Shown here: in pieces, positions 1 through 64,000 of the stretch
Numbering within the stretch: position 1 is the stretch's first letter
Layout: each line of letters begins with the position of its first letter
Assembly (NCBI RefSeq): GCF_000315625.1
Contig: NW_005434557.1
Coordinates: 50,938-114,937, forward strand
Source: Guillardia theta CCMP2712
Taxonomy: Eukaryota; Protista; Cryptophyta
Reading direction: 5' to 3'
DNA: 64,000 bases
Program-made: the position numbers and the translations under genes
The notes under the pieces: model-generated
Databases searched by the model: none
What the model saw: the letters and a program-made list of their open reading frames with translations, nothing else
Told to the model about the DNA's origin: nothing

Positions 1-2555
1 ATTTGATCAGGGTGAAGATCTTAGTTGTTTTGCAGTTTTGTCTTTGAAATCTATTCCACAGACCTCATGCGTCAGGATTCAGCACAGTGTGGGAGACAGG
101 TTCTACAAGGATCTTCATCTTACGAGATGTAAGTAATCAAGCAATAGATCAAAATATTCACTTTACATGAGTTCCTGTAAAACTGTTGTTTCAGGGTGAT
201 GGAATTGTGTGCAAGCCAAAAGAACTACATGGAAGTTTTCAAACTTTTTCAAGCAATTCTTGAAACAGGAGTTGTTCCATCGCAAAAGATATTTGAAATT
301 GTACAGTTCATCTGCTTGAATGGAAACTGTACCAGATTCTTGACGTCCATGATACTGGAAATGAAAAGAATAGTTGATGTTTGCATTGAGGCTCGTCAAG
401 CGAGTGATGGAATACGGATCCCAATCGAAATTCCTCTTGATACATTTATTGGAGCAGTGAACAATCACTTATATGAAGAAGGTATATTGCTATGAAGAAG
501 GTATGTCGAAATGATAAGAATACAGGTCTTCAATTGTTCATGAAACTATTGAGGAGCAAGGGGTCCATATATTCTTTGGAAGCTAGTAATTATTCACGAC
601 GGAAACTTTCCTTTAAGGTTTTATTCTTCTTCTAATCTTTTGTAATGTCAATGTCAGGCATATTTCTACTGTTGTGCTATGATTTGCAATTCACCGCTGC
701 CATATCCTGATTTGTTATACTGTGGTGCCGACGAAATTGCTTTTGATACATCGGATGTGTGGTCATCCGCTATTGTTGCTTATTCAAATGCATTGGAGAT
801 TTCACATGCCCTTGAAGTGGTCAGAATAATGGGAGAGAAGGGCGTACAAATCGAGATTGAAGCAGAATTACGGGTAATTAGTGCGGCTTCCATGGATCCG
901 TTCACCGTGCATTTTGCTCTTCAAAGAATTGACCTAGGTTGCAAGTCTGGAAGGTACTAATTGTTTTCAAGGCTTCATGTTTGTAAGTATGCTATTCACA
1001 GATTCCTTGAGGAAGAGCTCATTTTGATACTGAAACTGATTCTTGAATGCAAAAAATGCATAGATATGAACCATTGGAAGCGAATTCTCAATGTCTGTCT
1101 TCAGAATGGCATGCAATTATCCCCTGAAGTTCAAGAATTGAGCTTAGCAGCGGCTCTGAAATGTAGGAATTTTACATTCTGCAGAGAGTCGATATCAGAT
1201 TTGGAAACGAGTGGCAGATCAGTTGATCCGCGGATAAGAGAGCTTGTCTCTCTTGAATTCAAAAAGAATGAGCAACCCGGGGATTTTGTACATGTTGATC
1301 TTGACGATGTTTATGATGGCAAAGCAAAGACAGACGCCGACCACTTGATTTCTCTGATTGGAAGGAGCATTAAAAATGGAAGGTATCAAATGCTTTGTTA
1401 CGCATTGAATGCATTGTGAATGACATGATTCGTAGGCTTGAACATTCATGTGAATTATGGATGGATTTGAAGAAACACTTCGGAAATGAACTTGCTATGA
1501 ATATAAGTGAACCCTTAGTTTTGCACCTATGCGGAGCTGGAAAAATTTCTATGGCAATGGACTTCATCGAGGAACACAACATTTCTATCACGTTTGAAAG
1601 TTTCAAGGCTGCTGTGAATGCAATTGTCTGCAACCTGATGAAGGAGTGCAGTGTTCGACCATGTGAAATGGATCATGCTGAGCAGATTGAGAAGCGAATT
1701 GCTTGTGAAAACATTCGAATCTTGATTGATTGTGTTGTATCCACTCAAGGTTTGCATTATCAGGTCAAAAACCTTTTCCGATTGTCCTGTACAATTCATT
1801 CTGAAGTGTTTTGCAGATTTTCACCTTTGCGATCGAAGCATTTTCATGCATACCTTGTTCAGTCTCAGCCGCAGAAGAAATCATGCGATGTTACGAGGAG
1901 CTCAAAACAACGATTTATGAACCTTCCATCAAAATATATGAAATCGTCGTTGAAAGTGCTGCTTGTGTACTGAGGGTTTGTATTTCCCATCGATTTGCGC
2001 GCTGAATAATAACAAACATAATCAGGACGTGGAAACAACTGTACGTGTCCTTAACGAGGCAAGTCAAAACGGAATGGATCAGAGTGTGAAGATGAAGCGT
2101 GCCCTATGTTGTGTCTATGCATACAATGGAGAAATAGAACAAGCGACATGCATATTGGAGAGCATTGACCGAAGGGATGTCATGACAGTAGATTCTTGTA
2201 TAGAGGCATTGTGCAGTGCCCATATCAAGGCTGGGGATCCAGTGAGTGCGCAACAGCTCGTGAAAGATATGGCTCATTCTTCGGAGGAAATAATTCAGCG
2301 GATTATCGAGGGATTTTGTCGGAACAGAGACGTGAAGAATGCACTTTTGTGCTTTGTTGAATCTGTCAATCCAAAAGCGTTGAAGCAACTGGACGAGATC
2401 ATTCTCAGAATGGAGTGAGTTGCAGGTGACAGCTTCATTCTCTTACAGGTCTCTTACATACTGCAAGATAAAATCAGGGCATTTTCCACCAGCATTAGAG
2501 TCAGATTGTTCTCACCAAGGCATTGGGGATATTTCTTGGCCTCAAAAAAGATGAA
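1..2555 (+). CDS. Pentatricopeptide-repeat (PPR)-like protein, multi-exon, 5' end outside window
   Basis: Successive + ORFs (196-495, 679-960, 961-1419, 1395-1973, 1963-2418) are separated by short GT-AG introns. PPR-like helices: VWSSAIVAYSNALEISHALEVVRIMGEKGVQIE, IEALCSAHIKAGDPVSAQQLVKDM, IQRIIEGFCRNRDVKNALLCF. Last intron ~2415-2448; stop ~2555. Confidence 0.6.
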
Positions 2556-2569
2556 TTGAGCATACCTCT

Positions 2570-3989
2570 TCACGTTGTCGTGCCCAACATCCATCTCAAC
2601 CATCTCCTACACATCCATGGACTCACGAAGCGCCGTGATCGAAAATCTTGTTCTTACCCGGTTACAGACACACCAGCCCTCAGGAGGATTGAGTTGCAAG
2701 CTGAAGTTGATTCCCTTTTGATTGACTCGCATCCCCTTGGATACAGCCTTGGCTTTCAGCTCCTCAGCCGTCAGATGCTGCGCCTCCTCTTCCATGGCCT
2801 GCGCTGGAGTTGTTTGCGCTTCGTCCGCGGGTTTCTGCTTGGCCTTGACGATGCGGCTGGAAGCCAAAGTTGAGACGCCGAGCCCGTACCGGAAAACTTC
2901 GCCGGGCCCCACGTCATGCCTGGGGGCGCATCTGCTCTTGCCGTCAACGAGATGGAGAGAAGAAGCGACACGGTTGGGTACCGATCTGTTGCTACCACAG
3001 TGATGTTGTTCTCGTTCTCCTGCACCTGCACACCTTTGTGACGAGAACGTCCTCCTCCTGCTCGCCGCACCTTCATCCAGTGAACGTTGTCCCTGCCCGT
3101 CACCGAGCTGACTGGGACGATGTTCGATCGGAAGGCAACCGACTCCACGTGCAGTTTGATCAAGACGACATGGAACGAGCCTTCGAAGGTCTTCACAAAC
3201 TTGAGCTCGAAGGTCAATTCGCGATCGCCTGCACAGCAAACTCCCTCATCCTCTGTTCGCAGCACCCAGCAGATCATACGCAGCTTGTCGTTGAGCACGT
3301 GACAGTAGGCCCCGATCCTCTTGAGGTCGAAGGCAACCTGCTGGAGCTGAGCGTGCGAAAGGGGAAAGGAGGGGGATGGGAGGGGGAAGGGAGGGGGAAG
3401 GGACTTTCTTACCATCATCCTCATATACATCAAGTAGATCACGGAGAGCACGAGCCCGAACCCTGTCAGAGCTCCAAAGATTGCTCCTGCAAGCTCATTC
3501 ACCTCCCGCAGCCGAGCTCGAGGAACCGCAGGTCGTCTCCTTCACCTGGTGGTATCGACGCGTTCTTCCTCAGAGCTCCTTCTAAGATCTGAAAGTCCAT
3601 TAGCTCCTCGTCCCCCATTCTCTCCCTGCTGTCACCGCCCCGATCACTCCGAGCATCACGGCCGGCAGCCAGACGAGCTTGGGGAGGATGCCATAGACGA
3701 AGCCGCAGTTGAGAGCGGTGATGATCTCCTTCCACTCCTCCCTGCTCATCCTCTCCTGTAGGATCACAGGGAACTTCTCGTCGAACCCCCACGTCCTGAG
3801 GAGGCTGCTGCAGCCATACCTGCTCCAGCGGTACTTGAGGAGGTACTCCCCCGAGCCCACCAGCCCCATCCTCTCCCACCTCTCACCCTCAGCCAGCTTC
3901 AGCTCCCGCGATGGCTCTACGACCACCTTGACTTGTTCCGTCCCTGCTTCTCCGTTCGCTTGCCCGTCTCTGTGTTTGTACCGCACCAT
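2570..3989 (-). CDS. Erf4/GOLGA7/CHIC-family membrane protein (palmitoyltransferase accessory-like), multi-exon
   Basis: Spliced sequence FDEKFPVILQERMSREEWKEIITALNCGF, two hydrophobic segments (KLVWLPAVMLGVIGA; GAIFGALTGFGLVLSVIYLMY), then VAFDLKRIGAYCHVLNDKL..RELTFELK. This fits the Erf4 pattern F..FP..L..R...EE....I..IN / ..LN....RGL. Introns at ~3589-3634 and ~3489-3545 keep the frame. Both ends are approximate. Confidence 0.55.
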
Positions 3990-4419
3990 CCTCAACTCTC
4001 CCCTCCTCTCTCCTCCTTCACGCTCAACGGACCTGCTCCTCTTCTCCCTCGCTCCTCTGCCCCCTCCTCTAGCTTGCGCCATCTGGGCTCTTCCTCGGAG
4101 GAGCCATTTACCAAACCGTTGCTGTCAAGCTTGACAAGCTTGACAAACATGAAAAACTTGACAGACAGAGAGGGAGGGAGGGAGGGAGGGAGGGAGGGAG
4201 GGGAGGTTGCAATCTGAAAGAGGGAGGATGAGGAAAGTTGAGAAACGTAAGAGAAGATAGGAGAGCAGAGCAGGTGTGTAGGTGTATGAGACAGCAGGAG
4301 GGCAATCGAGTTGAGATGAGAGGGGATACATACCAATCCTCTTGCTCCTCCCCCATCCTCTCCCACTCGTTTCTTCCTTGTCCTCCCACCTCTCCACTCC
4401 CTCTCCCTCCTCTAGCGGT

Positions 4420-7400
4420 CAGCTGAAGGTGACCAGCAGGATTGTTGACCATGCCTCCCTGGTCGGTGGAAGACGAAAGAGCGCAGGACATGCTCGTGCT
4501 CAGCAACATCGCGATGGAGCTGGAAGCCTCTGCTCCTCAGCGACACAATGCATCTCAGATCCTCCTGGTAGCTTCTCCCTCCTCTCCCTCCTCTCCCTCC
4601 TCTCCCTCCTTCCTCCTCTCCCTCCTCTCCCTCCTCTCCTTCCTGTACCTCCTGTACCTCCTGTACCTCCTGTACCTCCTGTACCTCCTGTACCTTCCCT
4701 ACCTCCCCTACCTCCTCTACCTCCTCTCTCCTCTCTACCCCCTCTCCCTCCTCGTCGCATTGTTTCCACGTCATCGCTGCTTTCCAAACCATTCTCCTCT
4801 CTTCCTTTCTTGCCTTGTCTCGTCCTCGTCCTTGTGCCCTTCCTGTTTCTTCCTTGTTTTCCTGCCTCTCTCGTCCCTCCCTTCCTCTTCCTCTTCCTCC
4901 TTGTCCGCGGCATGACGAACCTCTCTTCGCAGAAACTGCTGGAGGATGGCAAGGGAGAGGCCATCGGAGCATCGTCCTCCCTCGCTCATGCGCTCAATCA
5001 GATGCTTTGCGACAAGTCCGGCATGAAGGCGCACAAGGTCTCCTCGGAGCTAGCGCTCAGGCTCCTCATCAAGATCTTCGTGTGGAGCAAGGCCAAGATC
5101 TGCGAGGAGGAGCTTCTGGTAGCGCGATGCCGCCGCTGCTGCTTCCTTGACCCTCGTGCAGGTCAACACGCTAGAGGACAAGGTCGAACAGTTCCGACAC
5201 TCCAACGCTGCGACTCATGCCGGCATGGCATGCCTCGCACACTCCCTCCTCCTCGCCTGCAACAAGCTCTCTCTCGGAACCGCAGCATCCTACAGGCAAG
5301 ACCTCCTGCTGTCTTGTCCTGCTGTCTTGTCCTGCTGTCTTGTCCTGCTGTCTTGTCCTGCTGTCTTGTCCTGCTGTCTTGTCCTGCTGTCTTGTCCTGC
5401 TGTCTTGTCCTGCTGTCTTGTCCTGCTGTCTTGTCCTGCTGTCTTGTCCTGCTGTCTTGTCCTGCTGTCTTGTCCTGCTGTCTTGTCCTGCTGTCTTGTC
5501 CTGCTGTCTTGTCCTGCTGTCTTGTCCTGCTTCCCAGTCCCTTCCGCTCATCTCCACACACACACACTCCTCCCTCCTTCCTCCTTCCTCCTTGCTCCTT
5601 CCTCCTTCCTCCTTCCTCCTTGCTCCTCCCTCCTCCCTCCTCCTTTCTTTCTCAGCACTTCCTCGCCATAACGCCTCCTCTGCCTGCAGCTACTGGCAAA
5701 TCTCGACCGTCCTCGACCTTCTCTCCAACGCGATCTTCTTGCGCGAAGACTCCAAGAGCCTCGGGGTCGCCGTGTGTGAAGTTCTCAGCGGCCTATTCGT
5801 CATGGCGCACAACCCAGACAACAGAGCATGCATCATGGAAGGAAAGGAGATCTTTGAGGTAGGACACCTTCCTCCTCCTCCTCTCCTCCTCTGCTCCTCC
5901 TCCTCTCCTCCTCTGCTCCTCCTCCTCTGCTCCTCTGCTCCTCTGCTCCTCCTCTGCCCCTCCTCTGCTCCTCCTTTTCTGATTTTCCTCCTTTTCTTCT
6001 CCCTTCTCCTCTGATCCCTTTGCCCTACAGCGTATCATCCATGGTTGGAAGCAATTTGTAGTTCCCTTGTGGATGCCGACTGCTGTCAGTCTTGAGGTCA
6101 GGAAACTCTCCTTGTCCTTGTCCTTGTCCTTGTCCTTGTCCTCGTCCTTGTCCTCGTCCTCGTCCTCGTCCTGGGCTCCTCCTATCTTGCTCCTTCTCTT
6201 GTCCTCTGACAAGCTATCAGGGACAGGAGATCTTCTGTAATTCAGATCTGGACATAACGGTAAGGAAGAGGGAGGGAGGGAGGGAGGGAGAGAGGATGAG
6301 AGTCCTGCCTCAGATCTGCCTGCTGTACATNNNNNNNNNNNNNNNNNNNNNNNNNNNNNNNNNNNNNNNNNNNNNNNNNNNNNNNNNNNNNNNNNNNNNN
6401 NNNNNNNNNNNNNNNNNNNNNNNNNNNNNNATCTTCCCGTCTCCTCATGCAACCACGTGTCCTCTGCTCTGACACGCTCGCAGAGACATTGTGGAGAATG
6501 CTTCCTCTGCCACTGCTCGTCGTTTCGGAGGGAAGGTGAAATGCAGGAGGAGGACGACGGAGGAGGGGGGGGGAAGGAAGAGGAGGGAGGGTAGAAGGAG
6601 GGTTGGGGCGGGGAGGGGAAGAGGAAGGTTGGACTTGTATGAACTTCATTTGCCAGCTGCTGTACCTCTTGTCATCTTTTGGTGACAGCAAGAAAGAGGC
6701 AATGAGCAAACTCGCAGCTACCAACAAAAATCAGCTGGTGATGATGGACAATGATGACAATGATGATGACAATGATGATGACAATGATGATGATGATGTT
6801 GTTGTTGATGATTATGACAATGATGATGGAGATGGAGATGGAGATGGAGATGGAGATGATGATCATTAATTGGGGAGGAGGAGGAGACTTATCAGATCAC
6901 GGCAGGCATTTGCTGGGTATCCTCTCCGATCGACAGCTTCGGACAAGTTGGGAGTCAACTGGCAGGGCGAGCGATCGTCGAGCTGGCAGGAAGAGAATGC
7001 AAGGATGATGGCAGGAGGAGGAGAAACTGAGGAACTGGAGGAGGTGAGGAGGGTCTGTCGTGGAGGAAGTGATAACGGTCGGCGGCAGGAGAGGAGGAGC
7101 AGGACCAAGAGGGGGAGGAGACAAGGGATACAGAGACGTGGGTGAGGAGAGAGGAGAGTCTTCCTCGAACGTTTGCCAAGATCGTGAGGAGGATGGGGAG
7201 GGAGTTGGGGATGGAGGAAGGAAAGTTTGTGATGGACATCTCGGAGGAAGCTCTGAAGCAGCTGGAGCATGAGCTACATCAGCATGTGACAGATGCGAAG
7301 AGAGTGAAGGAGAACTACGAAAGGATGCTGGAAATCTCGCAGAACAGGTGACACGTCGAAGATACATGAGGGGATGTTGTGGTTGGACGAGTGATTGCTG

Positions 7401-7545
7401 GAGGAGGTTGTGTTTTGTTCGTGATCAGGTTGTTCGTTGTCATGTTGTTGGTCCAGTTCATGGAGCTGATGATGATGGACAATGTTGACAATGACAATGA
7501 CAATGATGATGGAGTTGATGACAATGATGACAATAATGATGATAT

Positions 7546-7589
<44 letters not shown>

Positions 7590-8452
7590 ATGATGATGGA
7601 AATAACAATGACAATGACAATGACAATGGCAATGACAAGATGATGCTGAAGATGATGATGACAATGATGATGATGATGGAGATGATGATGATGACGGTGA
7701 TAACTTTGCTCTTAAATGTCTCATTTGCTTTTTCACGCTCTCCCTGTTCGAACTAACTATGCACACCCCGCAGGTACCTCACTCTCAGAGCAAGGTTTAA
7801 GAGAAACTCGCACAACGTGGTAAGGAGGATACATGCCTCGCAGCAAGCAGCCTCCTTCGACCTCTTCCTCCTCAGCGTCAGGAAGTCGAAGTTAGAGCGT
7901 CAGCGGCTGAAACGAGCGATACAAACATGGCGACACGTCGGCATGTCCGGGGTCGAGAGCTGCTTCGACGACTGGAAGAACGCAGTGAGGATGGAGCGAG
8001 TGCTGAGAGAGAGCGAAGAGCACAGGAGCGGAAGGCTGACAGCTGAAGAGTCTCTTGCTCGCCACCAGACCTCCGTGTCCAACATGCTCGCCAAGATCGA
8101 CAACCTCGAGCACGAGCTCCGCCTGTCCCGCGCGAAGACGGAAGAGCTGGAGGAGGTGCTAAGGGAGCGAGAGGAGGAGGGGGAGGAGAATTGTGCGATG
8201 TGCGAGGAGAGGAGGATGGAGAACGAGTCTCTTCTCGATCAGTTGTCAGCGTTGCAGGAGGAAAGAGATGCGGCTGAGGAGAAGATGAGGGTGAAGGAAG
8301 AAACTTTCTGCACGTCAGCGAGAAGTTGCGGTATGCTGAGCGGAGCATTGTTGAGCTCGAGGAGAGGGTGAGAGAGCTGGAGGAGGAGACGTGCAGGATG
8401 GAAGATGCAGAGGGGGATGCAGATGAAGACACCCTTGTTGACAGAAACGAGG

Positions 8453-8500
<48 letters not shown>

Positions 8501-9027
8501 CAATGATGATGATGATGATGAGGATGGCGATGGCGATGGAGATGGAGATGATGATGATGGCGATGGAGATGGAGATGATGGAGATGGAGATGGAGATGAT
8601 GAGATGGAGATGATGGAGATGATGGAGATGATGATGATGATGATGATGATGATGAATGATGATGATGACAATAATGATGATGATGACGATGACAATTTTG
8701 ATGAATATGACATTGACAATCATGCATCTGATGATGATGATGATGACGACGACGGAGATGGCGATGGGAGTAACATGTTTGCATCGACAGCATTCCATCT
8801 CTCCCTTCCCCTGGAGGAAGAGGATCGAGATCGAGCCGATAGGAGGAGGAGCAGGAGATTCGGATTCAGTTTTCTCAATGAGGAGCAGCAGCGCCATCGC
8901 ACCGAGCGAGGTAACGTGACTTGTCGCTTCTCCTCCTGACGGCGATGAAGGTGGCAGGAATCTCACACAAGCTCTTGGTAGACAACAACATCATCTCCAT
9001 CCTCGTCGCAGAGATCGTCCAAGTGAG

Positions 9028-9064
<37 letters not shown>

Positions 9065-12000
9065 TGCTTTCCTTGCTCCTCAGTCATCTGCTCTCATTTT
9101 GCTTCTCCTGCTTCTCCTCCTCTCATCTTGCTGCTGCTGCTGCTGCTCCTCCTCCTCCTCCTCCTAGTGCTGCTGCTCTTGCTATGAAGCTTCTCCCGCC
9201 TTCCCTTGATCTCTACAGCCCAATTGCTTTCTTACCCGAGCAACAGATCAAGGTGGTGACGGACCACCCCTCTTCTCCAGCCTCTTCTCCTCCCTCCACC
9301 ACTAGCCCGTGAACGATCGGGAGTGTTTTACAATTTTCTCGGGGGACTCCCTTGNNNNNNNNNNNNNNNNNNNNNNNNNNNNNNNNNNNNNNNNNNNNNN
9401 NNNNNNNNNNNNNNNNNNNNNNNNNNNNNNNNNNNNNNNNNNNNNNNNNNNNNNNNNNNNNNNNNNNNNNNNNNNNNNNNNNNNNNNNNNNNNNNNNNNN
9501 NNNNNNNNNNNNNNNNNNNNNNNNNNNNNNNNNNNNNNNNNNNNNNNNNNNNNNNNNNNCCTCTCCTCTCCTCTCCTCTCCTCTCCTCTCCTCTCCTCTC
9601 CTCTCCTCTCCTCTCCTCTCCTCTCCTCTCCTCTTTTCTCCTCTCCTCTCCTCTCACTGGACTTGTCAGCTTCTATCGATCACGTCCTGTGGACTAACAA
9701 GTTCGAGTCGTTTTGGAAGGAAATCTTTAGACAAATTCAGGTTCACCTGCTCCTGCTCTTGCTCCTGCTCTTGCTCCTGCTGTTGCTGTTGCTGGTTCAC
9801 CTCCTCTACCTTCACTTTCTCCTCTTCCTCTTCCTCCTCCTCCTTTCAGCTCCCAACTTGTCTGTTCCGCACCTACACTTGTCATCATCATCTAAGTCGT
9901 TTCCATTCATCTTCATTCTTTTTGCTCCTTCTCAACATTCTCTCAGGTCATGAAGAAGAAAATCTCAAACCTGTCCAAGGAGATCGAAAGAAGCGCTCCC
10001 TCCCGGTCTCCTGCTCCCCTCCCTTGCTCTTCCTTCTCCGTATCATATCCCTTGCTGGTGGTGGTGGTGGTGGTGGTGGTGGTGTTGCTGGTGCTGTCAA
10101 GTATCTTCTGCACTTCTTTTTCTTGTATTTTTGCTCTTTCTTCTCTACTCTTCAACTTGTAATCTCATGATTTACAAGCAGACAAGTGTACTTCATTCCT
10201 GAAAGTCCTCAAACCTCAGAGGTCCTCCTTCTCCCTCCATCTTCTCCTTCCTCTCGTTTCACTTCTCCTTTCCCCGATTTCTTTCCTTTCTTCTCCTTTC
10301 TTCTCCTTTCTTCTTCCCCCCCTCCTCCCTCCTCCCTTCCTTCACCGCTCCTCTCCTCCTCTCCTCACCGTCTCCTCCTCACCCTCCTCCAGATGGTCAA
10401 CCTCATTCTCCAGCTGGTCCAAGACGCAAAGAAGATCCTCTCGCGAGAGGCTCGTTCCCTCCTCCAGTACTACAACCGAGCAGAGAAGCTTGATCCTTCT
10501 GCTCCTCCCACTTCTACAGGTACCTCCATCCCCTGCCTCCTTCCCCCTCCCCTACTCCATCCTTCTTCTCCCTACCTCCCACTCTCTCCTCTGCTCCTTC
10601 TTCTCCCTACCTCCCACTCTACTCTGCTCCTTCTTCTCCCTACCTCCCTCCCTGTTTCTGACTTCTCTCCTCCTCTTTTCCATTTCTCCTCACCGCTCTG
10701 CTCTGATCTGCTCGCCTCCTCCTCCCCCTCCTCTGCTTCTTACGCTGCTCAAGTCTCGCTGAGACCTGCGCCGCCTCCTCCTCAAGCTTCGCATCTCATC
10801 GAGCTCGTCGAGCTCGAGCTCGAGCCCAACTGGGAGAGCTGTGCAGACAAGAACGTCTCCTGCTCCATCCTTGCCGCTGACGTCGCCGCTTGTCTCGGCA
10901 TCCCTCGCCAAACGGTTCTCTTCTACCCTGCAGCTGCAGCTGCTGCAGCTGCAGCTGCAGCTGCTGCTCTTCTTGTTCTCATGCCTCTCTTCCTGTTTCC
11001 GCCTGCTCTATCGCTCTTCCTCTCCATGTGCCGAACGCTGAGCTTGAGGAGCAGGTTCACGCAGGAGGCGTTGACAGCAGGACGAATAGATGTCTCCTCG
11101 TCCTCACCTCCTTCCTGGTGCCTTTGATCTGCCGTCCTCCCCTCCACCTTCCCGTCTTGTTCTTGCCATGCTCTAGCCAGACTGCCTGACAGGAGATTTT
11201 CATCAGGACATGACGGCTGCACAAATCTTTTCTCTTATGGCGACCATGGTCTTTCCTGCATTACTTCCTCCTCCCTCATCCTCGCTCTCCTCGCTCCTCT
11301 TCTCTCTCTCTTTCTCAGACAGAGCGAACGTCTGACCTTGCAGCAGGTGGCGGACGAGAAGAGCTCTCTCCGAACGCAGACTTGCGTCCGCGCTGTCTCC
11401 CGCGTCACCTCCCTACTCAAAGACGTCAAGTCACTTGCTCCTAATCGCGCTCGGCTCGTCTCCTCCCTAGCCAGCATGAAGGCTCTACATGCATCCGCTC
11501 CTGTCTCAGGTGATCTCCTAAGTTGCCTGCTTCTCCTTGCTATTACTCCTCCCTCCGCCCTCCTCCCTCCGCCCTCCGCCCTCCCTCCAGTCTGTACAGC
11601 ATTTTAGCTTTTGCTCTTCACCTCCTCTCCTCTCTCAGAGTTCCTCCCTCCATCCTCTTTCCTTCACCCTTCCCTTCCACTTTCTTCTTCCTCACACTTA
11701 CAACTTCATCTTGTCAGATAACTCAACTCAGCTCACGGATCTTTCCTTTCACATGCTTGAAGCAAGATGCGAAACTCTCAGTACAGTAAGTGCAACTGCT
11801 GCTGCTGCTCCTCCTCCTCCTCCTCCTCCTCCTTCTCTTTCTCCTTCTCCTTCTCCTCCTCGTCCCTCCAGCCCCTCCTCTCTCTCCACTACTCCCTCCC
11901 CTTCTCATGAGCACTTCCTCCGTCTCTCTCGTTCTTCTCGTTTCGTATTGTGCTGTTTACTTTGTCTCCTCTCTCCTCTCCGCCTTGCCTTCCTCCCTCA

Positions 12001-12833
12001 ACGCCCCCCCACCACCTTCCCCCCGTTCGTCCTCCCTCCCTTCCCCCCTCCCCCCCTGGTTGTCCTCCCCTCCCCCCCCCCCCCTCCCCCTCGCTCTCTT
12101 CTCACCATGGTGGCTCAGGTTCTGCACGAGCTCGTCAAGGTGCTTGTTCAAAAGATGCGCAAGGACGTGAGGAAGTCGACAGTCAGGTCAGAGGAAGCGA
12201 GCAAGAGGAAACTGGTGGAGATGGAGGAGGATGAAGACGATGATGTGGACGAGGACGAGGACGAGGTCGAGGTCGAGGTCGAGGAAGGGATGACAAGAAG
12301 AAGAGAGGCAAAGGGGAGGAGGAGGAGCATTTCTTCTCGTCTTTGTCCTTACCTCGTATCAGAATGTCAGGGTTGTCAAACAGCAGCTCGCTCCCAGCTG
12401 TAATCAGTCTCCTCCTGTCCCCCGGGGCCTGACAGCTTGACAGGCTTGCTACAGCCAGTCCAGCAGCGGCAGGTCTTCTCCTTCCAGTGGCCTCTTCTGG
12501 GAGAGCTTGCAGGTCCTCTCCCTCTCCCTCTCCCTCTCCCTCTCCCTCTCCCTCTCCCCTTCTCTCGCCTCTCCTCTCCTCTCTCTCTGCTCCTTCAAGG
12601 GTTTCTCGCCTCTCCTCTCGTCGTCTCTGATTTCACTCACCCACTTCTAGAACGTCGCCTTTGAGGAGAGGATAGCTGCTGTCCGAGACGCGTCAGTCCT
12701 CCCAGCCTTTCCCTCCGTCCTCACCCTCATTCCTCCTTGTTCCTCCTCCTCCTCCTCCACTACCAACACTTCCACCTCCTCAACTTTCACTCCTATTTCC
12801 GCTCTTTCCCGCCATCACCCTGCCTTCCAATAT

Positions 12834-12908
<75 letters not shown>

Positions 12909-13772
12909 TTCTTAACCCAGCCTCCTCCTCATATCGTCCTTTCCTCCTTGTCTAAGCTCCTCAGCAGTTTTCTCAACGAGGAGCATCTCCTCTATCACGT
13001 CGGCAACCCCTACGAGATTAGGAGCACATCATCCGTTCCAGGTCGAAGAGCACCTTGCAATCCCAACCTCTTGCTTCCTCTCCTCTGCTCTCCTCTCTGC
13101 TCGCTGCTCTCCTATCTCCTCTGCTCTCCTCTGCTCTCCGCCCCTTACCTCTCGCCTCTCCTAGAATGCATCATCTTGACAGTTACTAACCCGCCACGCT
13201 CTTCCCTCCTCTTGTTCTGTTGCTGCGTATCTTCTCCTCTCTCCCCACAGACAGTGAATTCTCCGCCGTAATCAACCACGAAGCTCTTGCGATGAGAGAG
13301 TGAGAGCATTGACAACTGTCTACTCCACCGCATTCCTCCTTTCTTCTCTTCTCTTCTCTTCTCTTCTCTTCTCCTCTCTCCTCTCCTCTCCTCTCCTCTC
13401 CTCTCCTCTCCTCTCCTCTTCTCTGCTCTTCTCTGCTCTTCTCTTCTCTTCTTGCTCTCCTACCACAGTTTTCTTGCTCCTCTCCTCTCCTCTCCTCTCC
13501 TCTCCTCTCCTCTCCTCTCCCTTCACGATCTCAGTCACAGGATGAACTTCGGCGGACGGCGGCAACATGTCGACGACGGCGTCATGTATGTTGGAGGTAC
13601 GTTTCCTCCTCTTCCACGCCCTTCACTGAAATCTTCGGCAGGAGCAGACGGGGTGAGCAGGAGCGACTCGAGCATTCTGTCGCTGACGATGTTACAGCAA
13701 GGAGCTGTGCGGGCAGACTTCATCCAATCAGCTCGCAAAACTCTTGACGTCGTTCCACAGCTGCAGTTGTAG
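4420..13772 (+). CDS. Large hypothetical multi-exon gene (or genes): helical/ARM-like N-part and long coiled coil; introns filled with SSRs
   Basis: Protein-like exons between SSR blocks: KLLEDGKGEAIG...KICEEELL (4933-5117), VLDLLSNAIFL...VCEVLSGLFVMAHNPDNRACIME (~5690-5858), coiled coil 7140-7347 and 7775-8451, MVNLILQLVQDAKKIL (~10393), QQVADEKSSL (~11340), VLHELVKVLVQKMRK (~12119). Exon connectivity is not fully resolved and two gaps fall inside. Confidence 0.45.
5306..5530. repeat. 13-bp tandem repeat (CCTGCTGTCTTGT)n, ~17 copies, intronic
   Basis: Direct reading; it produces the spurious SCPAVLSCCLVLL / QDSRTRQQDKTAG ORFs. Confidence 0.95.
6738..8762. repeat. Three (GAT/GAC/GGAGAT)n trinucleotide-type SSR blocks (~6738-6864, ~7467-7700, ~8452-8762), intronic
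   Basis: Direct reading; the first and third blocks start right at GT donors and the blocks lie between protein-like exons. Confidence 0.85.
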
Positions 13773-13931
13773 GCAAGGAGGACAGAGAAGAGAAGAGAAG
13801 AGAGGAGAGGAGAGGAGAAGGGAGGAGGAGGAGCGGGACTGGAGAAGGGAGACAGGAGATGCGCACGTTTAAATATTCTGCCACAAGGAAAGGAAGTATC
13901 ATAAGACTATATAAATACACAGATCGCCATC

Positions 13932-14326
13932 TTAGAGCAGCCCGAGTGACCTTTGTCGCTCCTGCACGCCAAGGGATGCCATCATGGCAGCGACGGTGAT
14001 GCCCTGGGCGATAACACGAGCACGCATGAAGGTCTGCGATGTCGCCTTGTCTCCGCTGTTGAAGGAGACGAGGCCTGATCCGAGGATGATCGCAGTGGTG
14101 AAGACACCTGCAAGCTCTTAAGCTGACGAGCAAGGGGAGGGCTGCTGGACTCACCGAGGGGGATGATGGGCGAATCTTTGCCGAAGTACTTGAACATGAA
14201 GGCGTCGAGCTCAGAGACCTGAACGCCTTCCTTTGCACTGGGCACGACAGGCTTCACTTGAGGCGTGCGCTCCTTCTTGCCTTGGACGGCCATGGCAGCA
14301 GAGCGGAGGGAGCTTGCGAAGTTCAT
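13932..14326 (-). CDS. HIG1-domain (HIGD/Rcf1-like) mitochondrial inner-membrane protein
   Basis: Removing the 47-nt GT-AG intron 14108-14154 gives KYFGKDSPIIPLGVFTTAIILGSGLVSFNSGDKATSQTFMRARVIAQGITVAAMMASLG...LL*, which has the HIG1 signature P(L/I)(V/I)P(L/I)G...SQ..MRARV.AQG.TV. The ORF track misses this. Confidence 0.9.
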
Positions 14327-16861
14327 AGTTTGTTGGGGGTGGGGTGGGGGGGGGGTGGGGGTTGTTTAAATCAGAAGGAAAAGCTTGTAGGCCTGTCCGC
14401 AGATGATCAAAACCAGCAACGATCGAGCCCAAGTTCTTGAACATCAACACGAAAAAGACAAGCACACGCAAACAAGGTTCTCTCTCAACAACTTTCGCCT
14501 ACACCCTTGGCTTTCAAGCAACTCAGTCAAATTGCAACAAGGGGGCTCCGACTATCCTAATCCTTTACACGTCACACATGCTCCCGTTGACGTCTTTGAC
14601 GCTCATCTCCCTCAAAAGCGAGCATAACAGGCATGAGACACGAATTTGCTGCTCTCTACGTCATATTCACTTCCATCATCCGACCTTGCTACCTCTACGC
14701 CTCCTCCCTCCTTCCTGCGCGCCCACTTATCACAGACTCCCACACACCACGCTTGCAACAGCACGCCCAGTTGCAGCTTCAGCATATCTGCTGTCTGCGT
14801 CCTTCAACTCTCTCGCTCCTCTGTCCTCTCTCCCCTCCCCTGGACGCCATGTTCCGCTCTCTGTTTGCATGCCGGCCTACCAGTCTTGTGGCGGATCCTG
14901 AACCCCGGGGTTTAAATAGAGGGTGGGTACAGGGGGGAGGGCACAGGGAAAGGCTTTTCAAAGCAGTGGGGTGGGGGGTACTTTCAGATGGCTCGATCGG
15001 GGGTCTGCTCTACGTGTACCGGGTGATTTTAGGCTAAATTGCAGTATAAATGAGGGGTATAAATAAAAAATGTAAATATGAAGGTGGTAGGGATAGGGAC
15101 CCTAGTGTGTTTTTGAGAATCAAAGGAGAGCCGTGATCGACTTATCCAGTGGGGGGTGGGGTGTGCGTGGAGGCGGTAGGGGTAGTATAGTCGCATTGAA
15201 TGCGCCTACAAAGAAGAGGGAGGAGGGGGTAGGGGGTGTTGATGACTTGAGTTGTAGGGGGTGGTAAGTGTGATGTAAATGTGGGGGTGGGGGTGGAGCC
15301 CAAGAGCTCCGATGTGACATCGTTTCAAGTTAGCTCGAGGGATACGGGTGACAAAATCTCTCCTTTTCAGATTTCCTGTCAGCTCAGGGCACTGACTTTC
15401 GTATTACCTAAGGAGCTCCTAAGGCAAATGCTCGGACCAAAATCGATACCTCAAAATCATACAATCCAAATGTAGGACCTTGAACCTAGTACGTGTCCTA
15501 GGATCACCATGATATCAGGATAGAACAGGGTACTAGAAAATCGTAGCTTTCTAGTACCGAACACAACGTGTCAGGCTGACCCAGTGACCATGGTACGGGG
15601 CATGAGGGGTGGGGGTGGAGCTGTCGGGGGTTGTGTGTACAGGGGGTGGGTAGGGGTTGAAACACACGTATGAGGCTCCCTAAAGGGTCATAGGAAATGT
15701 CATAGACTCATAAGACTTCTCTACATGTGATGTACCACAAGCTGCTGACACTAAAAGTGGGGGGTCCGAAGAGAAAGCAAAGGAGGGGTACTTTTAATGC
15801 CATTGTGTTCAAACGACGTGATTTTACACCTTCTCGACATTTCGTGAGGGGTACCCACCCCTACCCCCGGCTTTCCTCAGGCCTTGTGGCCTCCAGTATG
15901 TGGCGCATGGGGTCATGGACCTTCTTCACTTAGGTTGATGATTGTCGATGTACCGGTACTTGGCCCTTATTTTACTCTATTTCTGAGGTAGGGTAGATGA
16001 CGGTACCCTCCAAGTAAGGGGGTAAGAGTTGGGTATCTATGGGGTAGGGGTTACCTTACGACCCCTGGAGCCACACCCCTATATTCCAGCAGAGATCCCA
16101 GAGGGTGGAACGACGCCATGCTTGCGCGTGTGTTGAGCAGGTGAGATGGTCGGAATGAGCGAAAAGAGGAGGCAGGATATCAGAGGAGAGGAATAGGAGA
16201 GGAGAGGAATAGGATGTCAGAGGATAGGAATAGGAGAGGAGAGACTGAAGGATGGGAGAGAGTGAGGATGGGGGAGAGAGGGAAAGCACTGTGAAGATAG
16301 ATACAAAGTAGCAGCAATTGTTGGATTGCGCAGAGGATTGAGTAGATGGAGTGTCGAGGTACGGGGCATGCGCAAAAGGATCAGGACGGGATGGCATGAA
16401 GACATGAAGTGAGCTGAAAGAACATGTGATATGACTTGTACGTATCGAGATGCTGTGGGATAAGATGAAGACGGCACATAAGAATTAACGGAAAGTGGTT
16501 GGAACCAAAAGAGAGTGTCCCGGAAGGCATCAAGTAGACGTCGTTGGCATCGAGGGTTTCAATGACTGAGGAGTAAGTGTCTGGTAGATGGAAAGGGATG
16601 GTATTTCAGCATGGAGTGATTGAACTTAACTCTGAGTAAAGGAAACGATTGTAGTCCCAGTCAGGCAGACGTGTCCAAGAATCGTGTCGTGCGTAGATAG
16701 CTTCACTGTTAATCGACAGCTCTTCGAGAAGATTGGGAAGGGATACAGAAAGGGAGACCTATGCAGTCATAGCAAGGCAGCATGTTTTTGCATTGAGGAC
16801 TTAGATGAAGGTGGCCATCTGTTATAAGAGAGAAATTGACTGCATGATCAAAGTGCGTGAA

Positions 16862-17706
16862 ATGGCTGGCATTATAGTGTGTAGCTGCCTTTGATATATC
16901 TTCTTGTAGCATCGTCAAAATCACGCTGACTTATTCCTTCTCTGTTCTGTTTTCTCAGATCACCAGCGACTCGAACTCTTCTGCTGACAAGCAGTCAAAA
17001 GTTTGCAAAGAGATCAGAAAATGTGAGGAAATTTAGCACGGAGAGCAACCCAACGCAGAAGCTTACCAAGACGTGGGGACAAATGAATGCTCTTGCCAGT
17101 CTGTCCATAACGTCTTGAAAGGCTGGCCGGCATTGCGGCGGGAGGTGTGGGCTTAGTTGCCTCGGTCTCAGCGTTCAACTCGTGGAGGGAGTCGAAGAAC
17201 AAGCCTGTGGAGGTGGGAGTCGGTTGGGATGGGCCACGTGGATCGATTGATCTTGAATAGGCTATCGAGGTGGAGTCGGAAGAAGAAGCTGAAAGGATGA
17301 GAAAGGAGCGTCTCAGTATGGGCATCTACGAGGCTTGCCTGGTCTTGCATGTGACTGTCCTTTCGAGCCTGACGTAGTCATAGGGAGCCGTTCAATGGGG
17401 AGCTATAAGTAGCGTAGTCGTGTATGGCCTGCGTGCACTCGAGCCGAAGGCAACCGACTGAGTTTGCATTGTGATTGAAGTCTGACATCAGATGCATCAG
17501 ATGTTGGGGACCGATAGGCTCATCAAGGCTGGCCATCCCAGGATGTTCTTCCTCATTACTGCCAGCATGTGTGCGGGGTTTGCTATCAGGGGTGAATCGA
17601 AACTCATCGATGACGGTGATGATCACAACTCATTGTTATATCATCGCATCTGACACACTCTTCCTCAGCGAGAATACCATACCACGTAAAGGGTCAACCC
17701 AAATAA
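16862..17706 (+). CDS. ENOD93 / Rcf2 N-terminal-domain-like small mitochondrial membrane protein
   Basis: Introns 17073-17121, 17213-17260, ~17342-17383, 17450-17491 (GC-AG) and 17616-17668 give ..TRTLLLTSSQKFAKRSENVRKFSTES..(presequence-like)..EEEAERMRKERLSMGIYEACLGAVQWGAISSVVVYGLRALEPKMHQMLG..PRMFFLITASMCAGFAIRGESKLIDDARIPYHVKGQPK*. The two-helix layout and FAIRGESKLIDDAR resemble the ENOD93 end (FIVADKTVLATAR, from memory). Start codon uncertain. Confidence 0.6.
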
Positions 17707-17718
17707 GCATCGAATAAA

Positions 17719-20700
17719 CTAAAGCCAAGGCTGGCTGACTGAACGTTTACGGCCCCCGGATGGTCTCACAAACATCTGGGGCCAGGGAGCATCTCCTGCC
17801 GCTCTTCCTCCTCCTCCTCCTCCTCCTCTTCCTCCCTCTTCGTCCTGGCTACTCACCCCGGCTGATATCAGCGGCAGCAGCCTTGAGTTGGAGCCTCTGG
17901 TTCTCGGCGCGGAGCTGCTGGAGGTAAATCTCAAGCATCTCCGTCTTCCAGTCGTCCTGCTCCTGCTCGCTGGTCGACGCCGTGTAGATGCTCCTCGACC
18001 AGGCTCGCTGCATCTTGTCCGTGTCCAAGTTGACTTTCGGGTACAACTGGCCGATGACCCGCACGAGGGCGTCGAAGGAGCAGCGCTTCTGGTTCCAGAT
18101 GTCATGGCAGGGCTGGTCGGCGAGCGGAGCATCCAAGGTCCTCTCAATGTAGTTCTTCCTCCTCGTCAGCCTCGCAATCTCTGCTTCGATCTCCGTCATC
18201 TCCTTCCGCAGCTCCACCTCGTTGATCTCCGGGTCAGGGATGTGACCGTCCAGCGCCTGGACGAGACTTCGGTCAGCCCGAGAGCGGCTGAGAAGGAGTA
18301 GGAGCAGGGAGCAGGGAGCAGGGAGCAGGGAGCAGGGAGCAGGGAGCAGGGAGCAGGGAGCAGGGAGTAAGGAGGGAAGATCAAAGGAAGGGAGGAGGAG
18401 ACTTGACCTCTAAAGCATGGAGCAGCATGGTGTTGCTGTATGTGCTCCCCGCGAACAGGCTGTGGCTGATGTCCTGAACCGCCTTGACAACATCCTCATG
18501 CACAGCGTCGGGGGCATCTTTCCCGAGCCTCTCTGCCTGTTAGCAAGACACAAGTCAACATGAGAATGAGGCGAGGGAGAGGGAGAGGACAGCAGGCAGG
18601 AGGAGGCGAGCGGGCTTGAGGTCGTGCAGCCACTTACAGTCTTCTTGCCTTCCTCCTTGGCAGCAGCGTAACCGTCCATGAGGATGGCAACGAACACGTT
18701 CATGAGGACCATGCCCGTGAGAAACATCCAGGAGATGAAGAAGACGTTTGCCATGATGGGATTGATGTAGCCCAAGTTGAAGTTGCCGATGGTTGGGCCC
18801 AGGTCAAAGGCCCCGAAGAGAGACTCCCACATCACCTGCACAGCCTCAGCTGGCGAAGACGAGAGCACGGGCGACAGACAGTTGAAAAAGAGGACGAGGC
18901 AGAAGAAGGAGGGGAGAAGGGTGGGAGGGGGACAGAAAAGCATGCGACATCGTAGAAAGAAGAGTTGAAGGGAGGGAGTGAGGGAACCAGAGATGGGAGA
19001 GGTGAGAAGGAAGAGACGTCTTGGCAAGACAGGACGGAAGACCTGAATAGAGTTGGGGACAGTGGCGAAGTCTCTGCTCTGATTGCCGAAGTTGAGATGT
19101 CCGATGGCAGCATACCCGACCAGCATGACCCCGAAGATGAGGCAGAAGTGATAGAGATGCACCATGGAGGCACTGAGAGTCTTGTTGACGATCTGCAGGC
19201 GGGGCTGAAACTCGTAATACTTGAAGAACCTCAGGGTGCCAATGAGGATGGAAATGAAGTTTACGGAGAGCTGATCGCGGTTGGTGCGGTAGAGCTGCTC
19301 GAAGATGGGGTCGTAGTCGTTGGTGGGGACGCGGACTGGATGGCAGATGATGTTCTTCATGTACCCGATGCGGATGACGATGAACATGAGGTAGCACGTG
19401 TAGTTGACCAGGTCCAGACAGGCCCACTGCGAGCAAGGATGAGACGGGGCAGGGAGAATAGGGGATGGCGATCAGAGCGATCACGGTCACTTACCATGTT
19501 GAAGAATTTGTGGAGGCGACGAAGATAGATGGCAGTCAGGAAGTTGCGGATGTAGGAAGAGATCAAGAAGAAGACCCAGACCATGAAGGCGATCTCGAAG
19601 CCCAGGAGAATGAAGTCCTTCTGCGTCAGGTAGGGCTCCATGTTGATGGAGCCGATGCTTACCGTCGTCCCTCCAGGGAGATTCCGCTGCACTGAAGTGG
19701 CGGACGGGTCGGACGTGATGTACCTGGTTGCCGAAGGTTTCAAGCAAGCAGAGGGGAAGATGAAGGGAGAAGGAGTCAAGAAGAATCATCCAAGGTAGCG
19801 ATCGACAAACAGAACGAAGAAGGAGACAACAAGGACTGGCAAGACAAGGAAGAGAAGACAGTAGCGGAGGAGGCGGAGAGGACTTACGTTCCGAAGTGAG
19901 AGAACTGAAGAGACACCTTGGCGAAGGTGAACATGCCAAAGTTTCCATTGTAGAAGGTGAACTTAAGGTCGATGTGGCGGGTCTTGGAGTCCAACCATCT
20001 TAGCTCCTGCAGCTGCTGGATCTGCTGCAGGTTTGCCTTGATGCCGTCGGCGAGTGACAGCCACGCTCGATATCCCTGGTCCTTGTAGCTGTACTGGAAC
20101 GAGTTGACAACGTTGGAGTACTCTGTCTGGTTCAGCTTCTCTCGATCTCCGAACTTGGAGTTCTCAAGGTCCACGAGGTACTGCTGGTAGTCAGGCGAGC
20201 TCTCGTCGATCTCCATGATCGGCTGGCTGCTCCCACAGACGTCCTTGGTGCCGTTGACTCGCAGGGGAGGGTCGGCAGTGACGTACTTGACGTTGCTGTA
20301 GCATGTGGGGTAGAACAAGGAGTACATGGAGTACTCGCAAGGCTCCAGCTCTCCTCTCTTCTGAATGATGAGCACCCCCCCGATGAGCTTGTTGTAGTTG
20401 TAGATCATCCCCATCTCATCGGTCGTGAAAGGATCGCCGTTGTACCAAGTCCCTCCCAGGATGCTGTTGATGAGACCCCCGTCTGGTTCGGTGCCGTCTG
20501 TGAAGCTCTGTTGCTTGTTGTCGTAAGACTTGAGGAGATAGTCGAAAAAGTCTCCCTGCATCTGAACGGAAGAGAGCGCTTCGTCCTGGGAGCAGCTCAA
20601 GTGAGAGGCAGCAAGACTTCACCCAACATGGCTGTCAACGCACCTGCTGCAAGAGACCGTTTCTGATCGCATCGTCGATCAAGTTTGCGACCTCCACGTC

Positions 20701-21042
20701 GGATTGAAAGACTACCAACATGACGAAAAGAACAAAGAAAAGCGCGTAGAAGAATAGCTCCGTGTATCCATTCATTACACCGGGCCTGCATACAAGGTTG
20801 GTATCTCAGAGGATTCATACCCACAGAGTTGCTCTCGTTACCATCGTCGCAGATGAAATATTGTCTGTTTGATATTGATCTCGCTGTCTTGGAAGTGATC
20901 TGCAAGACAATCGTAAAGATCTGAGGATAAACTGATCGTGTGTTTTCTCACAGATGTTATGAACATTTGCCCCCTTACGAGCTTTCCTTTGCTTCTTCAT
21001 TTTGCCGAATAGAATGGCCTGGATCGTTCCCAACTTAGGCAT
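17719..21042 (-). CDS. Polycystin-2 / TRPP-like cation channel
   Basis: TM1 GYTELFFYALFFVLFVML; TOP-domain YNKLIGGVLIIQKRGELEPC...LQELRWLDSKTRHIDLKFTFYNGNFGMFTFAKVSLQF; channel LRFFKYYEFQPRLQIVNKTL..FGVMLVGYAAIGHLNFGNQSRDFAT..ESLFGAFD..FFISWMFLTGMVLMNVFVAILMDGY; C-terminal coiled coil. Multi-exon; the 5' exons are approximate. Confidence 0.9.
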
Positions 21043-22499
21043 CTTGACTCCCGGTCCTGACAAGACCGTGACCCCAGACTTTATCGAAAGGATCCACAGA
21101 AACCTCACAAGTTTCAAAGCGCGGAAGCAATCAAGAGAATAAGATGGCTCTTATTCCTTGAGAAAGTGAAGGACACCTCGTCAATATAACGGAAAGCAGC
21201 TTGTTTTCAACCCTGAGATGTATTCAGACAAGCCATATACATCAAGGTTTGTCATGCAACTGTGCTGTCAGGCCCTCTTCTCTTTCCTCTATCTCTCTTT
21301 CCCATGCCTCTCTTCTCCTCTCTTCTTCTGCCGAGTTCTTCTCTGTTTCCTCTCCTGACTTCCTCTGCTTCCCTCCCACTCTCCCTCTCCTCCTACCTCT
21401 CTCCTCTCTGCTCTCGCTCTCGCTCTTGCTCTCGCCCTCGCCCTCGCCCTCGCTCTCTCTCTCGCCCTCGCTCTCTCTCTCGCGCGCGCGCGCTCTCTCT
21501 CTCTCTCCCTCCCTCCCTCCCTCCTTCTCTCGCCCTCGCTCTCGCTCTCGCTCCGAGTCGCTCTCCCCCTCCCTCTCTCCTCTCTGCTCTCGCTCTCTTC
21601 GCTCTTGTCCATCACAAGTAAAAGTCACATGAAGTTTTGTTCCTCTCGTCAAAGTGACCCCGACAGGACCAACACTACCCCCACCCCCTCATCCCTCAGT
21701 CCAGCGGCCCTCAAATACCCGGTACCTGTCTGAAAGTCCTCTACCCGGGTACTCGTGCCAGTTCAACGGTTGTAGTGGCCCGAGCCGGGCCCGGCCGGAA
21801 CTTCGGACAAACATGGTCCAGGCCCGACCCGGGCCCCGGCCCTTCTAAGAGAGAGACTGAAGTGAGAGCTGCCCAAAGCATTTGCTAAACATACCTGTAG
21901 GATTGATTTGCTGCCTCCAATTGCGGCCCATGGCGAGGGAGAACGGATGCGCATATGAGAGCGAGCGAGGAAGAGCGAGGAAGAGCGAGAGAGCGAGAGA
22001 GCGAGAGAGAGCGAGGAAGCAATGCAGGAGACAGTTCTTGATAGTCCTATGAGAAATGTAAACATTTAGAGGAGGGCATGCATGCATGGTGGGTCTTTTC
22101 CGTCTCAAGGAATAACTGAGGGGAGGCAGGCAGGATCTCCTTGCAGCGGAGCATCTCATTGAAAAGTGGCCGTCAACAGCACAGACCTCACTAGCCGAGG
22201 ACGATGCGAGAGAGGATGGAAAGAGGGACGAGCTGAGCCAGACTTGGATACATGCTCGTTCCTCCTGATGCTCTCATGATTGTTCTCGTCAATGCGCAAA
22301 GCTCCGACACCTAACGCCTTCACTCCGGCAAGAGGACATGCGAATGGTGAGCAACTTCCTCGTTGTGTGTCCTCTTCGATCCGTTGCTTGTGTCTGCTGC
22401 TGTTCCCTTCTCCTCCTTCGTTGGTATATCGTCATACTGCCAGACCTTCTCATACCCTGCTCTGTGATTTGCTGCCTGATCTTTGCTGTTGTTGTACTC

Positions 22500-25400
22500 T
22501 TTTGTCACATGCAAATGGCAGAGAGCTTCAAGTATCTTCTTCCTTCTCTCAATCCTGCGAGAGGTCAGAGCAAACCTCGTGAGGAACCTCCCTCTGACTT
22601 AGCTGCTCCTGTCAGGTCACGACATATGCTGGAGTCTCCCATGGTCTGCAGGAAAACCTCTACTTGCTGCGGTCACCCGTCAGCGGGAGGCCGCGAGCTT
22701 CGGCCCTCTGCTTGCAAATCCGCGGCGGGATGAATGACAACTCACCCAACGACGACAAGCATTCAGAGAGGGGAGGGAAAACCAAGTCGGGAATACAAGA
22801 AATGTCGCACGAGGAACTGATGAAGATACAGCTCATTTCAAGGGTTCCTCAGATGAAACTCGACGAGCTCAAAGTGATGTACTTGGCGTGACAGACTTTG
22901 TGTGCTGATCCGTTCGCAGGAAGAGCTGAAGAGACGAGGGCTGGAGATCAAAGGAAAGAAACAGGACCTTGTGGACAGACTGAAGGAGGCGATCAGCAAT
23001 GACGTAGCCGTACAGGTGAGACTGCAAGGTCTGATCTGTTTGCTCATCACCTGGAAGGTACCGGTGAAAGTCAGCAGGGAAACTTTGGACAAGAGCTCTG
23101 CGGGCCGCAGGATAGCGGGAGAGAGCATGAGGGCTCCCAGGAGCCAGGCGGAGGCAGCGGCAGACCCTATGGAAGAGAGGAGGATGGAAGCACGAGTAGC
23201 GGATCTTAGAGAGGACGTCTACCTCCCCTCCTCCCCTCCCCCGCCCGAAGTCTACTTGCAGGAACAGAGAGACTTCCGGGAGAACCTCCGCAGACAAGCC
23301 ATGGCGAGCCCGAGAGCCGAGTTCCAGCCCAGAAGCGAACACCTCTTGCGCCCCAGTGACGCCGACATGCTCAGGCAAGCTGCCGACCGTCAGGACGGTT
23401 GGGTTTCTGTTCGCGACCTCGAGACAAAGCGGCAGGAGCAGGAAGCGAACCTGCCGCCGCAGCCTTTCGACCGGCAAGAGTCCCATGGGTTCGGTACGCA
23501 GGCGCAGGGCCGACGGTGGGGGCCGGGGGAGGGCGGGCAGCAAGGCTACAAGGGTGCTCTGAGATGCTCCTTCTGCAATAAAGTAGGACACTCTGCTGCC
23601 CAGTGCTACTTCCGCAAGAACAGCTTCAGCCGAGACTCGAGCGAAAGGTCCTACTATCGTCATTCCAACTTTCAGGGTGCTTTTGGGAACAAGAAGAACG
23701 AGGAGGAGGTGGCGTCGTCATCCTCCCCAGTCCCCATCCTGACCTTTCCTCCCCTGCAGTCTTCGACAATCCCGGAGTACGATGATCTGTCAGAAGAGAG
23801 CACGCCCTCGTCGCAAGGAGGGTGAATGCTCTTGCCTCCCGCTGATGCTTTCGCCTGCTGCTCCAATGATTCACCTCGCTTTTGCATCCCTCCTCTTTTA
23901 TCTTGCTTTCTCTCCCTCCCTCCCGACCTCCCTCCCTTCTTCTCTTCCTCCCTTCCTCCCGCCCTCCTCTCCTTCCCTTCCTCCCTACCTCTCTGCCTTC
24001 CCTCCCTCCTTCCCTCCCCTCCCCTCCCACCCTTGCCTTGCCTTGCCTCTCTACCTACCTACCTACCTACCTACCTCCTTCACATCCACGTCGGGCGGTT
24101 GAGACGTTACAGGTACCATGGCTTCGAGGAGGCATTGGACGACTCGATTCCGGAGCTCATCGATCTTGTTGACGACACGAAGATTGAGCGGCAGAAAGTC
24201 AGCGAGGCGATGAAATGTCCTCATGGGTTGTATAAGGTCTTTGACGTTTGACACCGCGTCTACCTGAACGCTGCCGATAGACCAATACAATCAATTACAG
24301 CAAACGAAGAGCAGACAGGGAGAGAGCGGCAGGTGAGGGGAGGAGAGGAGGTGCTGAGAAGACGAGAGCACGTCGTGACTCGGGGATGAACACAAGGGTT
24401 GTTGAAGATCACTGAGGAGATGAAGGCTTTTTTTCCTGGCGCGAGAGACAACTGCGGTGACCGAGTTCCAGCCTGATCCGTCTGATCCTTTGATTGACGG
24501 AGTTGGCACAGGGACTCTACTCCAACCGGATGTCTACACCGATGAGGAGTTGTACTCGGTCGGATACACCAAGGAGAAGATCGAGACGCTCCGACGACCT
24601 CCATCAGGTGCCCTGCCCTCGAACCTGAGCTTGTCTCATCGCATTCAGAGCGACATGTTCCGTACTTCGAAGAGCTGCTTGCTCCCGTGGAGTCTGCTCG
24701 GTCAGGGGAGGCGCAGGGGAAAGAGGGAACAAGGCAAGAGCTGGAGGAGGAAGCGGGTTGTGAAGGGCCAGTGGAACGAGACACCTTCATAGCTGCCATT
24801 GGAGGCTCCATCACATTCCGGTGATGATCGTGACTGAAAGGATTCAACTCTGACCTTGGGTGTGTTCGCTCGTGTAAGCTTTGATCCCTCGTCTTCCTAT
24901 CAACAAGCCAACCATCTGTGTCAGTATGTCGAGACCAGCAGATTCGAAAAGTTTGTTTTGTTTGAGTGCTTCGAACGGCTGAACGACTCTGATTCAGAGG
25001 AAGTCTGTCGCGGTGGAAGTTCAAGGCAGACATGCTTTGCCCTCGAGACGGACTGGTGTGTGCCGCTGCTTCAAGCTTCAAGAGTGACGAGACTTCAGTC
25101 CGCTCTCTTCTACAAGGATCGCATCTACACATTCGGGGGGCTGGACGATGTCCTGCCATTGTGTTCAAATTGCTTGTCACTTGCCTTTGTAGGACGCGAA
25201 CGATCTCGATAACGTTGAGAGCTGCGGCCTTGACTTTCAATGGCGTCAAGAACGGTTTTCAACACCACGACTTGTCAGTCTCCTCCCGTCGGCATCATGA
25301 GATTGATTGCTTCTTGTAGACAAGCTTTCATTCCACCGCGCTGCTCAACGACCGCATCTACCTAATCGGAGGACAAGGCTTCGATCTGGAAACAAGGCAG

Positions 25401-27732
25401 CCGGCGAGTTGGAGCGCATCTGTAGGGGCGGCGGGTGATACCTGCTCCTCCAGGCATGGTGGAACCAAGTCAGCTGCCTGGATCTCACCACAGGGAGATG
25501 GACTGAGTGTCCGTCTATGAACAGAAAGGTGCTGTTAGCAGCATGCTCCTGACGTGCATGACGAGCAAGGCAGCGCTGCTACTTCCAGGCAGTGTCTGTG
25601 CATGGCAGGATCTACGCCATTGGGGGTTGGAGCACCGAGTCGGAGGTGCTGGACACGAATCTAGTGAGTGACGATGTGAAGGAGGGGAGGAGGGGGTGAC
25701 GAGGGGCAGGGGATTCCGGGACTGAAGTGGGACTTGCGCCACCATATCACCAACACCGTCGAGTCGTTCGATCCACGGCATCTCCAGCTGCTCTCCCTGT
25801 TCAGTCGGTGATGGTGATGCAGAGAAGGGAAGTGGCGAATGGAACCCTCGATGTGTGCTCCGCTACAGGCCGGGGTCAGCAACGTCTCTCAGCTTCAACA
25901 TCCCAAGAAGGTTCTTTGCTCCCTTCAAGCTCCTCCTTGATCACGTTGGCCCAGGTGCAGGATGGTAGCCGATGCTCGTTCGGGGCAGTCGGAGTTGGGC
26001 CGAAAGTCTATGTGGTTGGAGGATACGACGGGTGAGCACGTGGCTGAGCAGACGACCAAACTCAACTCTTGTCAGGAACCACGTAATCGGGTCTGTTGAG
26101 TCGTTGGACGTCCGTGCAGGCCGCTGGGTCGAGGAGGCAGGCCGCTCGCTGCTCCTGACAGCAAGTGAGAAATCTGCAGGCGAGCTTGCAGACTCCGAGG
26201 ATGTGCCTGGCGGTATCAGCGCTCAACTCAAAAGTTAGTCATGCCTTACGCTTGTTTCTCTTGTTTCACCTGCTCGCTCCTGCCTTGCTCTCTTCTACTT
26301 CGCCCTCTTCTACTTCGCTCTCTTCTACTTCGCTCTCTTCTACTTTGCTCTCTTCTACTTTGCTCTCTTCTACTTCGCTCTCTTCTACTTCGCTCTCTTC
26401 TACTTTGCTCTCTTCTGCGCTCTCTTGAAAACTCTCTACTTCAGTTGATTGCGGCGGGAGGATGGGACGGCACGCGAGACCTCAAGGTGGTTGAGACTTA
26501 TGACGGGAGCAGGCGAGAGACGCGAGAGATGGAGCTCGAGCCTCGCTGACGTCATCGGCAGGTGGGACGTCGCGCCTTCTCTCCTTGTCCCTCGCTCCAA
26601 CTTCGCAATTGTGACGTGCGACTCGAGCCTCGATGTGCACGGGGACGTGGACTATGTGAGATGAAACAACCTCGCGCTCTATCAGAAGGACCATCTTCAC
26701 TTACAGCAGCAGTCGCCTCGTAGCTCCTACTCGCCTCGTAGTTCGTACCCGCCTCGTAGCTCGTACCCGCCTCGTAGCTCGTACTCGCCTCGTAGCTCCT
26801 ACTCGCCTCGTAGCTCCTACTCGCCTCGTAGCTCCTACTCGCCTCGTAGCTCCTACTCGCCTCGTAGCTCCTACTCGCCTCGTAGTTCGTACTCGCCTCG
26901 TAGCTCCTACTCGCCTCGTAGCTCCTACTCGCCTCGTAGCTCCTACTCGCCTCGTAGCTCCTACTCGCCTCGTAGCTCCTACTCGCCTCGTAGCTCCTAC
27001 TCGCCTCGTAGCTCCTACTCGCCTCGTAGCTCCTACTCGCCTCGTAGCTCCTACTCGCCTCGTAGCTCCTACTCGCCTCGTAGCTCGTACCCGCCTCGTA
27101 GCTCCTACTCGCCTCGTAGCTCCTACTCGCCTCGTAGCTCGTACCCGCCTCGTAGCTCGTACTCGCCTCGTAGCTCGTACCCGCCTCGTAGCTCCTACTC
27201 GCCTCGTAGCTCCTACTCGCCTCGTAGCTCGTACTCGCCTCGTAGCTCGTACTCGCCTCGTAGCTCGTACTCGCCTCGTAGCTCCTACTCGCCTCGTAGC
27301 TCCTACTCGCCTCGTAGCTCGTACTCGCCTCGTAGCTCGTACTCGCCTCGTAGCTCCTACTCGCCTCGTAGCTCGTACTCGCCTCGTAGCTCCTACTCGC
27401 CTCGTAGCTCGTACCCGCCTCGTAGCTCGTACTCGCCTCGTAGCTCGTACTCGCCTCGTAGCTCGTACTCGCCTCGTAGCTCCTACTCGCCTCGTAGCTC
27501 CTACTCGCCTCGTAGCTCCTACTCGCCTCGTAGCTCCTACTCGCCTCGTAGCTCCTACTCGCCTCGTAGCTCCTACTCGCCTCGTAGCTCGTACTCGCCT
27601 CGTAGCTCCTACTCGCCTCCATGTTGCTCCTCTCGCCCTTCACCTCCACGCCCTTCCTCGCTCCTACTCCTGCTGCTATTCTGCTGGGCTGACCACCCCT
27701 ACCTTAAAACGAAATCACCCTACGTATTGTAG
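22500..27732 (+). CDS. SAP domain + CCHC zinc knuckle + Kelch-repeat protein, probably with a C-terminal (YSPRSS)n tail
   Basis: SAP: MKLDELK|EELKRRGLEIKGKKQDLVDRLKEA. Zn knuckle: CSFCNKVGHSAAQC. Kelch blades: DRIYTFGG, DRIYLIGG, GRIYAIGG, KVYVVGGYDG..SVESLDVRAGRW, LIAAGGWDG..VETYD..GRWDVAPSLLVPRSNF. The gene ends at TGA 26664 unless intron 26656-26706 is spliced, in which case the stop is at 27732. That the SAP part and Kelch part are one gene is inferred. Confidence 0.7.
26713..27618. repeat. 18-bp minisatellite (TCGCCTCGTAGCTCCTAC)n, ~50 copies, three variable positions
   Basis: Direct reading. It reads YSPRSS on + (Kelch frame) or SYEASR on -. Confidence 0.97.
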
Positions 27733-27815
27733 TGTTTTCCTAGCTCTTCAGTACTATTTGATCACCCCTCACCCCCGGATTGGTACTACCCTACCCTGTT
27801 CACCAATACTTGAAC

Positions 27816-30404
27816 ATGGCAAAGCGTGGTGAACAGAGCCATGCGTGTGAGCAGGTGAGAGGGGGAGGGAGAGAGAGGAGAGGGAGGGATAAGAGAAAGG
27901 GAGGAGAGGGAGGGACGAGGACGAGGAGATAGGTTCGACGATGGATGAAGGGGGGGGGGGGGGAAGGAGGCAAGCGGGAGAGAAGAGGAGGGAACCGAGC
28001 GATGAATTCACAAATTTTGATACACTTGTTTTGCTCTTCATCAGATGCTCGGGTTTGTCACAGAGGCTTTCAAAGAAGCTTCGAATCTGCAGAAACGAAT
28101 CGAGCAGAGAAGAAGCGAACTCGACAAACACAAGTCTCAGCTCCTCCTGAGGTCGCTCAAGGAGCGGGGAATCAAGATTGAAAAAGAGACTTCTTCTGCC
28201 ATCAAGCCAAGCAACATCGTCAAGCTCAACGTGGGAGGAACGAAGATAGACGTAAAGAGAAGCACCATCACTCGCTTCTCCTCCAAACTCAAGTGGATGC
28301 TGAGGTGAACTCGTCCTCTCCTCTCCTCCAGCTGAGCCTCTACTAGCGGTCGCTGGGATCACATCTACAAGCTCGACAATGAAGGACGGATTTTCCTCGA
28401 CTATGATGCTGGCTGGTTCGACCCTATCATCAACCACCTGGTGTACCGATCCTCCTCCTCTACCCCATCATCCTCCTCCTCACCACCACCACTCCCCTTC
28501 CTCCCCCTCCCCATCCTCCTCCTCCTCATCATCATCATCAGCAGCAGCACCACCACCACCACCATCTGCATCCTTTCCTCCTGCCTTCCTGTTACTCGCG
28601 CTCACATAATGCGTAGCGGGAGCTCACAATGCAGGACCCGACCATCCCCATACGGCAGCCGAAAGCCAGTCATGGCGATCAGTTCGGATTCCGGCAGCTG
28701 CAGAAGCATCTTGGCTTGGAGAAGCTGTTCTCGAGTGAAGGCGAGGTGGAGGCGGGAGTGATGAAGCCTTGGATGCAGGCCGTCTTGGCAGGAACCATCG
28801 TGACGACATTGGAAGCAGACGGCAGAGACTGTGAGTTCCGCCTCCTCCATCGTGGAAGCCGCGATGGGTTCGAATGCTCGAAGGTGCAGAGCAAGAGCGC
28901 AGGTGTGGTCAACAGCATCACCATCGTACGTGACACGGAAGGGAACGTGTTTGGGGCCTTTGTGGACGTGGGGAGAAGCTTTCACGAGCAATACATTGAG
29001 TCCAGCAAGGCGTTTCTGTTCCACTTGTCCAGCAGAGGCTCACAAGACCCGAAGCTCTACAAGGTCTATCCCGTCAAGGCCGACCAGAAGCACACAGCGG
29101 TGCGAGGAGTCCGAGCTTGCTGTGCCGTGCTGGGAGCTGGGCCGGATCTGAGCATATCGAACGCATGCAACGCCAACAACGAGAGCTCTTGCCACCTGGG
29201 CACAACGTACGAGAACTATGGGAGCCCTCACGCTCTCACCAACGGTCGCGTCAACTTCCAGGTGGCTGAGCTGGAAGTCTGGCAAGTCAAGCTGGAGCTG
29301 GTCGGAGCCGAGGGTGTCAAAGACGCGAACCGCCGAGTGCCGACCAAGTCCGCCTCGCTCTTATCGGAGCTGACGCGAAGGGTCAAGGACATCGACAGCT
29401 GCGTGCAGGAGCTGCTGGGGGAGGGGGTGAGACTGCAGCAGGAGGAGGAGAACTTGATCGAGGACGGGAGAGATCTCGACGACGAGATGGAGTACATGGA
29501 GAAGATGGAAGAGAAGCACAAGGCACAGGAGATCATCTTCTTCAACGTCGGCGGGAGGAAGCATTACACCACCAAACAGACTCTGTCGCTCATCAAGGGT
29601 TCCAAGCTCTACATGCAGTACGCGAGTGGTCAAGTGCAGGTGCCAGAGACTGACTTGGATGACGACGGAGACATCTTCCTTGACATCAACCCCTACTGCT
29701 TCGGCAAGATCCTTTCCCAGCTGCGGCTTAGACGCCTGTACGAGGACCTGCCGGACAAGGAGCAGGACGAGATCAACATCGGCATCGTCGTGGACCCCCA
29801 GTACTTGGAGTCGTTCGATCGCATGTTGAACTTCTACCAGGTCGAGCAGTCCGACTTGGCCTGCTTCCGTTCCTCCATCTTGCCAGCTCGAGAGCGAGTA
29901 ACCAGATTGCTCCAGCTGCTCCGACCCCACATGCAGGAGATCCCTTGCCGATACGCCTCCCTCCTCTTCCGCGGCAGCCGCGATGGTTTCACGAGGGGCC
30001 AGCTGCAGACCAAGTGGAACAATACGAGCAACAAGCTGCTGTTGGTCAAGGACTCCAACAACAACATCTTCGGGGGCTTCGTCGACTCGAAGAACAACAA
30101 CGCTTCCTCTAGCAGAGCCTTCCTCTTCAGCCTCGAGCTCACTGCTGACATCCATCAAGACTCTCTCACTGTCTGCAGGCTGATCGGAGCCATTCCCGAC
30201 GGCTGCGCCTTCAACTTTAACGTGGGCGGCTGCTTCGCCTTCGGTAGTAGGCCTGACCTGTTCCTGTCCGAGAACTGCAACCAGAACCAGCAGAGCTCCT
30301 GCAACCTCGGGCAGACGTTCAACGCTCACAACAACCCTCACCTCCTCACCAGTGGCTCTCTCAACTTCACCGTGATGGAGATGGAAGCCTGGGGCCTTCA
30401 CTAG
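27816..30404 (+). CDS. KCTD-type BTB(T1)-TLDc-BTB-TLDc tandem protein
   Basis: BTB1 IVKLNVGGTKIDVKRSTI..SGRWD..LDNEGRIFLDYDAGWFDPIINHL; TLDc1 LLHRGSRDGF..NSITIVRDTEGNVFGAF..AFLFHL..LGAGPDL..FQVAELEVW; BTB2 IFFNVGGRKHYTTKQTL..DDDGDIFLDINPYCFGKILSQLR; TLDc2 LLFRGSRDGF..IFGGF..FGSRPDL..FTVMEMEAW. Start is ATG 27816 (with intron) or 28045. Confidence 0.9.
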
Positions 30405-30889
30405 GAATGAGGCGGAAACAGCCCTAAGGTATTTGAGCTCTACTGGCGTCAGCCCTGCTCTTGTCTGATCCTTGAATGTGACGTCAGTCAGAGAGAGGGT
30501 CATGAACGTTGTCGTTGATAGATCATTCTGAATGCTCCTCTTGCTTGAATTTGATCCTCACAACCATGATCTCATGCCCCCTCCCTCCCCGAGCCATTTT
30601 GTCTCTTCCCCTTGTTTGAATTCTCCGCATTTGTAGTCATTCTTGACTCTATCAGCATGTCTTCAGCTATCGCTACTCTCTCCGACGTGAGCAAAACGAC
30701 TCGACCCGGAAGGATGATGTCTCCTAGTCCGTCATCATCAAGTGAAATCGAGAGAGAGCCAAGGGAATGTCCCGCCCCCCTGACTCGAGTCTGTCTTACA
30801 CGCCCTCCTTCTACTCTCACAAACAGCTTCCGGTAGGTCTTGTTGTACATACACGAGCCCTACCGCTACTTGTGCATGCTCGCCTCCTC

Positions 30890-33800
30890 CTACTGGCATA
30901 GAGTGTTGCGGAAGTTCACGTACTCCCTGTGCAGATGCTTCTTGATCCCATGCATCTCCTCCAGCAGCACCTGCCACCGCCTCCATCATCCTCCTTATCC
31001 TCTCCCGCCCCCCTCANNNNNNNNNNNNNNNNNNNNNNNNNNNNNNNNNNNNNNNNNNNNNNNNNNNNNNNNNNNNNNNNNNNNNNNNNNNNNNNNNNNN
31101 NNNNNNNNNNNNNNNNNNNNNNNNNNNNNNNNNNNNNNNNNNNNNNNNNNNNNNNNNNNNNNNNNNNNNNNNNNNNNNNNNNNNNNNNNNNNNNNNNNNN
31201 NNNNNNNNNNNNNNNNNNNNNNNNNNNNNNNNNNNNNNNNNNNNNNNNNNNNNNNNNNNNNNNNNNNNNNNNNNNNNNNNNNNNNNNNNNNNNNNNNNNN
31301 NNNNNNNNNNNNNNNNNNNNNNNNNNNNNNNCCTGCCCTCCTCTCAGCTCTTCCTGCCCGGTCTCTCGCCTCCCTTCCCTCCTACCTCCACGCACACGCA
31401 CAGGTCCCGGTAGCCCCCGCTCAAGCTCGTGCCGCCAGACGGGTCGTACCTGCCCCACAGGCTCAGCCGCATCCCTTGGCTCGACCCGCTTGACTCCTCT
31501 ACATCCCCTCAGCTCACTCCTCGCCTCGTCTCCCTCCCCCTCGCTCCCCGCTTCCCGCTCCCCGCTCCTGCTCCTCGCTCCTCGCTCGTCTTCTTCTGGT
31601 GCACGTACCGGTTCTTGATGTTGGTGATGCTCATGTAGATCTCCCCGCCTTCCTCTCCCCCGCCCGTCTGTCGAAGGCTCGTCACTTCCTCCTCCTCGCC
31701 GTCTCGGTTCTCTCTGCCCTCCTTACCTCCACGTCCTCCGACATCACCCTCCCTCCTCCAGGCTGGTCCCACGCGCTCACCCCGTGCCCCACCACCGACT
31801 GACCCCGCAAGAAGCTCAACCACGACAGCACGTCGTCGATCGACGACACCACGACAGTACATCGCACCAGGTCGGTCAGGCACGAGGGGTCGCGCCTGTA
31901 CGACCTCACCGTCTTCTGCATCGCTCGCGCGCAAGACTTGACGTTACCATGCTCCACCCGCCCCACCCGGTTCCACCCGGACACCCACAGCTGGAAGGCG
32001 GCGCTGACCTCCTGCGCCTGGAGGAAGAGCTGCTCGAAGTCTCGGCTCGCCTGCCGGATCTTCCCGTTCCTCCTCGAGTATCGCCGGCCCCGCAGGCCGA
32101 GCGTCACCCACAAGTACCGACGCCACGTCCGGGTGTCATCGCCGATCACCTCCTCCAGCTCTTGAGCGATCGCCCGGACTCGCGCGCTGATCTCCTGCAC
32201 TACGTGCGAGCTCTCCTCGACGACGCTGGTCCAAGTGTCCTCGAAGCCTCGCATGGCTGCCTTGAGGTCCCTGAAGGTCCTGGCGTACGCCCGGTGATAC
32301 TCCACCACGATCGCCAGCTCCACCAGCCAGCAACCTACCCCGAGGCACAAGAAGCCGAAGCTTTCAAGGTCTGTTGATATGATCCCAACAAACAGGCAGA
32401 ATGCACCCTGGACAAGAAAGGCAGCCATCCAGAAGTAGTGCTGCACGAAATGCGCCAGGTACATCATGATCATAAGCAATGAAGAAGAAATAATCTTTTG
32501 ACTCGAGTTGCAGAATGGTCCTATCCCCGTCCCCTGAGTCGAGCACTGCACAAAGTCGGCTACCATGCAGGCCACGTTGGCCGTCAGCACCAGATGCCCC
32601 GTTGACAGCAGCAGCCACTTGGCTCGTAACGGTGTGCTCAGCAGCCCCAGCAGCACCCCGCTCAAGAACAACAAGCTCCACGCAAAGCTGATGATCGGAT
32701 CTGCCATGACCGATATCCTCACAGTCTTGGGCTTGACGGGCGTGCCCGAGCTCTTGTCCGGCAGCCAGACCTGGTCGGACATGATCGGGCCCAGCTGCTT
32801 GATCCCGAACACAAGGTACACCAGGCTGAGGAAGACGATGCAGCTTCTCGCCGGCAGCTTCACCAGGGCCGTCTCGAGGGAGTTGGTGGTGCGGAGGGCG
32901 AGGACCCCGTTGACGTCAGCGTCTCGGTACTGCCTGAGCCTGTCGTTGAGAGGGAGGAAGCGCTCGTCCTTCTTGTAGTCCTCCACCAGCTTCTCGAGCG
33001 TCCGGATCGAGCTCTCGTCTGAAGCATTGTATGCTGTGATGTCAAGGCAAGATTCCACTATCTGAATGCAACTTTGAGCCTGCGACAGTGCTCTCGTGAA
33101 CAGAGGAAGTTTGTCCAGGGTCTCGATGCCCCGCAGCGCGAAGTACTCGTTGAACTTGTCATACATCCCCGTCTCCTGCAGTACCTGCAGCACCTCGATC
33201 CCCCGAGGGTTGTGTTTCGAGAACTCCCACAGCTTTCGGTCGATGTGCTCCTTCACCACCCTCACCAGACAGTGTGCTATCAGCTCCCCCGCCTCCCTCG
33301 CGCTTCTCTCGACATCTCCGGTTGAGTCTACGTACATGCCAGCCACTCCCTTGCTCCCCTTCCCTCTCCTTGTCTCCTCCCCCAGCCCGACCTCTGCCCT
33401 CCTCCCCGCAGGCAGCAGCATCGCCACCGCCTCCTGCACCGAGACTCCCAGCAGGTACTCGAGTATCGCCTCTCTGTCCCTCCGGACGCCTCCTGCTTGT
33501 ATCAGCTCGCTCGCCCGCGCGCAGCTGCGTACCGACGGCTTCCTGCTGAGGCTCCCGCACGCGCTGGAGAGGGAGGTGCGTCCCTCGGACTCGTCCCGCA
33601 GGATGGGTAGCACGGCCTTGAGTCTCCCGGCGTCCTTGTTGAGCAGGTAGAGCGCTGCCAGCGCGTGCACGAGGAAGTCACTCTCACGGTCGTGCGCCTC
33701 GTCGATCGCTGCGAGCTCCTCCAGCACGCTGTGTTCCTGACCCCAGGTGATGACGGGCACGAAGACGGAGCAGTTGCACAGGTATCTGGCTCTAGTCACC

Positions 33801-34081
33801 CTTGTCTCGAGGGCAGCCAGGTAGGGCACGCAGTCCATGTCGAGGTAGGTCTTGCCGGGGTAGATCTTGTAGACGTCATTTGACCTTTTCGAGAGAGTCT
33901 CGTGCAGGACGCTGTGGAGGCGATCTTTCAGAAGGGCTGTCTCGTGATGGCGGCTGTCGAATCGCTGGTACTCAGGATGGAGCCTGTAGACAAAGATGTG
34001 CGTGTGATCGCTTTTAGTGTCATCTAGTGACCGGGCTCGTTGATTGTTCATTTCAAAGATCATGAAGGGTGTTGCTTTCAT
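30890..34081 (-). CDS. Copy A: TIR-like + SAM-like + 6TM + RelA/SpoT-like nucleotidyltransferase
   Basis: The 799-aa ORF 31682-34081 plus spliced 3' exons mirror copy B; one exon falls in the gap 31017-31331. Motifs: HIFVYRL..TYLDMDCV..CSVFVPVIT..AVLPIL (TIR-like); VLQETGMYDKFNEYFALRGIETLDKL (SAM-like); six hydrophobic helices; VKSCARAMQK, LTDLVRCTVV, IKNRY..GGYRDL, H..Y. Confidence 0.75.
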
Positions 34082-34607
34082 TCACTTGTTGTTCAGCCCA
34101 GAAACCAGCTCAAGGAACGTTGTGGGCGGACACTACATGACTCTCAAACGCTCAGAGCTACTCACCATCGTGAAGAATGTTGGTGCATGACCTACTCATG
34201 TCGTATCAGACTGTTTCAAGCCGCATGCCCTTGCATCGCGCTATCGTCTGCTACCGATCTTCCAGTTACCTTTTTACTTTTGAGCCTACCCCTCCCCTAC
34301 TCCATTACCCCCCCTTCTCATAGCAAATGAACCCGTCCGAGCTCCCACGTCATCACGCCACAAATGTACCTTTATAACCTTATAGTGATTACCCGAATCG
34401 TTGCGGATTCGAGGCTCCTTCAAAAAACAAAGCCTAGTTATACTGTTACTGGGCTGAGCGGGCCCGGGATGAGGGAGGTTACTGCGTGGCATGACCCGGC
34501 CGCCGCCTCGTTACCACTGAGTTTTCAAGTTTGATCCGATGATCCGAGTCACGCATGTCAGAGTCACCGTCACCGGGCTTTCTGACTCGGGCGCTGTGAT
34601 CCGAAGT

Positions 34608-34805
34608 AGTCTTTGATGTCTTTGATATTTTTGATATCTTTGCCATGTCTTCACAGAGTCAAGTTGATGTCTTTGATGTCTTACATTCACTCAGCGGATG
34701 TCTTTGATGTCCGATCTTTGACTCTGTGATTCAACTTGGCAAGTTGATGTCCGAAGTTTGATGTCTTTCAGTCGGATGTCTTTGATATCTTTGATGTCTT
34801 TGAAC
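34608..34805. repeat. Degenerate 9-bp repeat (TTTGATGTC)n in the divergent spacer
   Basis: CTTTGATGTC/TTTGATATC units are repeated many times with interruptions. Confidence 0.8.
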
Positions 34806-35937
34806 TTAGTATCCGAAGTTTGCCAGTGATGTTACGGAGTACGGGTTTTGATATCCGTTTGATGAGTCAGTACTTTGAGATGTCGGAGTCACCGTGCCAC
34901 TGCGACTCGGCGGGCCTCCGGCAGAGCTCGGAGGCAGCCCGGCACCGGGCACCTGCTACCCTGAGGCTGCCATCTGGCACTGACATGAGTCTCACTGAGG
35001 CCGGGCCGATCTGACGGTCCGATCGGCAGTGAGCCGCTGCCGCAGTGCCACGGACAGTGTCAGGGTCAAGCCCGGCCTCCTCGACTCTCCTGATTGTCCT
35101 CGTACTGCTTTTTAACTTAACTTTGAGTAAAGCCACGGACTGACAGCACTAGCTGGATGTCTTGATGAGTCACGTGTAGTAGATGTTTTATATCTTCATC
35201 AGCGACCGTTCGGAGTTCAGAAGCCAACCAAGGGAAAGAGTTTTAGATGGGGTTGGGGTGGGTTAAAACTTGATCAGGATGGGTGAAAATTCACTTAGAC
35301 GATATGGTGGGAGGAGACAGGGGGGTGGGACAATTGAGTGTATTTTTAAAAATATCAAAAGACGTGTTTTGGAGTGAGAATTGATGTAGGTGCAACTCGC
35401 GAAGAGTGTGTAGGTATTTCCAGTCATTCAAGGGGGTAGTCTGGCAGAGGGGGGGTGCTCCTCCTCACAAGGCGGAAAAATGCTCAGTGCGGGGGAACGA
35501 AAGGAGGAAAAGAAAGAGAGAAGGAAGTGAAGGAGAGCGAAGAAAGAGACAGCAGAAGGAGAGAGAACAAACAATCATATCTGCAGTGACTGACAGGCAA
35601 TGGATGGTTGGGAGCTATGCCGGAAGATTGAAATGTTGAATCGAGCGATTCAATCGAAAGCAAACTTTGCCTATCGGCAACACGGGTGAAAGAGATTGAG
35701 CGTGTGAGCGAAAAAGTGCACGAGATTTAGGTTGAACTCGACTCAGAAACTATCATGCAATCCTAGCATCAATTTCGATGGACTGACGAAATGACGATTT
35801 GCTCAAGAGTGTATTTGAAAGGTTTTCAGAACTGATTGTGTAAAATTTGCAGATTCGCATATGCTGCCGGCTGATATGTATCGGGAACGTGGTGATTTTG
35901 TAAAATGGTATCCATGACACGTTAGAAACAGCAGATC

Positions 35938-38900
35938 ATGCACAAGAGCAGGTCCGAGAGTAAGGAAAATGTACTTTTACCTACGCTTGCATCAAACCGA
36001 GCAAAGCGCCCAGTTTTGCACAAGCAACAAACCGGGCTGCAGCCTGAAAGCAACTTACCACTGGCTGCTGCCAAGGACAACCTTCACTTCTTCGTCTACA
36101 GGCTCCATCCTCAGTCCGCCAGCAGCGGACGTGAAGAAGAGACCGAGGCAAACACTGGTCATGACCAGCAGCTTTCAAGGCGCCTCCATCGCATCCTGCA
36201 CGAGATCCTCTCCTCTGAAACTCAGAGCTTCTACAAGATCTACCCCGGCAAGACCTACCTCGACATGGACTGCGTGCCCTACCTGGCTGCCCTCGAGACA
36301 AGGGTGACCAGAGCCAGATACCTGTGCAACTGCTCCGTCTTCGTGCCCGTCATCACCTGGGGTCAGGAACACAGCGTGCTGGAGGAGCTCGCAGCGATCG
36401 ACGAGGCGCACGACCGTGAGAGTGACTTCCTCGTGCACGCGCTGGCAGCGCTCTACCTGCTCAACAAGGACGCCGGGAGACTCAAGGCCGTGCTACCCAT
36501 CCTGCGGGACGAGTCCGAGGGACGCACCTCCCTCTCCAGCGCGTGCGGGAGCCTCAGCAGGAAGCCGTCGGTACGCAGCTGCGCGCGGGCGAGCGAGCTG
36601 ATACAAGCAGGAGGCGTCCGGAGGGACAGAGAGGCGATACTCGAGTACCTGCTGGGAGTCTCGGTGCAGGAGGCGGTGGCGATGCTGCTGCCTGCGGGGA
36701 GGAGGGCAGAGGTCGGGCTGGGGGAGGAGACAAGGAGAGGGAAGGGGAGCAAGGGAGTGGCTGGCATGTACGTAGACTCAACCGGAGATGTCGAGAGAAG
36801 CGCGAGGGAGGCGGGGGAGCTGATAGCACACTGTCTGGTGAGGGTGGTGAAGGAGCACATCGACCGAAAGCTGTGGGAGTTCTCGAAACACAACCCTCGG
36901 GGGATCGAGGTGCTGCAGGTACTGCAGGAGACGGGGATGTATGACAAGTTCAACGAGTACTTCGCGCTGCGGGGCATCGAGACCCTGGACAAACTTCCTC
37001 TGTTCACGAGAGCACTGTCGCAGGCTCAAAGTTGCATTCAGATAGTGGAATCTTGCCTTGACATCACAGCATACAATGCTTCAGACGAGAGCTCGATCCG
37101 GACGCTCGAGAAGCTGGTGGAGGACTACAAGAAGGACGAGCGCTTCCTCCCTCTCAACGACAGGCTCAGGCAGTACCGAGACGCTGACGTCAACGGGGTC
37201 CTCGCCCTCCGCACCACCAACTCCCTCGAGACGGCCCTGGTGAAGCTGCCGGCGAGAAGCTGCATCGTCTTCCTCAGCCTGGTGTACCTTGTGTTCGGGA
37301 TCAAGCAGCTGGGCCCGATCATGTCCGACCAGGTCTGGCTGCCGGACAAGAGCTCGGGCACGCCCGTCAAGCCCAAGACTGTGAGGATATCGGTCATGGC
37401 AGATCCGATCATCAGCTTTGCGTGGAGCTTGTTGTTCTTGAGCGGGGTGCTGCTGGGGCTGCTGAGCACACCGTTACGAGCCAAGTGGCTGCTGCTGTCA
37501 ACGGGGCATCTGGTGCTGACGGCCAACGTGGCCTGCATGGTAGCCGACTTTGTGCAGTGCTCGACTCAGGGGACGGGGATAGGAGCAGAGTGTAACGGTT
37601 TCTCGGATATAATCACTGTGAGCTTTCTGGCTATCATGATGTACCTGGCGCATTTCGTGCAGCACTACTTCTGGATGGCTGCCTTCCTCGCTCAAGGGGC
37701 TTACTGCTTCTACTCGGCTCTAGCTCTTGACAATCAGTTCAGGTACGTGATGGTCTGCCTCGGGGTAGGTTGCTGGCTGGTGGAGCTGGCGATCGCGGTG
37801 GAGTATCACCGGGCGTACGCCAGGACCTTCAGGGACCTCAAGGCAGCCATGCGAGGCTTCGAGGACACTTGGACCAGCGTCGTCGAGGAGAGCTCGCACG
37901 TAGTGCAGGAGATTAGCGCGCGAGTCGGGCGATCGCTCAAGAGCTGGAGGAGGTGATCGGCGATGACACCCGGACGTGGCGTCGGTACTTGTGGGTGACG
38001 CTCGGCCTGCGGGGCCGGCGATACTCGAGGAGGAACGGGAAGATCCGGCAGGCGAGCCGAGACTTCGAGCAGCTCTTCCTCCAGGCGCAGGAGGTCAGCG
38101 CCGCCTTCCAGCTGTGGGTGTCCGGGTGGAACCGGGTGGGGCGGGTGGAGCATGGTAACGTCAAGTCTTGCGCACGAGCGATGCAGAAGACGGTGAGGTC
38201 GTACAGGCGCGACCCCTCGTGCCTGACCGACCTGGTGCGATGTACTGTGGTGGTGTCGTCGATCGACGACGTGCTGTCGTGGTTGAGCTTCTTGCGGGGT
38301 CAGTCGGTGGTGGGGCACGGGGTGAGCGCGTGGGACCAGCCTGGAGGAGGGAGGGTGATGTCGGAGGACGTGGAGGTAAGGAGGGCAGAGAGAACCGAGA
38401 CGGCGAGGAGGAGGAAGTGACGAGCCTTCGACAGACGGGCGGGGGAGAGGAAGGCGGGGAGATCTACATGAGCATCACCAACATCAAGAACCGGTACGTG
38501 CACCAGAAGAAGACGAGCGAGGAGCGAGGAGCAGGAGCGGGGAGCGGGGAGCGAGGAGCGAGGGGGAGGGAGACGAGGCGGGGAGCGAGCTGAGGGGATG
38601 TAGAGGAGTCAAGCGGGTCGAGCCAAGGGATGCGGCTGAGCCTGTGGGGCAGGTACGACCCGTCTGGCGGCACGAGCTTGAGCGGGGGCTACCGGGACCT
38701 GTGCGTGTGCGTGGAGGTAGGAGGGAAGGGAGGCGAGAGACCGGGCAGGAAGAGCTGAGAGGAGGGCAGGTGGGATGGACGATAGACGAGTCGAGCCAGT
38801 GCTGCACGTTCGTACCGGTGAAGGAGTGGGGGAGGACAGCAGGGCTGCGGAAGCACATCTGCGAGATACAGGTGAGGAGAGGAGAGGAGAGGAGAGGAGA

Positions 38901-39183
38901 GGAGAGGAGAGGAGAGGAGAGGAGAGGAGAGGAGAGGAGAGGAGTGGAGTGGAGTGGAGAGGAGTGGAGTGGAGTGGAGTGGAGAGGAGAGGAGTGGAGA
39001 GGAGTGGAGTGGAGAGGAGAGGAGAGGAGAGGAGAGGAGAGGAGAGGAGAGGAGGAGCAAAGAGGAGGGGGGAGAGGAGTAGGATGATGGAGGCGGTGGC
39101 AGGTGCTGCTGGAGGAGATGCATGGGATCAAGAAGCATCTGCACAGGGAGTACGTGAACTTCCGCAACACTCTATGCCAGTAG
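35938..39183 (+). CDS. Copy B: TIR-like + SAM-like + 6TM + RelA/SpoT-like nucleotidyltransferase (1-bp frameshift at ~37926)
   Basis: Exons 35938-38375, 38435-38493, 38653-38716, 38770-38871 and 39103-39183 (all GT-AG) give ..VKSCARAMQKTVRSYRRDPSCLTDLVRCTVVV..IKNRYDPSGGTSLSGGYRDLCVCVEVGW..KHICEIQVLLEEMHGIKKHLHREYVNFRNTLCQ*. Confidence 0.75.
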
Positions 39184-39699
39184 GAGGAGGCGAGCATGCA
39201 CAAGTAGCGGTAGGGCTCGTGTATGTACAACAAGACCTACCGGAAGCTGTTTGTGAGAGTAGAAGGAGGGCGTGTAAGACAGACTCGAGTCAGGGGGGCG
39301 GGACATTCCCTTGGCTCTCTTTCAGTTTCACCCGGGTCCATCGCTTCTCCTCCTTGCTCAGGATGCTCAGGAACTTGTTGGGAGGGTCTTCATGCACGCG
39401 CACCCGCCTGCCCTCCACCTGAAGGAGTCGGTCAGCTCCTCTCGCGTCTCAGGCTGCTCGCACGGGGTGGTCGAAGGCGATGGAGCACGCCCAGAGGAAC
39501 AGGGCGCCAGCCTCGTCTGAGTGCGAGTTGGTCCGGTACCTGCCATGGCAGAGACTCACAAGGAGCCTCGTCGCGTTCCTCACTCGCTCACTTCCTATCC
39601 CCGAGGATTGGCGTCCCCATGCCCGCCATGTGCTTTCTGAGCTGAAGGCAAGAGACGTCACGAGGCGAAGGCGGAGGGGAGTAGAACCTGATGCATTCG

Positions 39700-40690
39700 G
39701 CCCGTCTCCGGGATCAGCTTGAGCAGGGACAAGTGGCCGAAGACGAGGGAGGGAACGGACCTGCATCGCTCAGCTACCTCCTCTCCTCTGCTCAGAGCTG
39801 CTGCTACCTCATGCTCATGTACCGCGTGCGAGCACGGCGTCCCCTGATGTACCAGTCAGTGAGCCCGAGGGGAGCAAGCGCCATCTTACTGCAGCTCAGT
39901 GTCTATCGAACCTTCTCCTTCCACCTTCCCTACCACCACCTACAACCGGTCAAGACAAGCTGAGAACGCTCAAGGGAGAAGAATCGTCAAGGAGGAGGCT
40001 TGCGAAGTGTGCAACGGTAGCAAGGAAGGGAGCAAAGGGAAGCAGGTAGCGGGTGAAATTCATACCGCCATGTACATTTTCTCAACCCTCCTTTGAGCGA
40101 ACTGTTCACAGATGTTGGCAGCAACCTGTCTGAAAATAGTCACGAGAGTGGGAGCAAGGAGGAGGAGGAGGAGGAGGAGGAGGAGGAGGAGGAGGAGGAG
40201 GNNNNNNNNNNNNNNNNNNNNNNNNNNNNNNNNNNNNNNNNNNNNNNNNNNNNNNNNNNNNNNNNNNNNNNNNNNNNNNNNNNNNNNNNNNNNNNNNNNN
40301 NACATAATGATTTCATGCGCAGGTGTATCAGTGGAATCCGAACAGCCTGGGGATCGTCTTTGTCTGCCTGTTCACTCCGTTCCATTGTTACCTCTTTCTT
40401 CTTGGCATTCCAGATGAATCGCTGCTGATGTCATATGTGGTTTGGGCGACTGGATATGGCTACATGCTGTTACTTTTGGCGTACCTCTTTACCCAAAGAG
40501 AGAAAATCTTGTCGAACATAAACAACGCTTCTTATCGCCACCAGGTGGAAGAATACAACACAGCTTGGAACGCTAGGAGACAACAAGAGACTGTGGTGAG
40601 TTGTTATGATCTGCACTGACACGAAGTCGATATATGATGAGTGTGTAGGAGTACGACGATTTCTTGAACACGCTGAATGTTATGCGATGA
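39700..40690 (+). CDS. Hypothetical membrane protein fragment
   Basis: Exon 40323-40595 encodes two hydrophobic helices then EEYNTAW; intron 40596-40648; last exon EYDDFLNTLNVMR* ends 40690. The 5' structure is unclear because of the gap at 40202-40301. Confidence 0.4.
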
Positions 40691-40828
40691 TGTCAGGTAT
40701 GAATGAAACATGAATAAATGTGATACAGCCGCATTCGGATTCGGATTCAACTTTTAATCACGCTTGCCGATGTCACAGGCAATGAAGCAATTATCACTTG
40801 ATCTTTGCGACTGTTACATGCAAAGAAA

Positions 40829-43323
40829 TCACATTTCATCTTGGAGCGGGCTGCCGCAGTGGCGGCTGGCAGCGGAGGAGGAGGAGGAGGAGGCGACGTT
40901 TCTTGTCTTGGCTATGAGGAGGACTCCTCCCGTCCCGACGTCAAGTCTATGGCAGGGCGAAGCCTTCCAAGGGCCCTCCTTTCTCATCTCTGACGTCAGG
41001 ACGTCAGCGTCTTCGTCATTGTCTTCCGCTTCCATGCTGCTCTTGTTCCTCTCGTCGTCTGTCGCACTTGTCAGCGCGAGCATGAGTTTGAGGCTGACGG
41101 TACCTCGAGCATGTGGAGGAGCTACCTCTTCTTTCAACCTCGGGCTCTCATCAACGTCTTTCTCTTCGTCTCCGCCAACACTCGACAGAGACGCTGACAG
41201 CAACGACTTCACGTCTCCGCTGCACCCTGGCTGCCAGTGCGACCTGCGAGTTTCTCTGGGTAAGGAACCATCACAGCATGGCTTCAAAGGTGAGGGTCTG
41301 GTGAAAAGACGGCATCGGCAGAAGGAGGGAGGAGGGAGAGGAGGGAGGAGGGAGGGAGGGAGGAGAGGGAGGAGGAGGGAGGGACGGGAAGGGAGGGAGG
41401 GAGGGAGGGAGGAGGGANNNNNNNNNNNNNNNNNNNNNNNNNNNNNNNNNNNNNNNNNNNNNNNNNNNNNNNNNNNNNNNNNNNNNNNNNNNNNNNNNNN
41501 NNNNNNNNNNNNNNNNNNNNNNNNNNNNNNNNNNNNNNNNNNNNNNNNNNNNNNNNNNNNNNNNNNNNNNNNNNNNNNNNNNNNNNNNNNNNNNNNNNNN
41601 NNNNNNNNNNNNNNNNNNNNNNNNNNNNNNNNNNNNNNNNNNNNNNNNNNNNNNNNNNNNNNNNNNNNNNNNNNNNNNNNNNNNNNNNNNNNNNNNNNNN
41701 NNNNNNNNNNNNNNNNNNNNNNNNNNNNNNNNNNNNNNNNNNNNNNNNNNNNNNNNNNNNNNNNNNNNNNNNNNNNNNNNNNNNNNNNNNNNNNNNNNNN
41801 NNNNNNNNNNNNNNNNNNNNNNNNNNNNNNNNNNNNNNNNNNNNNNNNNNNNNNNNNNNNNNNNNNNNNNNNNNNNNNNNNNNNNNNNNNNNNNNNNNNN
41901 NNNNNNNNNNNNNNNNNNNNNNNNNNNNNNNNNNNNNNNNNNNNNNNNNNNNNNNNNNNNNNNNNNNNNNNNNNNNNNNNNNNNNNNNNNNNNNNNNNNN
42001 NNNNNNNNNNNNNNNNNNNNNNNNNNNNNNNNNNNNNNNNNNGAGAGGAGGGAGAAGAGGCCTTTTATCTGGTGGTAGGCCGGCGGCCTGATGACAGCCG
42101 GCAGGCCAGACGGATGCCAGCTAACTGCATACCACGACCCTTCCTTCCTACTTTCTTAAGTAGGTCCGTGAGCCGTCTGTCAGTGTCACCTGCCTTCTTT
42201 CCTTCCTTCTTCCCTTCGTGGGCCGGCCCGCCGGAGGAGGAGGACAATGGAGGGAGGACGGACGATCCACAGGATCTCCTTGGGACTAATTTATCATTTA
42301 TCTTTCTTTTTTCATTTAATAATTCCCTATTCTCCCACTCACAAAACAGGAAAAAAATCAAAAAAAAATCACTTACGGTTTGCCGGCCCCTTTGCTCCCG
42401 GTAGGGAGGGAGGAGGGAGGGAGGGGAGGAGGGGAGGGGAGGGAAGGGGTGGAGGGAGGGAGGGAGGAGGGAGGAGGGAGGAGGGAGGAGGGAGGAGGGA
42501 GGAGGGAGGAGGGAGGAGGGGTATCCCACAGGAGGGAAGGTGGTTTGACTACAACAGCAAGGTGAGGATCCTGTAGCAACTTGAGGTCAATCGTTGAGCT
42601 CTCAACTACTTGGGTCACCTCGATGAGAACTTTCAGCTTTGCTTCCGTGCAGCCGGAGAGATGAGCTTTGAGGGCCGAGGCATCCTTTGCTTGCTTGGGG
42701 GGCTTGTAAACAAACATCAGCTGCTCTCCTGCTCCAACACAGTCCTTGCATATCAGAGCTGAGCCGGACTTCTGCAGAGCGTCCGGCCGAATTGAAAGAT
42801 CGTTCGTGCTTGAGCACTGCTCCTCGTCTCGCGGAGAGGTACCTGCTCCTTCCACGCGGAACACTCTCGGGTCTCCACCGCGACGAGCAGCTCGCTTTGC
42901 TGACGTGAAGGTGGGGAATTTGTCGGGGAAGCACAGATGCAGCGCTGCAGCCACAGGGAGCCTGCCCTCCTCGTTCTTCTTCTCCTTGAACCCCTCCGGA
43001 GGAGAAGGCAGAGGGTCAGGGAGGGTCACCATCTCAATTCTCTCTTCAACTTTCTGCTTCTTTCCAGAAGTTTCCCGTGCATGTGGCTGGCTTTCCTGCG
43101 GCGATGCCTGTTTGCGCTTCGCGCGTAGCACTCCGATCTCCTTGTAGATCTCAAACCATGAGGATGAGCGCTGAATGTCTTGAGGGGCTGGTCGACGACC
43201 ATGTACGTCATAAAACTGTTTCACACGCATAGACATCTGTGCTTTCAACTCGCGCTCTCGCTCGAGGTCTCCTTGAGAAACAGTCGCGCTCGCGTCGTTG
43301 TGCTCTCCATGAGCGTGCGACAT
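40829..43323 (-). CDS. RluA/RluD-family pseudouridine synthase-like, C-terminal half not visible
   Basis: Motif I: LKVLIE|DPHLAVVVKP. Motif II with catalytic Asp: PCHRLDVGTGGVLLIAK. S4-like FPTFTSAKRAARRG upstream. The gap 41418-42042 lies inside. Confidence 0.7.
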
Positions 43324-43341
43324 CTCTGCCTCTACCCGGTT

Positions 43342-43557
43342 GATGACTGAAGCTGCTTGCTAGAGGGCTGAGGAGATGATGACTGAAGCTGCTTGCTAGA
43401 GGGCTGAGGAGATGATGACTGAAGCTGCTTGCTAGAGGGCTGAGGAGATGATGACTGAAGCTGCTTGCTAGAGGGCTGAGGAGATGATGACTGAAGCTGC
43501 TTGCTAGAGGGCTGAGGAGATGATGACTGAAGCTGCTTGCTAGAGGGCTGACGAGAT
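43342..43557. repeat. 36-bp minisatellite (GATGACTGAAGCTGCTTGCTAGAGGGCTGAGGAGAT) x6, just upstream of the RluA ATG
   Basis: Direct reading. It has a stop in the RluA frame, so it is not a coding extension. Confidence 0.95.
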
Positions 43558-43977
43558 CGTGACCATGCAGAGGCCTGTCCTTTGCTCTTTGCTTTGGTAT
43601 TGGCCCCCGATCACCCTCGGCGATCCGGGCCGAGCCTCAGTTACCCGGCCCCGGCGTCAAGGTGCCACTACTGAATTTTAACTTAACATTGAGTAAAGAG
43701 TTTTAGAGTACTACGGCCGTAGTACTCGCGGCCGCGCACGCGGCACTGACTGCGGCTTTCGCCGCCTTCCAACGAGTCACTGCCCGGTTCGGGCCCAGAT
43801 GCTAACCGACAAACGTGCTCGCACTCGTACGACATGCTGAGTTGAATTGCCTGTGCAATTTAATGTCTGAATTCTTTACAACTTAAGCGAGTGTTCGTTT
43901 CAGTACAGGGAGATTGTAGAGGCCGGGCTGATTCCTGAAAGTATGCGATCCCATCAATATTCTTGAACTAAAAACAA

Positions 43978-44908
43978 TCAGGATTCAAGGAACACATCTC
44001 CCATGAACCCATGATCTTCGTCATCCATGTCGCAAGAGTCAAAAGCCAGCGAATGGAAACAGCCCTCGTCTTCGCCCCCGTCTGCATGATACTCGTGAAA
44101 GAAATGATGATCTCCAGATGGAGGCAACGATTGTCCCGTATGAAATTCTCCCTGCGCTGTCGGCAGCTGTCCATCGTACTGCATTTCACCATTAGTCTCG
44201 CACTTCACTTGAGCATGCCCTGAGATGGTGCAGGGGTCATCATTTGAGCCGGCACATCCTGCAAGCATTGCAATGATTTCATCGTCGGACATGGTCTTGC
44301 CTTCAGCGCTTACGATATTCTTCATCTCAACGGAAGAAGAAGCCACTGCATCAGCTGCTGAAGAAGGTTTTGTTGTTCTCTTAGATTCAATGCTCGTCTC
44401 ATTTGACAAGGTGTCCAACTGATCGCATTGAAGGGTGAATCGAATATGCTTCCCGCTTCCAATCTGCTGCAGCATCTGTGGGGAAAGAGACAAGGAGATC
44501 TTGACATTGTCTTTGCTTTCTTGTCCAATCTTCTCCACGTCAATCTGAGGGAAACCACGGATCTGGAAGGTAGCTTCGGGCTCGGGAGAGTTCGATGGTG
44601 AAACTGCCGTGCTGGCCATTGACATTTCTGAGGGAGACTTGCAGTCCAAGGAAAGAGGAGTAGAAACAGATTCACACACATTCCTTTGCGCCTTTCTGTC
44701 AAGACTCTTCATCTGTTCATATCAGGTGAGATGATGAGATCCTCTCACAACAGCATACCTTGCGGTAGGGCCATCGATCGATGCCATGGCTGCGACACAC
44801 TTTCTTCAGCGAAGTGAGACAAATCCCCAGCTGTTTCGCTACAACTTTCTCTGGAAGCCGGAAGTACTGAGAGAGTTCGTTGTAATCAATATTTCTCTGG
44901 AGAGGCAT
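43978..44908 (-). CDS. RWP-RK domain transcription factor
   Basis: IDYNELSQYFRLPEKVVAKQLGICLTSLKKVCRSHGIDRWPYRK|MKSLDRK. A single 46-nt GT-AG intron (44713-44758) joins ORFs 44717-44908 and 43978-44712 in frame. Confidence 0.93.
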
Positions 44909-47900
44909 TGTTCTGGTTGGAACCGATAGCTCTCTGGATCAAATCAAGAAGTAGATGTGTAGCTATTCGATCGTTGAGTGTTTGGAGCTGCACTGAACCC
45001 TTTAAGATTGGCTTGGAAAATCTGGAACTAACCGGCCTGTACAACGTGCAAGGTCAGATCTTTGACGACAATTCATTTCACCCCTCAAAAAAAAACTGAA
45101 TCAGTGTCTTCTCTCAGGAAAGCAAGGTCAGAAATATGAGAACAAACTTATTCAACCATGAAATCTTTGAATTGAGCTAGAGAACCAAAACCTATAGTGC
45201 TTCAACAACAACTATTTACAGACAGAATGCCTAGTTCTCAACATCATCTTGTAGAGCATCCTTCGTCAGAGATTTTCGCACATCGTATGTGTCCGCAAGT
45301 GCGTTGGGTGAATGAGAAAATTTTCCCGGCCTCTCTAACATCTCTAACAGATCATTTCAATGTGTTTCTCTCGCCCCTGCATGCCCTTTCCTCCGTTCAC
45401 GATTTTCCGTCTGCCATCCTCTGTACTCGCTTGCTCCGATCCCCACCGTCGGCACCACCCCACTCCGACCGCATCTCACCACCACCTGTCCTAAGGACCA
45501 CCCCTCTATATTCCTGAAGGTTGAAATACCCACCTCTGGCGCCTACCTATCTATGATTCAATGCTACCCGTAGTTGCGACCAATTTTCACCCCTGCCTTA
45601 GAAGCCAGTATTGTCCAACACCCGTTGATTCTACCACCCCACCCCCTCGATTCCAATTCCAGGCAATCCCGGTTCCGAGGGAGCGGTGCTCTTACCTTCT
45701 TCCTCCGTGGTAGGGGGTCCCCATAATAGGTGGTAGGGGGTCCCCATCATTTGAGTAAAACCCTCCCACCCCCACCCTACACAAAAAGTACCCAAAGTTT
45801 TGGGTACTACTGCTTCTCAACTTCCAGGCAAGCGTACGGACCATACCATCACTACATTCGTGAGTACCCTACCCTGTTCGGCTGATCAATCTCTCACAGA
45901 CCTGCGGTCCTCCGAAGACTACCCTCCTCTCCTACGAACCAATGTACCCACCCCAGTAAGTCGTACCCTTCCGATCCGCAATGGTCAACACCTCCTACTC
46001 CCAACCGGACGCTTCCTTGGTATGCCTGGACCCACGTGCCAGGGGTAGGGTAGGCAGACACCTGACCATCCCAGGTTCCCTGCCGTAGTAAATACCTACC
46101 CTACCCTGGAAAAGTCCTTTCATTCCCTCTGACATGTACCCGTACAAGTTCGAGGCAGGACGGTCCCACCCCGTTGATATCTTTCTCTGAACAAATGACC
46201 CCCACCCCCCCTGTCATTTGTCTCGCTTCGATGCACCCCATTCCCAGTTAAAAATGTTAATATCATGACCCCACCATAGTCATCTCTGAGACATCAGACT
46301 ACCCCTACTCAATAATCTTAGAGGAGCCGTGATTGAGTAAAAGCTGGTACTCCCAAGCTAAAATGAAGGTTTTTACTAGTCATGATTCATGTACCCGTCC
46401 TATGGTCGGCAGGTTTACACCACCCCTCAGATCCTACCCATAGGGAGGTGACCAGAGGAAAGGAGGGGTAGTACCTCTCAGATCGGACGACCCCTACCTC
46501 TCTTCTCCCAACGTCGTGCCAGCGCAAATTAAAACCTTTTATGTTATGGGTCGAGATGAGATGGGGTATATTGTTAAAAGCAATCGGAAGGGTATTGAAG
46601 GGTGGGTACTTGAAGTGAGGCAGGAACTCGGGGTGGGGATGGGGGTGGGGGGCGGGGNNNNNNNNNNNNNNNNNNNNNNNNNNNNNNNNNNNNNNNNNNN
46701 NNNNNNNNNNNNNNNNNNNNNNNNNNNNNNNNNNNNNNNNNNNNNNNNNNNNNNNNNGCTCTGATAACCCTAAGGCAACTTACGCCCCTTGCCTTTAAAG
46801 TACCCTACCCCTATCTCCCTCATCTTCCATCAGCAACCCCTGCAGGATTTGTCCGACCACCTACACTATACGCTGCTTGGAACTACTGATGGCAGGGGGG
46901 CCCGTCCTTGGTCCCGGACAAAGATTGTACCGCAGTGGTGACCCCCCCCCCTGACCCCCTCCGGCAACTTCGGATGCCTTGGTACCGGATCTCAAGAGTT
47001 CGCCTGACTCGCCTGTCTTGCTGACCGTCGTGACTGGGCCATGTGACCACTCCGGTGACGGGTACCTCCAATACTTTACTCAAAGTTAAGTCAAAGATCA
47101 GCTCGCCGTACTGAACTTTAACTTAACTAGTCTAGGCTCTTTACTCAAAGTGAAGTCACTGCACGGTTGCGGCCTCCGCCGGCGGCGCCGGGCCCGCCGG
47201 GAGCACTGACACGGTACACCGTACTTTGCCCGGGCCTCCGACGGGCCTCGGTGTGACTCCTGAGCAGTGGCCGCCCGGAGCCCGGCGCTCGGAGGCTCAG
47301 CGGCTGGCAACCTGACGGACTCCGTTGTAACAAGACCGTTTCAAGTTTCCTGAAACACATAAGTCGTCTTGGTTTACTGGCAGGAGAGTTTTTGCCAAGT
47401 TAACTCGGCGGCTATCTGCCATGCCAGGCTGGCGTCAGAAAGTCACACAGTGACAACTTGAACATGATGAGAATGTCAGCAGAGTTCCAAGTCAAGATAT
47501 GATAAGCCTGACCGTCTGCGTCAAGTTCACAGTTATGCTGAACAGTGGGCAATAACCATTCATTCTGTAGGATTTCGCCCAGGAAAAACCAAGGAAAAGT
47601 GGCTTTTTGTCAGTTCTCGATCTCCCAGTACCGGTTATGACTAATGACCCGGTGGTTTCCCCTGAATATGGGGGTGGTGGTACCTGGATTGTTTGAGAGG
47701 GGTCGTTGAATTAGTTTTTAATACAGCGTGTTTTTGTTCAAATATCTCATAGCTATTTTTGTATGAGTCAGTTAGACATTTGTATTATTTTCGTTTTATT
47801 TATTTTTATATATATAAACACATACATGATGTTTACATATTGTTACCAGGAACTTCCAATCCCGTACAGAATGTCACAACATACCGGTACTGCTTACCCC

Positions 47901-49049
47901 AAAATCTAAGTGGGGTGGGTGGAAATCGTCCCACCGCAGCCAAAGAGGATTCATGTTTGGAATGGCATCATTCTACCACAGAGCATGAGATTGTGATGAT
48001 TGAGCAGGGTCTCTCGAGATCCCAAGCATTCTCTTTCTACAAGCAACACTGCATGGCAAGCAAGGATGCGAATTTCACCGTCAATGGGGCTTTGGCATGT
48101 TACATGCGGGGAGCAACACAACACAAGGCGTTGTCGTCATGTGTTTGTCTAGGATAAATCGTATCCTCCTCATGTTTGGAAAGTTTTGAATAGCCTTGAA
48201 GATTTTCCTGCAGATGAGCCGCCCAGTCATATTTACCTTCTCAACCCCTATGAAGCACATTCTGAGGTTTACACAGGATTTCTGTCAGAACCTGCAACAG
48301 TTAACATGGACACATGCAAACGTATGAAGAAGCATGGACACATGTAAATGTATGAAGAGGATGTTGCTTCTTCGAAGATGGTATGGAAAGACTCATGACA
48401 ATGAAGAAAGTTTGGGCCAGGAAAAATTTGAGGAAATTTCCCAAATGCGTTAAGCTTTCCTCATAGCTGCATTGTACCATCAATCAGATGTAGGTAGCCT
48501 CATTTTAAATGTTCTAGGCAGGTGCGAAGCGGATGTTCTCCTATAAAATTTATGGTCTACGATGCTGATTCATGCAACACTTGTGATTTTCTGATCGTAA
48601 TAATCAGATTGTCAGAGTGTGTTTCCATGTGTTAGATAACCTTCTCCACTCAATATGGTAGATTGAATTTGAGCTTAGTGATAGTTTACTAAACCAAAGT
48701 TGAGGGTCCTCTCAAATAAAGCTTGGTTTAACATCTCTGCGTCTGAGCAGCAAGTGTGCTGCTTTTCGCTGCAAGTCAGATGTCAAGCTTTGCATCAACA
48801 ATAATTTTCTGCGACAGAGCAATTATTCATTTGAATCTAGGAATATATATGTCAAAATCAAGCCTGCATGCTTTTCTTGCTGGAATTCTATCTGAAAGTC
48901 TCTTGAGAAGCTAGTCATCTCTGCAGAGTATCTGTGAACTCTCCAGCGCGCAGTGTTGTAACAAGGGAAGTGAAACACGGGAGATTATCCGTTTGAATGC
49001 TCTCACAACGATCATTGGGCTGCATGGCTTCCAGATATCTGCGATACCT

Positions 49050-49350
49050 TCTGTGTCATTGTCTCTCTCAACTGCTTCTCATCCAATGGTCCACATCAGC
49101 AAAGGACAAGGAGGCAGCAAAATAAAATATTTTGGAGGAAAACTCTCATTGAAAAACTCAAAGCACATGTGTAAGCTTCCGAATCACACATCCGTCGCAA
49201 GCCTTCAAGCACACATGCATGTTGGGCTTCTGATTCACCTGTGTCATTGTCGCTCTCAACTGCTTCTCATCCAATGGTCCACATCAGCAGATGGTTTGCA
49301 TCGATGCCAGCATCAGGGAAGGGGTAAAGGACAAGGAGGCAGCAAAATAA
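49050..49350. repeat. Imperfect local direct duplication (~49050-49128 vs ~49239-49350)
   Basis: CTGTGTCATTGTC.CTCTCAACTGCTTCTCATCCAATGGTCCACATCAGCA...AAGGACAAGGAGGCAGCAAAATAAA occurs twice; the second copy has an internal insertion. Confidence 0.85.
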
Positions 49351-50496
49351 ATTATTTTTCATTTTGTACTGTTATCGACATATAAAAATTATTCTAAGGA
49401 ACATTTCAAATCAATTTCGTAAGGTCTCAAATTACCTGGTACAAATAACTGAAATCACTAAACCACCCCTCGATTCCCAGGGACTACCCTACAAGATACC
49501 GTATATACCTACCTGCCCAAAATCCTACAGAATGATTCAATTATTCAAGGATTGTCCATTCTGAAGAAGATTTTCATGCAGGGCTGTTAGATGTGCAGTA
49601 CAGAGATAAGGGAGATGCATATCGAGCGGATGCAATGAAGAGAGATAGAGGATAAGATAAGAGAGTCTGAGGAGAGAGAAGATAAGAGAGAACAAGAGAG
49701 AAGTTTGCTCGCCAGCATTTGAAGACCAAAAGATAAATTTTGAACCGTAAAGAACTTGTGACCAGAGATTGCTGCAGCGAGATTGGAACATCCGTTTCAA
49801 GGCATTTGAAGATTGTTGTGCAGTTGTACCCTGTTCGCCGATCCAGAAGTAGCTCCAGTTATGCATGCCACAGCCTAGCTCCGCATCAGTGACATGAAAC
49901 TTCCGCCAGATCTCCTGGGAGTTCCACTGATTTGATCCCACTCAAAGATCAAGAAAATAAGAACTACTAGCCTCGAATTAGCTCCAAGTGTGTTTTCCGG
50001 CAACATGTCCGGTCCACTGAGTTAAGCAGATATTCGACCGAGCAATCTGGCTGGGAAACTTGCTTGTCAGAGTCAAGTTTTCCTATTCGAAGATCAATCA
50101 AACCATTGAAATGAAAGTTGTGGCTGAGATGAGAAGCCCGGTAAACAACTTGCGGCTAGAGAGGGAGTCTGATTGAAGAGAAGAGTACGGTCATCCGAAT
50201 AGTAAGGCTTGATAGAATTGCATCATCGGAATTTTCAACAGCAACGCCGGACTCTCGGCGGTCCGGCGGGCGGCGGACTTGGCATTGACTGAACTCACTG
50301 CAGAGCCTCGGAGCAAGGCGCCGCCGGGCCTCCGAGGGAAGCGGTTGGACGCTGGGTTTGGCGCGGCGCGGGCCGGGGGGCCTGGGCCTGCGGCCCGGCG
50401 CGGCCCGGGCCGGCGCCGGCCTGGGCCGCATCATTACGGCGGCCACGGACAAGTTCCGAGTTCGGGTTCCCTTGCCAAACTGTCGCAAAGTAAAGT

Positions 50497-51748
50497 ATGC
50501 CGGGAGACGCATCGCCATGGCTGCAGGCTGGCGAGCACAGGAAGTGGACACGCATGGGGAGTCGAGGACTTGGTCGCATGTCCCTCGTCCTTGCCATCTT
50601 CTCTGCACTTCCATCTAATTTCGTGCTCTGTCGAGCCTTGTTGGAACGACAAGAGTGCCCGAGCGGGAGATACCAATACGATTTTCAGTGGAGGGGTGAA
50701 AGAATGAAGGTGAGTGAAACTCGACGACGCTCTTCAAACTCCTTGATTGTCTTCATGATACTCATTCACCACAACCGCAGATGCTGCATGCGACCGGCTA
50801 TATCCATGCCCGTCTGACTCAGAGGTCTGGTGCCTTGCTCATTTGTATGCCGCTGAGACATGGATTTTCCTGCGAAAAAGCTTCCAAGGTCATACTGGGC
50901 CGAGAAGTTCTCGATGTCAGCAGAGCAGAAAGAGCAATCTAGGTGATGCGAACTGATGTTTCTCTTCTAAGTACACTCAAACGCTAACTTGTGTGAGAAG
51001 TGATGCATCGGAATGATTGGGTTCCGCCCGGGAGGACGATTGCAGGCGATGACCTGCTCAGGTGACTTGATTGTTTCTTCATCTAACTTGATCAGCTCAC
51101 TTGTCTCCATATCCGCAGACTTGAAAAGAGCGTGGGAAAGGAAAACACGGTGAATGCTGTGAGCGTTGCTGCAAGGTCTGATGATGGTCAGTGTGTCGAG
51201 CTGTAAAGCAGGGAACTCATGTCTATGCAAACAGGCAGACCAACTGTAATCCTCTGTTATCCTCTCATCCCGTCGAGGAGGACGAATGTGGGATTCGAAC
51301 CCTTCCCGACATTGTGAGTCCCACGGAAGCGGTGGTGCACCGGGAGCGTCCCCTCCCCACCGTCAATCTCCCCTACCTCACTCCCGTAAGTGGAGGAGGC
51401 GCAGTCGTCTTAGAGAAGTCGCAGGTTCTGGATGAGTCATGATGAGATCCGAGCGAGTATCACAGATCTGGAGTACAAGGGATTGATCCAGGTGAGCTCA
51501 TCAGCTCCTTGCCTGTCCTTCCCGGCCAGCTTGAAATGGCTCATCACCGGCCACGTCAGAAGTTCAGAGAGCGGCTTCTCGAGGACAGAAAAGCTTTCTT
51601 GCAGATGGAGGAAGCGCACAGGTGCGAATTTCAATTCCCCTTTGCGGAGAGGGGTACATGGATTCAGTTCGGACATGCAGGCGGTATGCTGCATCGCGAT
51701 GGAACGTCCTTGTGGTTCGTGGAAGAGGAGCCCACTGATGCGTTCTGA
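50497..51748 (+). CDS. Hypothetical multi-exon protein
   Basis: Protein-like segments with plausible short introns (ALLERQECPSGRYQYDFQWRGERMK|; DEIRASITDLEYKGLIQ|KFRERLLEDRKAFLQMEE..). No family recognised. Confidence 0.3.
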
Positions 51749-52245
51749 TTCTGAATATCTCAATCCCATTGATCCTTAACTTTCCCGACACCAACCACAT
51801 GACGAGCTGCATTATCCCCATTATCATAATCATCAGTTTCGTCATCATGACTATCATAATGCTTCTCACAATCCGTTCTGTTGCTTTTATTTTTGTCCCC
51901 TGTTTGTCTCTCTCACATCTCTAGCACCTTTCTTCGATGCTGTTTGATAGAATCTGACCTGCTGGTAGGACAACCATCAAGATCTTGTTATCTCACAGGG
52001 TTGGCAGAGCAAGCTAAGGGACTCAGGCGTTGGTGTCAACCAATAACTTTGTGGTATCATTTCTAATTATGATACAGGTGGATTAATGACCAACACAGTG
52101 AAATGTCTGCACATACATGTGGCACATTTCTTAGTCGACGACATCAATATCATTGGGAAATGGACAACAGAAGCAATCCGACAACAAAACATGATTCATC
52201 AATAGAACGTTTCAAATTCAATAAGGTTTATTCAATGCTCAGAAT

Positions 52246-52431
52246 TTACGAGCGGTTGTAGAAGTAGTCCCAGTGGTTGCGAGCGCGGACCCAGTCGTCG
52301 TAGGCAGCGGCATCGTTAGCCTTGTAGTAGGTGTCAGCAGAGGCGTTGTAGAGCTGACGGGCCTGGGCGTTCTGGCCGGCGGCCTTGGCGTAGAGGGCAG
52401 CAGCGGTCTGGCCGTAGAGGGTCTGGAACAT
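52246..52431 (-). CDS. 61-aa Ala/Tyr-rich small protein, strongly codon-biased
   Basis: MFQTLYGQTAAALYAKAAGQNAQARQLYNASADTYYKANDAAAYDDWVRARNHWDYFYNRS*. A GC-rich island using TAC/AAC/GAC/GCC/CAG/AAG codons within AT-rich flanks; an AG acceptor lies immediately before the ATG. Confidence 0.7.
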   Translation of the reverse strand: MFQTLYGQTAAALYAKAAGQNAQARQLYNASADTYYKANDAAAYDDWVRARNHWDYFYNRS

Positions 52432-53164
52432 CTGAGCTAAATGTCAAAAAACTGAAATAGCATATCATATATGTGCACAGAAAATGAACAACAAAAAAAA
52501 CAGCCCAACAGGACTTAAGCACATGACACATTGAAGGTTCATAAACCATCCAAATGATTCAATGTTATGCTCCACATGCATCATTCATCAACGTCCTCTT
52601 CCCCTCATGCGTAACGTCAACTGTATGCTCACCTCGTCTGCCGCGCCTCTTCGCCCGGCCCCTTTAAATAGGCTCCAAAGGCCATCCCACCCCACCCCCA
52701 AAACTCCATTGACTACCTCATCAATACCAACCAACCACCCCCCTCCGAATGTCTCACTTTTGACCCTTCGAGAATCTAAATCAGGTCCTGGCACCCCCAC
52801 CCCCTCCTTTCCCGTACAACGATGGGAAATCAATGGTGGTGCTCCAAAGATCAATGAGCAGATTTCAAAAATTATTTCGAGACATGAAGCTCTTTAACCC
52901 CCTGTTCTACCGCAGACTTGCCTTGAGTGGGTGGGTACGAGTTTTCAAGCCGCACAGAAATTCCATCTTTCGAGGTAAAAAAAACGAAACACTGCCGAAA
53001 TGTGGGTAGGGTGCATACCCTACCCACAAATTGCCCTCAATCTCACAACAAATGTGTGGGTGTTCTCCCTGTGGGTGGTCACTTGAGGGTGGGTTGAGGG
53101 GTCCTGTTCTATTTTGAGAGAAGAGATTCATCATGAAAATCCTGTGAAGCTCAACTCGATTTTA

Positions 53165-53269
53165 AAGTTTGAAGTTTGAAGTTTGAAGTTTGAAGTTTGA
53201 AGTTTGAAGTTTGAAGTTTGAAGTTTGAAGTTTGAAGTTTGAAGTTTGAAGTTTGAAGTTTGAAGTTTG
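53165..53269. repeat. Perfect 7-bp microsatellite (AAGTTTG)15
   Basis: Direct reading. Confidence 0.97.
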
Positions 53270-54134
53270 CGTTTGAAACTTTCTTGTGATGTTCCTTTTG
53301 GAAACTTTCAAACTTTGGGTTGTGAGATTCCTGCAATGGTTCATGTCTTCCCACTGCTGCCGATGGTTGTGCAGCCGATGCGTGAAGGGAAGATGAGAGC
53401 CAAGGAGCAAGACAACGATCTGACATGAAAAGATGTGACCGAATCCTCTGCTCCATGTACCTCTTCCTTTAGCCTTCCTGTCCTTGTTGCTTCCTCCTCC
53501 TGCATCTTGAGGCACGCATCAAATCATTTTTGTTTTCCTATCGCCTCTGCAGATTTGCGTCTTAGCGGAGCCAGAAAGTTTATCTTACGCCGGATAGTGA
53601 GACATGTTCGTTGTGTCTGTGACTTAGTGTGTCGAACTGTTATGCTTGACAGACAAATACTTTTTGCAGACAAATGTTTTCAAATTTGACATAGGCTACT
53701 CTGCTGTCCTGTTTCTTGGAAACAGCAGCTCTTGGATTGTTGTGCAGAGTGAGGAACCAAAACCTTGCGTACCTGTCTATCACTCTCGCTCAAACGGCTG
53801 CCTCAATAGATTTGAAACCTATCCTTGACGTGACTGGATCGCATTTTCCGACAGGAGCATCGCGAAGCTTCAAGATGTCTATTCATGGCAAGCCACCTCC
53901 AGATACTGAATGTGAGTAGATTGGTTGTCCTTCATCGCTGTTCTGCATCATCTCATGACATTGTTTGAAGGCATGTGCTCGTTCGAAGAGATCAACGAAT
54001 CGAACTTCGTGGAGTAAGCCTTTTACCTATTTTTGGATCTACTTGACGATTGTTATCTGTATCAGATATCAAACTGCTCCCAGTGAAACCTGGCATCCTG
54101 CAAAGTTCTCGGAGCCGATAGTGAGCTAGAAGAG

Positions 54135-56300
54135 TTGAAGACAGTGTTGAACAATGTGACAGGTCCGGGAGATGTTGGAGACGTGAGACCTGACAACCAT
54201 GAACCAAAGTTTGATGTTTTGCTCAACCCAATTTGCAGGTCTTTTCAACGATACTTGGATGACGTTGAGAAGGTTTTTTTCTTTCATTTCATAAACGATG
54301 CGATTGGTGTGATGGTCCTTGTCAGGCTGCTAGGGATTGTGCGGCAGCTGTGCGCCGGCTTGTCTCAAAGGAAAGCTTTGCATGCAACGCTGACAGGCTT
54401 TGACATCGTTTACCAGGGACCTCCCATATGGTTGGAAGACAAGCATGCCTTCCCCGTATGCTCTCCTTGTTTCCCTCCGCAACTTGTAACCTTATATGGT
54501 CGCCCAGCTACCAGACGAAGACACGCACGTGGTGCGCGTGTGGTTCTGTAGCACCAACACGGAAGAATCGGCGAGGTTGAAGGTTATCCTCCTCCTCCTC
54601 CACCACCACCACCACCACCACCTCNNNNNNNNNNNNNNNNNNNNNNNNNNNNNNNNNNNNNNNNNNNNNNNNNNNNNNNNNNNNNNNNNNNNNNNNNNNN
54701 NNNNNNNNNNNNNNNNNNNNNNNNNNNNNNNNNNNNNNNNNNNNNNNNNNNNNNNNNNNNNNNNNNNNNNNNNNNNNNNNNNNNNNNNNNNNNNNNNNNN
54801 NNNNNNNNNNNNNNNNNNTCCAAGCGAGCGAGCGAAAAGGTGACGGGCAGGCAGAGCGTGGCTGGGATCTCATCGGAGAAAGTTGGCAGAAGGAAGTTAT
54901 TGTCGATGACTGCGAAAGAATGCAGAATTGTGATGATAGGGGATTTGTGGAGATGCCTGGAAATGTTGATAGACCATGTAGGATGGAGGTATGTGATGAT
55001 GTGGCTTGGCAGGACTTTAGGGCCCAATGTCAAGATTGAACACCGATGAGATGTATCATCGAAGAGAACGAGAAGGTCAGAGGTCAAAGTCCCGAGTTGC
55101 GACGCACAAACTTATGATGGTAAGCAACAGTGAAAGAGACAGCAGTTCTCCTCCTGCTGCACAGCTGCAGGGATTGAGAAGAACGGCAAGCCAACCGCTC
55201 CAGCATGTGGCAGCACAGATTCAGCGGGAGGGGCTGTAGGTAGGAGGAGGAGCTCACATGGAAGGACAGGAGTGTTCCTTCGTACTCAGAGCTCGGGGAA
55301 TCTAAGGAAGCACCTCAATGCGCCTCCGAGCCTCTCGCAGGCATCTCATACCTCCACGAGGCGCAAGGAGACAGAAGCGCCGCCCCCGCCCTCCAAGCAT
55401 GCGAGGAAAGCGCAGGAACCAGCGCGCGTAGGTACGCCAGGAGAGGCGCGAAAAGCAAGTCGACTGGAGAGGCAGCAGCAGGGAGGGTTTCACCTCCTTA
55501 ACTCTCAGCTGCAAGCTCTTGCGGGCGAACGGAGCAGGAGCTTGTCGCATCTGCGGGAGCTTGAGAAGACATTGACGACGTTGAGGAAGGGAAACGAAGC
55601 TGCGAGAGGAGCTGAAGAAGTCGTGGACCCTGACGAGGAACCTGAGAAACCTCTTCCATCCCCTCGCATCCCAAAGGTAGTTTGCGACCTACGAAAAGCC
55701 GTGCAGAAGTCCAGCTTCCTCCTACAGCAAGTCGCCAAGCTGAAAATGAACGCGTCAAGCTCGCAAGGTGATGATACACTGATGGTGATCATGCCGTATG
55801 TTGCTCCCTTCCTCCCTTCCCCTCCTCCTCCCTTCCTTCCTTCCTCCTTCCCCTCCTTCTCCTGTTCTTCCTCGATCTTCCTCCGCTTTCCTCTCTCGCC
55901 CACAAGTCTCTGCTCCTCTTCTCCTCTGTCCTCCCATCCCTATGATCTTGACTTTGGAACAGCAGCTCGAGCTCGCCGACGGTCCTCTTTACTGAGAAAG
56001 TTCAAGAGCTTGCGGGTATTGATTCCCTCGCCGGAGAATGGGAGGAGGAGGAGCGTCGCCTCAGCCCACACGGGAGGGTCGACGAGCAGGAGACGCAGAG
56101 CAAGTGAGGCAGGGAAGTTCCTTGAGCAAGGTGACTCACATGCGGGAGAAGGGAAGTGAGCGTCATGGTTTGCTGATATGTGGCACAGCTGGGGTAACGA
56201 AGCAAGAGGATGCGAAGGAAAGCCAGGAAGATAGAACGGAATTGAGAGAGAGCGCGAAGCTTTGTAGCACGACGAAGTCACCGCAGGTTGTCAGATATCT
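54135..56300 (+). CDS. Hypothetical multi-exon protein (low complexity, short coiled coil)
   Basis: ORF 55272-56159 (LNSQLQALAGERSRSLSHLRELEKTLTTL) and upstream exon-like pieces; gap 54625-54818. Confidence 0.3.
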
Positions 56301-56348
56301 TCCAGGTAAGAATAGTCTCATCCTCCTGCTCTTACCGAGTCATTCAGC

Positions 56349-57820
56349 TTATCTATCCTTTCTCCCGCTCGAAGTTTCTCTCCCTTTCTCCTCCTCCTCC
56401 AAATCCTGTCCTGCCCCCCTCTTCTCGTGAATTTCCTCCCTTCTGATCGGTTGGTCGATGAAGGTGTCGGTCGGCGACTCGTCAAGGCAAAGCTGTTCGC
56501 TGCTCGAGTGTTGGCACACACCAACAGCAAGGATGAGGAATGCAAGCTCGGGTGGCTGTGAGAACGAAGTGGGCGAGAAGGTTGTCTTCAAGGTTGTCAT
56601 CGAATGTTTGGGCGTGAACGAGGGTGGATAATCGTCAAGCGTGTAGTATGAGGCATCTTCATCCTTGACTCTGCGTTTCTCCTCCTCCTTCATCCCAGTC
56701 GCCTTCGCCTTCTGAATGGTCCCAGCCATTGGAGCTTGACAACAGATCCTTGAGCTGTACAAGTCCCATCAAGGTGGGGAAAAGAATTACATCTCACAGA
56801 GATTCGAATGGAGGCAGAGCAAGAGAGCTAATGAAGAACAAGAGAATCAAATCTCACGATCCTCCATCTCACATTCTCTCCATTACGCTCCCTTGTGTAC
56901 ATGTCATGCAGGAAGATCCATTCTTCCTAGAGGTGCAAGTAACACCACTCGTCACATCACGTGTCTCAAATCTCAACCCAACAAACCTTTGCTTCTTCTC
57001 CTCGAAGGCAAACATTTTCAATATCTTTAACATCTCTAACAGGCATTCATTGATCAGAGCCAACCCCTTTAATTGTACCTCACCGTTCATAAAACATGCT
57101 GATGTATCTGTCGGCGTACTTCCCAAATCCATCCATCTTTTCGAGAATCAAAGCTGACAACACCTCTTCAACAAAGCACAGAAAGTTCAACTCTTCACCG
57201 TAGTTTTCATGAAACTTGTCTTTGGAGATCTTCTCGCCCGACCTCTGATGGTATCATGACATCTCTGCATCTCGCGTAGCAATCAGGGCAAACTCACGGG
57301 GTCTTCGATTGTCTTCAGTTCCTTTGCGTCTCGGAGGGCATTCCATGTGATCCTGGTGAAACTCAACAAGTCTCCGTCTTGCGCTGTCACCATCTCAACT
57401 GCAGCTCGCTCATCACCCGGCCAACCCAACCTTGCTTTCGCCCTCCCTGCTGATATGGCAGACAGTTGAAAGCGCTGCTTGAAGGGATGGAAGACTGCAC
57501 AGCAGACAGTCAACAACTGCTGAGACCTGAGAAGAGGAGCAAACATTCGAGTCGACGTATGAAGAAGTCGGTGAAGACAAACAAGAGGAAGAGGAGTTGT
57601 CGCATCCACCATGCAACCTATTTCATGTTGTCTTCTCATCTTGCATTCACAATCATCAGACTCAATTTACTTGAGTAGCAACGTTGCTGCCTTGGCTTGA
57701 CTTCGAATCGATAGCTTTGGGTTATGGTACTTTGTTCCTGGCAAATTGTTGAGGCCACGGACAGGAGGGCAACTCATCATGCACAACAGCAGCAATGAAA
57801 CTTTTTCTCGCAACAACTTC
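56349..57820 (-). CDS. Hypothetical multi-exon protein with possible signal peptide
   Basis: MKLLREKVSLLLLCMMSCPPVRG start and exon-like blocks (DERAAVEMVTAQDGDLLSFTRITWNALRDAKELKTIEDP|). No family recognised. Confidence 0.3.
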
Positions 57821-58676
57821 ATCTTGTTGAACGTACTCGCGAAGATTCGGACCGCCCTCAGGATCACCCACAAAATAATCCGTCCACACCCTCAAGGCAG
57901 CTGAACTGACAAGATTCGTGCCCGATTCCTTTTAATCCATGAATCGCAAACTTCCATTCTGTTGGTATATCAGTACATGAGTCATCCCCTCTCCTCTCCT
58001 CGCCTCGCCTCGCCTCGCCTCGCCTCGCCTCTCCCCTCCCCTCCTCGCCTCGCCTTCCCCTTACTTCCCCCGCCCTCTCCTCTCCTCTCCTCGTCTCTTC
58101 GCCTCTCCCATGCTCTCCCGCTATCTGCTCTCCTCTCTCCGGGCCTCCACTTCAGTCCGCTCGCTCTCATTTTCATGTCCCCTAATGCGTGACCGTCGGG
58201 GACTGAGTCACTCAGACACTCGAGTCCCGGGGCCCGGCCACACTGTCCGGACCGGCCGGCCGCGGCGGCCGCCCGGCCGGGCCCAGGGGGGGCATCCCGG
58301 CGGTGACGGTGGCAGCTACGACTCATACATGCCCCATAGCCAGTACTCGTGTCTGACGTGAACGCCCAGGCTATCATAGGAGAGGGCAATGTCCGTGACA
58401 CCTTCAAGGGCTGCTCAGCACGGTGGTCCCGCCGGGAGCCTCAGTGTGAGTCCGTCGCCTGCCTCCGATCAGATGCCCGGCGCACTGGCAGCCCCGGTCC
58501 TTGGGCATTCAATGCACACAGCGCACAGCGAGAAGCTGCACAAACACGCGGCCCACGCGAGGGAGGCTGCCATGGGCACATTTGGAGCACGGTACCGTAC
58601 CGCTCGGCGACTCCCGGGCCCGGGCCGGCGGCGGCGGCGCCGGCGAGGTGACCCATCCAGTCAGCCTCCGAGTCAC

Positions 58677-59073
58677 CGCGATTCAGTTCCGGGACTCGAT
58701 CGAGACGGCTGTCTGAAGTTCTCGCAAACCGCGTCCGCGCTCCTGCCTCTTCATGCTCGCGGTGACAGGCTCTGTGAGGAGGACCGTATCGGACCGTCAC
58801 GCGTCACGGGCGGTGTTGGTCTCGGCTGCCGCTGACTCGGAGGCTAGCGAGGAGGACTACCTCGAGCGGTACCGTGTTCCTGTGTCCAGCCTCCCTCCGT
58901 CCGCTGCCCCAGGCGGACCCCCGGGCAACGCCGGCTCCTTGTCGGCGGCTGCCCTTTCTCCGTCCGCGACGCGGCCCGCTTTGTGATGGAATGGGCGGCA
59001 GCGGACGTCTCGACTGACAGTGGTCAGTCGGCTGCCTCCGGGTATCGCGTTCTGCCGCTGCCAGTAAATCCTC
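58677..59073 (+). mobile_element. Internally deleted fragment of the CRE-like element
   Basis: 58677-58765 matches ~60729-60815; 58800-59050 matches ~61760-62006. It ends in CTGCCAGTAAATCCT like the main copy. Confidence 0.8.
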
Positions 59074-59329
59074 CCCCCCACCCCCCACCCCCGGCGCGGC
59101 AGGGCCCGCTGCGCGGTTTTCCTGCTTTCTCTGTTCCATCTCTACCGTTTTTGGACCTCCTCTTTCACATGTGAGCGTTTTCTTGTCATCTCCTCACACC
59201 ATTCGTCGAGTTTCTTCAGGTTCTCCCTGTTTTCATTCAAAAATTTGAATTTTCCTGGCGGTCATCTGCATGCTACTTGGTATCTTGGGCTCTGTCGAGA
59301 CCTCATGGCACTAGGTTTCACTTGTGCTC

Positions 59330-62278
59330 TGTTCTGATCCTCTCCCTTGTACGGTGGGACTGGCATGCGACGCCCTTCCGCTCTGGCTCCAGTGGCTCAA
59401 CCTTGCGGAGTTATCGCAACATTTGGCTCCACTACCTGTCACTGGCATGAGGCGTCGAGACCTACCTTGGGCTTTACGGGCGATACCATGTCGCTCGGCT
59501 CACCCTTCTTTATCTCCAATGGGTTTGTTCAAGCGGAGGCTCTCCCCCAAGTGCCGAACTCCTGCTCGTCGGTCCAGCTTGCGCATCTACCGGCGTTCCT
59601 TCTTTCGACGCTGGGTAGCTCAGGCCCTGAGGCGCAGACTCGGCAGCACTCCTTTCTCTCCTGCTCTGCGTCCTGTATCCGGAGGGAATGCGGTCACCTC
59701 GGCACCTGCAGCCCTCGTCCCTCCCACAGCAGCAGCTGCAGGAGTCGGAGCAGCTACAACCGCCCCAGCAGCCCTCGCGAGGGCGGCGGCAACGGCAGAA
59801 ACAGCAACGGCGGCGGCAACCACATCCGCAGCCGCCGCAGCCGCAGCCGCAGCCGCAGCCGCAGCCGCAGCCGCAGCACCACCGCCACCAGCAGCAACAG
59901 CAGCAGCAGCAGCCGCAGCCGCAGCACCCGCGTCAGCAGCAGCAGCAGCAGCAACGCCAGCGTCAGCAGCAGCGTCCGCGTCAGCAGCAGCAGCAGCAGC
60001 AACACCAGCAACCACCACAGCAGCGACCACAACCGCGCAGGCCGAGGGAGCAGCGGCAGTCCGGCCAATCGTCTCAGGAGTCTGAGCCTGCTCCTCCGCC
60101 GCGACCTACGCTGTCCCTCACCTCTGCGAGCGAGCGCCAAAGACAGTTGGCGATTCATCAGTTCACTGCGGGTGACCTTCATCGGGCGGTACGGACACTA
60201 CTGAGCTCCGGCATCTACAGGGCTGAATCCGGGTTTCGCTGATCTTCTTGCTGAAGCACAAGAGAAGTTCCCTGATGGTGCGTCGCCTGCCTTTGGACGT
60301 GCTTCCGCAGATCATCTCACCCAGCAAGCGCTTGCAATACTGCAGGTGGATTTGACTGACATCCTCGACACCACTAGCCTGATCCAGGCGATGAAGCGCT
60401 ACAGCTCCTTTGCGGGGACCGATGACCAAGGGTGGAGGATTCGGCAACACCTGTCACCCCTTTCTAGTCATCCTGCAGCTTTGAAGCTCTACTGCAAACA
60501 TATCCTCCAAGGGGTCCTTCTTGGCCAAATGCCGGATCTTCGAGTCTTATTCTTGCCCTGTCAGCCATTCGTCGAGGAGGCAGATTTATTCCCCTCTCCA
60601 AGGGAGCTGATAAACCTGGTCTCCGGCCAATTGTCATCGGTTCTGCACACCGTCGACTCGCGACGAAGCTTGCTTTGGCAGGGATTCGCTCATTTCTTGA
60701 CCAGCACTTCCTCTCGTCTCACCCTCGAGCGATTCAGTTCGGACTCGATCGAGACGGCTGTCTGAAGTTCTCGCAAACCGCATCAGCGCTCCTGCCCCTT
60801 CACGCTCGCGGTGATGATGAGGATGTTGTCCGTGTCCGACGGAATGTGATGGATGTCAGCGCGAGCTCGATCCCTCCGTTGCTGCACATCATCTCCAGAC
60901 CTGCAAACGCCGATCCTCCAAGCTTCCCACGGCGCATGACAACCTTACTCGTACGATTCGGTCGATGCTGAACGAAGCTGGTCTTCAGAGCGTCATCGAT
61001 ACAGTGGGGGATCCTCGTTCTCGACGGCAGGTACCCTCCCATCCTCATGGCCGCAAGATGAAGGGCGATATCCACATTCCTGGAATCCGCGATCGAGGGT
61101 CCGAGCAGTACGAGGGCTTGATGGCGGACGTGACGTTGGTCCACCCTTACATTGGTAGCTCTGCCGACCTGACCAAGTGGGGGGAGGTCAACCTCGACGC
61201 CCTCCATGTTGCAGCGTCTGAGAAGATTCGCAAACATCGCGCTGCATATGCCATGACTACTCCTCCTCGAGCGTTCATCCCTCTTGCCATCTCGACGGAC
61301 GGTACCCTGCATCCTGACACCCTCCGCTTCATCCGGTATCTCGCGGACATCATTGCTCAGCGCTCAATGCCTCTTGAGGATGCGGCGTTTGGTCGGCACT
61401 TCGTGCCTGATGACGGACCTGCTGCTGAGGTCTTGGCTCGCAAACGCGCCGCCACCTATCAGCGCCTCACCATGCAGCTGACGCTGGAAGCGCTCTTGCC
61501 TGGTGCGAGGCGCATGACGCCCTTGCGGGCGCAAGCACTTCTCGAGCCAGAGGACAGCTCCTCCTCGGACTTTGTCGAGTCGCCCGAGGAGTCTTCGCCG
61601 GAGGTCTCCGACTCCGATGGGGTACACCCTTCGAGTGGCCCCGACGATCGGCGCGGAGCTGGCGAGGCGTCTCCGTCCCTCACTGTGACGTCGGGTGCCT
61701 CCGGAGAGCTCGACACCACTGGGGTGCTTGCTGCCTCCCCGGCATCGGTCGGGTCACGCCGCCGTCACGGGCGGCTACCACTGACTCGGCTACCGCTGAC
61801 TCGGAGGCTAGCGAGGAGGACTACCTCGAGCGGTACCGTGTTCCTGTGTCCAGCCTCCCGGCTCCGTCCGCTGCCCCAGGCGGACCCCCGGGCAACGCCG
61901 GCTCCTTGTCGGCGGCTGCCCTTTCTCCGTCCGCGGCCGCCCGCTTTGTGGCGGCAGCGGACGTCTCGACTGACAGTGGTCAGTCGGCTGCCTCCGGGTA
62001 TCGCGTCTAAGGGATTTTATTCCTCCTGCTTGCTCCTGCTGCTTGTTGCTTGATTGCTTGACCCTTAGGCTGCTTGTCTGCGCGGCTTCGCGCTTGGGCT
62101 GGCGCTGCCGCGTCTGGGTGCCAGCAGTGCTGGTTCTTTTCGGGCTTGTGTTTTGTGTGTGATTGTGCAGCTTCTCGCTGTGGACTGTGTGCCTGCCGGT
62201 TCAGCTTGTTCCTGCTTTGTTTTGCTTGAGGCACTTTTTACCTTCTGCCAGTAAATCCTGTACTGACTCGGAGGCTAG
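59330..62278 (+). mobile_element. CRE-like non-LTR retroelement with restriction-like endonuclease (RLE); RT core absent; frameshifted
   Basis: Pre-RT motifs AGDLHRAVRTLLSSG and AGTDDQGWRIRQHL; zinc knuckle CDGCQRELDPSVAAHHLQTC..AHDNL in frame with ORF 60965-62053; RLE motifs KGDI..ADVTLVHP..A..EKIRKH..FIPLAISTDGTL..FIRYLA. No YxDD-containing RT core seen. Confidence 0.75.
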
Positions 62279-62573
62279 NNNNNNNNNNNNNNNNNNNNNN
62301 NNNNNNNNNNNNNNNNNNNNNNNNNNNNNNNNNNNNNNNNNNNNNNNNNNNNNNNNNNNNNNNNNNNNNNNNNNNNNNNNNNNNNNNNNNNNNNNNNNNN
62401 NNNNNNNNNNNNNNNNNNNNNNNNNNNNNNNNNNNNNNNNNNNNNNNNNNNNNNNNNNNNNNNNNNNNNNNNNNNNNNNNNNNNNNNNNNNNNNNNNNNN
62501 NNNNNNNNNNNNNNNNNNNNNNNNNNNNNNNNNNNNNNNNNNNNNNNNNNNNNNNNNNNNNNNNNNNNNNNNN

Positions 62574-64000
62574 AGCAGGAACAAGCTAAACCTCCTGGCA
62601 CACAGCGCACAGCGAGAAGCTGCACAATCACAAGCATGAACAAGCTGAACCGGCAGGCACACAGTCCACAGCGAGAAGCTGCACAATCACACACAAAACA
62701 CAAGCCCGAAAAGAACCAGCACTGCTGGCACCCAGACGCGGCAGCGCCAGCCCAAGCGCGAAGCCGCGCAGACCGTACCGACAAGCAGCCTAAGGGTCAA
62801 GCAATCAAGCAACAAGCTTGTTCATGCTTTGTTTTGCTTGAGGCACTTTTTACCTTCTGCCAGTAAATCCTATACTAACAAGCAGCAGGAGCATGCAGGA
62901 GGAATAAATCCCTAGACTGATTCCGGAGGCAGCCGACTGACACGTCAGTCGAGACGTCCGCTGCCGCCACAAAGCGGGCGGCCGCGGACGGAGAAAGGGC
63001 AGCCGCCGACAAGAAGCCGGCGTTGCCCGGGAGTCCGCCTGGGCAGCGGACGGAGGGAGGCTGGACACAGGAACACGGTACCGCTCGAGGTAGTCCTCCT
63101 CGCTAGCCCGTGACGGCGGCGACGCCGCGGCAATGCCCAAGGACCGGCGTGACCCGACCGATGCCGGGGAGGAAGCAGGCGAGCTCGGACCAGCAGCAAG
63201 CACCCCAGTGGTGTCGAGCTCTCCGGAGGCACCCGACGTCACAGTGAGGGACGGAGACGCCTCGCCAGCTCCGCGCCGATCGTCGGGGCCACTCGAAGGG
63301 TGTACCCCATCGGAGTCGGAGACCTCCGGCGAAGACTCCTCGGGCGACTCGACAAAGTCCGAGGAGGAGCTGTCCTCTGGCTCGAGAAGTGCTTGCGCCC
63401 GCAAGGGCGTCATGCGCCTCGCACCAGACAAGAGCGCTTCCAGCGTCAGCTGCATAGTGAGGCGCTGATAGGTGGCGGCGCGTTTGCGAGCCAAGACCTC
63501 AGCAGCAGGTCCGTCATCAGGCACGAAGTGCCGACCAAACGCCGCATCCTCAAGAGGCATTGAGCGCTGAGCAATGATGTCCGCGAGATACCAGATGAAG
63601 CGGAGGGTGTCAGGATGCAGGGTACCGTCCGTCGAGATGGCAAGAGGGATGAACGCTCGAGGAGGAGTAGTCATGGCATATGCAGCGCGATGTTTGCGAA
63701 TCTTCTCAGACGCTGCAACATGGAGGGCGTCGAGGTTGACCTCCCCCCACTTGGTCAGGTCGGCAGAGCTACCAATGTAAGGGTGGACCAACGTCACGTC
63801 CGCCATCAAGCCCTCGTACTGCTCGGACCCTCGATCGCGGATTCCAGGAATGTGGATATCGCCCTTCATCTTGCGGCCATGAGGATGGGAGGGTACCTGC
63901 CGTCGAGAACGAGGATCCCCCACTGTATCGATTACGCTCTGAAGACCAGCTTCGTTCAGCATCGACCGAATCGTACGAGTAAGGTGTCATGCGCCGTGGA
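62574..64000 (-). mobile_element. Second, inverted copy of the CRE-like element (runs off the window)
   Basis: ORF 62850-63962 is nearly identical to 60965-62053 over the RLE region; the 3' UTR pieces are rearranged around 62574-62875. Confidence 0.85.

What the first reader, a model, noticed from the sequence alone, without database searches (positions are those of the whole stretch)
26656..27732. Minisatellite is probably a hidden exon: ~50 x YSPRSS, an RNA Pol II CTD-like tail on a SAP-CCHC-Kelch protein
Seen: the Kelch ORF stop (26662-26664) lies inside a canonical-looking 51-nt intron (GAC TAT|gtgaga...cacttacag|CAG CAG TCG CCT CGT), a typical intron size here. Splicing gives DY-QQSPRSS(YSPRSS)~50..* open to 27732. 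In this frame the commonest repeat variant (TCC/TCG) and AGC/AGT are silent and the third gives YPPRSS, whereas all three change residues in the - strand ORF called by the track. Known: the CTD consensus is YSPTSPS; SAP and CCHC domains bind nucleic acids; SP and RS dipeptides are CDK/SRPK-type sites. Inference: a phosphorylatable CTD-mimic scaffold on a nucleic-acid-binding beta-propeller protein.
Basis: partly seen in the sequence, partly recalled or inferred. Interest (0 to 1): 0.8.

Follow-up and report, generated by a model that had tools for sequence, protein, structure and literature searches.

The report
Repeat array: possible hidden tail exon
A 50-copy 18-base repeat behind a SAP/zinc-knuckle/Kelch gene of the alga Guillardia theta may be spliced on as a serine-, arginine- and tyrosine-rich protein tail, but I could get no RNA or orthologue evidence, and it does not meet the tests for an RNA polymerase II CTD look-alike.

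Summary
An 18-nt array of 50 units lies at 26713-27619. The + frame is open from 26707 to TAG 27730-27732. The in-frame TGA (26662-26664) sits inside a 51-nt GTGAGA...TTACAG segment whose removal joins ...HGDVDY to QQSPRSS(YSPRSS)n.

The genome is Guillardia theta CCMP2712. The public annotation cuts the gene at 24824, leaves a 91-aa Kelch scrap and places a 101-aa minus-strand model inside the array.

For the hidden exon:
- a strong donor two codons before the stop
- intron size typical of this gene (41-60 nt)
- donor at the same place in the Kelch unit as two other introns
- period a multiple of 3
- one open 1158-codon spliced model

No weight either way: four of six frames are open, only three columns vary, and CT-rich arrays fill the non-coding DNA here.

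Protein and metagenome searches found no transcript-derived protein, no orthologue beyond the SAP part and no similar tail.

My estimates: coding tail about 0.55, untranslated minisatellite about 0.27, intronic about 0.13. The tail is not CTD-like by period, by the S5-P6 motif or by Pfam; it is nearer a loose RS-like basic tail. Modest interest.

The parts
22802..26655 (+). Inferred SAP-CCHC-Kelch gene, ATG 22802 to the last Kelch codon. About 19 small exons; 819 aa if it ends at TGA 26664. The public model GUITHDRAFT_146114 starts further upstream (22338) and stops at 24824.
   Evidence: Searches give the public model and its introns. Searches give the exon anchors and frame-keeping GT/GC-AG introns. 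One search shows the spliced model has no internal stop. RNA-like runs hold 0.47, 0.46 and 0.43 of the words of 22800-26712; the whole spliced model predicts 0.49 and the public model alone 0.30.
22802..23018 (+). SAP domain, split by the intron 22874-22919.
   Evidence: Pfam PF02037, E 3.1e-8. P0002 and P0003 carry PF02037.
23565..23606 (+). CCHC zinc knuckle, C-x2-C-x4-H-x4-C.
   Evidence: Read directly. Conserved in Hanusia phi P0003. Pfam gave only zf-C2H2_10, just under its cut-off.
24789..26655 (+). Kelch repeat region in short exons; seven GG-type units, the first and last partial.
   Evidence: Kelch_1 hits on the pieces 25320-25403, 25589-25663, 25955-26029 and 26445-26510 (E 3e-5 to 5e-3, two above Pfam's cut-off) and on 25727-26035. 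The public annotation flags a 91-aa Kelch scrap.
26656..26706 (+). Candidate 51-nt phase-0 intron, GTGAGA...CTTACAG, holding the in-frame TGA 26662-26664.
   Evidence: The length falls within the local range of 41-60 nt. Not tested on RNA.
26707..27732 (+). Candidate terminal coding exon: QQ, 50 hexads (43 YSPRSS, 6 YPPRSS, 1 QSPRSS), 39 further residues, then TAG.
   Evidence: Composition S 44%, P 19%, R 15%, Y 15%; pI 10.8; 54 basic residues against 1 acidic.
26713..27619 (.). 18-nt tandem array, 50.4 copies, 96% matches, no indels, three variable columns.
27610..27669 (.). About three decayed units at the 3' edge, with indels of +3, -1, -1, +1 and -1, so the YSPRSS reading is not kept there. 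The 5' edge is sharp and shows no decayed copies.
   Evidence: alignment score 43 against 13.7 +/- 2.5 for shuffles; the upstream flank scores 13 against 11.2 +/- 2.0.
26552..27649 (-). Minus-strand ORF of 365 aa, (SYEASR)n. The public annotation holds a 101-aa partial model at 26756-27058. Probably spurious.
   Evidence: All three variant types change residues in this frame. It overlaps the last Kelch exon in antisense.

Best explanation
The array is most likely the last coding exon of one SAP-CCHC-Kelch gene of Guillardia theta.

The spliceosome removes the 51-nt intron 26656-26706 together with the TGA inside it. The reading frame then runs from ...HGDVDY into QQSPRSS and about 50 hexads of YSPRSS/YPPRSS, ending at TAG 27730-27732. 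That gives a protein of about 1158 aa counted from ATG 22802.

The tail would be a young, species-specific, strongly basic and disordered S/R/P/Y region. Its units are 96% identical and no relative was found anywhere. It would carry 47 SP and 50 RS dipeptides. This is a loose RS-like phosphorylatable low-complexity tail on a nuclear nucleic-acid-binding protein, not a copy of the Pol II CTD.

What is shown and what is inferred:
- Shown: the sequence features and the domain content of the gene.
- Inferred: the splicing, the translation and any phosphorylation. Retention of the intron would give a short isoform ending ...DYVR.
For: - The donor GTGAGA starts two codons before the stop. GTGAG occurs about 1.2 times per 1000 positions per strand in this window. 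Its chance of falling within 9 nt of a given stop is therefore about 1%, and about 0.3% with a suitable acceptor as well.
- The acceptor CTTACAG has 9 of 12 pyrimidines before it. It is the first usable AG at 51 nt, within the 41-60 nt range of the gene's other introns.
- The donor follows G-D-V-D-Y. The introns at 25150 and 26032 follow GGLDD and GGYDG in other Kelch units, which is the same position (aligned by eye).
- The intron length is a multiple of 3 and it holds an in-frame stop.
- The array period of 18 is a multiple of 3, there are no indels, and the joined frame is open.
- A stop-free model of 19-20 exons can be built.
- RNA-like runs hold as many words as a fully spliced SAP-to-Kelch mRNA predicts: 0.47 observed against 0.49 predicted. 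The gene is therefore probably expressed up to the donor.
- The public models here are plainly fragmentary, so the absence of the tail from the annotation counts for little.
Against: - There is no RNA evidence.
- No protein with this tail exists among candidates of 195-621 aa in 5.8 billion sequences.
- No orthologue reaches the Kelch end.
- Four of the six frames are open across the array.
- Only three columns vary, so the silent-site argument is not significant.
- The window holds about 30 other arrays, mostly CT-rich, many with periods not divisible by 3. Two of them lie in introns of this same gene.
- The array is 70% pyrimidine, like the introns (64%) and unlike the exons (46%). An S/P/Y-rich coding sequence would force this composition too.
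- Decayed units at the 3' edge do not keep the frame.
- Arg is coded by CGT, the rarest Arg codon in my rough table.
- Only 84 nt separate TAG 27732 from the annotated start of the next gene at 27816.
Confidence: 0.55

Rival explanations
1. The gene ends at TGA 26664 (...HGDVDYVR). The array is an untranslated minisatellite in the 3'UTR or the intergenic spacer, one of the many pyrimidine-rich arrays of this genome. The GTGAGA is a chance or fossil donor, for instance a relic of the intron that sits at this place in other Kelch units.
For: - CT-rich arrays are abundant in non-coding DNA here, including two introns of this gene.
- Four of six frames are open, so an open frame means little.
- The array has intron-like pyrimidine content.
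- The decayed 3' units do not keep the frame.
- No similar protein tail exists anywhere searched.
- By eye, the propeller looks complete at the last exon. The N-terminal partial unit could supply strands 2 to 4 and the last unit strand 1.
Against: If the transcript extends 60 nt or more past the stop, such a short canonical intron should be recognised by the spliceosome.
Confidence: 0.27
2. The donor at 26656 is used, but with another acceptor.

(a) One option is an acceptor-like CCTCGTAG inside the array. The first is at 26723, giving a 68-nt intron. That shifts the frame and ends the protein after five residues (LLLAS, then stop).

(b) The other option is a far acceptor beyond the array, which would make the array intronic. 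Acceptor 28044 before exon 2 of the BTB/TLDc gene is also phase 0. It would fuse Kelch in frame to that protein across a 1389-nt intron.
For: - Every unit carries a pyrimidine tract followed by TAG.
- The two longest introns of this gene (211 and 291 nt) also carry CT-rich repeats.
- Donor 26656 and acceptor 28044 are both phase 0.
- Kelch and BTB domains often occur together in one protein (own knowledge).
Against: - The nearest good acceptor, at the modal length, is 26706.
- Introns longer than 300 nt are not seen in this gene.
- The BTB/TLDc gene has its own annotated ATG exon at 27816.
- Phase agreement alone has a 1 in 3 chance.
- In known BTB-Kelch proteins BTB precedes Kelch.
Confidence: 0.13
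3. The minus-strand ORF (SYEASR)n, annotated publicly as a 101-aa partial model, is the real gene.
For: It is open for 365 codons, and a public model exists.
Against: - The public model is partial.
- The 365-codon ORF relies on a GTG start.
- It overlaps the last Kelch exon in antisense.
- All three variant types change residues in this frame.
- Its only Pfam match is a low-complexity hit below the cut-off.
Confidence: 0.02

Closest known systems
RNA polymerase II Rpb1 C-terminal domain (YSPTSPS heptads)
   Same: A C-terminal tandem array of short Y/S/P-rich units. Positions 1-3 (Y-S-P) and position 5 (S) agree, giving an S-P site in most units.
   Different: - The period is 6, not 7.
- Arg replaces Thr4.
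- There is no S5-P6 pair (0 YSPxSP).
- Pfam finds no CTD repeat at E up to 10.
- It sits on a SAP-CCHC-Kelch protein, not on Rpb1.
- It is strongly basic (pI 10.8).
- The array is young and homogenised.
RS domains of SR and SR-related proteins, e.g. SRSF7/9G8, which pairs a CCHC knuckle with an RS domain, and SAP-bearing Acinus/SAFB-type nuclear proteins (own knowledge)
   Same: A long, basic, serine/arginine-rich disordered C-terminal region on a protein with nucleic-acid-binding modules. There are 50 RS and 47 SP dipeptides, which are the substrate types of SRPK/CLK and CDK kinases.
   Different: - RS dipeptides are never consecutive and cover about 29% of residues, below the usual definition of more than 40% with consecutive RS/SR.
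- No RRM was found.
- Every sixth residue is tyrosine.
- A Kelch propeller is present.
Coding minisatellites and low-complexity repeat tails of protist proteins; non-coding CT-rich minisatellites of Guillardia theta
   Same: Near-identical short units kept uniform by slippage or recombination, at a single locus and specific to the species. The same window holds about 30 other arrays.
   Different: It is by far the longest array of the window (907 nt). Its period is a multiple of 3. Its 5' edge lies 6 nt after an acceptor-like AG that is in frame with the upstream gene.

Membership tests
Pol II CTD-type repeat (Pfam PF05001, RNA_pol_Rpb1_R) | Heptad period | tested here: not met
   The period is 18 nt, i.e. 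6 residues.
Pol II CTD-type repeat (Pfam PF05001, RNA_pol_Rpb1_R) | Consensus Y1-S2-P3-T4-S5-P6-S7 with both S2-P3 and S5-P6 | tested here: not met
   Y-S-P and S5 are present, but there is R at position 4 and S at position 6. There are 44 YSP and 0 YSPxSP.
Pol II CTD-type repeat (Pfam PF05001, RNA_pol_Rpb1_R) | Match to the family profile | tested here: not met
   hmmscan of the 341-aa tail against Pfam at E up to 10 found 0 families.
Pol II CTD-type repeat (Pfam PF05001, RNA_pol_Rpb1_R) | Phosphorylation by CTD kinases and binding by CID, WW or capping-enzyme readers | not testable with these tools
   Needs biochemistry.
RS domain (SR protein definition, Manley and Krainer 2010; own knowledge) | At least 50 residues, more than 40% RS content, consecutive RS/SR dipeptides | tested here: not met
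   The tail is 341 aa with 50 RS dipeptides (about 29% of residues) and 0 RSRS.
RS domain (SR protein definition, Manley and Krainer 2010; own knowledge) | N-terminal RRM | tested here: not met
   Pfam on the ORF pieces gave SAP, a zinc-finger hit and Kelch, but no RRM. Small exons were scanned piecewise only.
Short spliceosomal GT-AG intron of G. theta | Consensus donor, pyrimidine tract plus YAG, and length in the local range | tested here: met
   GTGAGA; CATCTTCACTTACAG; 51 nt against 41-60 nt for the gene's other short introns.
Short spliceosomal GT-AG intron of G. theta | Removed in RNA (junction reads) | not testable with these tools
No transcript-derived proteins are in the libraries.
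Kelch beta-propeller | Several Kelch motifs matching the profile | tested here: met
   Kelch_1 on five separate pieces, E 3.4e-5 to 4.6e-3, three at or above the 20.1-bit cut-off.
SAP domain | Match to PF02037 | tested here: met
   E 3.1e-8, 33.5 bits against a cut-off of 23.9.
CCHC zinc knuckle | C-x2-C-x4-H-x4-C | tested here: inconclusive
   The pattern is present at 23565-23606 and conserved in Hanusia phi. Pfam reports only zf-C2H2_10, at 25.2 bits against a cut-off of 26.2.

The most novel reading that the evidence does not exclude
The spliced product is real, and its roughly 50 YSPRSS hexads act as a phosphorylation-dependent docking platform on a SAP-CCHC-Kelch chromatin or RNA protein. 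That would make it a functional analogue of the Pol II CTD or of an RS domain, recruiting CTD or RS readers, and it would have arisen very recently by minisatellite expansion in one cryptophyte lineage.
Probability: 0.06. Interest if true: 0.7.

Novelty: new member of a known kind. Interest (0 to 1): 0.3.

Why it matters
If the junction is confirmed, three things follow.
- The public Guillardia theta models at this locus should be replaced by one gene of about 1160 aa. Those models are a truncated SAP gene, a Kelch scrap and a minus-strand ORF in the array.
- SAP + CCHC + Kelch would be documented as an unusual architecture.
- The locus would be a clean example of a minisatellite giving a nuclear protein a very young phosphorylatable low-complexity tail.

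If the junction is not confirmed, this is one more non-coding array in a genome full of them. Either way, it shows that ORF-based tracks mislead in this intron-rich alga.

Tried and rejected
- **Read laying** on 22600-26780 with X16, X1, X2 and X3.
- **Word search with the tail frame**. The one hit is an unrelated bacterial-type repeat protein.
- **Word searches with the SAP piece and with the whole of P0002**. They found only the public model and a 301-aa Hanusia phi fragment. That fragment ends at the G. theta exon-3 boundary and has an odd N-terminus, so it was probably read from an unspliced contig.
- **Exhaustive representative search with the Kelch exon 24880-25149**. No relative was found, not even from G. 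theta.
- **Exact look-ups of P0003 and of the 591-aa neighbour ORF**. Neither is on record, so no Logan G. theta contigs could be reached.
- **Metagenome scans** for the exon end and for two array units. Both gave 0 matches.
- **Papers**. Nothing on the locus tag, on the hexad, or on CTD-like repeat mimics; a fourth search, for G. theta intron lengths, listed papers that I did not read.
- **ESM Atlas by features**. Only noise, with scores of 0.82 or less and low recognition.
- **Simple GTGAG-plus-acceptor scan**. It does not separate real from simulated sequence. I used it only to set the chance rate.
- **Codon usage and strand composition**. No power.
- **My by-eye impression that the candidate intron holds a decayed repeat unit.** An alignment test rejected it.

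Full report
**What is there.**
- The frame of the last Kelch piece reads GAC TAT GTG AGA TGA, with the TGA at 26662-26664.
- The 51 bases 26656-26706 run from GTGAGA to CTTACAG.
- From 26707 the same frame is open for 341 codons, to TAG 27730-27732.
- Tandem Repeats Finder reports an 18-nt array at 26713-27619 with 50.4 copies, 96% matches and no indels.
- A pattern search finds 50 units in register against 0.03 expected by chance, and none elsewhere in the window.
- Translated, the array gives 43 YSPRSS, 6 YPPRSS and 1 QSPRSS.
- Three columns vary. Two are silent third positions in this frame and one gives S to P. All three change the residue in the minus-strand ORF 26552-27649.

**Where it is.** The SAP piece matches GUITHDRAFT_146114 of Guillardia theta CCMP2712 (538 aa) at 95% identity. 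The record is JH993081.1. The public annotation of this locus is fragmentary.
- The SAP model stops at window 24824.
- A 91-aa model with a faint Kelch hit lies at 25517-25968.
- A 101-aa partial model lies on the minus strand inside the array (26756-27058).
- A BTB/TLDc gene starts at 27816.

No public model reads the array in the + frame.

**The gene.** I located peptide anchors in the three + frames. Between them I chose GT/GC-AG introns that keep the frame.
- The result is a stop-free model from ATG 22802. It has 819 codons if it ends at TGA 26664, and 1158 if the 51-nt segment is removed.
- The short introns are 41-60 nt. Three longer ones are 179, 211 and 291 nt, and the 211- and 291-nt ones carry CT-rich repeats.
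- SAP is significant (E 3e-8).
- The knuckle C-x2-C-x4-H-x4-C is at 23565-23606 and is conserved in Hanusia phi.
- Five separate small pieces hit Kelch_1.

The one-gene reading has indirect support. RNA-like runs hold 0.47, 0.46 and 0.43 of the sampled words of 22800-26712. My spliced model predicts 0.49 and the public model alone 0.30. Those runs are only guessed to be RNA.

**Evidence for the hidden exon.**
- GTGAG occurs about 1.2 times per 1000 positions per strand here. A donor of this quality within 9 nt of a given stop has about a 1% chance, and about 0.3% together with a suitable acceptor.
- The acceptor is the first usable AG at the modal intron length.
- By eye, the donor follows G-D-V-D-Y just as the introns at 25150 and 26032 follow GGLDD and GGYDG. 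This is therefore a recurrent intron position of the Kelch unit.
- The period is a multiple of 3, and the joined frame is one of the open ones.

**Evidence that carries no weight or points the other way.**
- Four of six frames are open across the array.
- With three variable sites, two silent changes arise by chance about 17% of the time.
- The window has about 30 other arrays, mostly CT-rich and often with periods not divisible by 3.
- The array's pyrimidine share is 0.70, against 0.64 for introns and 0.46 for exons. The encoded residues would force this composition anyway.
- About three decayed units at the 3' edge carry frame-breaking indels, so the peptide repeat was not preserved there.
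- The 5' edge is sharp, 6 nt after the acceptor AG. The candidate intron shows no similarity to the unit.
- Every unit itself contains an acceptor-like CCTCGTAG. Use of the first one (26723) would end the protein after five residues.
- Donor 26656 and the acceptor before exon 2 of the BTB/TLDc gene (28044) are both phase 0. An in-frame fusion across a 1389-nt intron cannot be excluded.

**The decisive test failed.** The tool itself says this is evidence of nothing. The call was still counted. Every other route to transcripts or orthologues was blank.
- No protein of 195-621 aa carries such a tail.
- The only relative of the SAP part is a 301-aa Hanusia phi fragment. It ends exactly at the G. 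theta exon-3 boundary and looks unspliced.
- The exhaustive search with a Kelch exon found nothing, not even from G. theta.
- Exact look-ups, two metagenome scans and the papers were all empty.

**What the tail would be.** It would have S 44%, P 19%, R 15% and Y 15%, a pI of 10.8, and 54 basic residues against 1 acidic. It would carry 47 SP and 50 RS dipeptides, no consecutive RS and no YSPxSP.
- It fails the CTD tests on period, on the S5-P6 pair and on the Pfam profile.
- It also fails the strict RS-domain definition.
- It works most like a loose RS-type, phosphorylatable, disordered basic tail. The CTD-mimic function is a conjecture with nothing behind it yet.

**Verdict.** My estimates are:
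- coding terminal exon, about 0.55
- untranslated minisatellite with a chance or fossil donor, about 0.27
- donor used with another acceptor, about 0.13
- minus-strand ORF, about 0.02

The array is young, confined to one locus, and so far found only in this species. Interest is modest until junction reads exist.

Noticed in passing
window 24821-24878: The public model GUITHDRAFT_146114 seems to end at a stop inside an unrecognised 58-nt intron (CCG|GTGATG...GTGTAAG|C). Splicing it continues ...IGGSITF-R-FDPSSS into the Kelch exons.
   Followed up: partly
window 25404-25453 and 26513-26561: The frame-keeping model needs two GC-AG introns (GCGAGT, GCGAGA). No GT donor fits at either place.
   Followed up: partly
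window 26234-26444 and 23822-24112: The two longest introns of the gene carry pyrimidine-rich tandem repeats: a 15-nt array of 8.7 copies, and a CTCC-type array. In this gene, repeats in introns are normal.
   Followed up: partly
P0003 (Hanusia phi, EukProt): The only relative of the SAP-CCHC part is 55% identical. It ends at the same GG where G. theta exon 3 ends, and its N-terminus does not align. It was probably translated from an unspliced contig.
   Followed up: partly
window 26656 and 28044: The Kelch donor and the acceptor of exon 2 of the BTB/TLDc gene are both phase 0. A Kelch-BTB-TLDc fusion transcript is possible on paper.
   Followed up: no
whole window: The window holds about 30 distinct tandem arrays (47 Tandem Repeats Finder rows), most of them CT-rich on one strand. 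GTGAG is rarer in the real sequence than in a first-order Markov simulation (151 against 198).
   Followed up: no
window 23926-23977: read laying refuses these places (CT-rich low complexity inside an intron). Any future laying must start beside them.
   Followed up: no

Follow-up and report, generated by a model that had tools for sequence, protein, structure and literature searches.

The region at 30890-39183 of the window, the 64,000-nucleotide stretch of Guillardia theta CCMP2712 DNA that was analysed, is an inverted duplication carrying two genes head-to-head. Each gene encodes a polytopic membrane protein, in which a TIR-like domain, a SAM-like segment and six hydrophobic segments precede a C-terminal domain of the RelA/SpoT homologue (RSH) fold, a predicted nucleotide pyrophosphokinase. 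Judging by its sequence, which retains every ATP-binding and catalytic-type residue, this C-domain is apparently active. Among characterised proteins, the (p)ppApp synthetase Tas1/Apk1 is nearest to it in sequence. By analogy with that enzyme, we tentatively favour the view that the protein is an oligomerisation-triggered nucleotide pyrophosphokinase effector of a conflict or immune-type system, with adenine nucleotides as the acceptor.

The head-to-head gene pair

The original prediction had described a single candidate gene at 30890-39183. Instead, the region proved to be a pair whose arms are 96-100% identical, which we regard as a palindrome kept identical by conversion except in one ancient patch. 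The features were as follows, with the basis for each in brackets:

30890-34081, minus strand: minus copy (inverted-repeat arms; exons and splice dinucleotides checked)
31727-34081, 31609-31667, 31386-31449 and 30890-30970, minus strand: minus-copy exons 1, 2, 3 and 5, with exon 4 hidden in the gap (inverted-repeat arms; splice dinucleotides)
31017-31331, no strand: assembly gap (flanks collinear with 38770 and 39064 of the plus copy)
34082-35937, no strand: unique spacer between both start codons (sequence)
35938-39183, plus strand: plus copy (ORF and exon model; introns 1-3 joined in RNA contigs of runs X1 and X3)
35938-38375, 38435-38493, 38653-38716, 38770-38871 and 39103-39183 (with stop), plus strand: plus-copy exons (ORF and exon model)
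36085-36846, plus strand: TIR-like domain; minus copy 33257-34006, aa 26-275 (AF2 model and VIA-align; hhalign)
36874-37077, plus strand: SAM-like segment; minus copy 33026-33229, aa 285-352 (profile A6 against PDB; weak Pfam matches)
37255-37806, plus strand: six hydrophobic segments; minus copy 32297-32848 (hydropathy)
37597-37755, plus strand: divergent patch; minus copy 32348-32506 (comparison of the arms)
37807-38090, plus strand: helical juxtamembrane linker; minus copy 32012-32296 (alignment A3)
37925/37926, plus strand: 1-base deletion in the reference (extra C in reads and contigs of runs X1, X3 and X12; the minus copy has the C)
38091-39183, plus strand: predicted Tas1-like RelA/SpoT-fold pyrophosphokinase domain; minus copy 30890-32011 (profile, AF2 model, Foldseek and invariant residues)

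The two copies differ in their first ~85 residues and in the patch at TM4-TM5, and all else is common to both. The spacer, which presumably holds the divergent promoters of both genes, contains GATGTCTTTGAT-type repeats at ~34590-34800. On this side of the plus copy an RNA contig of run X1 extended 427 nt upstream of 35900. The neighbouring ORFs encode a TLDc-BTB protein and unrelated genes.

The plus-copy product is ~914 aa, counting the extra C from the reads. All four of its introns are GT-AG, as had been predicted, and in frame, and transcripts were found to join the exons: spliced contigs from two runs (X1 and X3) of two studies had exactly the same junctions for introns 1-3, and a DNA-like run gave the unspliced form of these introns. 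Intron 4 (38872-39102) consists of a GGAGA-type microsatellite and appears to be supported by homologues, since the sequence ..CEIQV/LLE.. is uninterrupted in relatives P0006, P0008, P0009 and P0031. The deletion at 37925/37926 creates a spurious stop codon at 37956. Contigs of all three contig runs, including an RNA contig that spans both the plus-specific 5' end and the divergent patch, had an additional C after 37925. As this base was found in every run examined, the frameshift is a reference error. Expression was low in one raw RNA run, with 18 reads in ~6% of the run.

Exon 1 of the minus copy belongs to an intact 799-aa ORF, exons 2, 3 and 5 are letter-identical to those of the plus copy, and every visible splice dinucleotide is intact. 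Assuming that exon 4 has the plus-copy length of 102 nt, the minus-copy product would be ~886 aa. The gap occurs in the minus copy only, with the first base of exon 4 at its right edge and the end of intron 4 in its left flank. These flanks are collinear with the plus copy (322 vs 293 nt), and the gap therefore hides only exon 4 from its second base, including CEIQ, and most of intron 4. As the minus-copy frame is not visible across the gap, our reading of the C-terminal motifs is based on the gap-free plus copy.

The divergent patch covers TM4, TM5 and the loop before TM6. Within it 68 of 159 nt differ, while the adjoining 1367 nt are 100% identical, and both variants were present in DNA contigs (joint 37685/37756). 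Recent conversion of the patch from another paralogue was rejected, as the genome held no donor above 89% for either variant. Positive selection was likewise discounted, as pN (0.34) was below pS (0.75), giving no sign of diversifying selection.

The C-terminal RelA/SpoT-fold domain

The C-domain of the plus copy is split by its four introns. Once the five exons were joined, the motifs quoted in the original prediction were present in the order claimed: VKSCARAMQK, LTDLVRCTVV, KNRY..GGYRDL, ICEIQV and H..Y. The motif order of RSH synthetases is RxKxxxSxxxK, D..R, GYxSxH, EIQIRT and H..YK. In an alignment of 54 diverse relatives, residues K38, R42, K46, R49, Y51, D60, R63, R142, E181 and Q183 were invariant, and the motifs also include G140-Y-R142, E181-x-Q183 and H204. 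The residues from K38 to H204 fit the RSH order, with roles that we would assign by analogy rather than by residue-level structural alignment.

The direct check against Pfam RelA_SpoT (PF04607; gathering threshold 27 bits) failed, as neither the window ORFs nor the spliced full-length homologues gave a match at E up to 1. Four of 52 relatives did match this model at E <=0.001 (best E 1.8e-5), with P0125 at 20.6 bits, below the 27-bit threshold. As Pfam failed on both the raw ORFs and the spliced homologues, profiles and folds were needed for the assignment. When searched against PDB sequences with hmmsearch, the family profile matched Tas1 (6ox6) at E 2e-5 when built from three sequences and at E 2.4e-10 when built from 54. 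No other RSH chain was among the matches listed, and no CapRel or FaRel2 sequence was matched at E up to 10.

The AF2 model of the C-domain was that of a paralogue, 76-85% identical to the window exons (pLDDT 85.4). The best 50 Foldseek matches to this model were all RSH synthetases. In structural alignments 25 RSH entries scored Z 14.0-7.6, followed by Pol X/TdT at Z <=7.5. SAS1 had the highest score (Z 14.0). Tas1 scored Z 10.8 with 27% identity over 142 aligned residues, the highest identity among the solved chains, and CapRel (7ztb, 9erv) was roughly tied with it by score (Z 10.6-10.7) but had 14% identity; FaRel and FaRel2 were also among the matches. The fold and the significant profile match to Tas1 together supported the proposed RelA/SpoT-fold assignment. 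The cryptophyte subfamily has two insertions in this domain, a low-pLDDT loop at residues 93-115 and a hairpin at 156-175. A modelled complex of two copies of linker plus C-domain (P0004:590-870; score 0.09, mark 0.32) weighs neither way.

The N-terminal and membrane regions

The peptides on which a TIR_2-type N-terminus had been proposed (FVYRL, YLDMDCV, SVFVPVIT and AVLPIL) are present in both long ORFs. Neither the N-domain of the window proteins nor the spliced full-length homologues had a Pfam TIR match at E up to 1, and the whole N-domain family profile had no significant TIR match among PDB sequences (L6 TIR E 0.59). The AF2 model of window residues 1-405 (pLDDT 70.9, core 85-94), when compared to representative structures with VIA-align, had TIR domains as all ten of its best chains (e.g., RPS4 Z 11.2, RPP1 10.5, SARM1 9.6). 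The best Foldseek rows for it were plant TIRs, at probability ~1 but E 6e-3. In addition, hhalign aligned the window subfamily to TIR_2-type relatives with a probability of 94.5% (E 7.6e-8). Relative P0054 passes Pfam TIR_2 (34.2 bits vs the 28-bit cut-off), relative L019 has E 9e-4, and the sole PDB sequence match of the TIR_2-type relatives was the SARM1 TIR.

The Glu of ..DNVLLE.. in these relatives aligns with that of the SARM1 HKE motif, which we take to be the catalytic E642. At this position the window proteins have ..DFLVHAL.., with Val or His depending on the aligner, and the Glu is absent. Together, these data indicated that the N-domain is, by its modelled fold, a degenerate TIR; without the catalytic Glu, it is probably a scaffold and not an NADase. 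The TIR_2-type proposal was supported by fold and by the profile bridge to relatives that reach Pfam TIR_2.

The SAM-like segment was marginal but consistent. Among the matches listed for its profile A6 against PDB, 13 of 15 were SAM domains, the best being the EphB4 SAM (E 2.1e-3), whereas Pfam SAM_1/SAM_2 matched the aligned place in relatives only weakly and below threshold, and neither the window ORFs nor full-length spliced homologues had a Pfam SAM match at E up to 1. In the N-domain model this segment has helices at 292-304, 307-317, 322-337, 346-352 and 356-368, with pLDDT of 34-37 at 331-354.

Hydropathy analysis identified an even number of hydrophobic segments, as predicted, at aa 412-432, 460-483, 488-510, 529-547, 549-568 and 575-595 of the minus copy, and relatives P0004, P0018 and P0025 likewise have six. 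With six passes the N- and C-terminus would share one side of the membrane, presumably the cytosol. In agreement with the original prediction, an HD domain is absent, and no signal or plastid-targeting leader was evident by eye in either gene product. The linker after the last segment ends as the first long helix of the C-domain model. An ESM Atlas search with the TM block gave no usable named match. Weak Pfam matches to Psu, Peptidase_M13_N, TMEM120, DUF948 and SLATT_6 (the last on the final TM segments, E 0.014 and 0.075) were judged to be chance or unproven.

Family, related systems and proposed function

The suggested genome-wide count of paralogues identified at least 14 Guillardia loci with the TIR-SAM-6TM-RSH architecture and at least 30 with the C-domain, including tandem arrays and near-identical inverted pairs. 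Relatives fuse the C-domain to TIR_2, F5/8C, and kinase plus HEPN, and, by structure-based clusters, to TPR and Ank. The C-domain also occurs widely in other protists, where it is unannotated (624 representative proteins at E <=0.001), with clusters in ciliates, diatoms and dinoflagellates; most protist relatives have a multi-TM block directly before the C-domain and no TIR. A six-frame scan of the Guillardia genome found canonical HD_4+RelA_SpoT genes at two loci only (contigs C47 and C24) and no stand-alone HD_4 hydrolase. These findings indicated that the TIR-SAM family is separate from the plastid (p)ppGpp system, and that no RSH-type hydrolase is available to reverse its product. Canonical plant and algal RSH enzymes (HD_4+RelA_SpoT, plastid (p)ppGpp) share the superfamily fold with the window C-domain, but the window genes lack the HD domain and an evident targeting leader, and are missed by the Pfam model.

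Tas1 is a toxin with (p)ppApp synthetase activity that Pseudomonas aeruginosa delivers by type VI secretion. It shares with the window C-domain a K-S-x-x-R-A-x-Q-K ... D-L-x-R-x-T block and a C-terminal GH..Y..WR block. In contrast, the window domain has two insertions and four introns and is predicted to form the cytosolic tail of a eukaryotic protein that crosses the membrane six times and carries TIR and SAM. Tas1, whose chemistry has been described, is secreted by bacteria, carries a PAAR delivery domain and is paired with an immunity protein, Tis1 (PMC10083569). No PAAR or MuF delivery domain was found by Pfam in the window protein or its relatives, and no Tis1 and/or Aph1 immunity gene adjoins the window genes.

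The best fold matches, SAS1/RelQ and SAS2/RelP (5ded, 6fgk, 6ex0; Z 14.0-11.2, rmsd 2.6-3.8 A over ~145-154 residues), have the same motif order at 13-20% identity. These (p)ppGpp-making bacterial enzymes are soluble homotetramers and are defined by Pfam RelA_SpoT, which leaves the window protein unscored. The analogy originally drawn with the toxSAS enzymes CapRel, FaRel and FaRel2 held at the level of the RSH fold (CapRel Z 10.7), and would extend to the use, in defence, of an effector with an alarmone-synthetase fold that arrests growth, but Tas1 was nearer by sequence. The toxSAS enzymes are bacterial, have fused or separate antitoxins, in some cases act on tRNA, and have no sequence-level match to the window family.

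SARM1/TIR-1 of animals likewise has TIR and SAM in one protein, and the likeness in concept would be that of a scaffold whose oligomerisation turns on an enzyme that uses up an essential nucleotide. However, in SARM1 the TIR, with its catalytic Glu, is itself the enzyme (an NADase) and an ARM is present, whereas the window proteins are polytopic, lack an ARM and have TIR and SAM in reversed order, with the RSH domain as the candidate enzyme. Our literature searches found no description of the TIR-SAM-6TM-RSH combination in eukaryotes, consistent with its having been called undescribed. The novelty does not extend to effectors of this type, as fungal NLRs with an N-terminal RelA_SpoT effector domain have been predicted, though they are biochemically uncharacterised (Dyrka et al. 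2014, PMC4986451). These are a eukaryotic immune-type family with a predicted RSH effector, as the window genes would be. They differ in being soluble, in matching Pfam RelA_SpoT and in having a NACHT/NB-ARC NOD with WD40, TPR or ANK repeats. The window protein has TIR, SAM and the 6-TM block and lacks a NOD module: Pfam gave no NACHT or NB-ARC match for the window ORFs or for homologues.

Based on these comparisons, we speculate that a trigger sensed at the membrane block, or via TIR/SAM assembly, would bring the C-domains into an active state, in which they would pyrophosphorylate adenine nucleotides at the 3'-OH, with ATP as the donor, to form pApp, ppApp and pppApp. The outcome would be either an alarm nucleotide or a drain on ATP, in which the infected cell stops growing or dies. 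Since only the TM4-TM5 patch and the first ~85 residues distinguish the two copies, these may work as a differentiated pair driven by a shared divergent promoter. We infer the immune role solely from domain company and family dynamics: the copy number, the tandem and inverted duplications and the fusion partners (TIR, HEPN, kinase, TPR and Ank) are typical of conflict systems. Counted against adenine nucleotides as the acceptor are the rank of SAS1/RelQ, a (p)ppGpp maker, above Tas1 (Z 14.0 vs 10.8) and the tie of Tas1 with CapRel, a tRNA pyrophosphokinase. The Pfam RelA_SpoT non-detection, the low number of RNA reads and the pN below pS in the patch were counted against the main reading. A bolder extension, which we consider doubtful, is that the family represents an unrecognised branch of protist immunity or cell death. 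In it a membrane receptor would directly activate a Tas1-like adenosine 3'-pyrophosphokinase, with (p)ppApp and ATP collapse as a self-inflicted defence signal, and the gene-converted head-to-head pairs would work as sensor and partner, much like the paired TIR-NLRs of plants.

It is unlikely that the protein is instead a membrane-bound small alarmone synthetase that signals ordinary stress or environmental cues through (p)ppGpp or some other reversible messenger, with TIR and SAM as mere assembly modules and no suicide or immune role. The best structural matches are indeed (p)ppGpp synthetases (SAS1, SAS2 and RelP, Z 11-14), the multi-TM relatives without a TIR would fit a sensor-enzyme, and divergent stand-alone synthetases of unknown role are on record in fungi, Dictyostelium and diatoms (PMC3153485). 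However, Tas1 is the sole PDB match by sequence, the genome has no stand-alone RSH-type hydrolase to reset a messenger, and the copy number, duplications and fusion partners are those of conflict systems. Pyrophosphorylation of a macromolecule, e.g., the tRNA 3' CCA end as by CapRel and FaRel2, would shut down translation rather than alter nucleotide pools. This we consider quite unlikely: CapRel aligns as well as Tas1, FaRel and FaRel2 are listed too, and the two cryptophyte insertions could shape a larger substrate site, but the identity of CapRel is half that of Tas1 and the profile matches neither CapRel nor FaRel2.

The reference frameshift in the plus copy, the gap over exon 4 in the minus copy and the TIR already without its catalytic residue could suggest a pseudogene pair, a palindrome assembly artefact or a catalytically dead scaffold domain. 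This is highly improbable and already largely refuted by the absence of the frameshift from every run examined, the spliced transcripts in two studies, the two patch variants in DNA contigs, the intact long ORFs and the invariance of the RSH catalytic-type residues across the 54 diverse relatives.

TIR and SAM are hallmark assembly domains of cell-death signalling in animals and plants. To our knowledge, the only setting in which Tas1-type enzymes are known to make (p)ppApp is the warfare of bacteria and phages, and eukaryotic RSH biology is essentially that of plastid (p)ppGpp and Mesh1. The effector reading that we favour is important in this context, as a transcribed, lineage-expanded eukaryotic family here has a Tas1-like domain, apparently active from its conserved residues, at the predicted cytosolic face of a membrane and beside TIR and SAM. 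If the domain is active, it would be a simple test object, expressible in E. coli, and the family would add a new nucleotide chemistry to the conflict systems of eukaryotes, and one more prokaryote-to-eukaryote link to the evolution of immunity.

An inverted pair of intron-containing genes

The original prediction had taken 30890-39183 to be one gene, a reading that did not hold, as the interval is an inverted duplication that carries two. The arms of the duplication form four pairs with 96-100% complementarity, of which one pair matches over 1367 nt at 100%, and a unique spacer of 1.86 kb lies between the start codons of the two head-to-head genes, termed here the plus copy and the minus copy.

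34081 (start codon) down to 30890, minus strand: minus copy, from the inverted-repeat arm and ORF
35938-39183, plus strand: plus copy, from the inverted-repeat arm and ORF
..38375, 38435-38493, 38653-38716, 38770-38871 and 39103-39183, plus strand: plus-copy exons, from the best in-frame GT/AG model against the paralogue P0004
31017-31331, in the minus copy: assembly gap, from its flanks compared with the plus copy

Repeated GATGTCTTTGAT-like units were observed in the spacer (34590-34800) between the divergently oriented genes, and these may be a shared regulatory sequence. Directly adjoining the minus copy is an intron-less ORF of 591 aa (28629-30404, plus strand) in which a BTB_2 domain (E 1.9e-5) separates two TLDc stretches (TLD E 1e-34). 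Elsewhere, an ORF at 18410-19387 (minus strand) matched a polycystin-type cation channel (E 2.7e-17) and Ion_trans (E 3.2e-10).

The minus-copy ORF is intact over 799 aa (31682-34081) and runs on into intron 1. For the plus copy, every GT/AG combination was compared with the C-terminus of P0004, an annotated Guillardia theta protein (GUITHDRAFT_111645) that matches a contig other than the window's at 98%, and the best in-frame combination was taken. The spliced product contains the motifs of a RelA/SpoT homologue (RSH) synthetase in the order that had been proposed (VKSCARAMQK, LTDLVRCTVV, IKNRY, GGYRDL, CEIQV and HREY). Public sequencing runs were mapped to 35900-38871, a region that covers introns 1-3. 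Contigs from two runs of two studies (X1 and X3) omitted exactly 38376-38434, 38494-38652 and 38717-38769, all GT..AG; transcripts therefore join the predicted exons at introns 1-3, confirming these introns and showing transcription of the gene. A contig from a DNA-like run (X12) was unspliced and continuous across the same introns, and the second junction was also crossed by one raw RNA-seq read of a further run (X19). Intron 4 (38872-39102) is almost entirely a GGAGA/GGAGT microsatellite; the reading frame supports its junction, as do relatives whose CE(I/V)QV runs straight into (L/I)L(E/H).

In the reference the plus copy has a stop at 37956 and, relative to the minus copy, lacks one C after 37925. 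Because contigs from each of the three runs that supplied them (X1, X3 and X12) contain the extra C (37925/37926), the frameshift is a reference error, or a rare variant, and the plus copy is intact. One X1 contig of 2580 nt with the extra C covers the plus-specific 5' end and a plus-specific patch, and otherwise shows no difference. For the gap in the minus copy, base 1 of exon 4 forms the right edge and the final 46 nt of intron 4 form the left flank, so that the gap, judged by these flanks, hides minus-copy exon 4 (with CEIQ) and the microsatellite. The hidden interval is 322 nt, the length of the N run being an estimate, versus 293 nt in the plus copy. The mirror image of the plus-copy microsatellite is the point at which the assembly broke. 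Exons 2, 3 and 5 of the minus copy are identical to those of the plus copy and all visible splice dinucleotides are intact; the complete C-terminal domain (C-domain) was read from the plus copy.

The C-terminal domain and the membrane block

Pfam identified nothing for the C-domain, either in the raw ORFs or in the full-length spliced homologues. The sole match of a profile of three cryptophyte C-domains to PDB sequences was Tas1 (6ox6, E 2e-5), a type VI (p)ppApp-synthetase toxin, and the same profile matched 624 of 1.84 billion representatives at E <= 0.001 (177 at E <= 1e-10). With a deeper profile, in which 54 relatives were aligned, the Tas1 match reached E 2.4e-10, and the C-terminal GHKYYEDWR of Tas1 aligned with GH..Y..(W/F)R of the C-domain family. 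Ten residues were invariant in the 54 relatives (K38, R42, K46, R49, Y51, D60, R63, R142, E181 and Q183, in the numbering of P0004:655-870) and four were near-invariant (G140, H178, H204 and R211). Roles were assigned by analogy with the well-established order of motifs in RSH synthetases; these residues would then represent the basic motif that binds ATP, the Asp that binds Mg, the GY(R/K) motif for the acceptor, the catalytic E-x-Q and H..Y. Pfam RelA_SpoT was matched at E <= 0.001 by 4 of 52 relatives (best E 1.8e-5), and one Guillardia paralogue already carries the UniRef name 'RelA/SpoT domain-containing protein'.

The AlphaFold2 model of the C-domain (P0004:655-870) had a pLDDT of 85.4, and the best 50 rows of a Foldseek search of the PDB with it were all RSH synthetases. 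In structural alignments the model scored highest with SAS1 (Z 14.0, rmsd 2.6 A over 145 residues), followed by SAS2/RelP (Z 11-13), Tas1 (Z 10.8, with the highest identity, 27%), CapRel (Z 10.7) and the long Rel/SpoT/RelA enzymes (Z 7.6-10.2); Pol X and TdT were below RSH (Z <= 7.5). The RelA/SpoT fold originally proposed was thus recovered by both profile and model. Together, the profile matches, invariant residues and predicted structure indicate that the C-domain has the RSH synthetase fold in a divergent and apparently active form, by sequence closest to Tas1.

Hydropathy of the minus-copy ORF revealed six segments (412-432, 460-483, 488-510, 529-547, 549-568 and 575-595), as had been expected, and six were likewise found in P0004 and two other relatives, P0018 and P0025. 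With this even number, the TIR/SAM part would lie on the same side of the membrane as the RSH part. By eye, no signal or targeting leader was evident at the N-terminus of either copy. Based on most relatives, dinoflagellate transcripts among them, having three to six hydrophobic segments immediately N-terminal to the C-domain, the conserved core looks like a multi-TM block plus RSH domain, to which TIR/SAM is an added head. Neither Pfam nor the ESM Atlas placed the membrane block in a known family. The TM3-TM4 loop (37560-37600, ..QCSTQGTGIGxxC..) has two Cys and a GTGIG motif that are invariant only in the closest subfamily (7 proteins) and missing in more distant relatives; its resemblance to channel filter motifs is superficial. 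The last TM segments and linker of two relatives matched SLATT_6, a 2-TM module that serves as effector in nucleotide-signalling defence systems of bacteria, too weakly to claim (P0006 677-746, E 0.014; P0007 483-571, E 0.075).

The N-terminal half

The first 405 window residues were aligned with 21 paralogues and relatives and then modelled (pLDDT 70.9, core 85-94). The best ten structures in an exhaustive comparison were all TIR domains, including RPS4 (Z 11.2), RPP1 (10.5), a CRISPR-associated TIR (9.9), AtTIR (9.8) and SARM1 (9.6); Foldseek gave the same TIR ranking but at an E of only 6e-3. Pfam TIR did not match the window N-domain sequence. Relatives sharing the C-domain did match TIR (P0054, TIR_2 at 34.2 bits with a cut-off of 28; L019, E 9e-4), and hhalign joined the window subfamily to these TIR_2-type relatives with a probability of 94.5% (E 7.6e-8). 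These data agree with the TIR-like N-terminus first suggested, and we assign the window N-domain as a TIR by predicted fold and apparent descent.

The only PDB matches of the TIR_2-type relatives were SARM1 TIR chains (E about 0.06), in which the Glu of the HKE motif, which we take to be catalytic E642, aligned with the Glu of ..DNVLLE.. in the relatives. The window TIR has ..DFLVHAL.. at that place, with no Glu in either aligner's register, and because of this loss it is probably not a NADase. A 2026 preprint described an active, NAD-depleting TIR from G. theta (10.64898/2026.04.20.719644), so that catalytic TIRs do exist in this alga, in contrast to the window TIR with its missing Glu. Residues 285-352 (..KLWEFSKHNPRGIEVLQVLQETGMYDKFNEYFALRGIETLDKL..) form a SAM-like segment with marginal profile matches (EphB4 SAM, E 2.1e-3; SAM in 13 of 15 rows).

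Family expansion and candidate function

The N-terminal half was found at 20 places in the Guillardia genome (about 14-17 loci) and the C-domain in 75 exon-level matches (at least 30 loci). The canonical HD_4+RelA_SpoT architecture occurred only twice in that genome, and no stand-alone HD_4 hydrolase was seen there. Inverted C-domain pairs were present on the window's contig (C117), C4 (1071-1079 kb), C100 (16-25 kb) and C206 (46-57 kb), a convergent pair on C49 (430-457 kb) and tandem arrays on C37, C13 and C62; within-pair identity was 98.2% on C4 and 97.3% on C49. The window pair, in full 30742-39331, is one of several near-identical inverted pairs in the family.

The window pair is 100% identical over 1367 nt, but its identity is lost in a 159-nt patch (37597-37755 versus 32348-32506). 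TM4, TM5 and the loop preceding TM6 are encoded there. In this patch the copies differ at 68 of 159 nt, with synonymous sites saturated (pS 0.75, pN 0.34), and differ also in the first ~85 residues. Each patch type is seen again in Hanusia phi and other Guillardia paralogues, and no close donor for either was found elsewhere in the Guillardia genome. An ENA sequence (P0001, 90% identical) combines a minus-type N-terminus with a plus-type patch, a mosaic suggesting that the two copies have exchanged sequence in related strains. The simplest reading would be an old pair that gene conversion has homogenised outside the stretches in which the copies differ in function.

In relatives (P0054, P0055) the C-domain is fused to TIR_2 + SAM + F5/8 type C and to protein kinase + HEPN_DZIP3, and in structure-based clusters of the ESM Atlas also to TPR and ankyrin repeats. 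By language-model features, a phage (Uroviricota) cluster whose RelA_SpoT annotation is partial lies close by. In fungal NLRs, RelA_SpoT has been predicted to serve as an effector head (PMC4986451), and divergent stand-alone synthetases are on record in fungi, Dictyostelium and diatoms (PMC3153485). One survey of Tas1 homologues reported them across bacterial phyla only, with the MuF-fused Apk2 subclade tied to temperate phages (PMC10083569).

The data show the architecture, the conservation of catalytic-type RSH residues, a TIR that has lost its Glu, a gene that is transcribed and spliced, and an expanded family. We infer that the protein would be an effector of conflict or immune type. Its C-domain would be switched on through TIR/SAM assembly or by a signal at the membrane, and would then pyrophosphorylate adenine nucleotides in the fashion of Tas1 (PMC10083569), either draining ATP or making an alarm nucleotide. 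A (p)ppGpp-type signalling enzyme is favored by the SAS1/2 structural scores being slightly above that of Tas1; with Tas1 the closest by sequence, we consider this unlikely. A CapRel-like tRNA pyrophosphokinase, whose structural score is next to that of Tas1, we regard as more doubtful still. The literature search found no published TIR-SAM-TM-RSH protein. The Tas1-like effector we favor would combine domains already known, in an architecture and a host that are new.

Follow-up and report, generated by a model that had tools for sequence, protein, structure and literature searches.

Two short membrane-domain patches of deep ancestry within an otherwise homogenised inverted gene pair of Guillardia theta

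Two copies of one gene, A and B, lie head-to-head in Guillardia theta CCMP2712, in the 64,000-nucleotide stretch of DNA that was analysed (hereafter the window). They are nearly identical along long inverted arms, except for two short, deeply diverged blocks that map to the outer side of a predicted membrane domain. We think it likely that A and B are old paralogues that have been homogenised by repeated arm-to-arm gene conversion, that membrane patches of deep ancestry were not overwritten, and that this escape is specific to the membrane domain.

The large first exon of copy A (31682-34081, minus strand) is a 799-codon ORF that corresponds to GUITHDRAFT_117878, whose annotated model reaches 852 aa with downstream exons. 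The ORF of copy B as assembled (35938-37956, plus strand; annotated as P0156) encodes 672 aa, and past its end the homology to A runs on out of frame to 38420 and beyond. The homogenised arms are ~3.1 kb each and occupy 30742-33873 (A, minus strand) and 36230-39331 (B, plus strand), the latter taking in an intron and the downstream exons 38639-38737 and 38767-38874. They flank a unique spacer (33874-36229) which contains the N-terminal coding ends, where the two copies have diverged, and the divergent upstream region that they share. Outside the two blocks the arms are ~99.5-100% identical, a figure that depends on a Sanger-era assembly in which the arm of A is interrupted by a gap (a run of Ns at 31017-31331). 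The longest segment, 32507-33873 against 36230-37596, is 100% identical over 1367 nt. The others are 32174-32347 against 37756-37929 (98%), 31332-32176 against 37926-38770 (845 nt, 99%) and 30742-31009 against 39064-39331 (96%). The initial annotation had described near base-identity that included synonymous sites and the 3′ flank. The former is borne out, with synonymous differences at just 4 of 470 same-residue codons outside the membrane domain and the N-terminus. The identity of the "3′ flank" is also real (96-99%), although this sequence is an intron plus further exons rather than a flank.

At 37926 (plus strand) copy B lacks one nucleotide, with a single C where A has CC. This deletion shifts the frame so that the annotated protein stops at 672 aa and the C-terminal Tas1-like domain is out of frame. 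The frame at the equivalent site is intact in the metagenome contig L028 and in the transcript P0157. The missing C may be a sequencing error; if not, it is a recent lesion. The related contigs have deletions in the N-terminal domain. Given these deletions and the frameshift of B as assembled, constraint on the gene may be relaxed.

The two diverged blocks were already located correctly by the initial annotation, and codon alignment resolves their sharp edges to the codon level. Block 1 of A (32471-32518, minus strand; codons 522-537) covers the end of outer loop L3 and the first 12 residues of TM4, and aligns to 37585-37632 (plus strand) in B with 18/48 identical nucleotides. Block 2 of A (32348-32419, minus strand; codons 555-578) contains two thirds of TM5 (its outer part), all four residues of loop L5 and the initial 6 residues of TM6; it aligns to 37684-37755 (plus strand) in B with 29/72 identical nucleotides. 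The earlier start of block 2 lay 6 nt further in, because its first codons differ only synonymously. Both blocks are of equal length in the two copies, align without gaps and are 38-40% identical. Between them lies an island (32420-32470, minus strand; codons 538-554), comprising the inner end of TM4, a cytosolic turn and the start of TM5, in which all 51 nucleotides are identical, as the initial annotation had proposed. Its quoted peptides are correct, and both copies have the cysteines C524, C562 and C579. Differing codons are concentrated in the membrane domain, with 39/191 there and 4/483 in the remaining conserved domains (Fisher p = 9e-19). The reported divergence of the N-terminus also holds: ~95 residues are homologous, of which 48/93 are identical, with a pS of 0.39.

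The synonymous sites show that the blocks have a much deeper ancestry than the sequence around them. At same-residue codons A and B differ synonymously at 10/12 positions in the blocks, 0/13 in the island and 9/47 in the N-terminus (blocks against N-terminus, p = 7e-5). By the NG86 method the blocks are saturated (pS 0.97, pN 0.50), the N-terminus has a dS of 0.55, and elsewhere the value is ~0 (pS 0-0.02). The N-terminal dS indicates that the A/B pair itself is old. Against the paralogues C339 and C53 the codons of the island have a pS of ~0.6. Base composition follows the same division. GC3 is 0.50 (A) and 0.60 (B) in the blocks, 0.69-0.71 in the N-terminus and 0.81-0.89 in the homogenised parts (blocks against homogenised parts, binomial p = 2e-7 and 1e-4). 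The converted tracts are therefore GC-enriched, as expected under GC-biased conversion.

The genes belong to a Guillardia theta family of ~15 members, whose proteins appear from sequence and predicted structure to combine a six-helix membrane domain with a TIR-like domain at the N-terminus and a Tas1/RelA-SpoT-like domain at the C-terminus. Pfam gave no significant match for A, B or nine family members, and TIR_2 was matched only in a distant relative, P0041. A Foldseek search with the whole model returned only weak TIR and TRPM rows, among them plant TIR domains with a probability of 0.77-0.96, weak E-values of ~0.1-0.4 and TM scores of 0.43-0.50. The family profile matches Tas1 (PDB 6ox6) over 42 residues of the C-terminal domain (profile positions 691-732, E = 6.6e-6). 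The remainder of this domain is encoded in the downstream exons, and in copy A some of it falls into the assembly gap. For the membrane domain, VIA-align found generic helical bundles and no convincing solved receptor or channel, the best hit being a de novo design (Z 9.7).

AlphaFold models (pLDDT 86.7 and 94.7) agree with the six transmembrane helices proposed earlier, and place them at residues 409-434, 456-481, 484-515, 526-545, 547-568 and 573-623. This topology would put the two nucleotide-using end domains in the cytosol, together with the positively charged flanks. The initial annotation had assigned the blocks to the TM3-4 and TM5-6 loops on the non-cytosolic side. The side stands, the loops do not: ~8 of the 40 block codons fall in L3 and L5, and ~32 belong to the outer parts of helices TM4, TM5 and TM6. 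In an alignment of the Guillardia and Hanusia family members few columns of the membrane domain are less conserved than those of the blocks. Among 51 wider homologues residues 561-578 have an entropy of 3.14 against 2.75 for the domain, and block 1 is average at 2.82.

A and B are not the only such pair. Two further near-identical pairs, on contigs C4 and C37, also hold their differences in the membrane domain, with 26/191 differing codons there against 10/476 in the rest for C4 (p = 3e-8), and 41/191 against 9/446 for C37 (p = 2.5e-15). Synonymous differences are enriched there too (C4 p = 0.003, C37 p = 5e-5). This recurrence is what marks the escape as specific to the membrane domain. Within this domain dN/dS is 0.38 (0.047/0.125) for the C4 pair and 0.57 (0.089/0.157) for the C37 pair, and in the blocks of B against its orthologue X28 it is 0.21 (0.056/0.264). 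Positive selection on the blocks, for which a test had been suggested earlier, finds no support wherever it can be measured, A against B being saturated. With dN/dS below 1 in each of these comparisons, they do not demonstrate selection for difference between the copies.

Relatives of both copies help to place the blocks. Over the core, the tree ((A,B),(X27,X28)) joins X27 and X28, which are short-read metagenome assemblies of a repeat, with a support of 98/92, and A and B with a weak 64/36. Within-genome paralogues are here closer than between-genome orthologues, and this grouping by genome, together with an identity that spans synonymous sites, the intron and the 3′ exons, agrees with the earlier proposal that gene conversion homogenises most of the gene. 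The blocks group differently. Those of A have 16-20 of 40 residues in common with C339 and Hanusia P0003, and 12/40 with B, while those of B have 16-18/40 in common with C53 and Hanusia P0007; the same relatives are nearest for block 1 of either copy. At the nucleotide level B matches C53 at 30/48 positions in block 1 and 40/72 in block 2. A tree of the blocks joins A with C339 and HanP3 (support 75/90). However, an AU test on 51 block columns does not reject monophyly of A, B and the X sequences (p = 0.15), and separate ancestries for the two block types are therefore no more than suggested.

B-type blocks are also carried by an MMETSP G. theta transcript (P0157) and by the ENA metagenome contigs L027 and L028. 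A-type blocks are known from the JGI assembly alone, and a search with residues 440-640 found no fragments carrying them in other samples at E up to 1e-10. In the related organism both the contigs with A-type flanks and those with B-type flanks have B-type blocks, and so overwriting of the patches is apparently possible. A single crossover between the arms (a simple inversion) does not account for the A-type N-terminus and B-type blocks of L027, as its 3′ flank is also A-type.

We propose that repeated interlocus conversion between the arms, probably GC-biased, keeps them nearly identical, and that in strain CCMP2712 it has left two patches unconverted, one in outer TM4 and one at the tip of the TM5-loop-TM6 hairpin. 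The patches of A would resemble one ancient block type and those of B another, both of which also occur in Hanusia phi. As to why they persist, selection may remove those conversion products that erase copy-specific membrane surfaces, an explanation which in our judgement falls just short of being probable. Such surfaces could make each copy specific in its oligomerisation or for a particular lipid or partner helix. It is possible, though we rather doubt it, that no selection for difference is involved and that the least constrained segment simply drifted past the identity threshold of conversion (the runaway divergence of Walsh and of Teshima and Innan). The low conservation of the block columns within the Guillardia/Hanusia alignment, dN/dS below 1 throughout and the related organism with a single block type at both loci all fit such drift; among the wider homologues residues 561-578 alone stand out. 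Yet the island was fully homogenised between two blocks of ~60% mismatch, which means that heterology gave no protection to its neighbourhood. Moreover, the retained patches of the C4 pair differ at no more than 10/60 nt, probably too little mismatch to block conversion.

The remaining alternatives concern where the blocks came from. A pair that was fully homogenised might later have received short tracts from a third, diverged member, e.g. from a C53-type gene into B. The blocks are synonymously more diverged than the N-terminus, those of B are nearest to C53, and their GC3 equals that of the C53 blocks. We still regard such an import as quite unlikely, as it requires two separate tracts with the island between them left untouched, and none of the four block sequences matches anything but itself in the 87-Mb assembly (BLAST, E up to 10, both strands). 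The best paralogue matches are 55-63% identical, and any import would therefore be ancient. The same search speaks against the donor cassettes envisaged in the initial annotation. Sharp boundaries and equal-length replacements are what cassette switching or targeted hypermutation would produce, as in antigenic variation or diversity-generating retroelements, but the blocks of B are stable (44/48 and 65/72 nt match when CCMP2712 is compared with the related organism) and the block types are shared with Hanusia, which makes programmed diversification barely credible. Finally, the arms could be diverged throughout, with the reads of both copies collapsed except in the two most different patches. 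The gap in the arm of A, the 1-nt indel in B that is missing from a transcript and a related contig, and an identical stretch of 1367 nt that probably exceeds a Sanger read would suit such an artefact. Nevertheless it is very improbable: the assembler resolved single-base differences scattered between the arms, the pattern recurs at other divergence levels in two pairs on other scaffolds, B-type blocks occur within the same core in an RNA assembly and two metagenome contigs, and the GC3 contrast is intrinsic to the sequence and does not stem from its assembly.

Homogenisation by conversion, with the membrane patches spared, remains our preferred reading. It can be extended to a specificity model in which the outer-leaflet faces of TM4-TM6 would determine specificity in a new family of eukaryotic receptor-enzymes, with selection keeping neighbouring copies different. 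At least two types would predate the Guillardia-Hanusia split, type I (A, C339, Hanusia P0003) and type II (B, C53, Hanusia P0007). Conversion would homogenise the signalling domains and, where it occasionally crossed the patches, would shuffle the types among loci. As a whole this extension is unlikely to be right. Our literature search found nothing on the protein family or on conversion at this locus. Three independent pairs single out one 190-residue membrane domain as the sole part that is allowed, or able, to differ, and in the A/B pair the difference narrows to 40 outer-side codons of TM4-TM6. For a wholly uncharacterised family this offers a first concrete hypothesis on the seat of specificity, and a small and swappable target for experiments.

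Concerted evolution with escaping segments is a textbook mechanism, and the A/B pair is a clean but familiar case of it. Arm-to-arm gene conversion is well known from palindromes, e.g. the ampliconic ones of the human Y chromosome. Like these, A and B have inverted arms around a unique spacer at ~99.5-100% identity, non-coding sequence included; unlike them, the arms are only ~3 kb long, contain two internal saturated islands and have old, diverged inner ends. Immune receptors have hypervariable patches at their ligand contacts, such as the peptide groove of the MHC and the LRR surfaces of NLRs. The short diverged patches in a homogenised family, with old types common across species, are reminiscent of these. 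However, dN/dS is not above 1 here and the patches, as compared from sequence and predicted topology, are mostly membrane-embedded helix. The 42-residue C-terminal match also suggests a likeness to Tas1 and the RelA-SpoT-homologue pyrophosphokinases, although the A/B protein comes from a eukaryote, is anchored in the membrane and carries a fused TIR-like domain, and its Tas1-like domain is not where the copies differ. A further parallel is CEACAM32 of the ruminant CEA family, where conversion has reached the leader exon and the introns but not the exons for the Ig-like domains, which its authors ascribe to selection against conversion (PMC7042247). In both cases conversion covers part of the gene and one part of the protein is left unconverted. 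In contrast to CEACAM32, nearly the whole of the A/B gene is converted, and what is spared is just 48 + 72 nt within one exon, encoding membrane helices.

The window (G000:C117:50938-114937) belongs to a eukaryotic assembly in which paralogues of the genes described here bear GUITHDRAFT names, those of Guillardia theta CCMP2712. The two paralogues under study lie head-to-head on either side of a unique spacer: copy A as an open reading frame (ORF) of 799 codons (31682-34081, minus strand), and copy B as one of 672 codons as assembled (35938-37956, plus strand). GUITHDRAFT_117878 (852 aa) shares a 90% cluster with copy A, and the annotated 672-aa protein P0156 is copy B as assembled. The inverted arm of A runs from 33873 down to 30742 and pairs with that of B, from 36230 up to 39331, with 100% identity over one 1367-nt stretch and 96-99% in the remaining pieces. 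Searched by tblastn with a Hanusia homologue, the identical "3′ flank" of the copies proves to consist of an intron and additional exons downstream of it. Eight assembly gaps, totalling 1934 N, occur in the window (6331-6430, 9355-9559, 31017-31331, 40202-40301, 41418-42042, 46658-46757, 54625-54818 and 62279-62573). The third lies within A's arm, and part of copy A's downstream exons is lost to one of the eight. Trinucleotide purine/pyrimidine runs (CTC/CAT-type, GAG-type) at 28492-28539 and 40159-40201 give spurious inverted-repeat matches flanking the pair.

Codons that differ between A and B are concentrated in the membrane domain (39/191, against 4/483 for the conserved domains outside it, p = 9e-19). 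A codon alignment places two diverged blocks exactly where the initial annotation had seen them. Both are free of gaps: block 1 (codons 522-537, 48 nt) is identical at 18/48 nucleotides and block 2 (codons 555-578, 72 nt) at 29/72. The 51-nt island between them is identical throughout (51/51). The N-terminal 95 or so residues are homologous, with an identity of just 48/93. There is also a 1-nt deletion in copy B, which has a single C at 37926 where A has CC (32176-32177). The C-terminal domain is thereby put out of frame, and the annotated B protein therefore ends at 672 aa without its Tas1-like domain.

How old are these differences? Where A and B have codons for the same residue, 10 of 12 differ synonymously in the blocks and none of 13 in the island; the N-terminus has 9/47, and the remaining domains together 4/470. 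The blocks exceed even the N-terminus (p = 7e-5). NG86 estimates follow the same pattern: the blocks reach pS 0.97 and pN 0.50 and the N-terminus dS 0.55, with values near zero elsewhere. GC3 falls from 0.81-0.89 in the homogenised parts through 0.69-0.71 (N-terminus) to 0.50 in A's blocks and 0.60 in B's (binomial p = 2e-7 and 1e-4). Together these measures show an old pair, mostly homogenised recently at the DNA level, in which no other part goes back as far as the blocks. Protein conservation as the sole cause of island identity is ruled out, since the same codons of A reach pS of about 0.6 against the G. theta paralogues C339 or C53.

The cassette-type variation proposed initially finds no counterpart here. 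Searches of the 87-Mb assembly with the four block sequences found no second copy of any, so there are neither donor cassettes nor a recent import. Of their 40 residues, the A blocks have 16-20 in common with C339 and the Hanusia phi homologue P0003, and only 12 with B. The B blocks match C53 and Hanusia P0007 at 16-18/40 residues, and their nucleotide identity to C53 is 30/48 and 40/72. A tree of the block columns joins A to C339 and P0003 (support 75/90), apart from B. One clade uniting A and B is not rejected by an AU test on these columns (p = 0.15). These comparisons make two ancient block types likely, short of proof.

AlphaFold models the protein with a pLDDT of 86.7 (117 homologues), and the membrane domain alone with 94.7. 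Six membrane helices are predicted (409-434, 456-481, 484-515, 526-545, 547-568 and 573-623). Arg/Lys-rich segments in the short 482-483 loop region and in the flanks before TM1 and after TM6, the end domains' presumed need for cytosolic nucleotides, and N-x-S/T sequons in L1 of several paralogues all point to a non-cytosolic side for L1, L3 and L5. The blocks had been described as non-cytosolic loops. The side of the membrane was right, but about 32 of the 40 block codons are helix: block 1 takes in the final four residues of L3 and the initial twelve of TM4, and block 2 the outer two thirds of TM5, all four residues of L5 and the initial six of TM6. A soluble ligand is thus no more plausible as a target than a lipid, a partner helix or an oligomer interface. 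Structure searches returned no informative match for the membrane fold. Over 42 residues the family profile matches Tas1, which is a (p)ppApp synthetase of the RelA/SpoT type (E = 6.6e-6), the N-terminal domain has weak TIR matches, and distant relatives join these modules to TIR_2, SAM_2, kinase and HEPN domains.

The pattern recurs among the roughly 15 paralogues of the G. theta genome. Differences are likewise confined to the membrane domain in two near-identical pairs, L011/L012 (G000:C4:1071618-1079280, head-to-head; 26/191 codons vs 10/476 in the rest, p = 3e-8) and L006/L007 (G000:C37:146463-153304, tandem; 41/191 vs 9/446, p = 2.5e-15). Synonymous differences are also enriched there (p = 0.003 and 5e-5), which indicates an older coalescence of that domain and is not what positive selection driven by point mutations in a young duplicate would give. 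Membrane-domain dN/dS is 0.38 and 0.57, respectively. The inverted pair L022/L023 (G000:C100:16354-24864; ORFs of about 1078 aa) has only the Tas1-like domain in common with the family, and no internal diverged patch was found within the roughly 2.1 kb compared (97-100% identical).

Two ENA metagenome contigs from a close relative, L027 and L028 (project PRJEB17505; ERZ930064 and ERZ930071), have A-like and B-like flanks, respectively, on both sides; flank identity to the window is about 88% on the A side and 97-100% on the B side. Their cores are nearly identical to one another and match A and B at about 98%. In the core tree copies cluster by genome, ((A,B),(L027,L028)), the signature of concerted evolution. 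Along with the 4/470 synonymous differences outside the diverged parts, this upholds the earlier claim that gene conversion homogenises the pair. Both contigs carry B-type blocks, so the patches can apparently be overwritten, although short-read assemblers can mis-thread repeats. Block dN/dS between B and L028 is 0.21. Both also have deletions in the conserved TIR-like domain (two in frame in L027; one out of frame in L028, splitting the ORF), which could be decay or misassembly. At the site of B's deletion, L028 and the MMETSP G. theta transcript P0157 are in frame. The 5′ part of P0157 is copy B, B-type blocks included; its last 130 or so residues are unlike A and B, and C339-like as far as the assembly gap that cuts off the C339 ORF. 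The transcript is probably chimeric, a product of de novo assembly through a conserved motif.

We consider it highly probable that arm-to-arm gene conversion has homogenised two old inverted paralogues, and that the membrane-domain patches either escaped it or are old imports. Ancient import with a C53-like relative as its source seems unlikely as the reason for their persistence, and we give little credence to the mosaic being an assembly artefact, and less still to programmed diversification of the patches.

The patches may persist through selection against erasing copy-specific membrane surfaces, an explanation we favour tentatively; dN/dS below one, a relative with a single block type and the signs of decay speak against strong selection. 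A neutral divergence barrier to conversion could also keep the patches, and is a possible if somewhat doubtful cause. However, a pure barrier sits poorly with an island that was homogenised though flanked by two heterologous blocks, and with how mildly the retained patches of the C4 pair have diverged.

The added value of these results is modest: they show where the proteins of an uncharacterised family vary, in a part that possibly determines specificity. The phenomenon itself is known from other gene families, e.g. CEACAM32 (PMC7042247).
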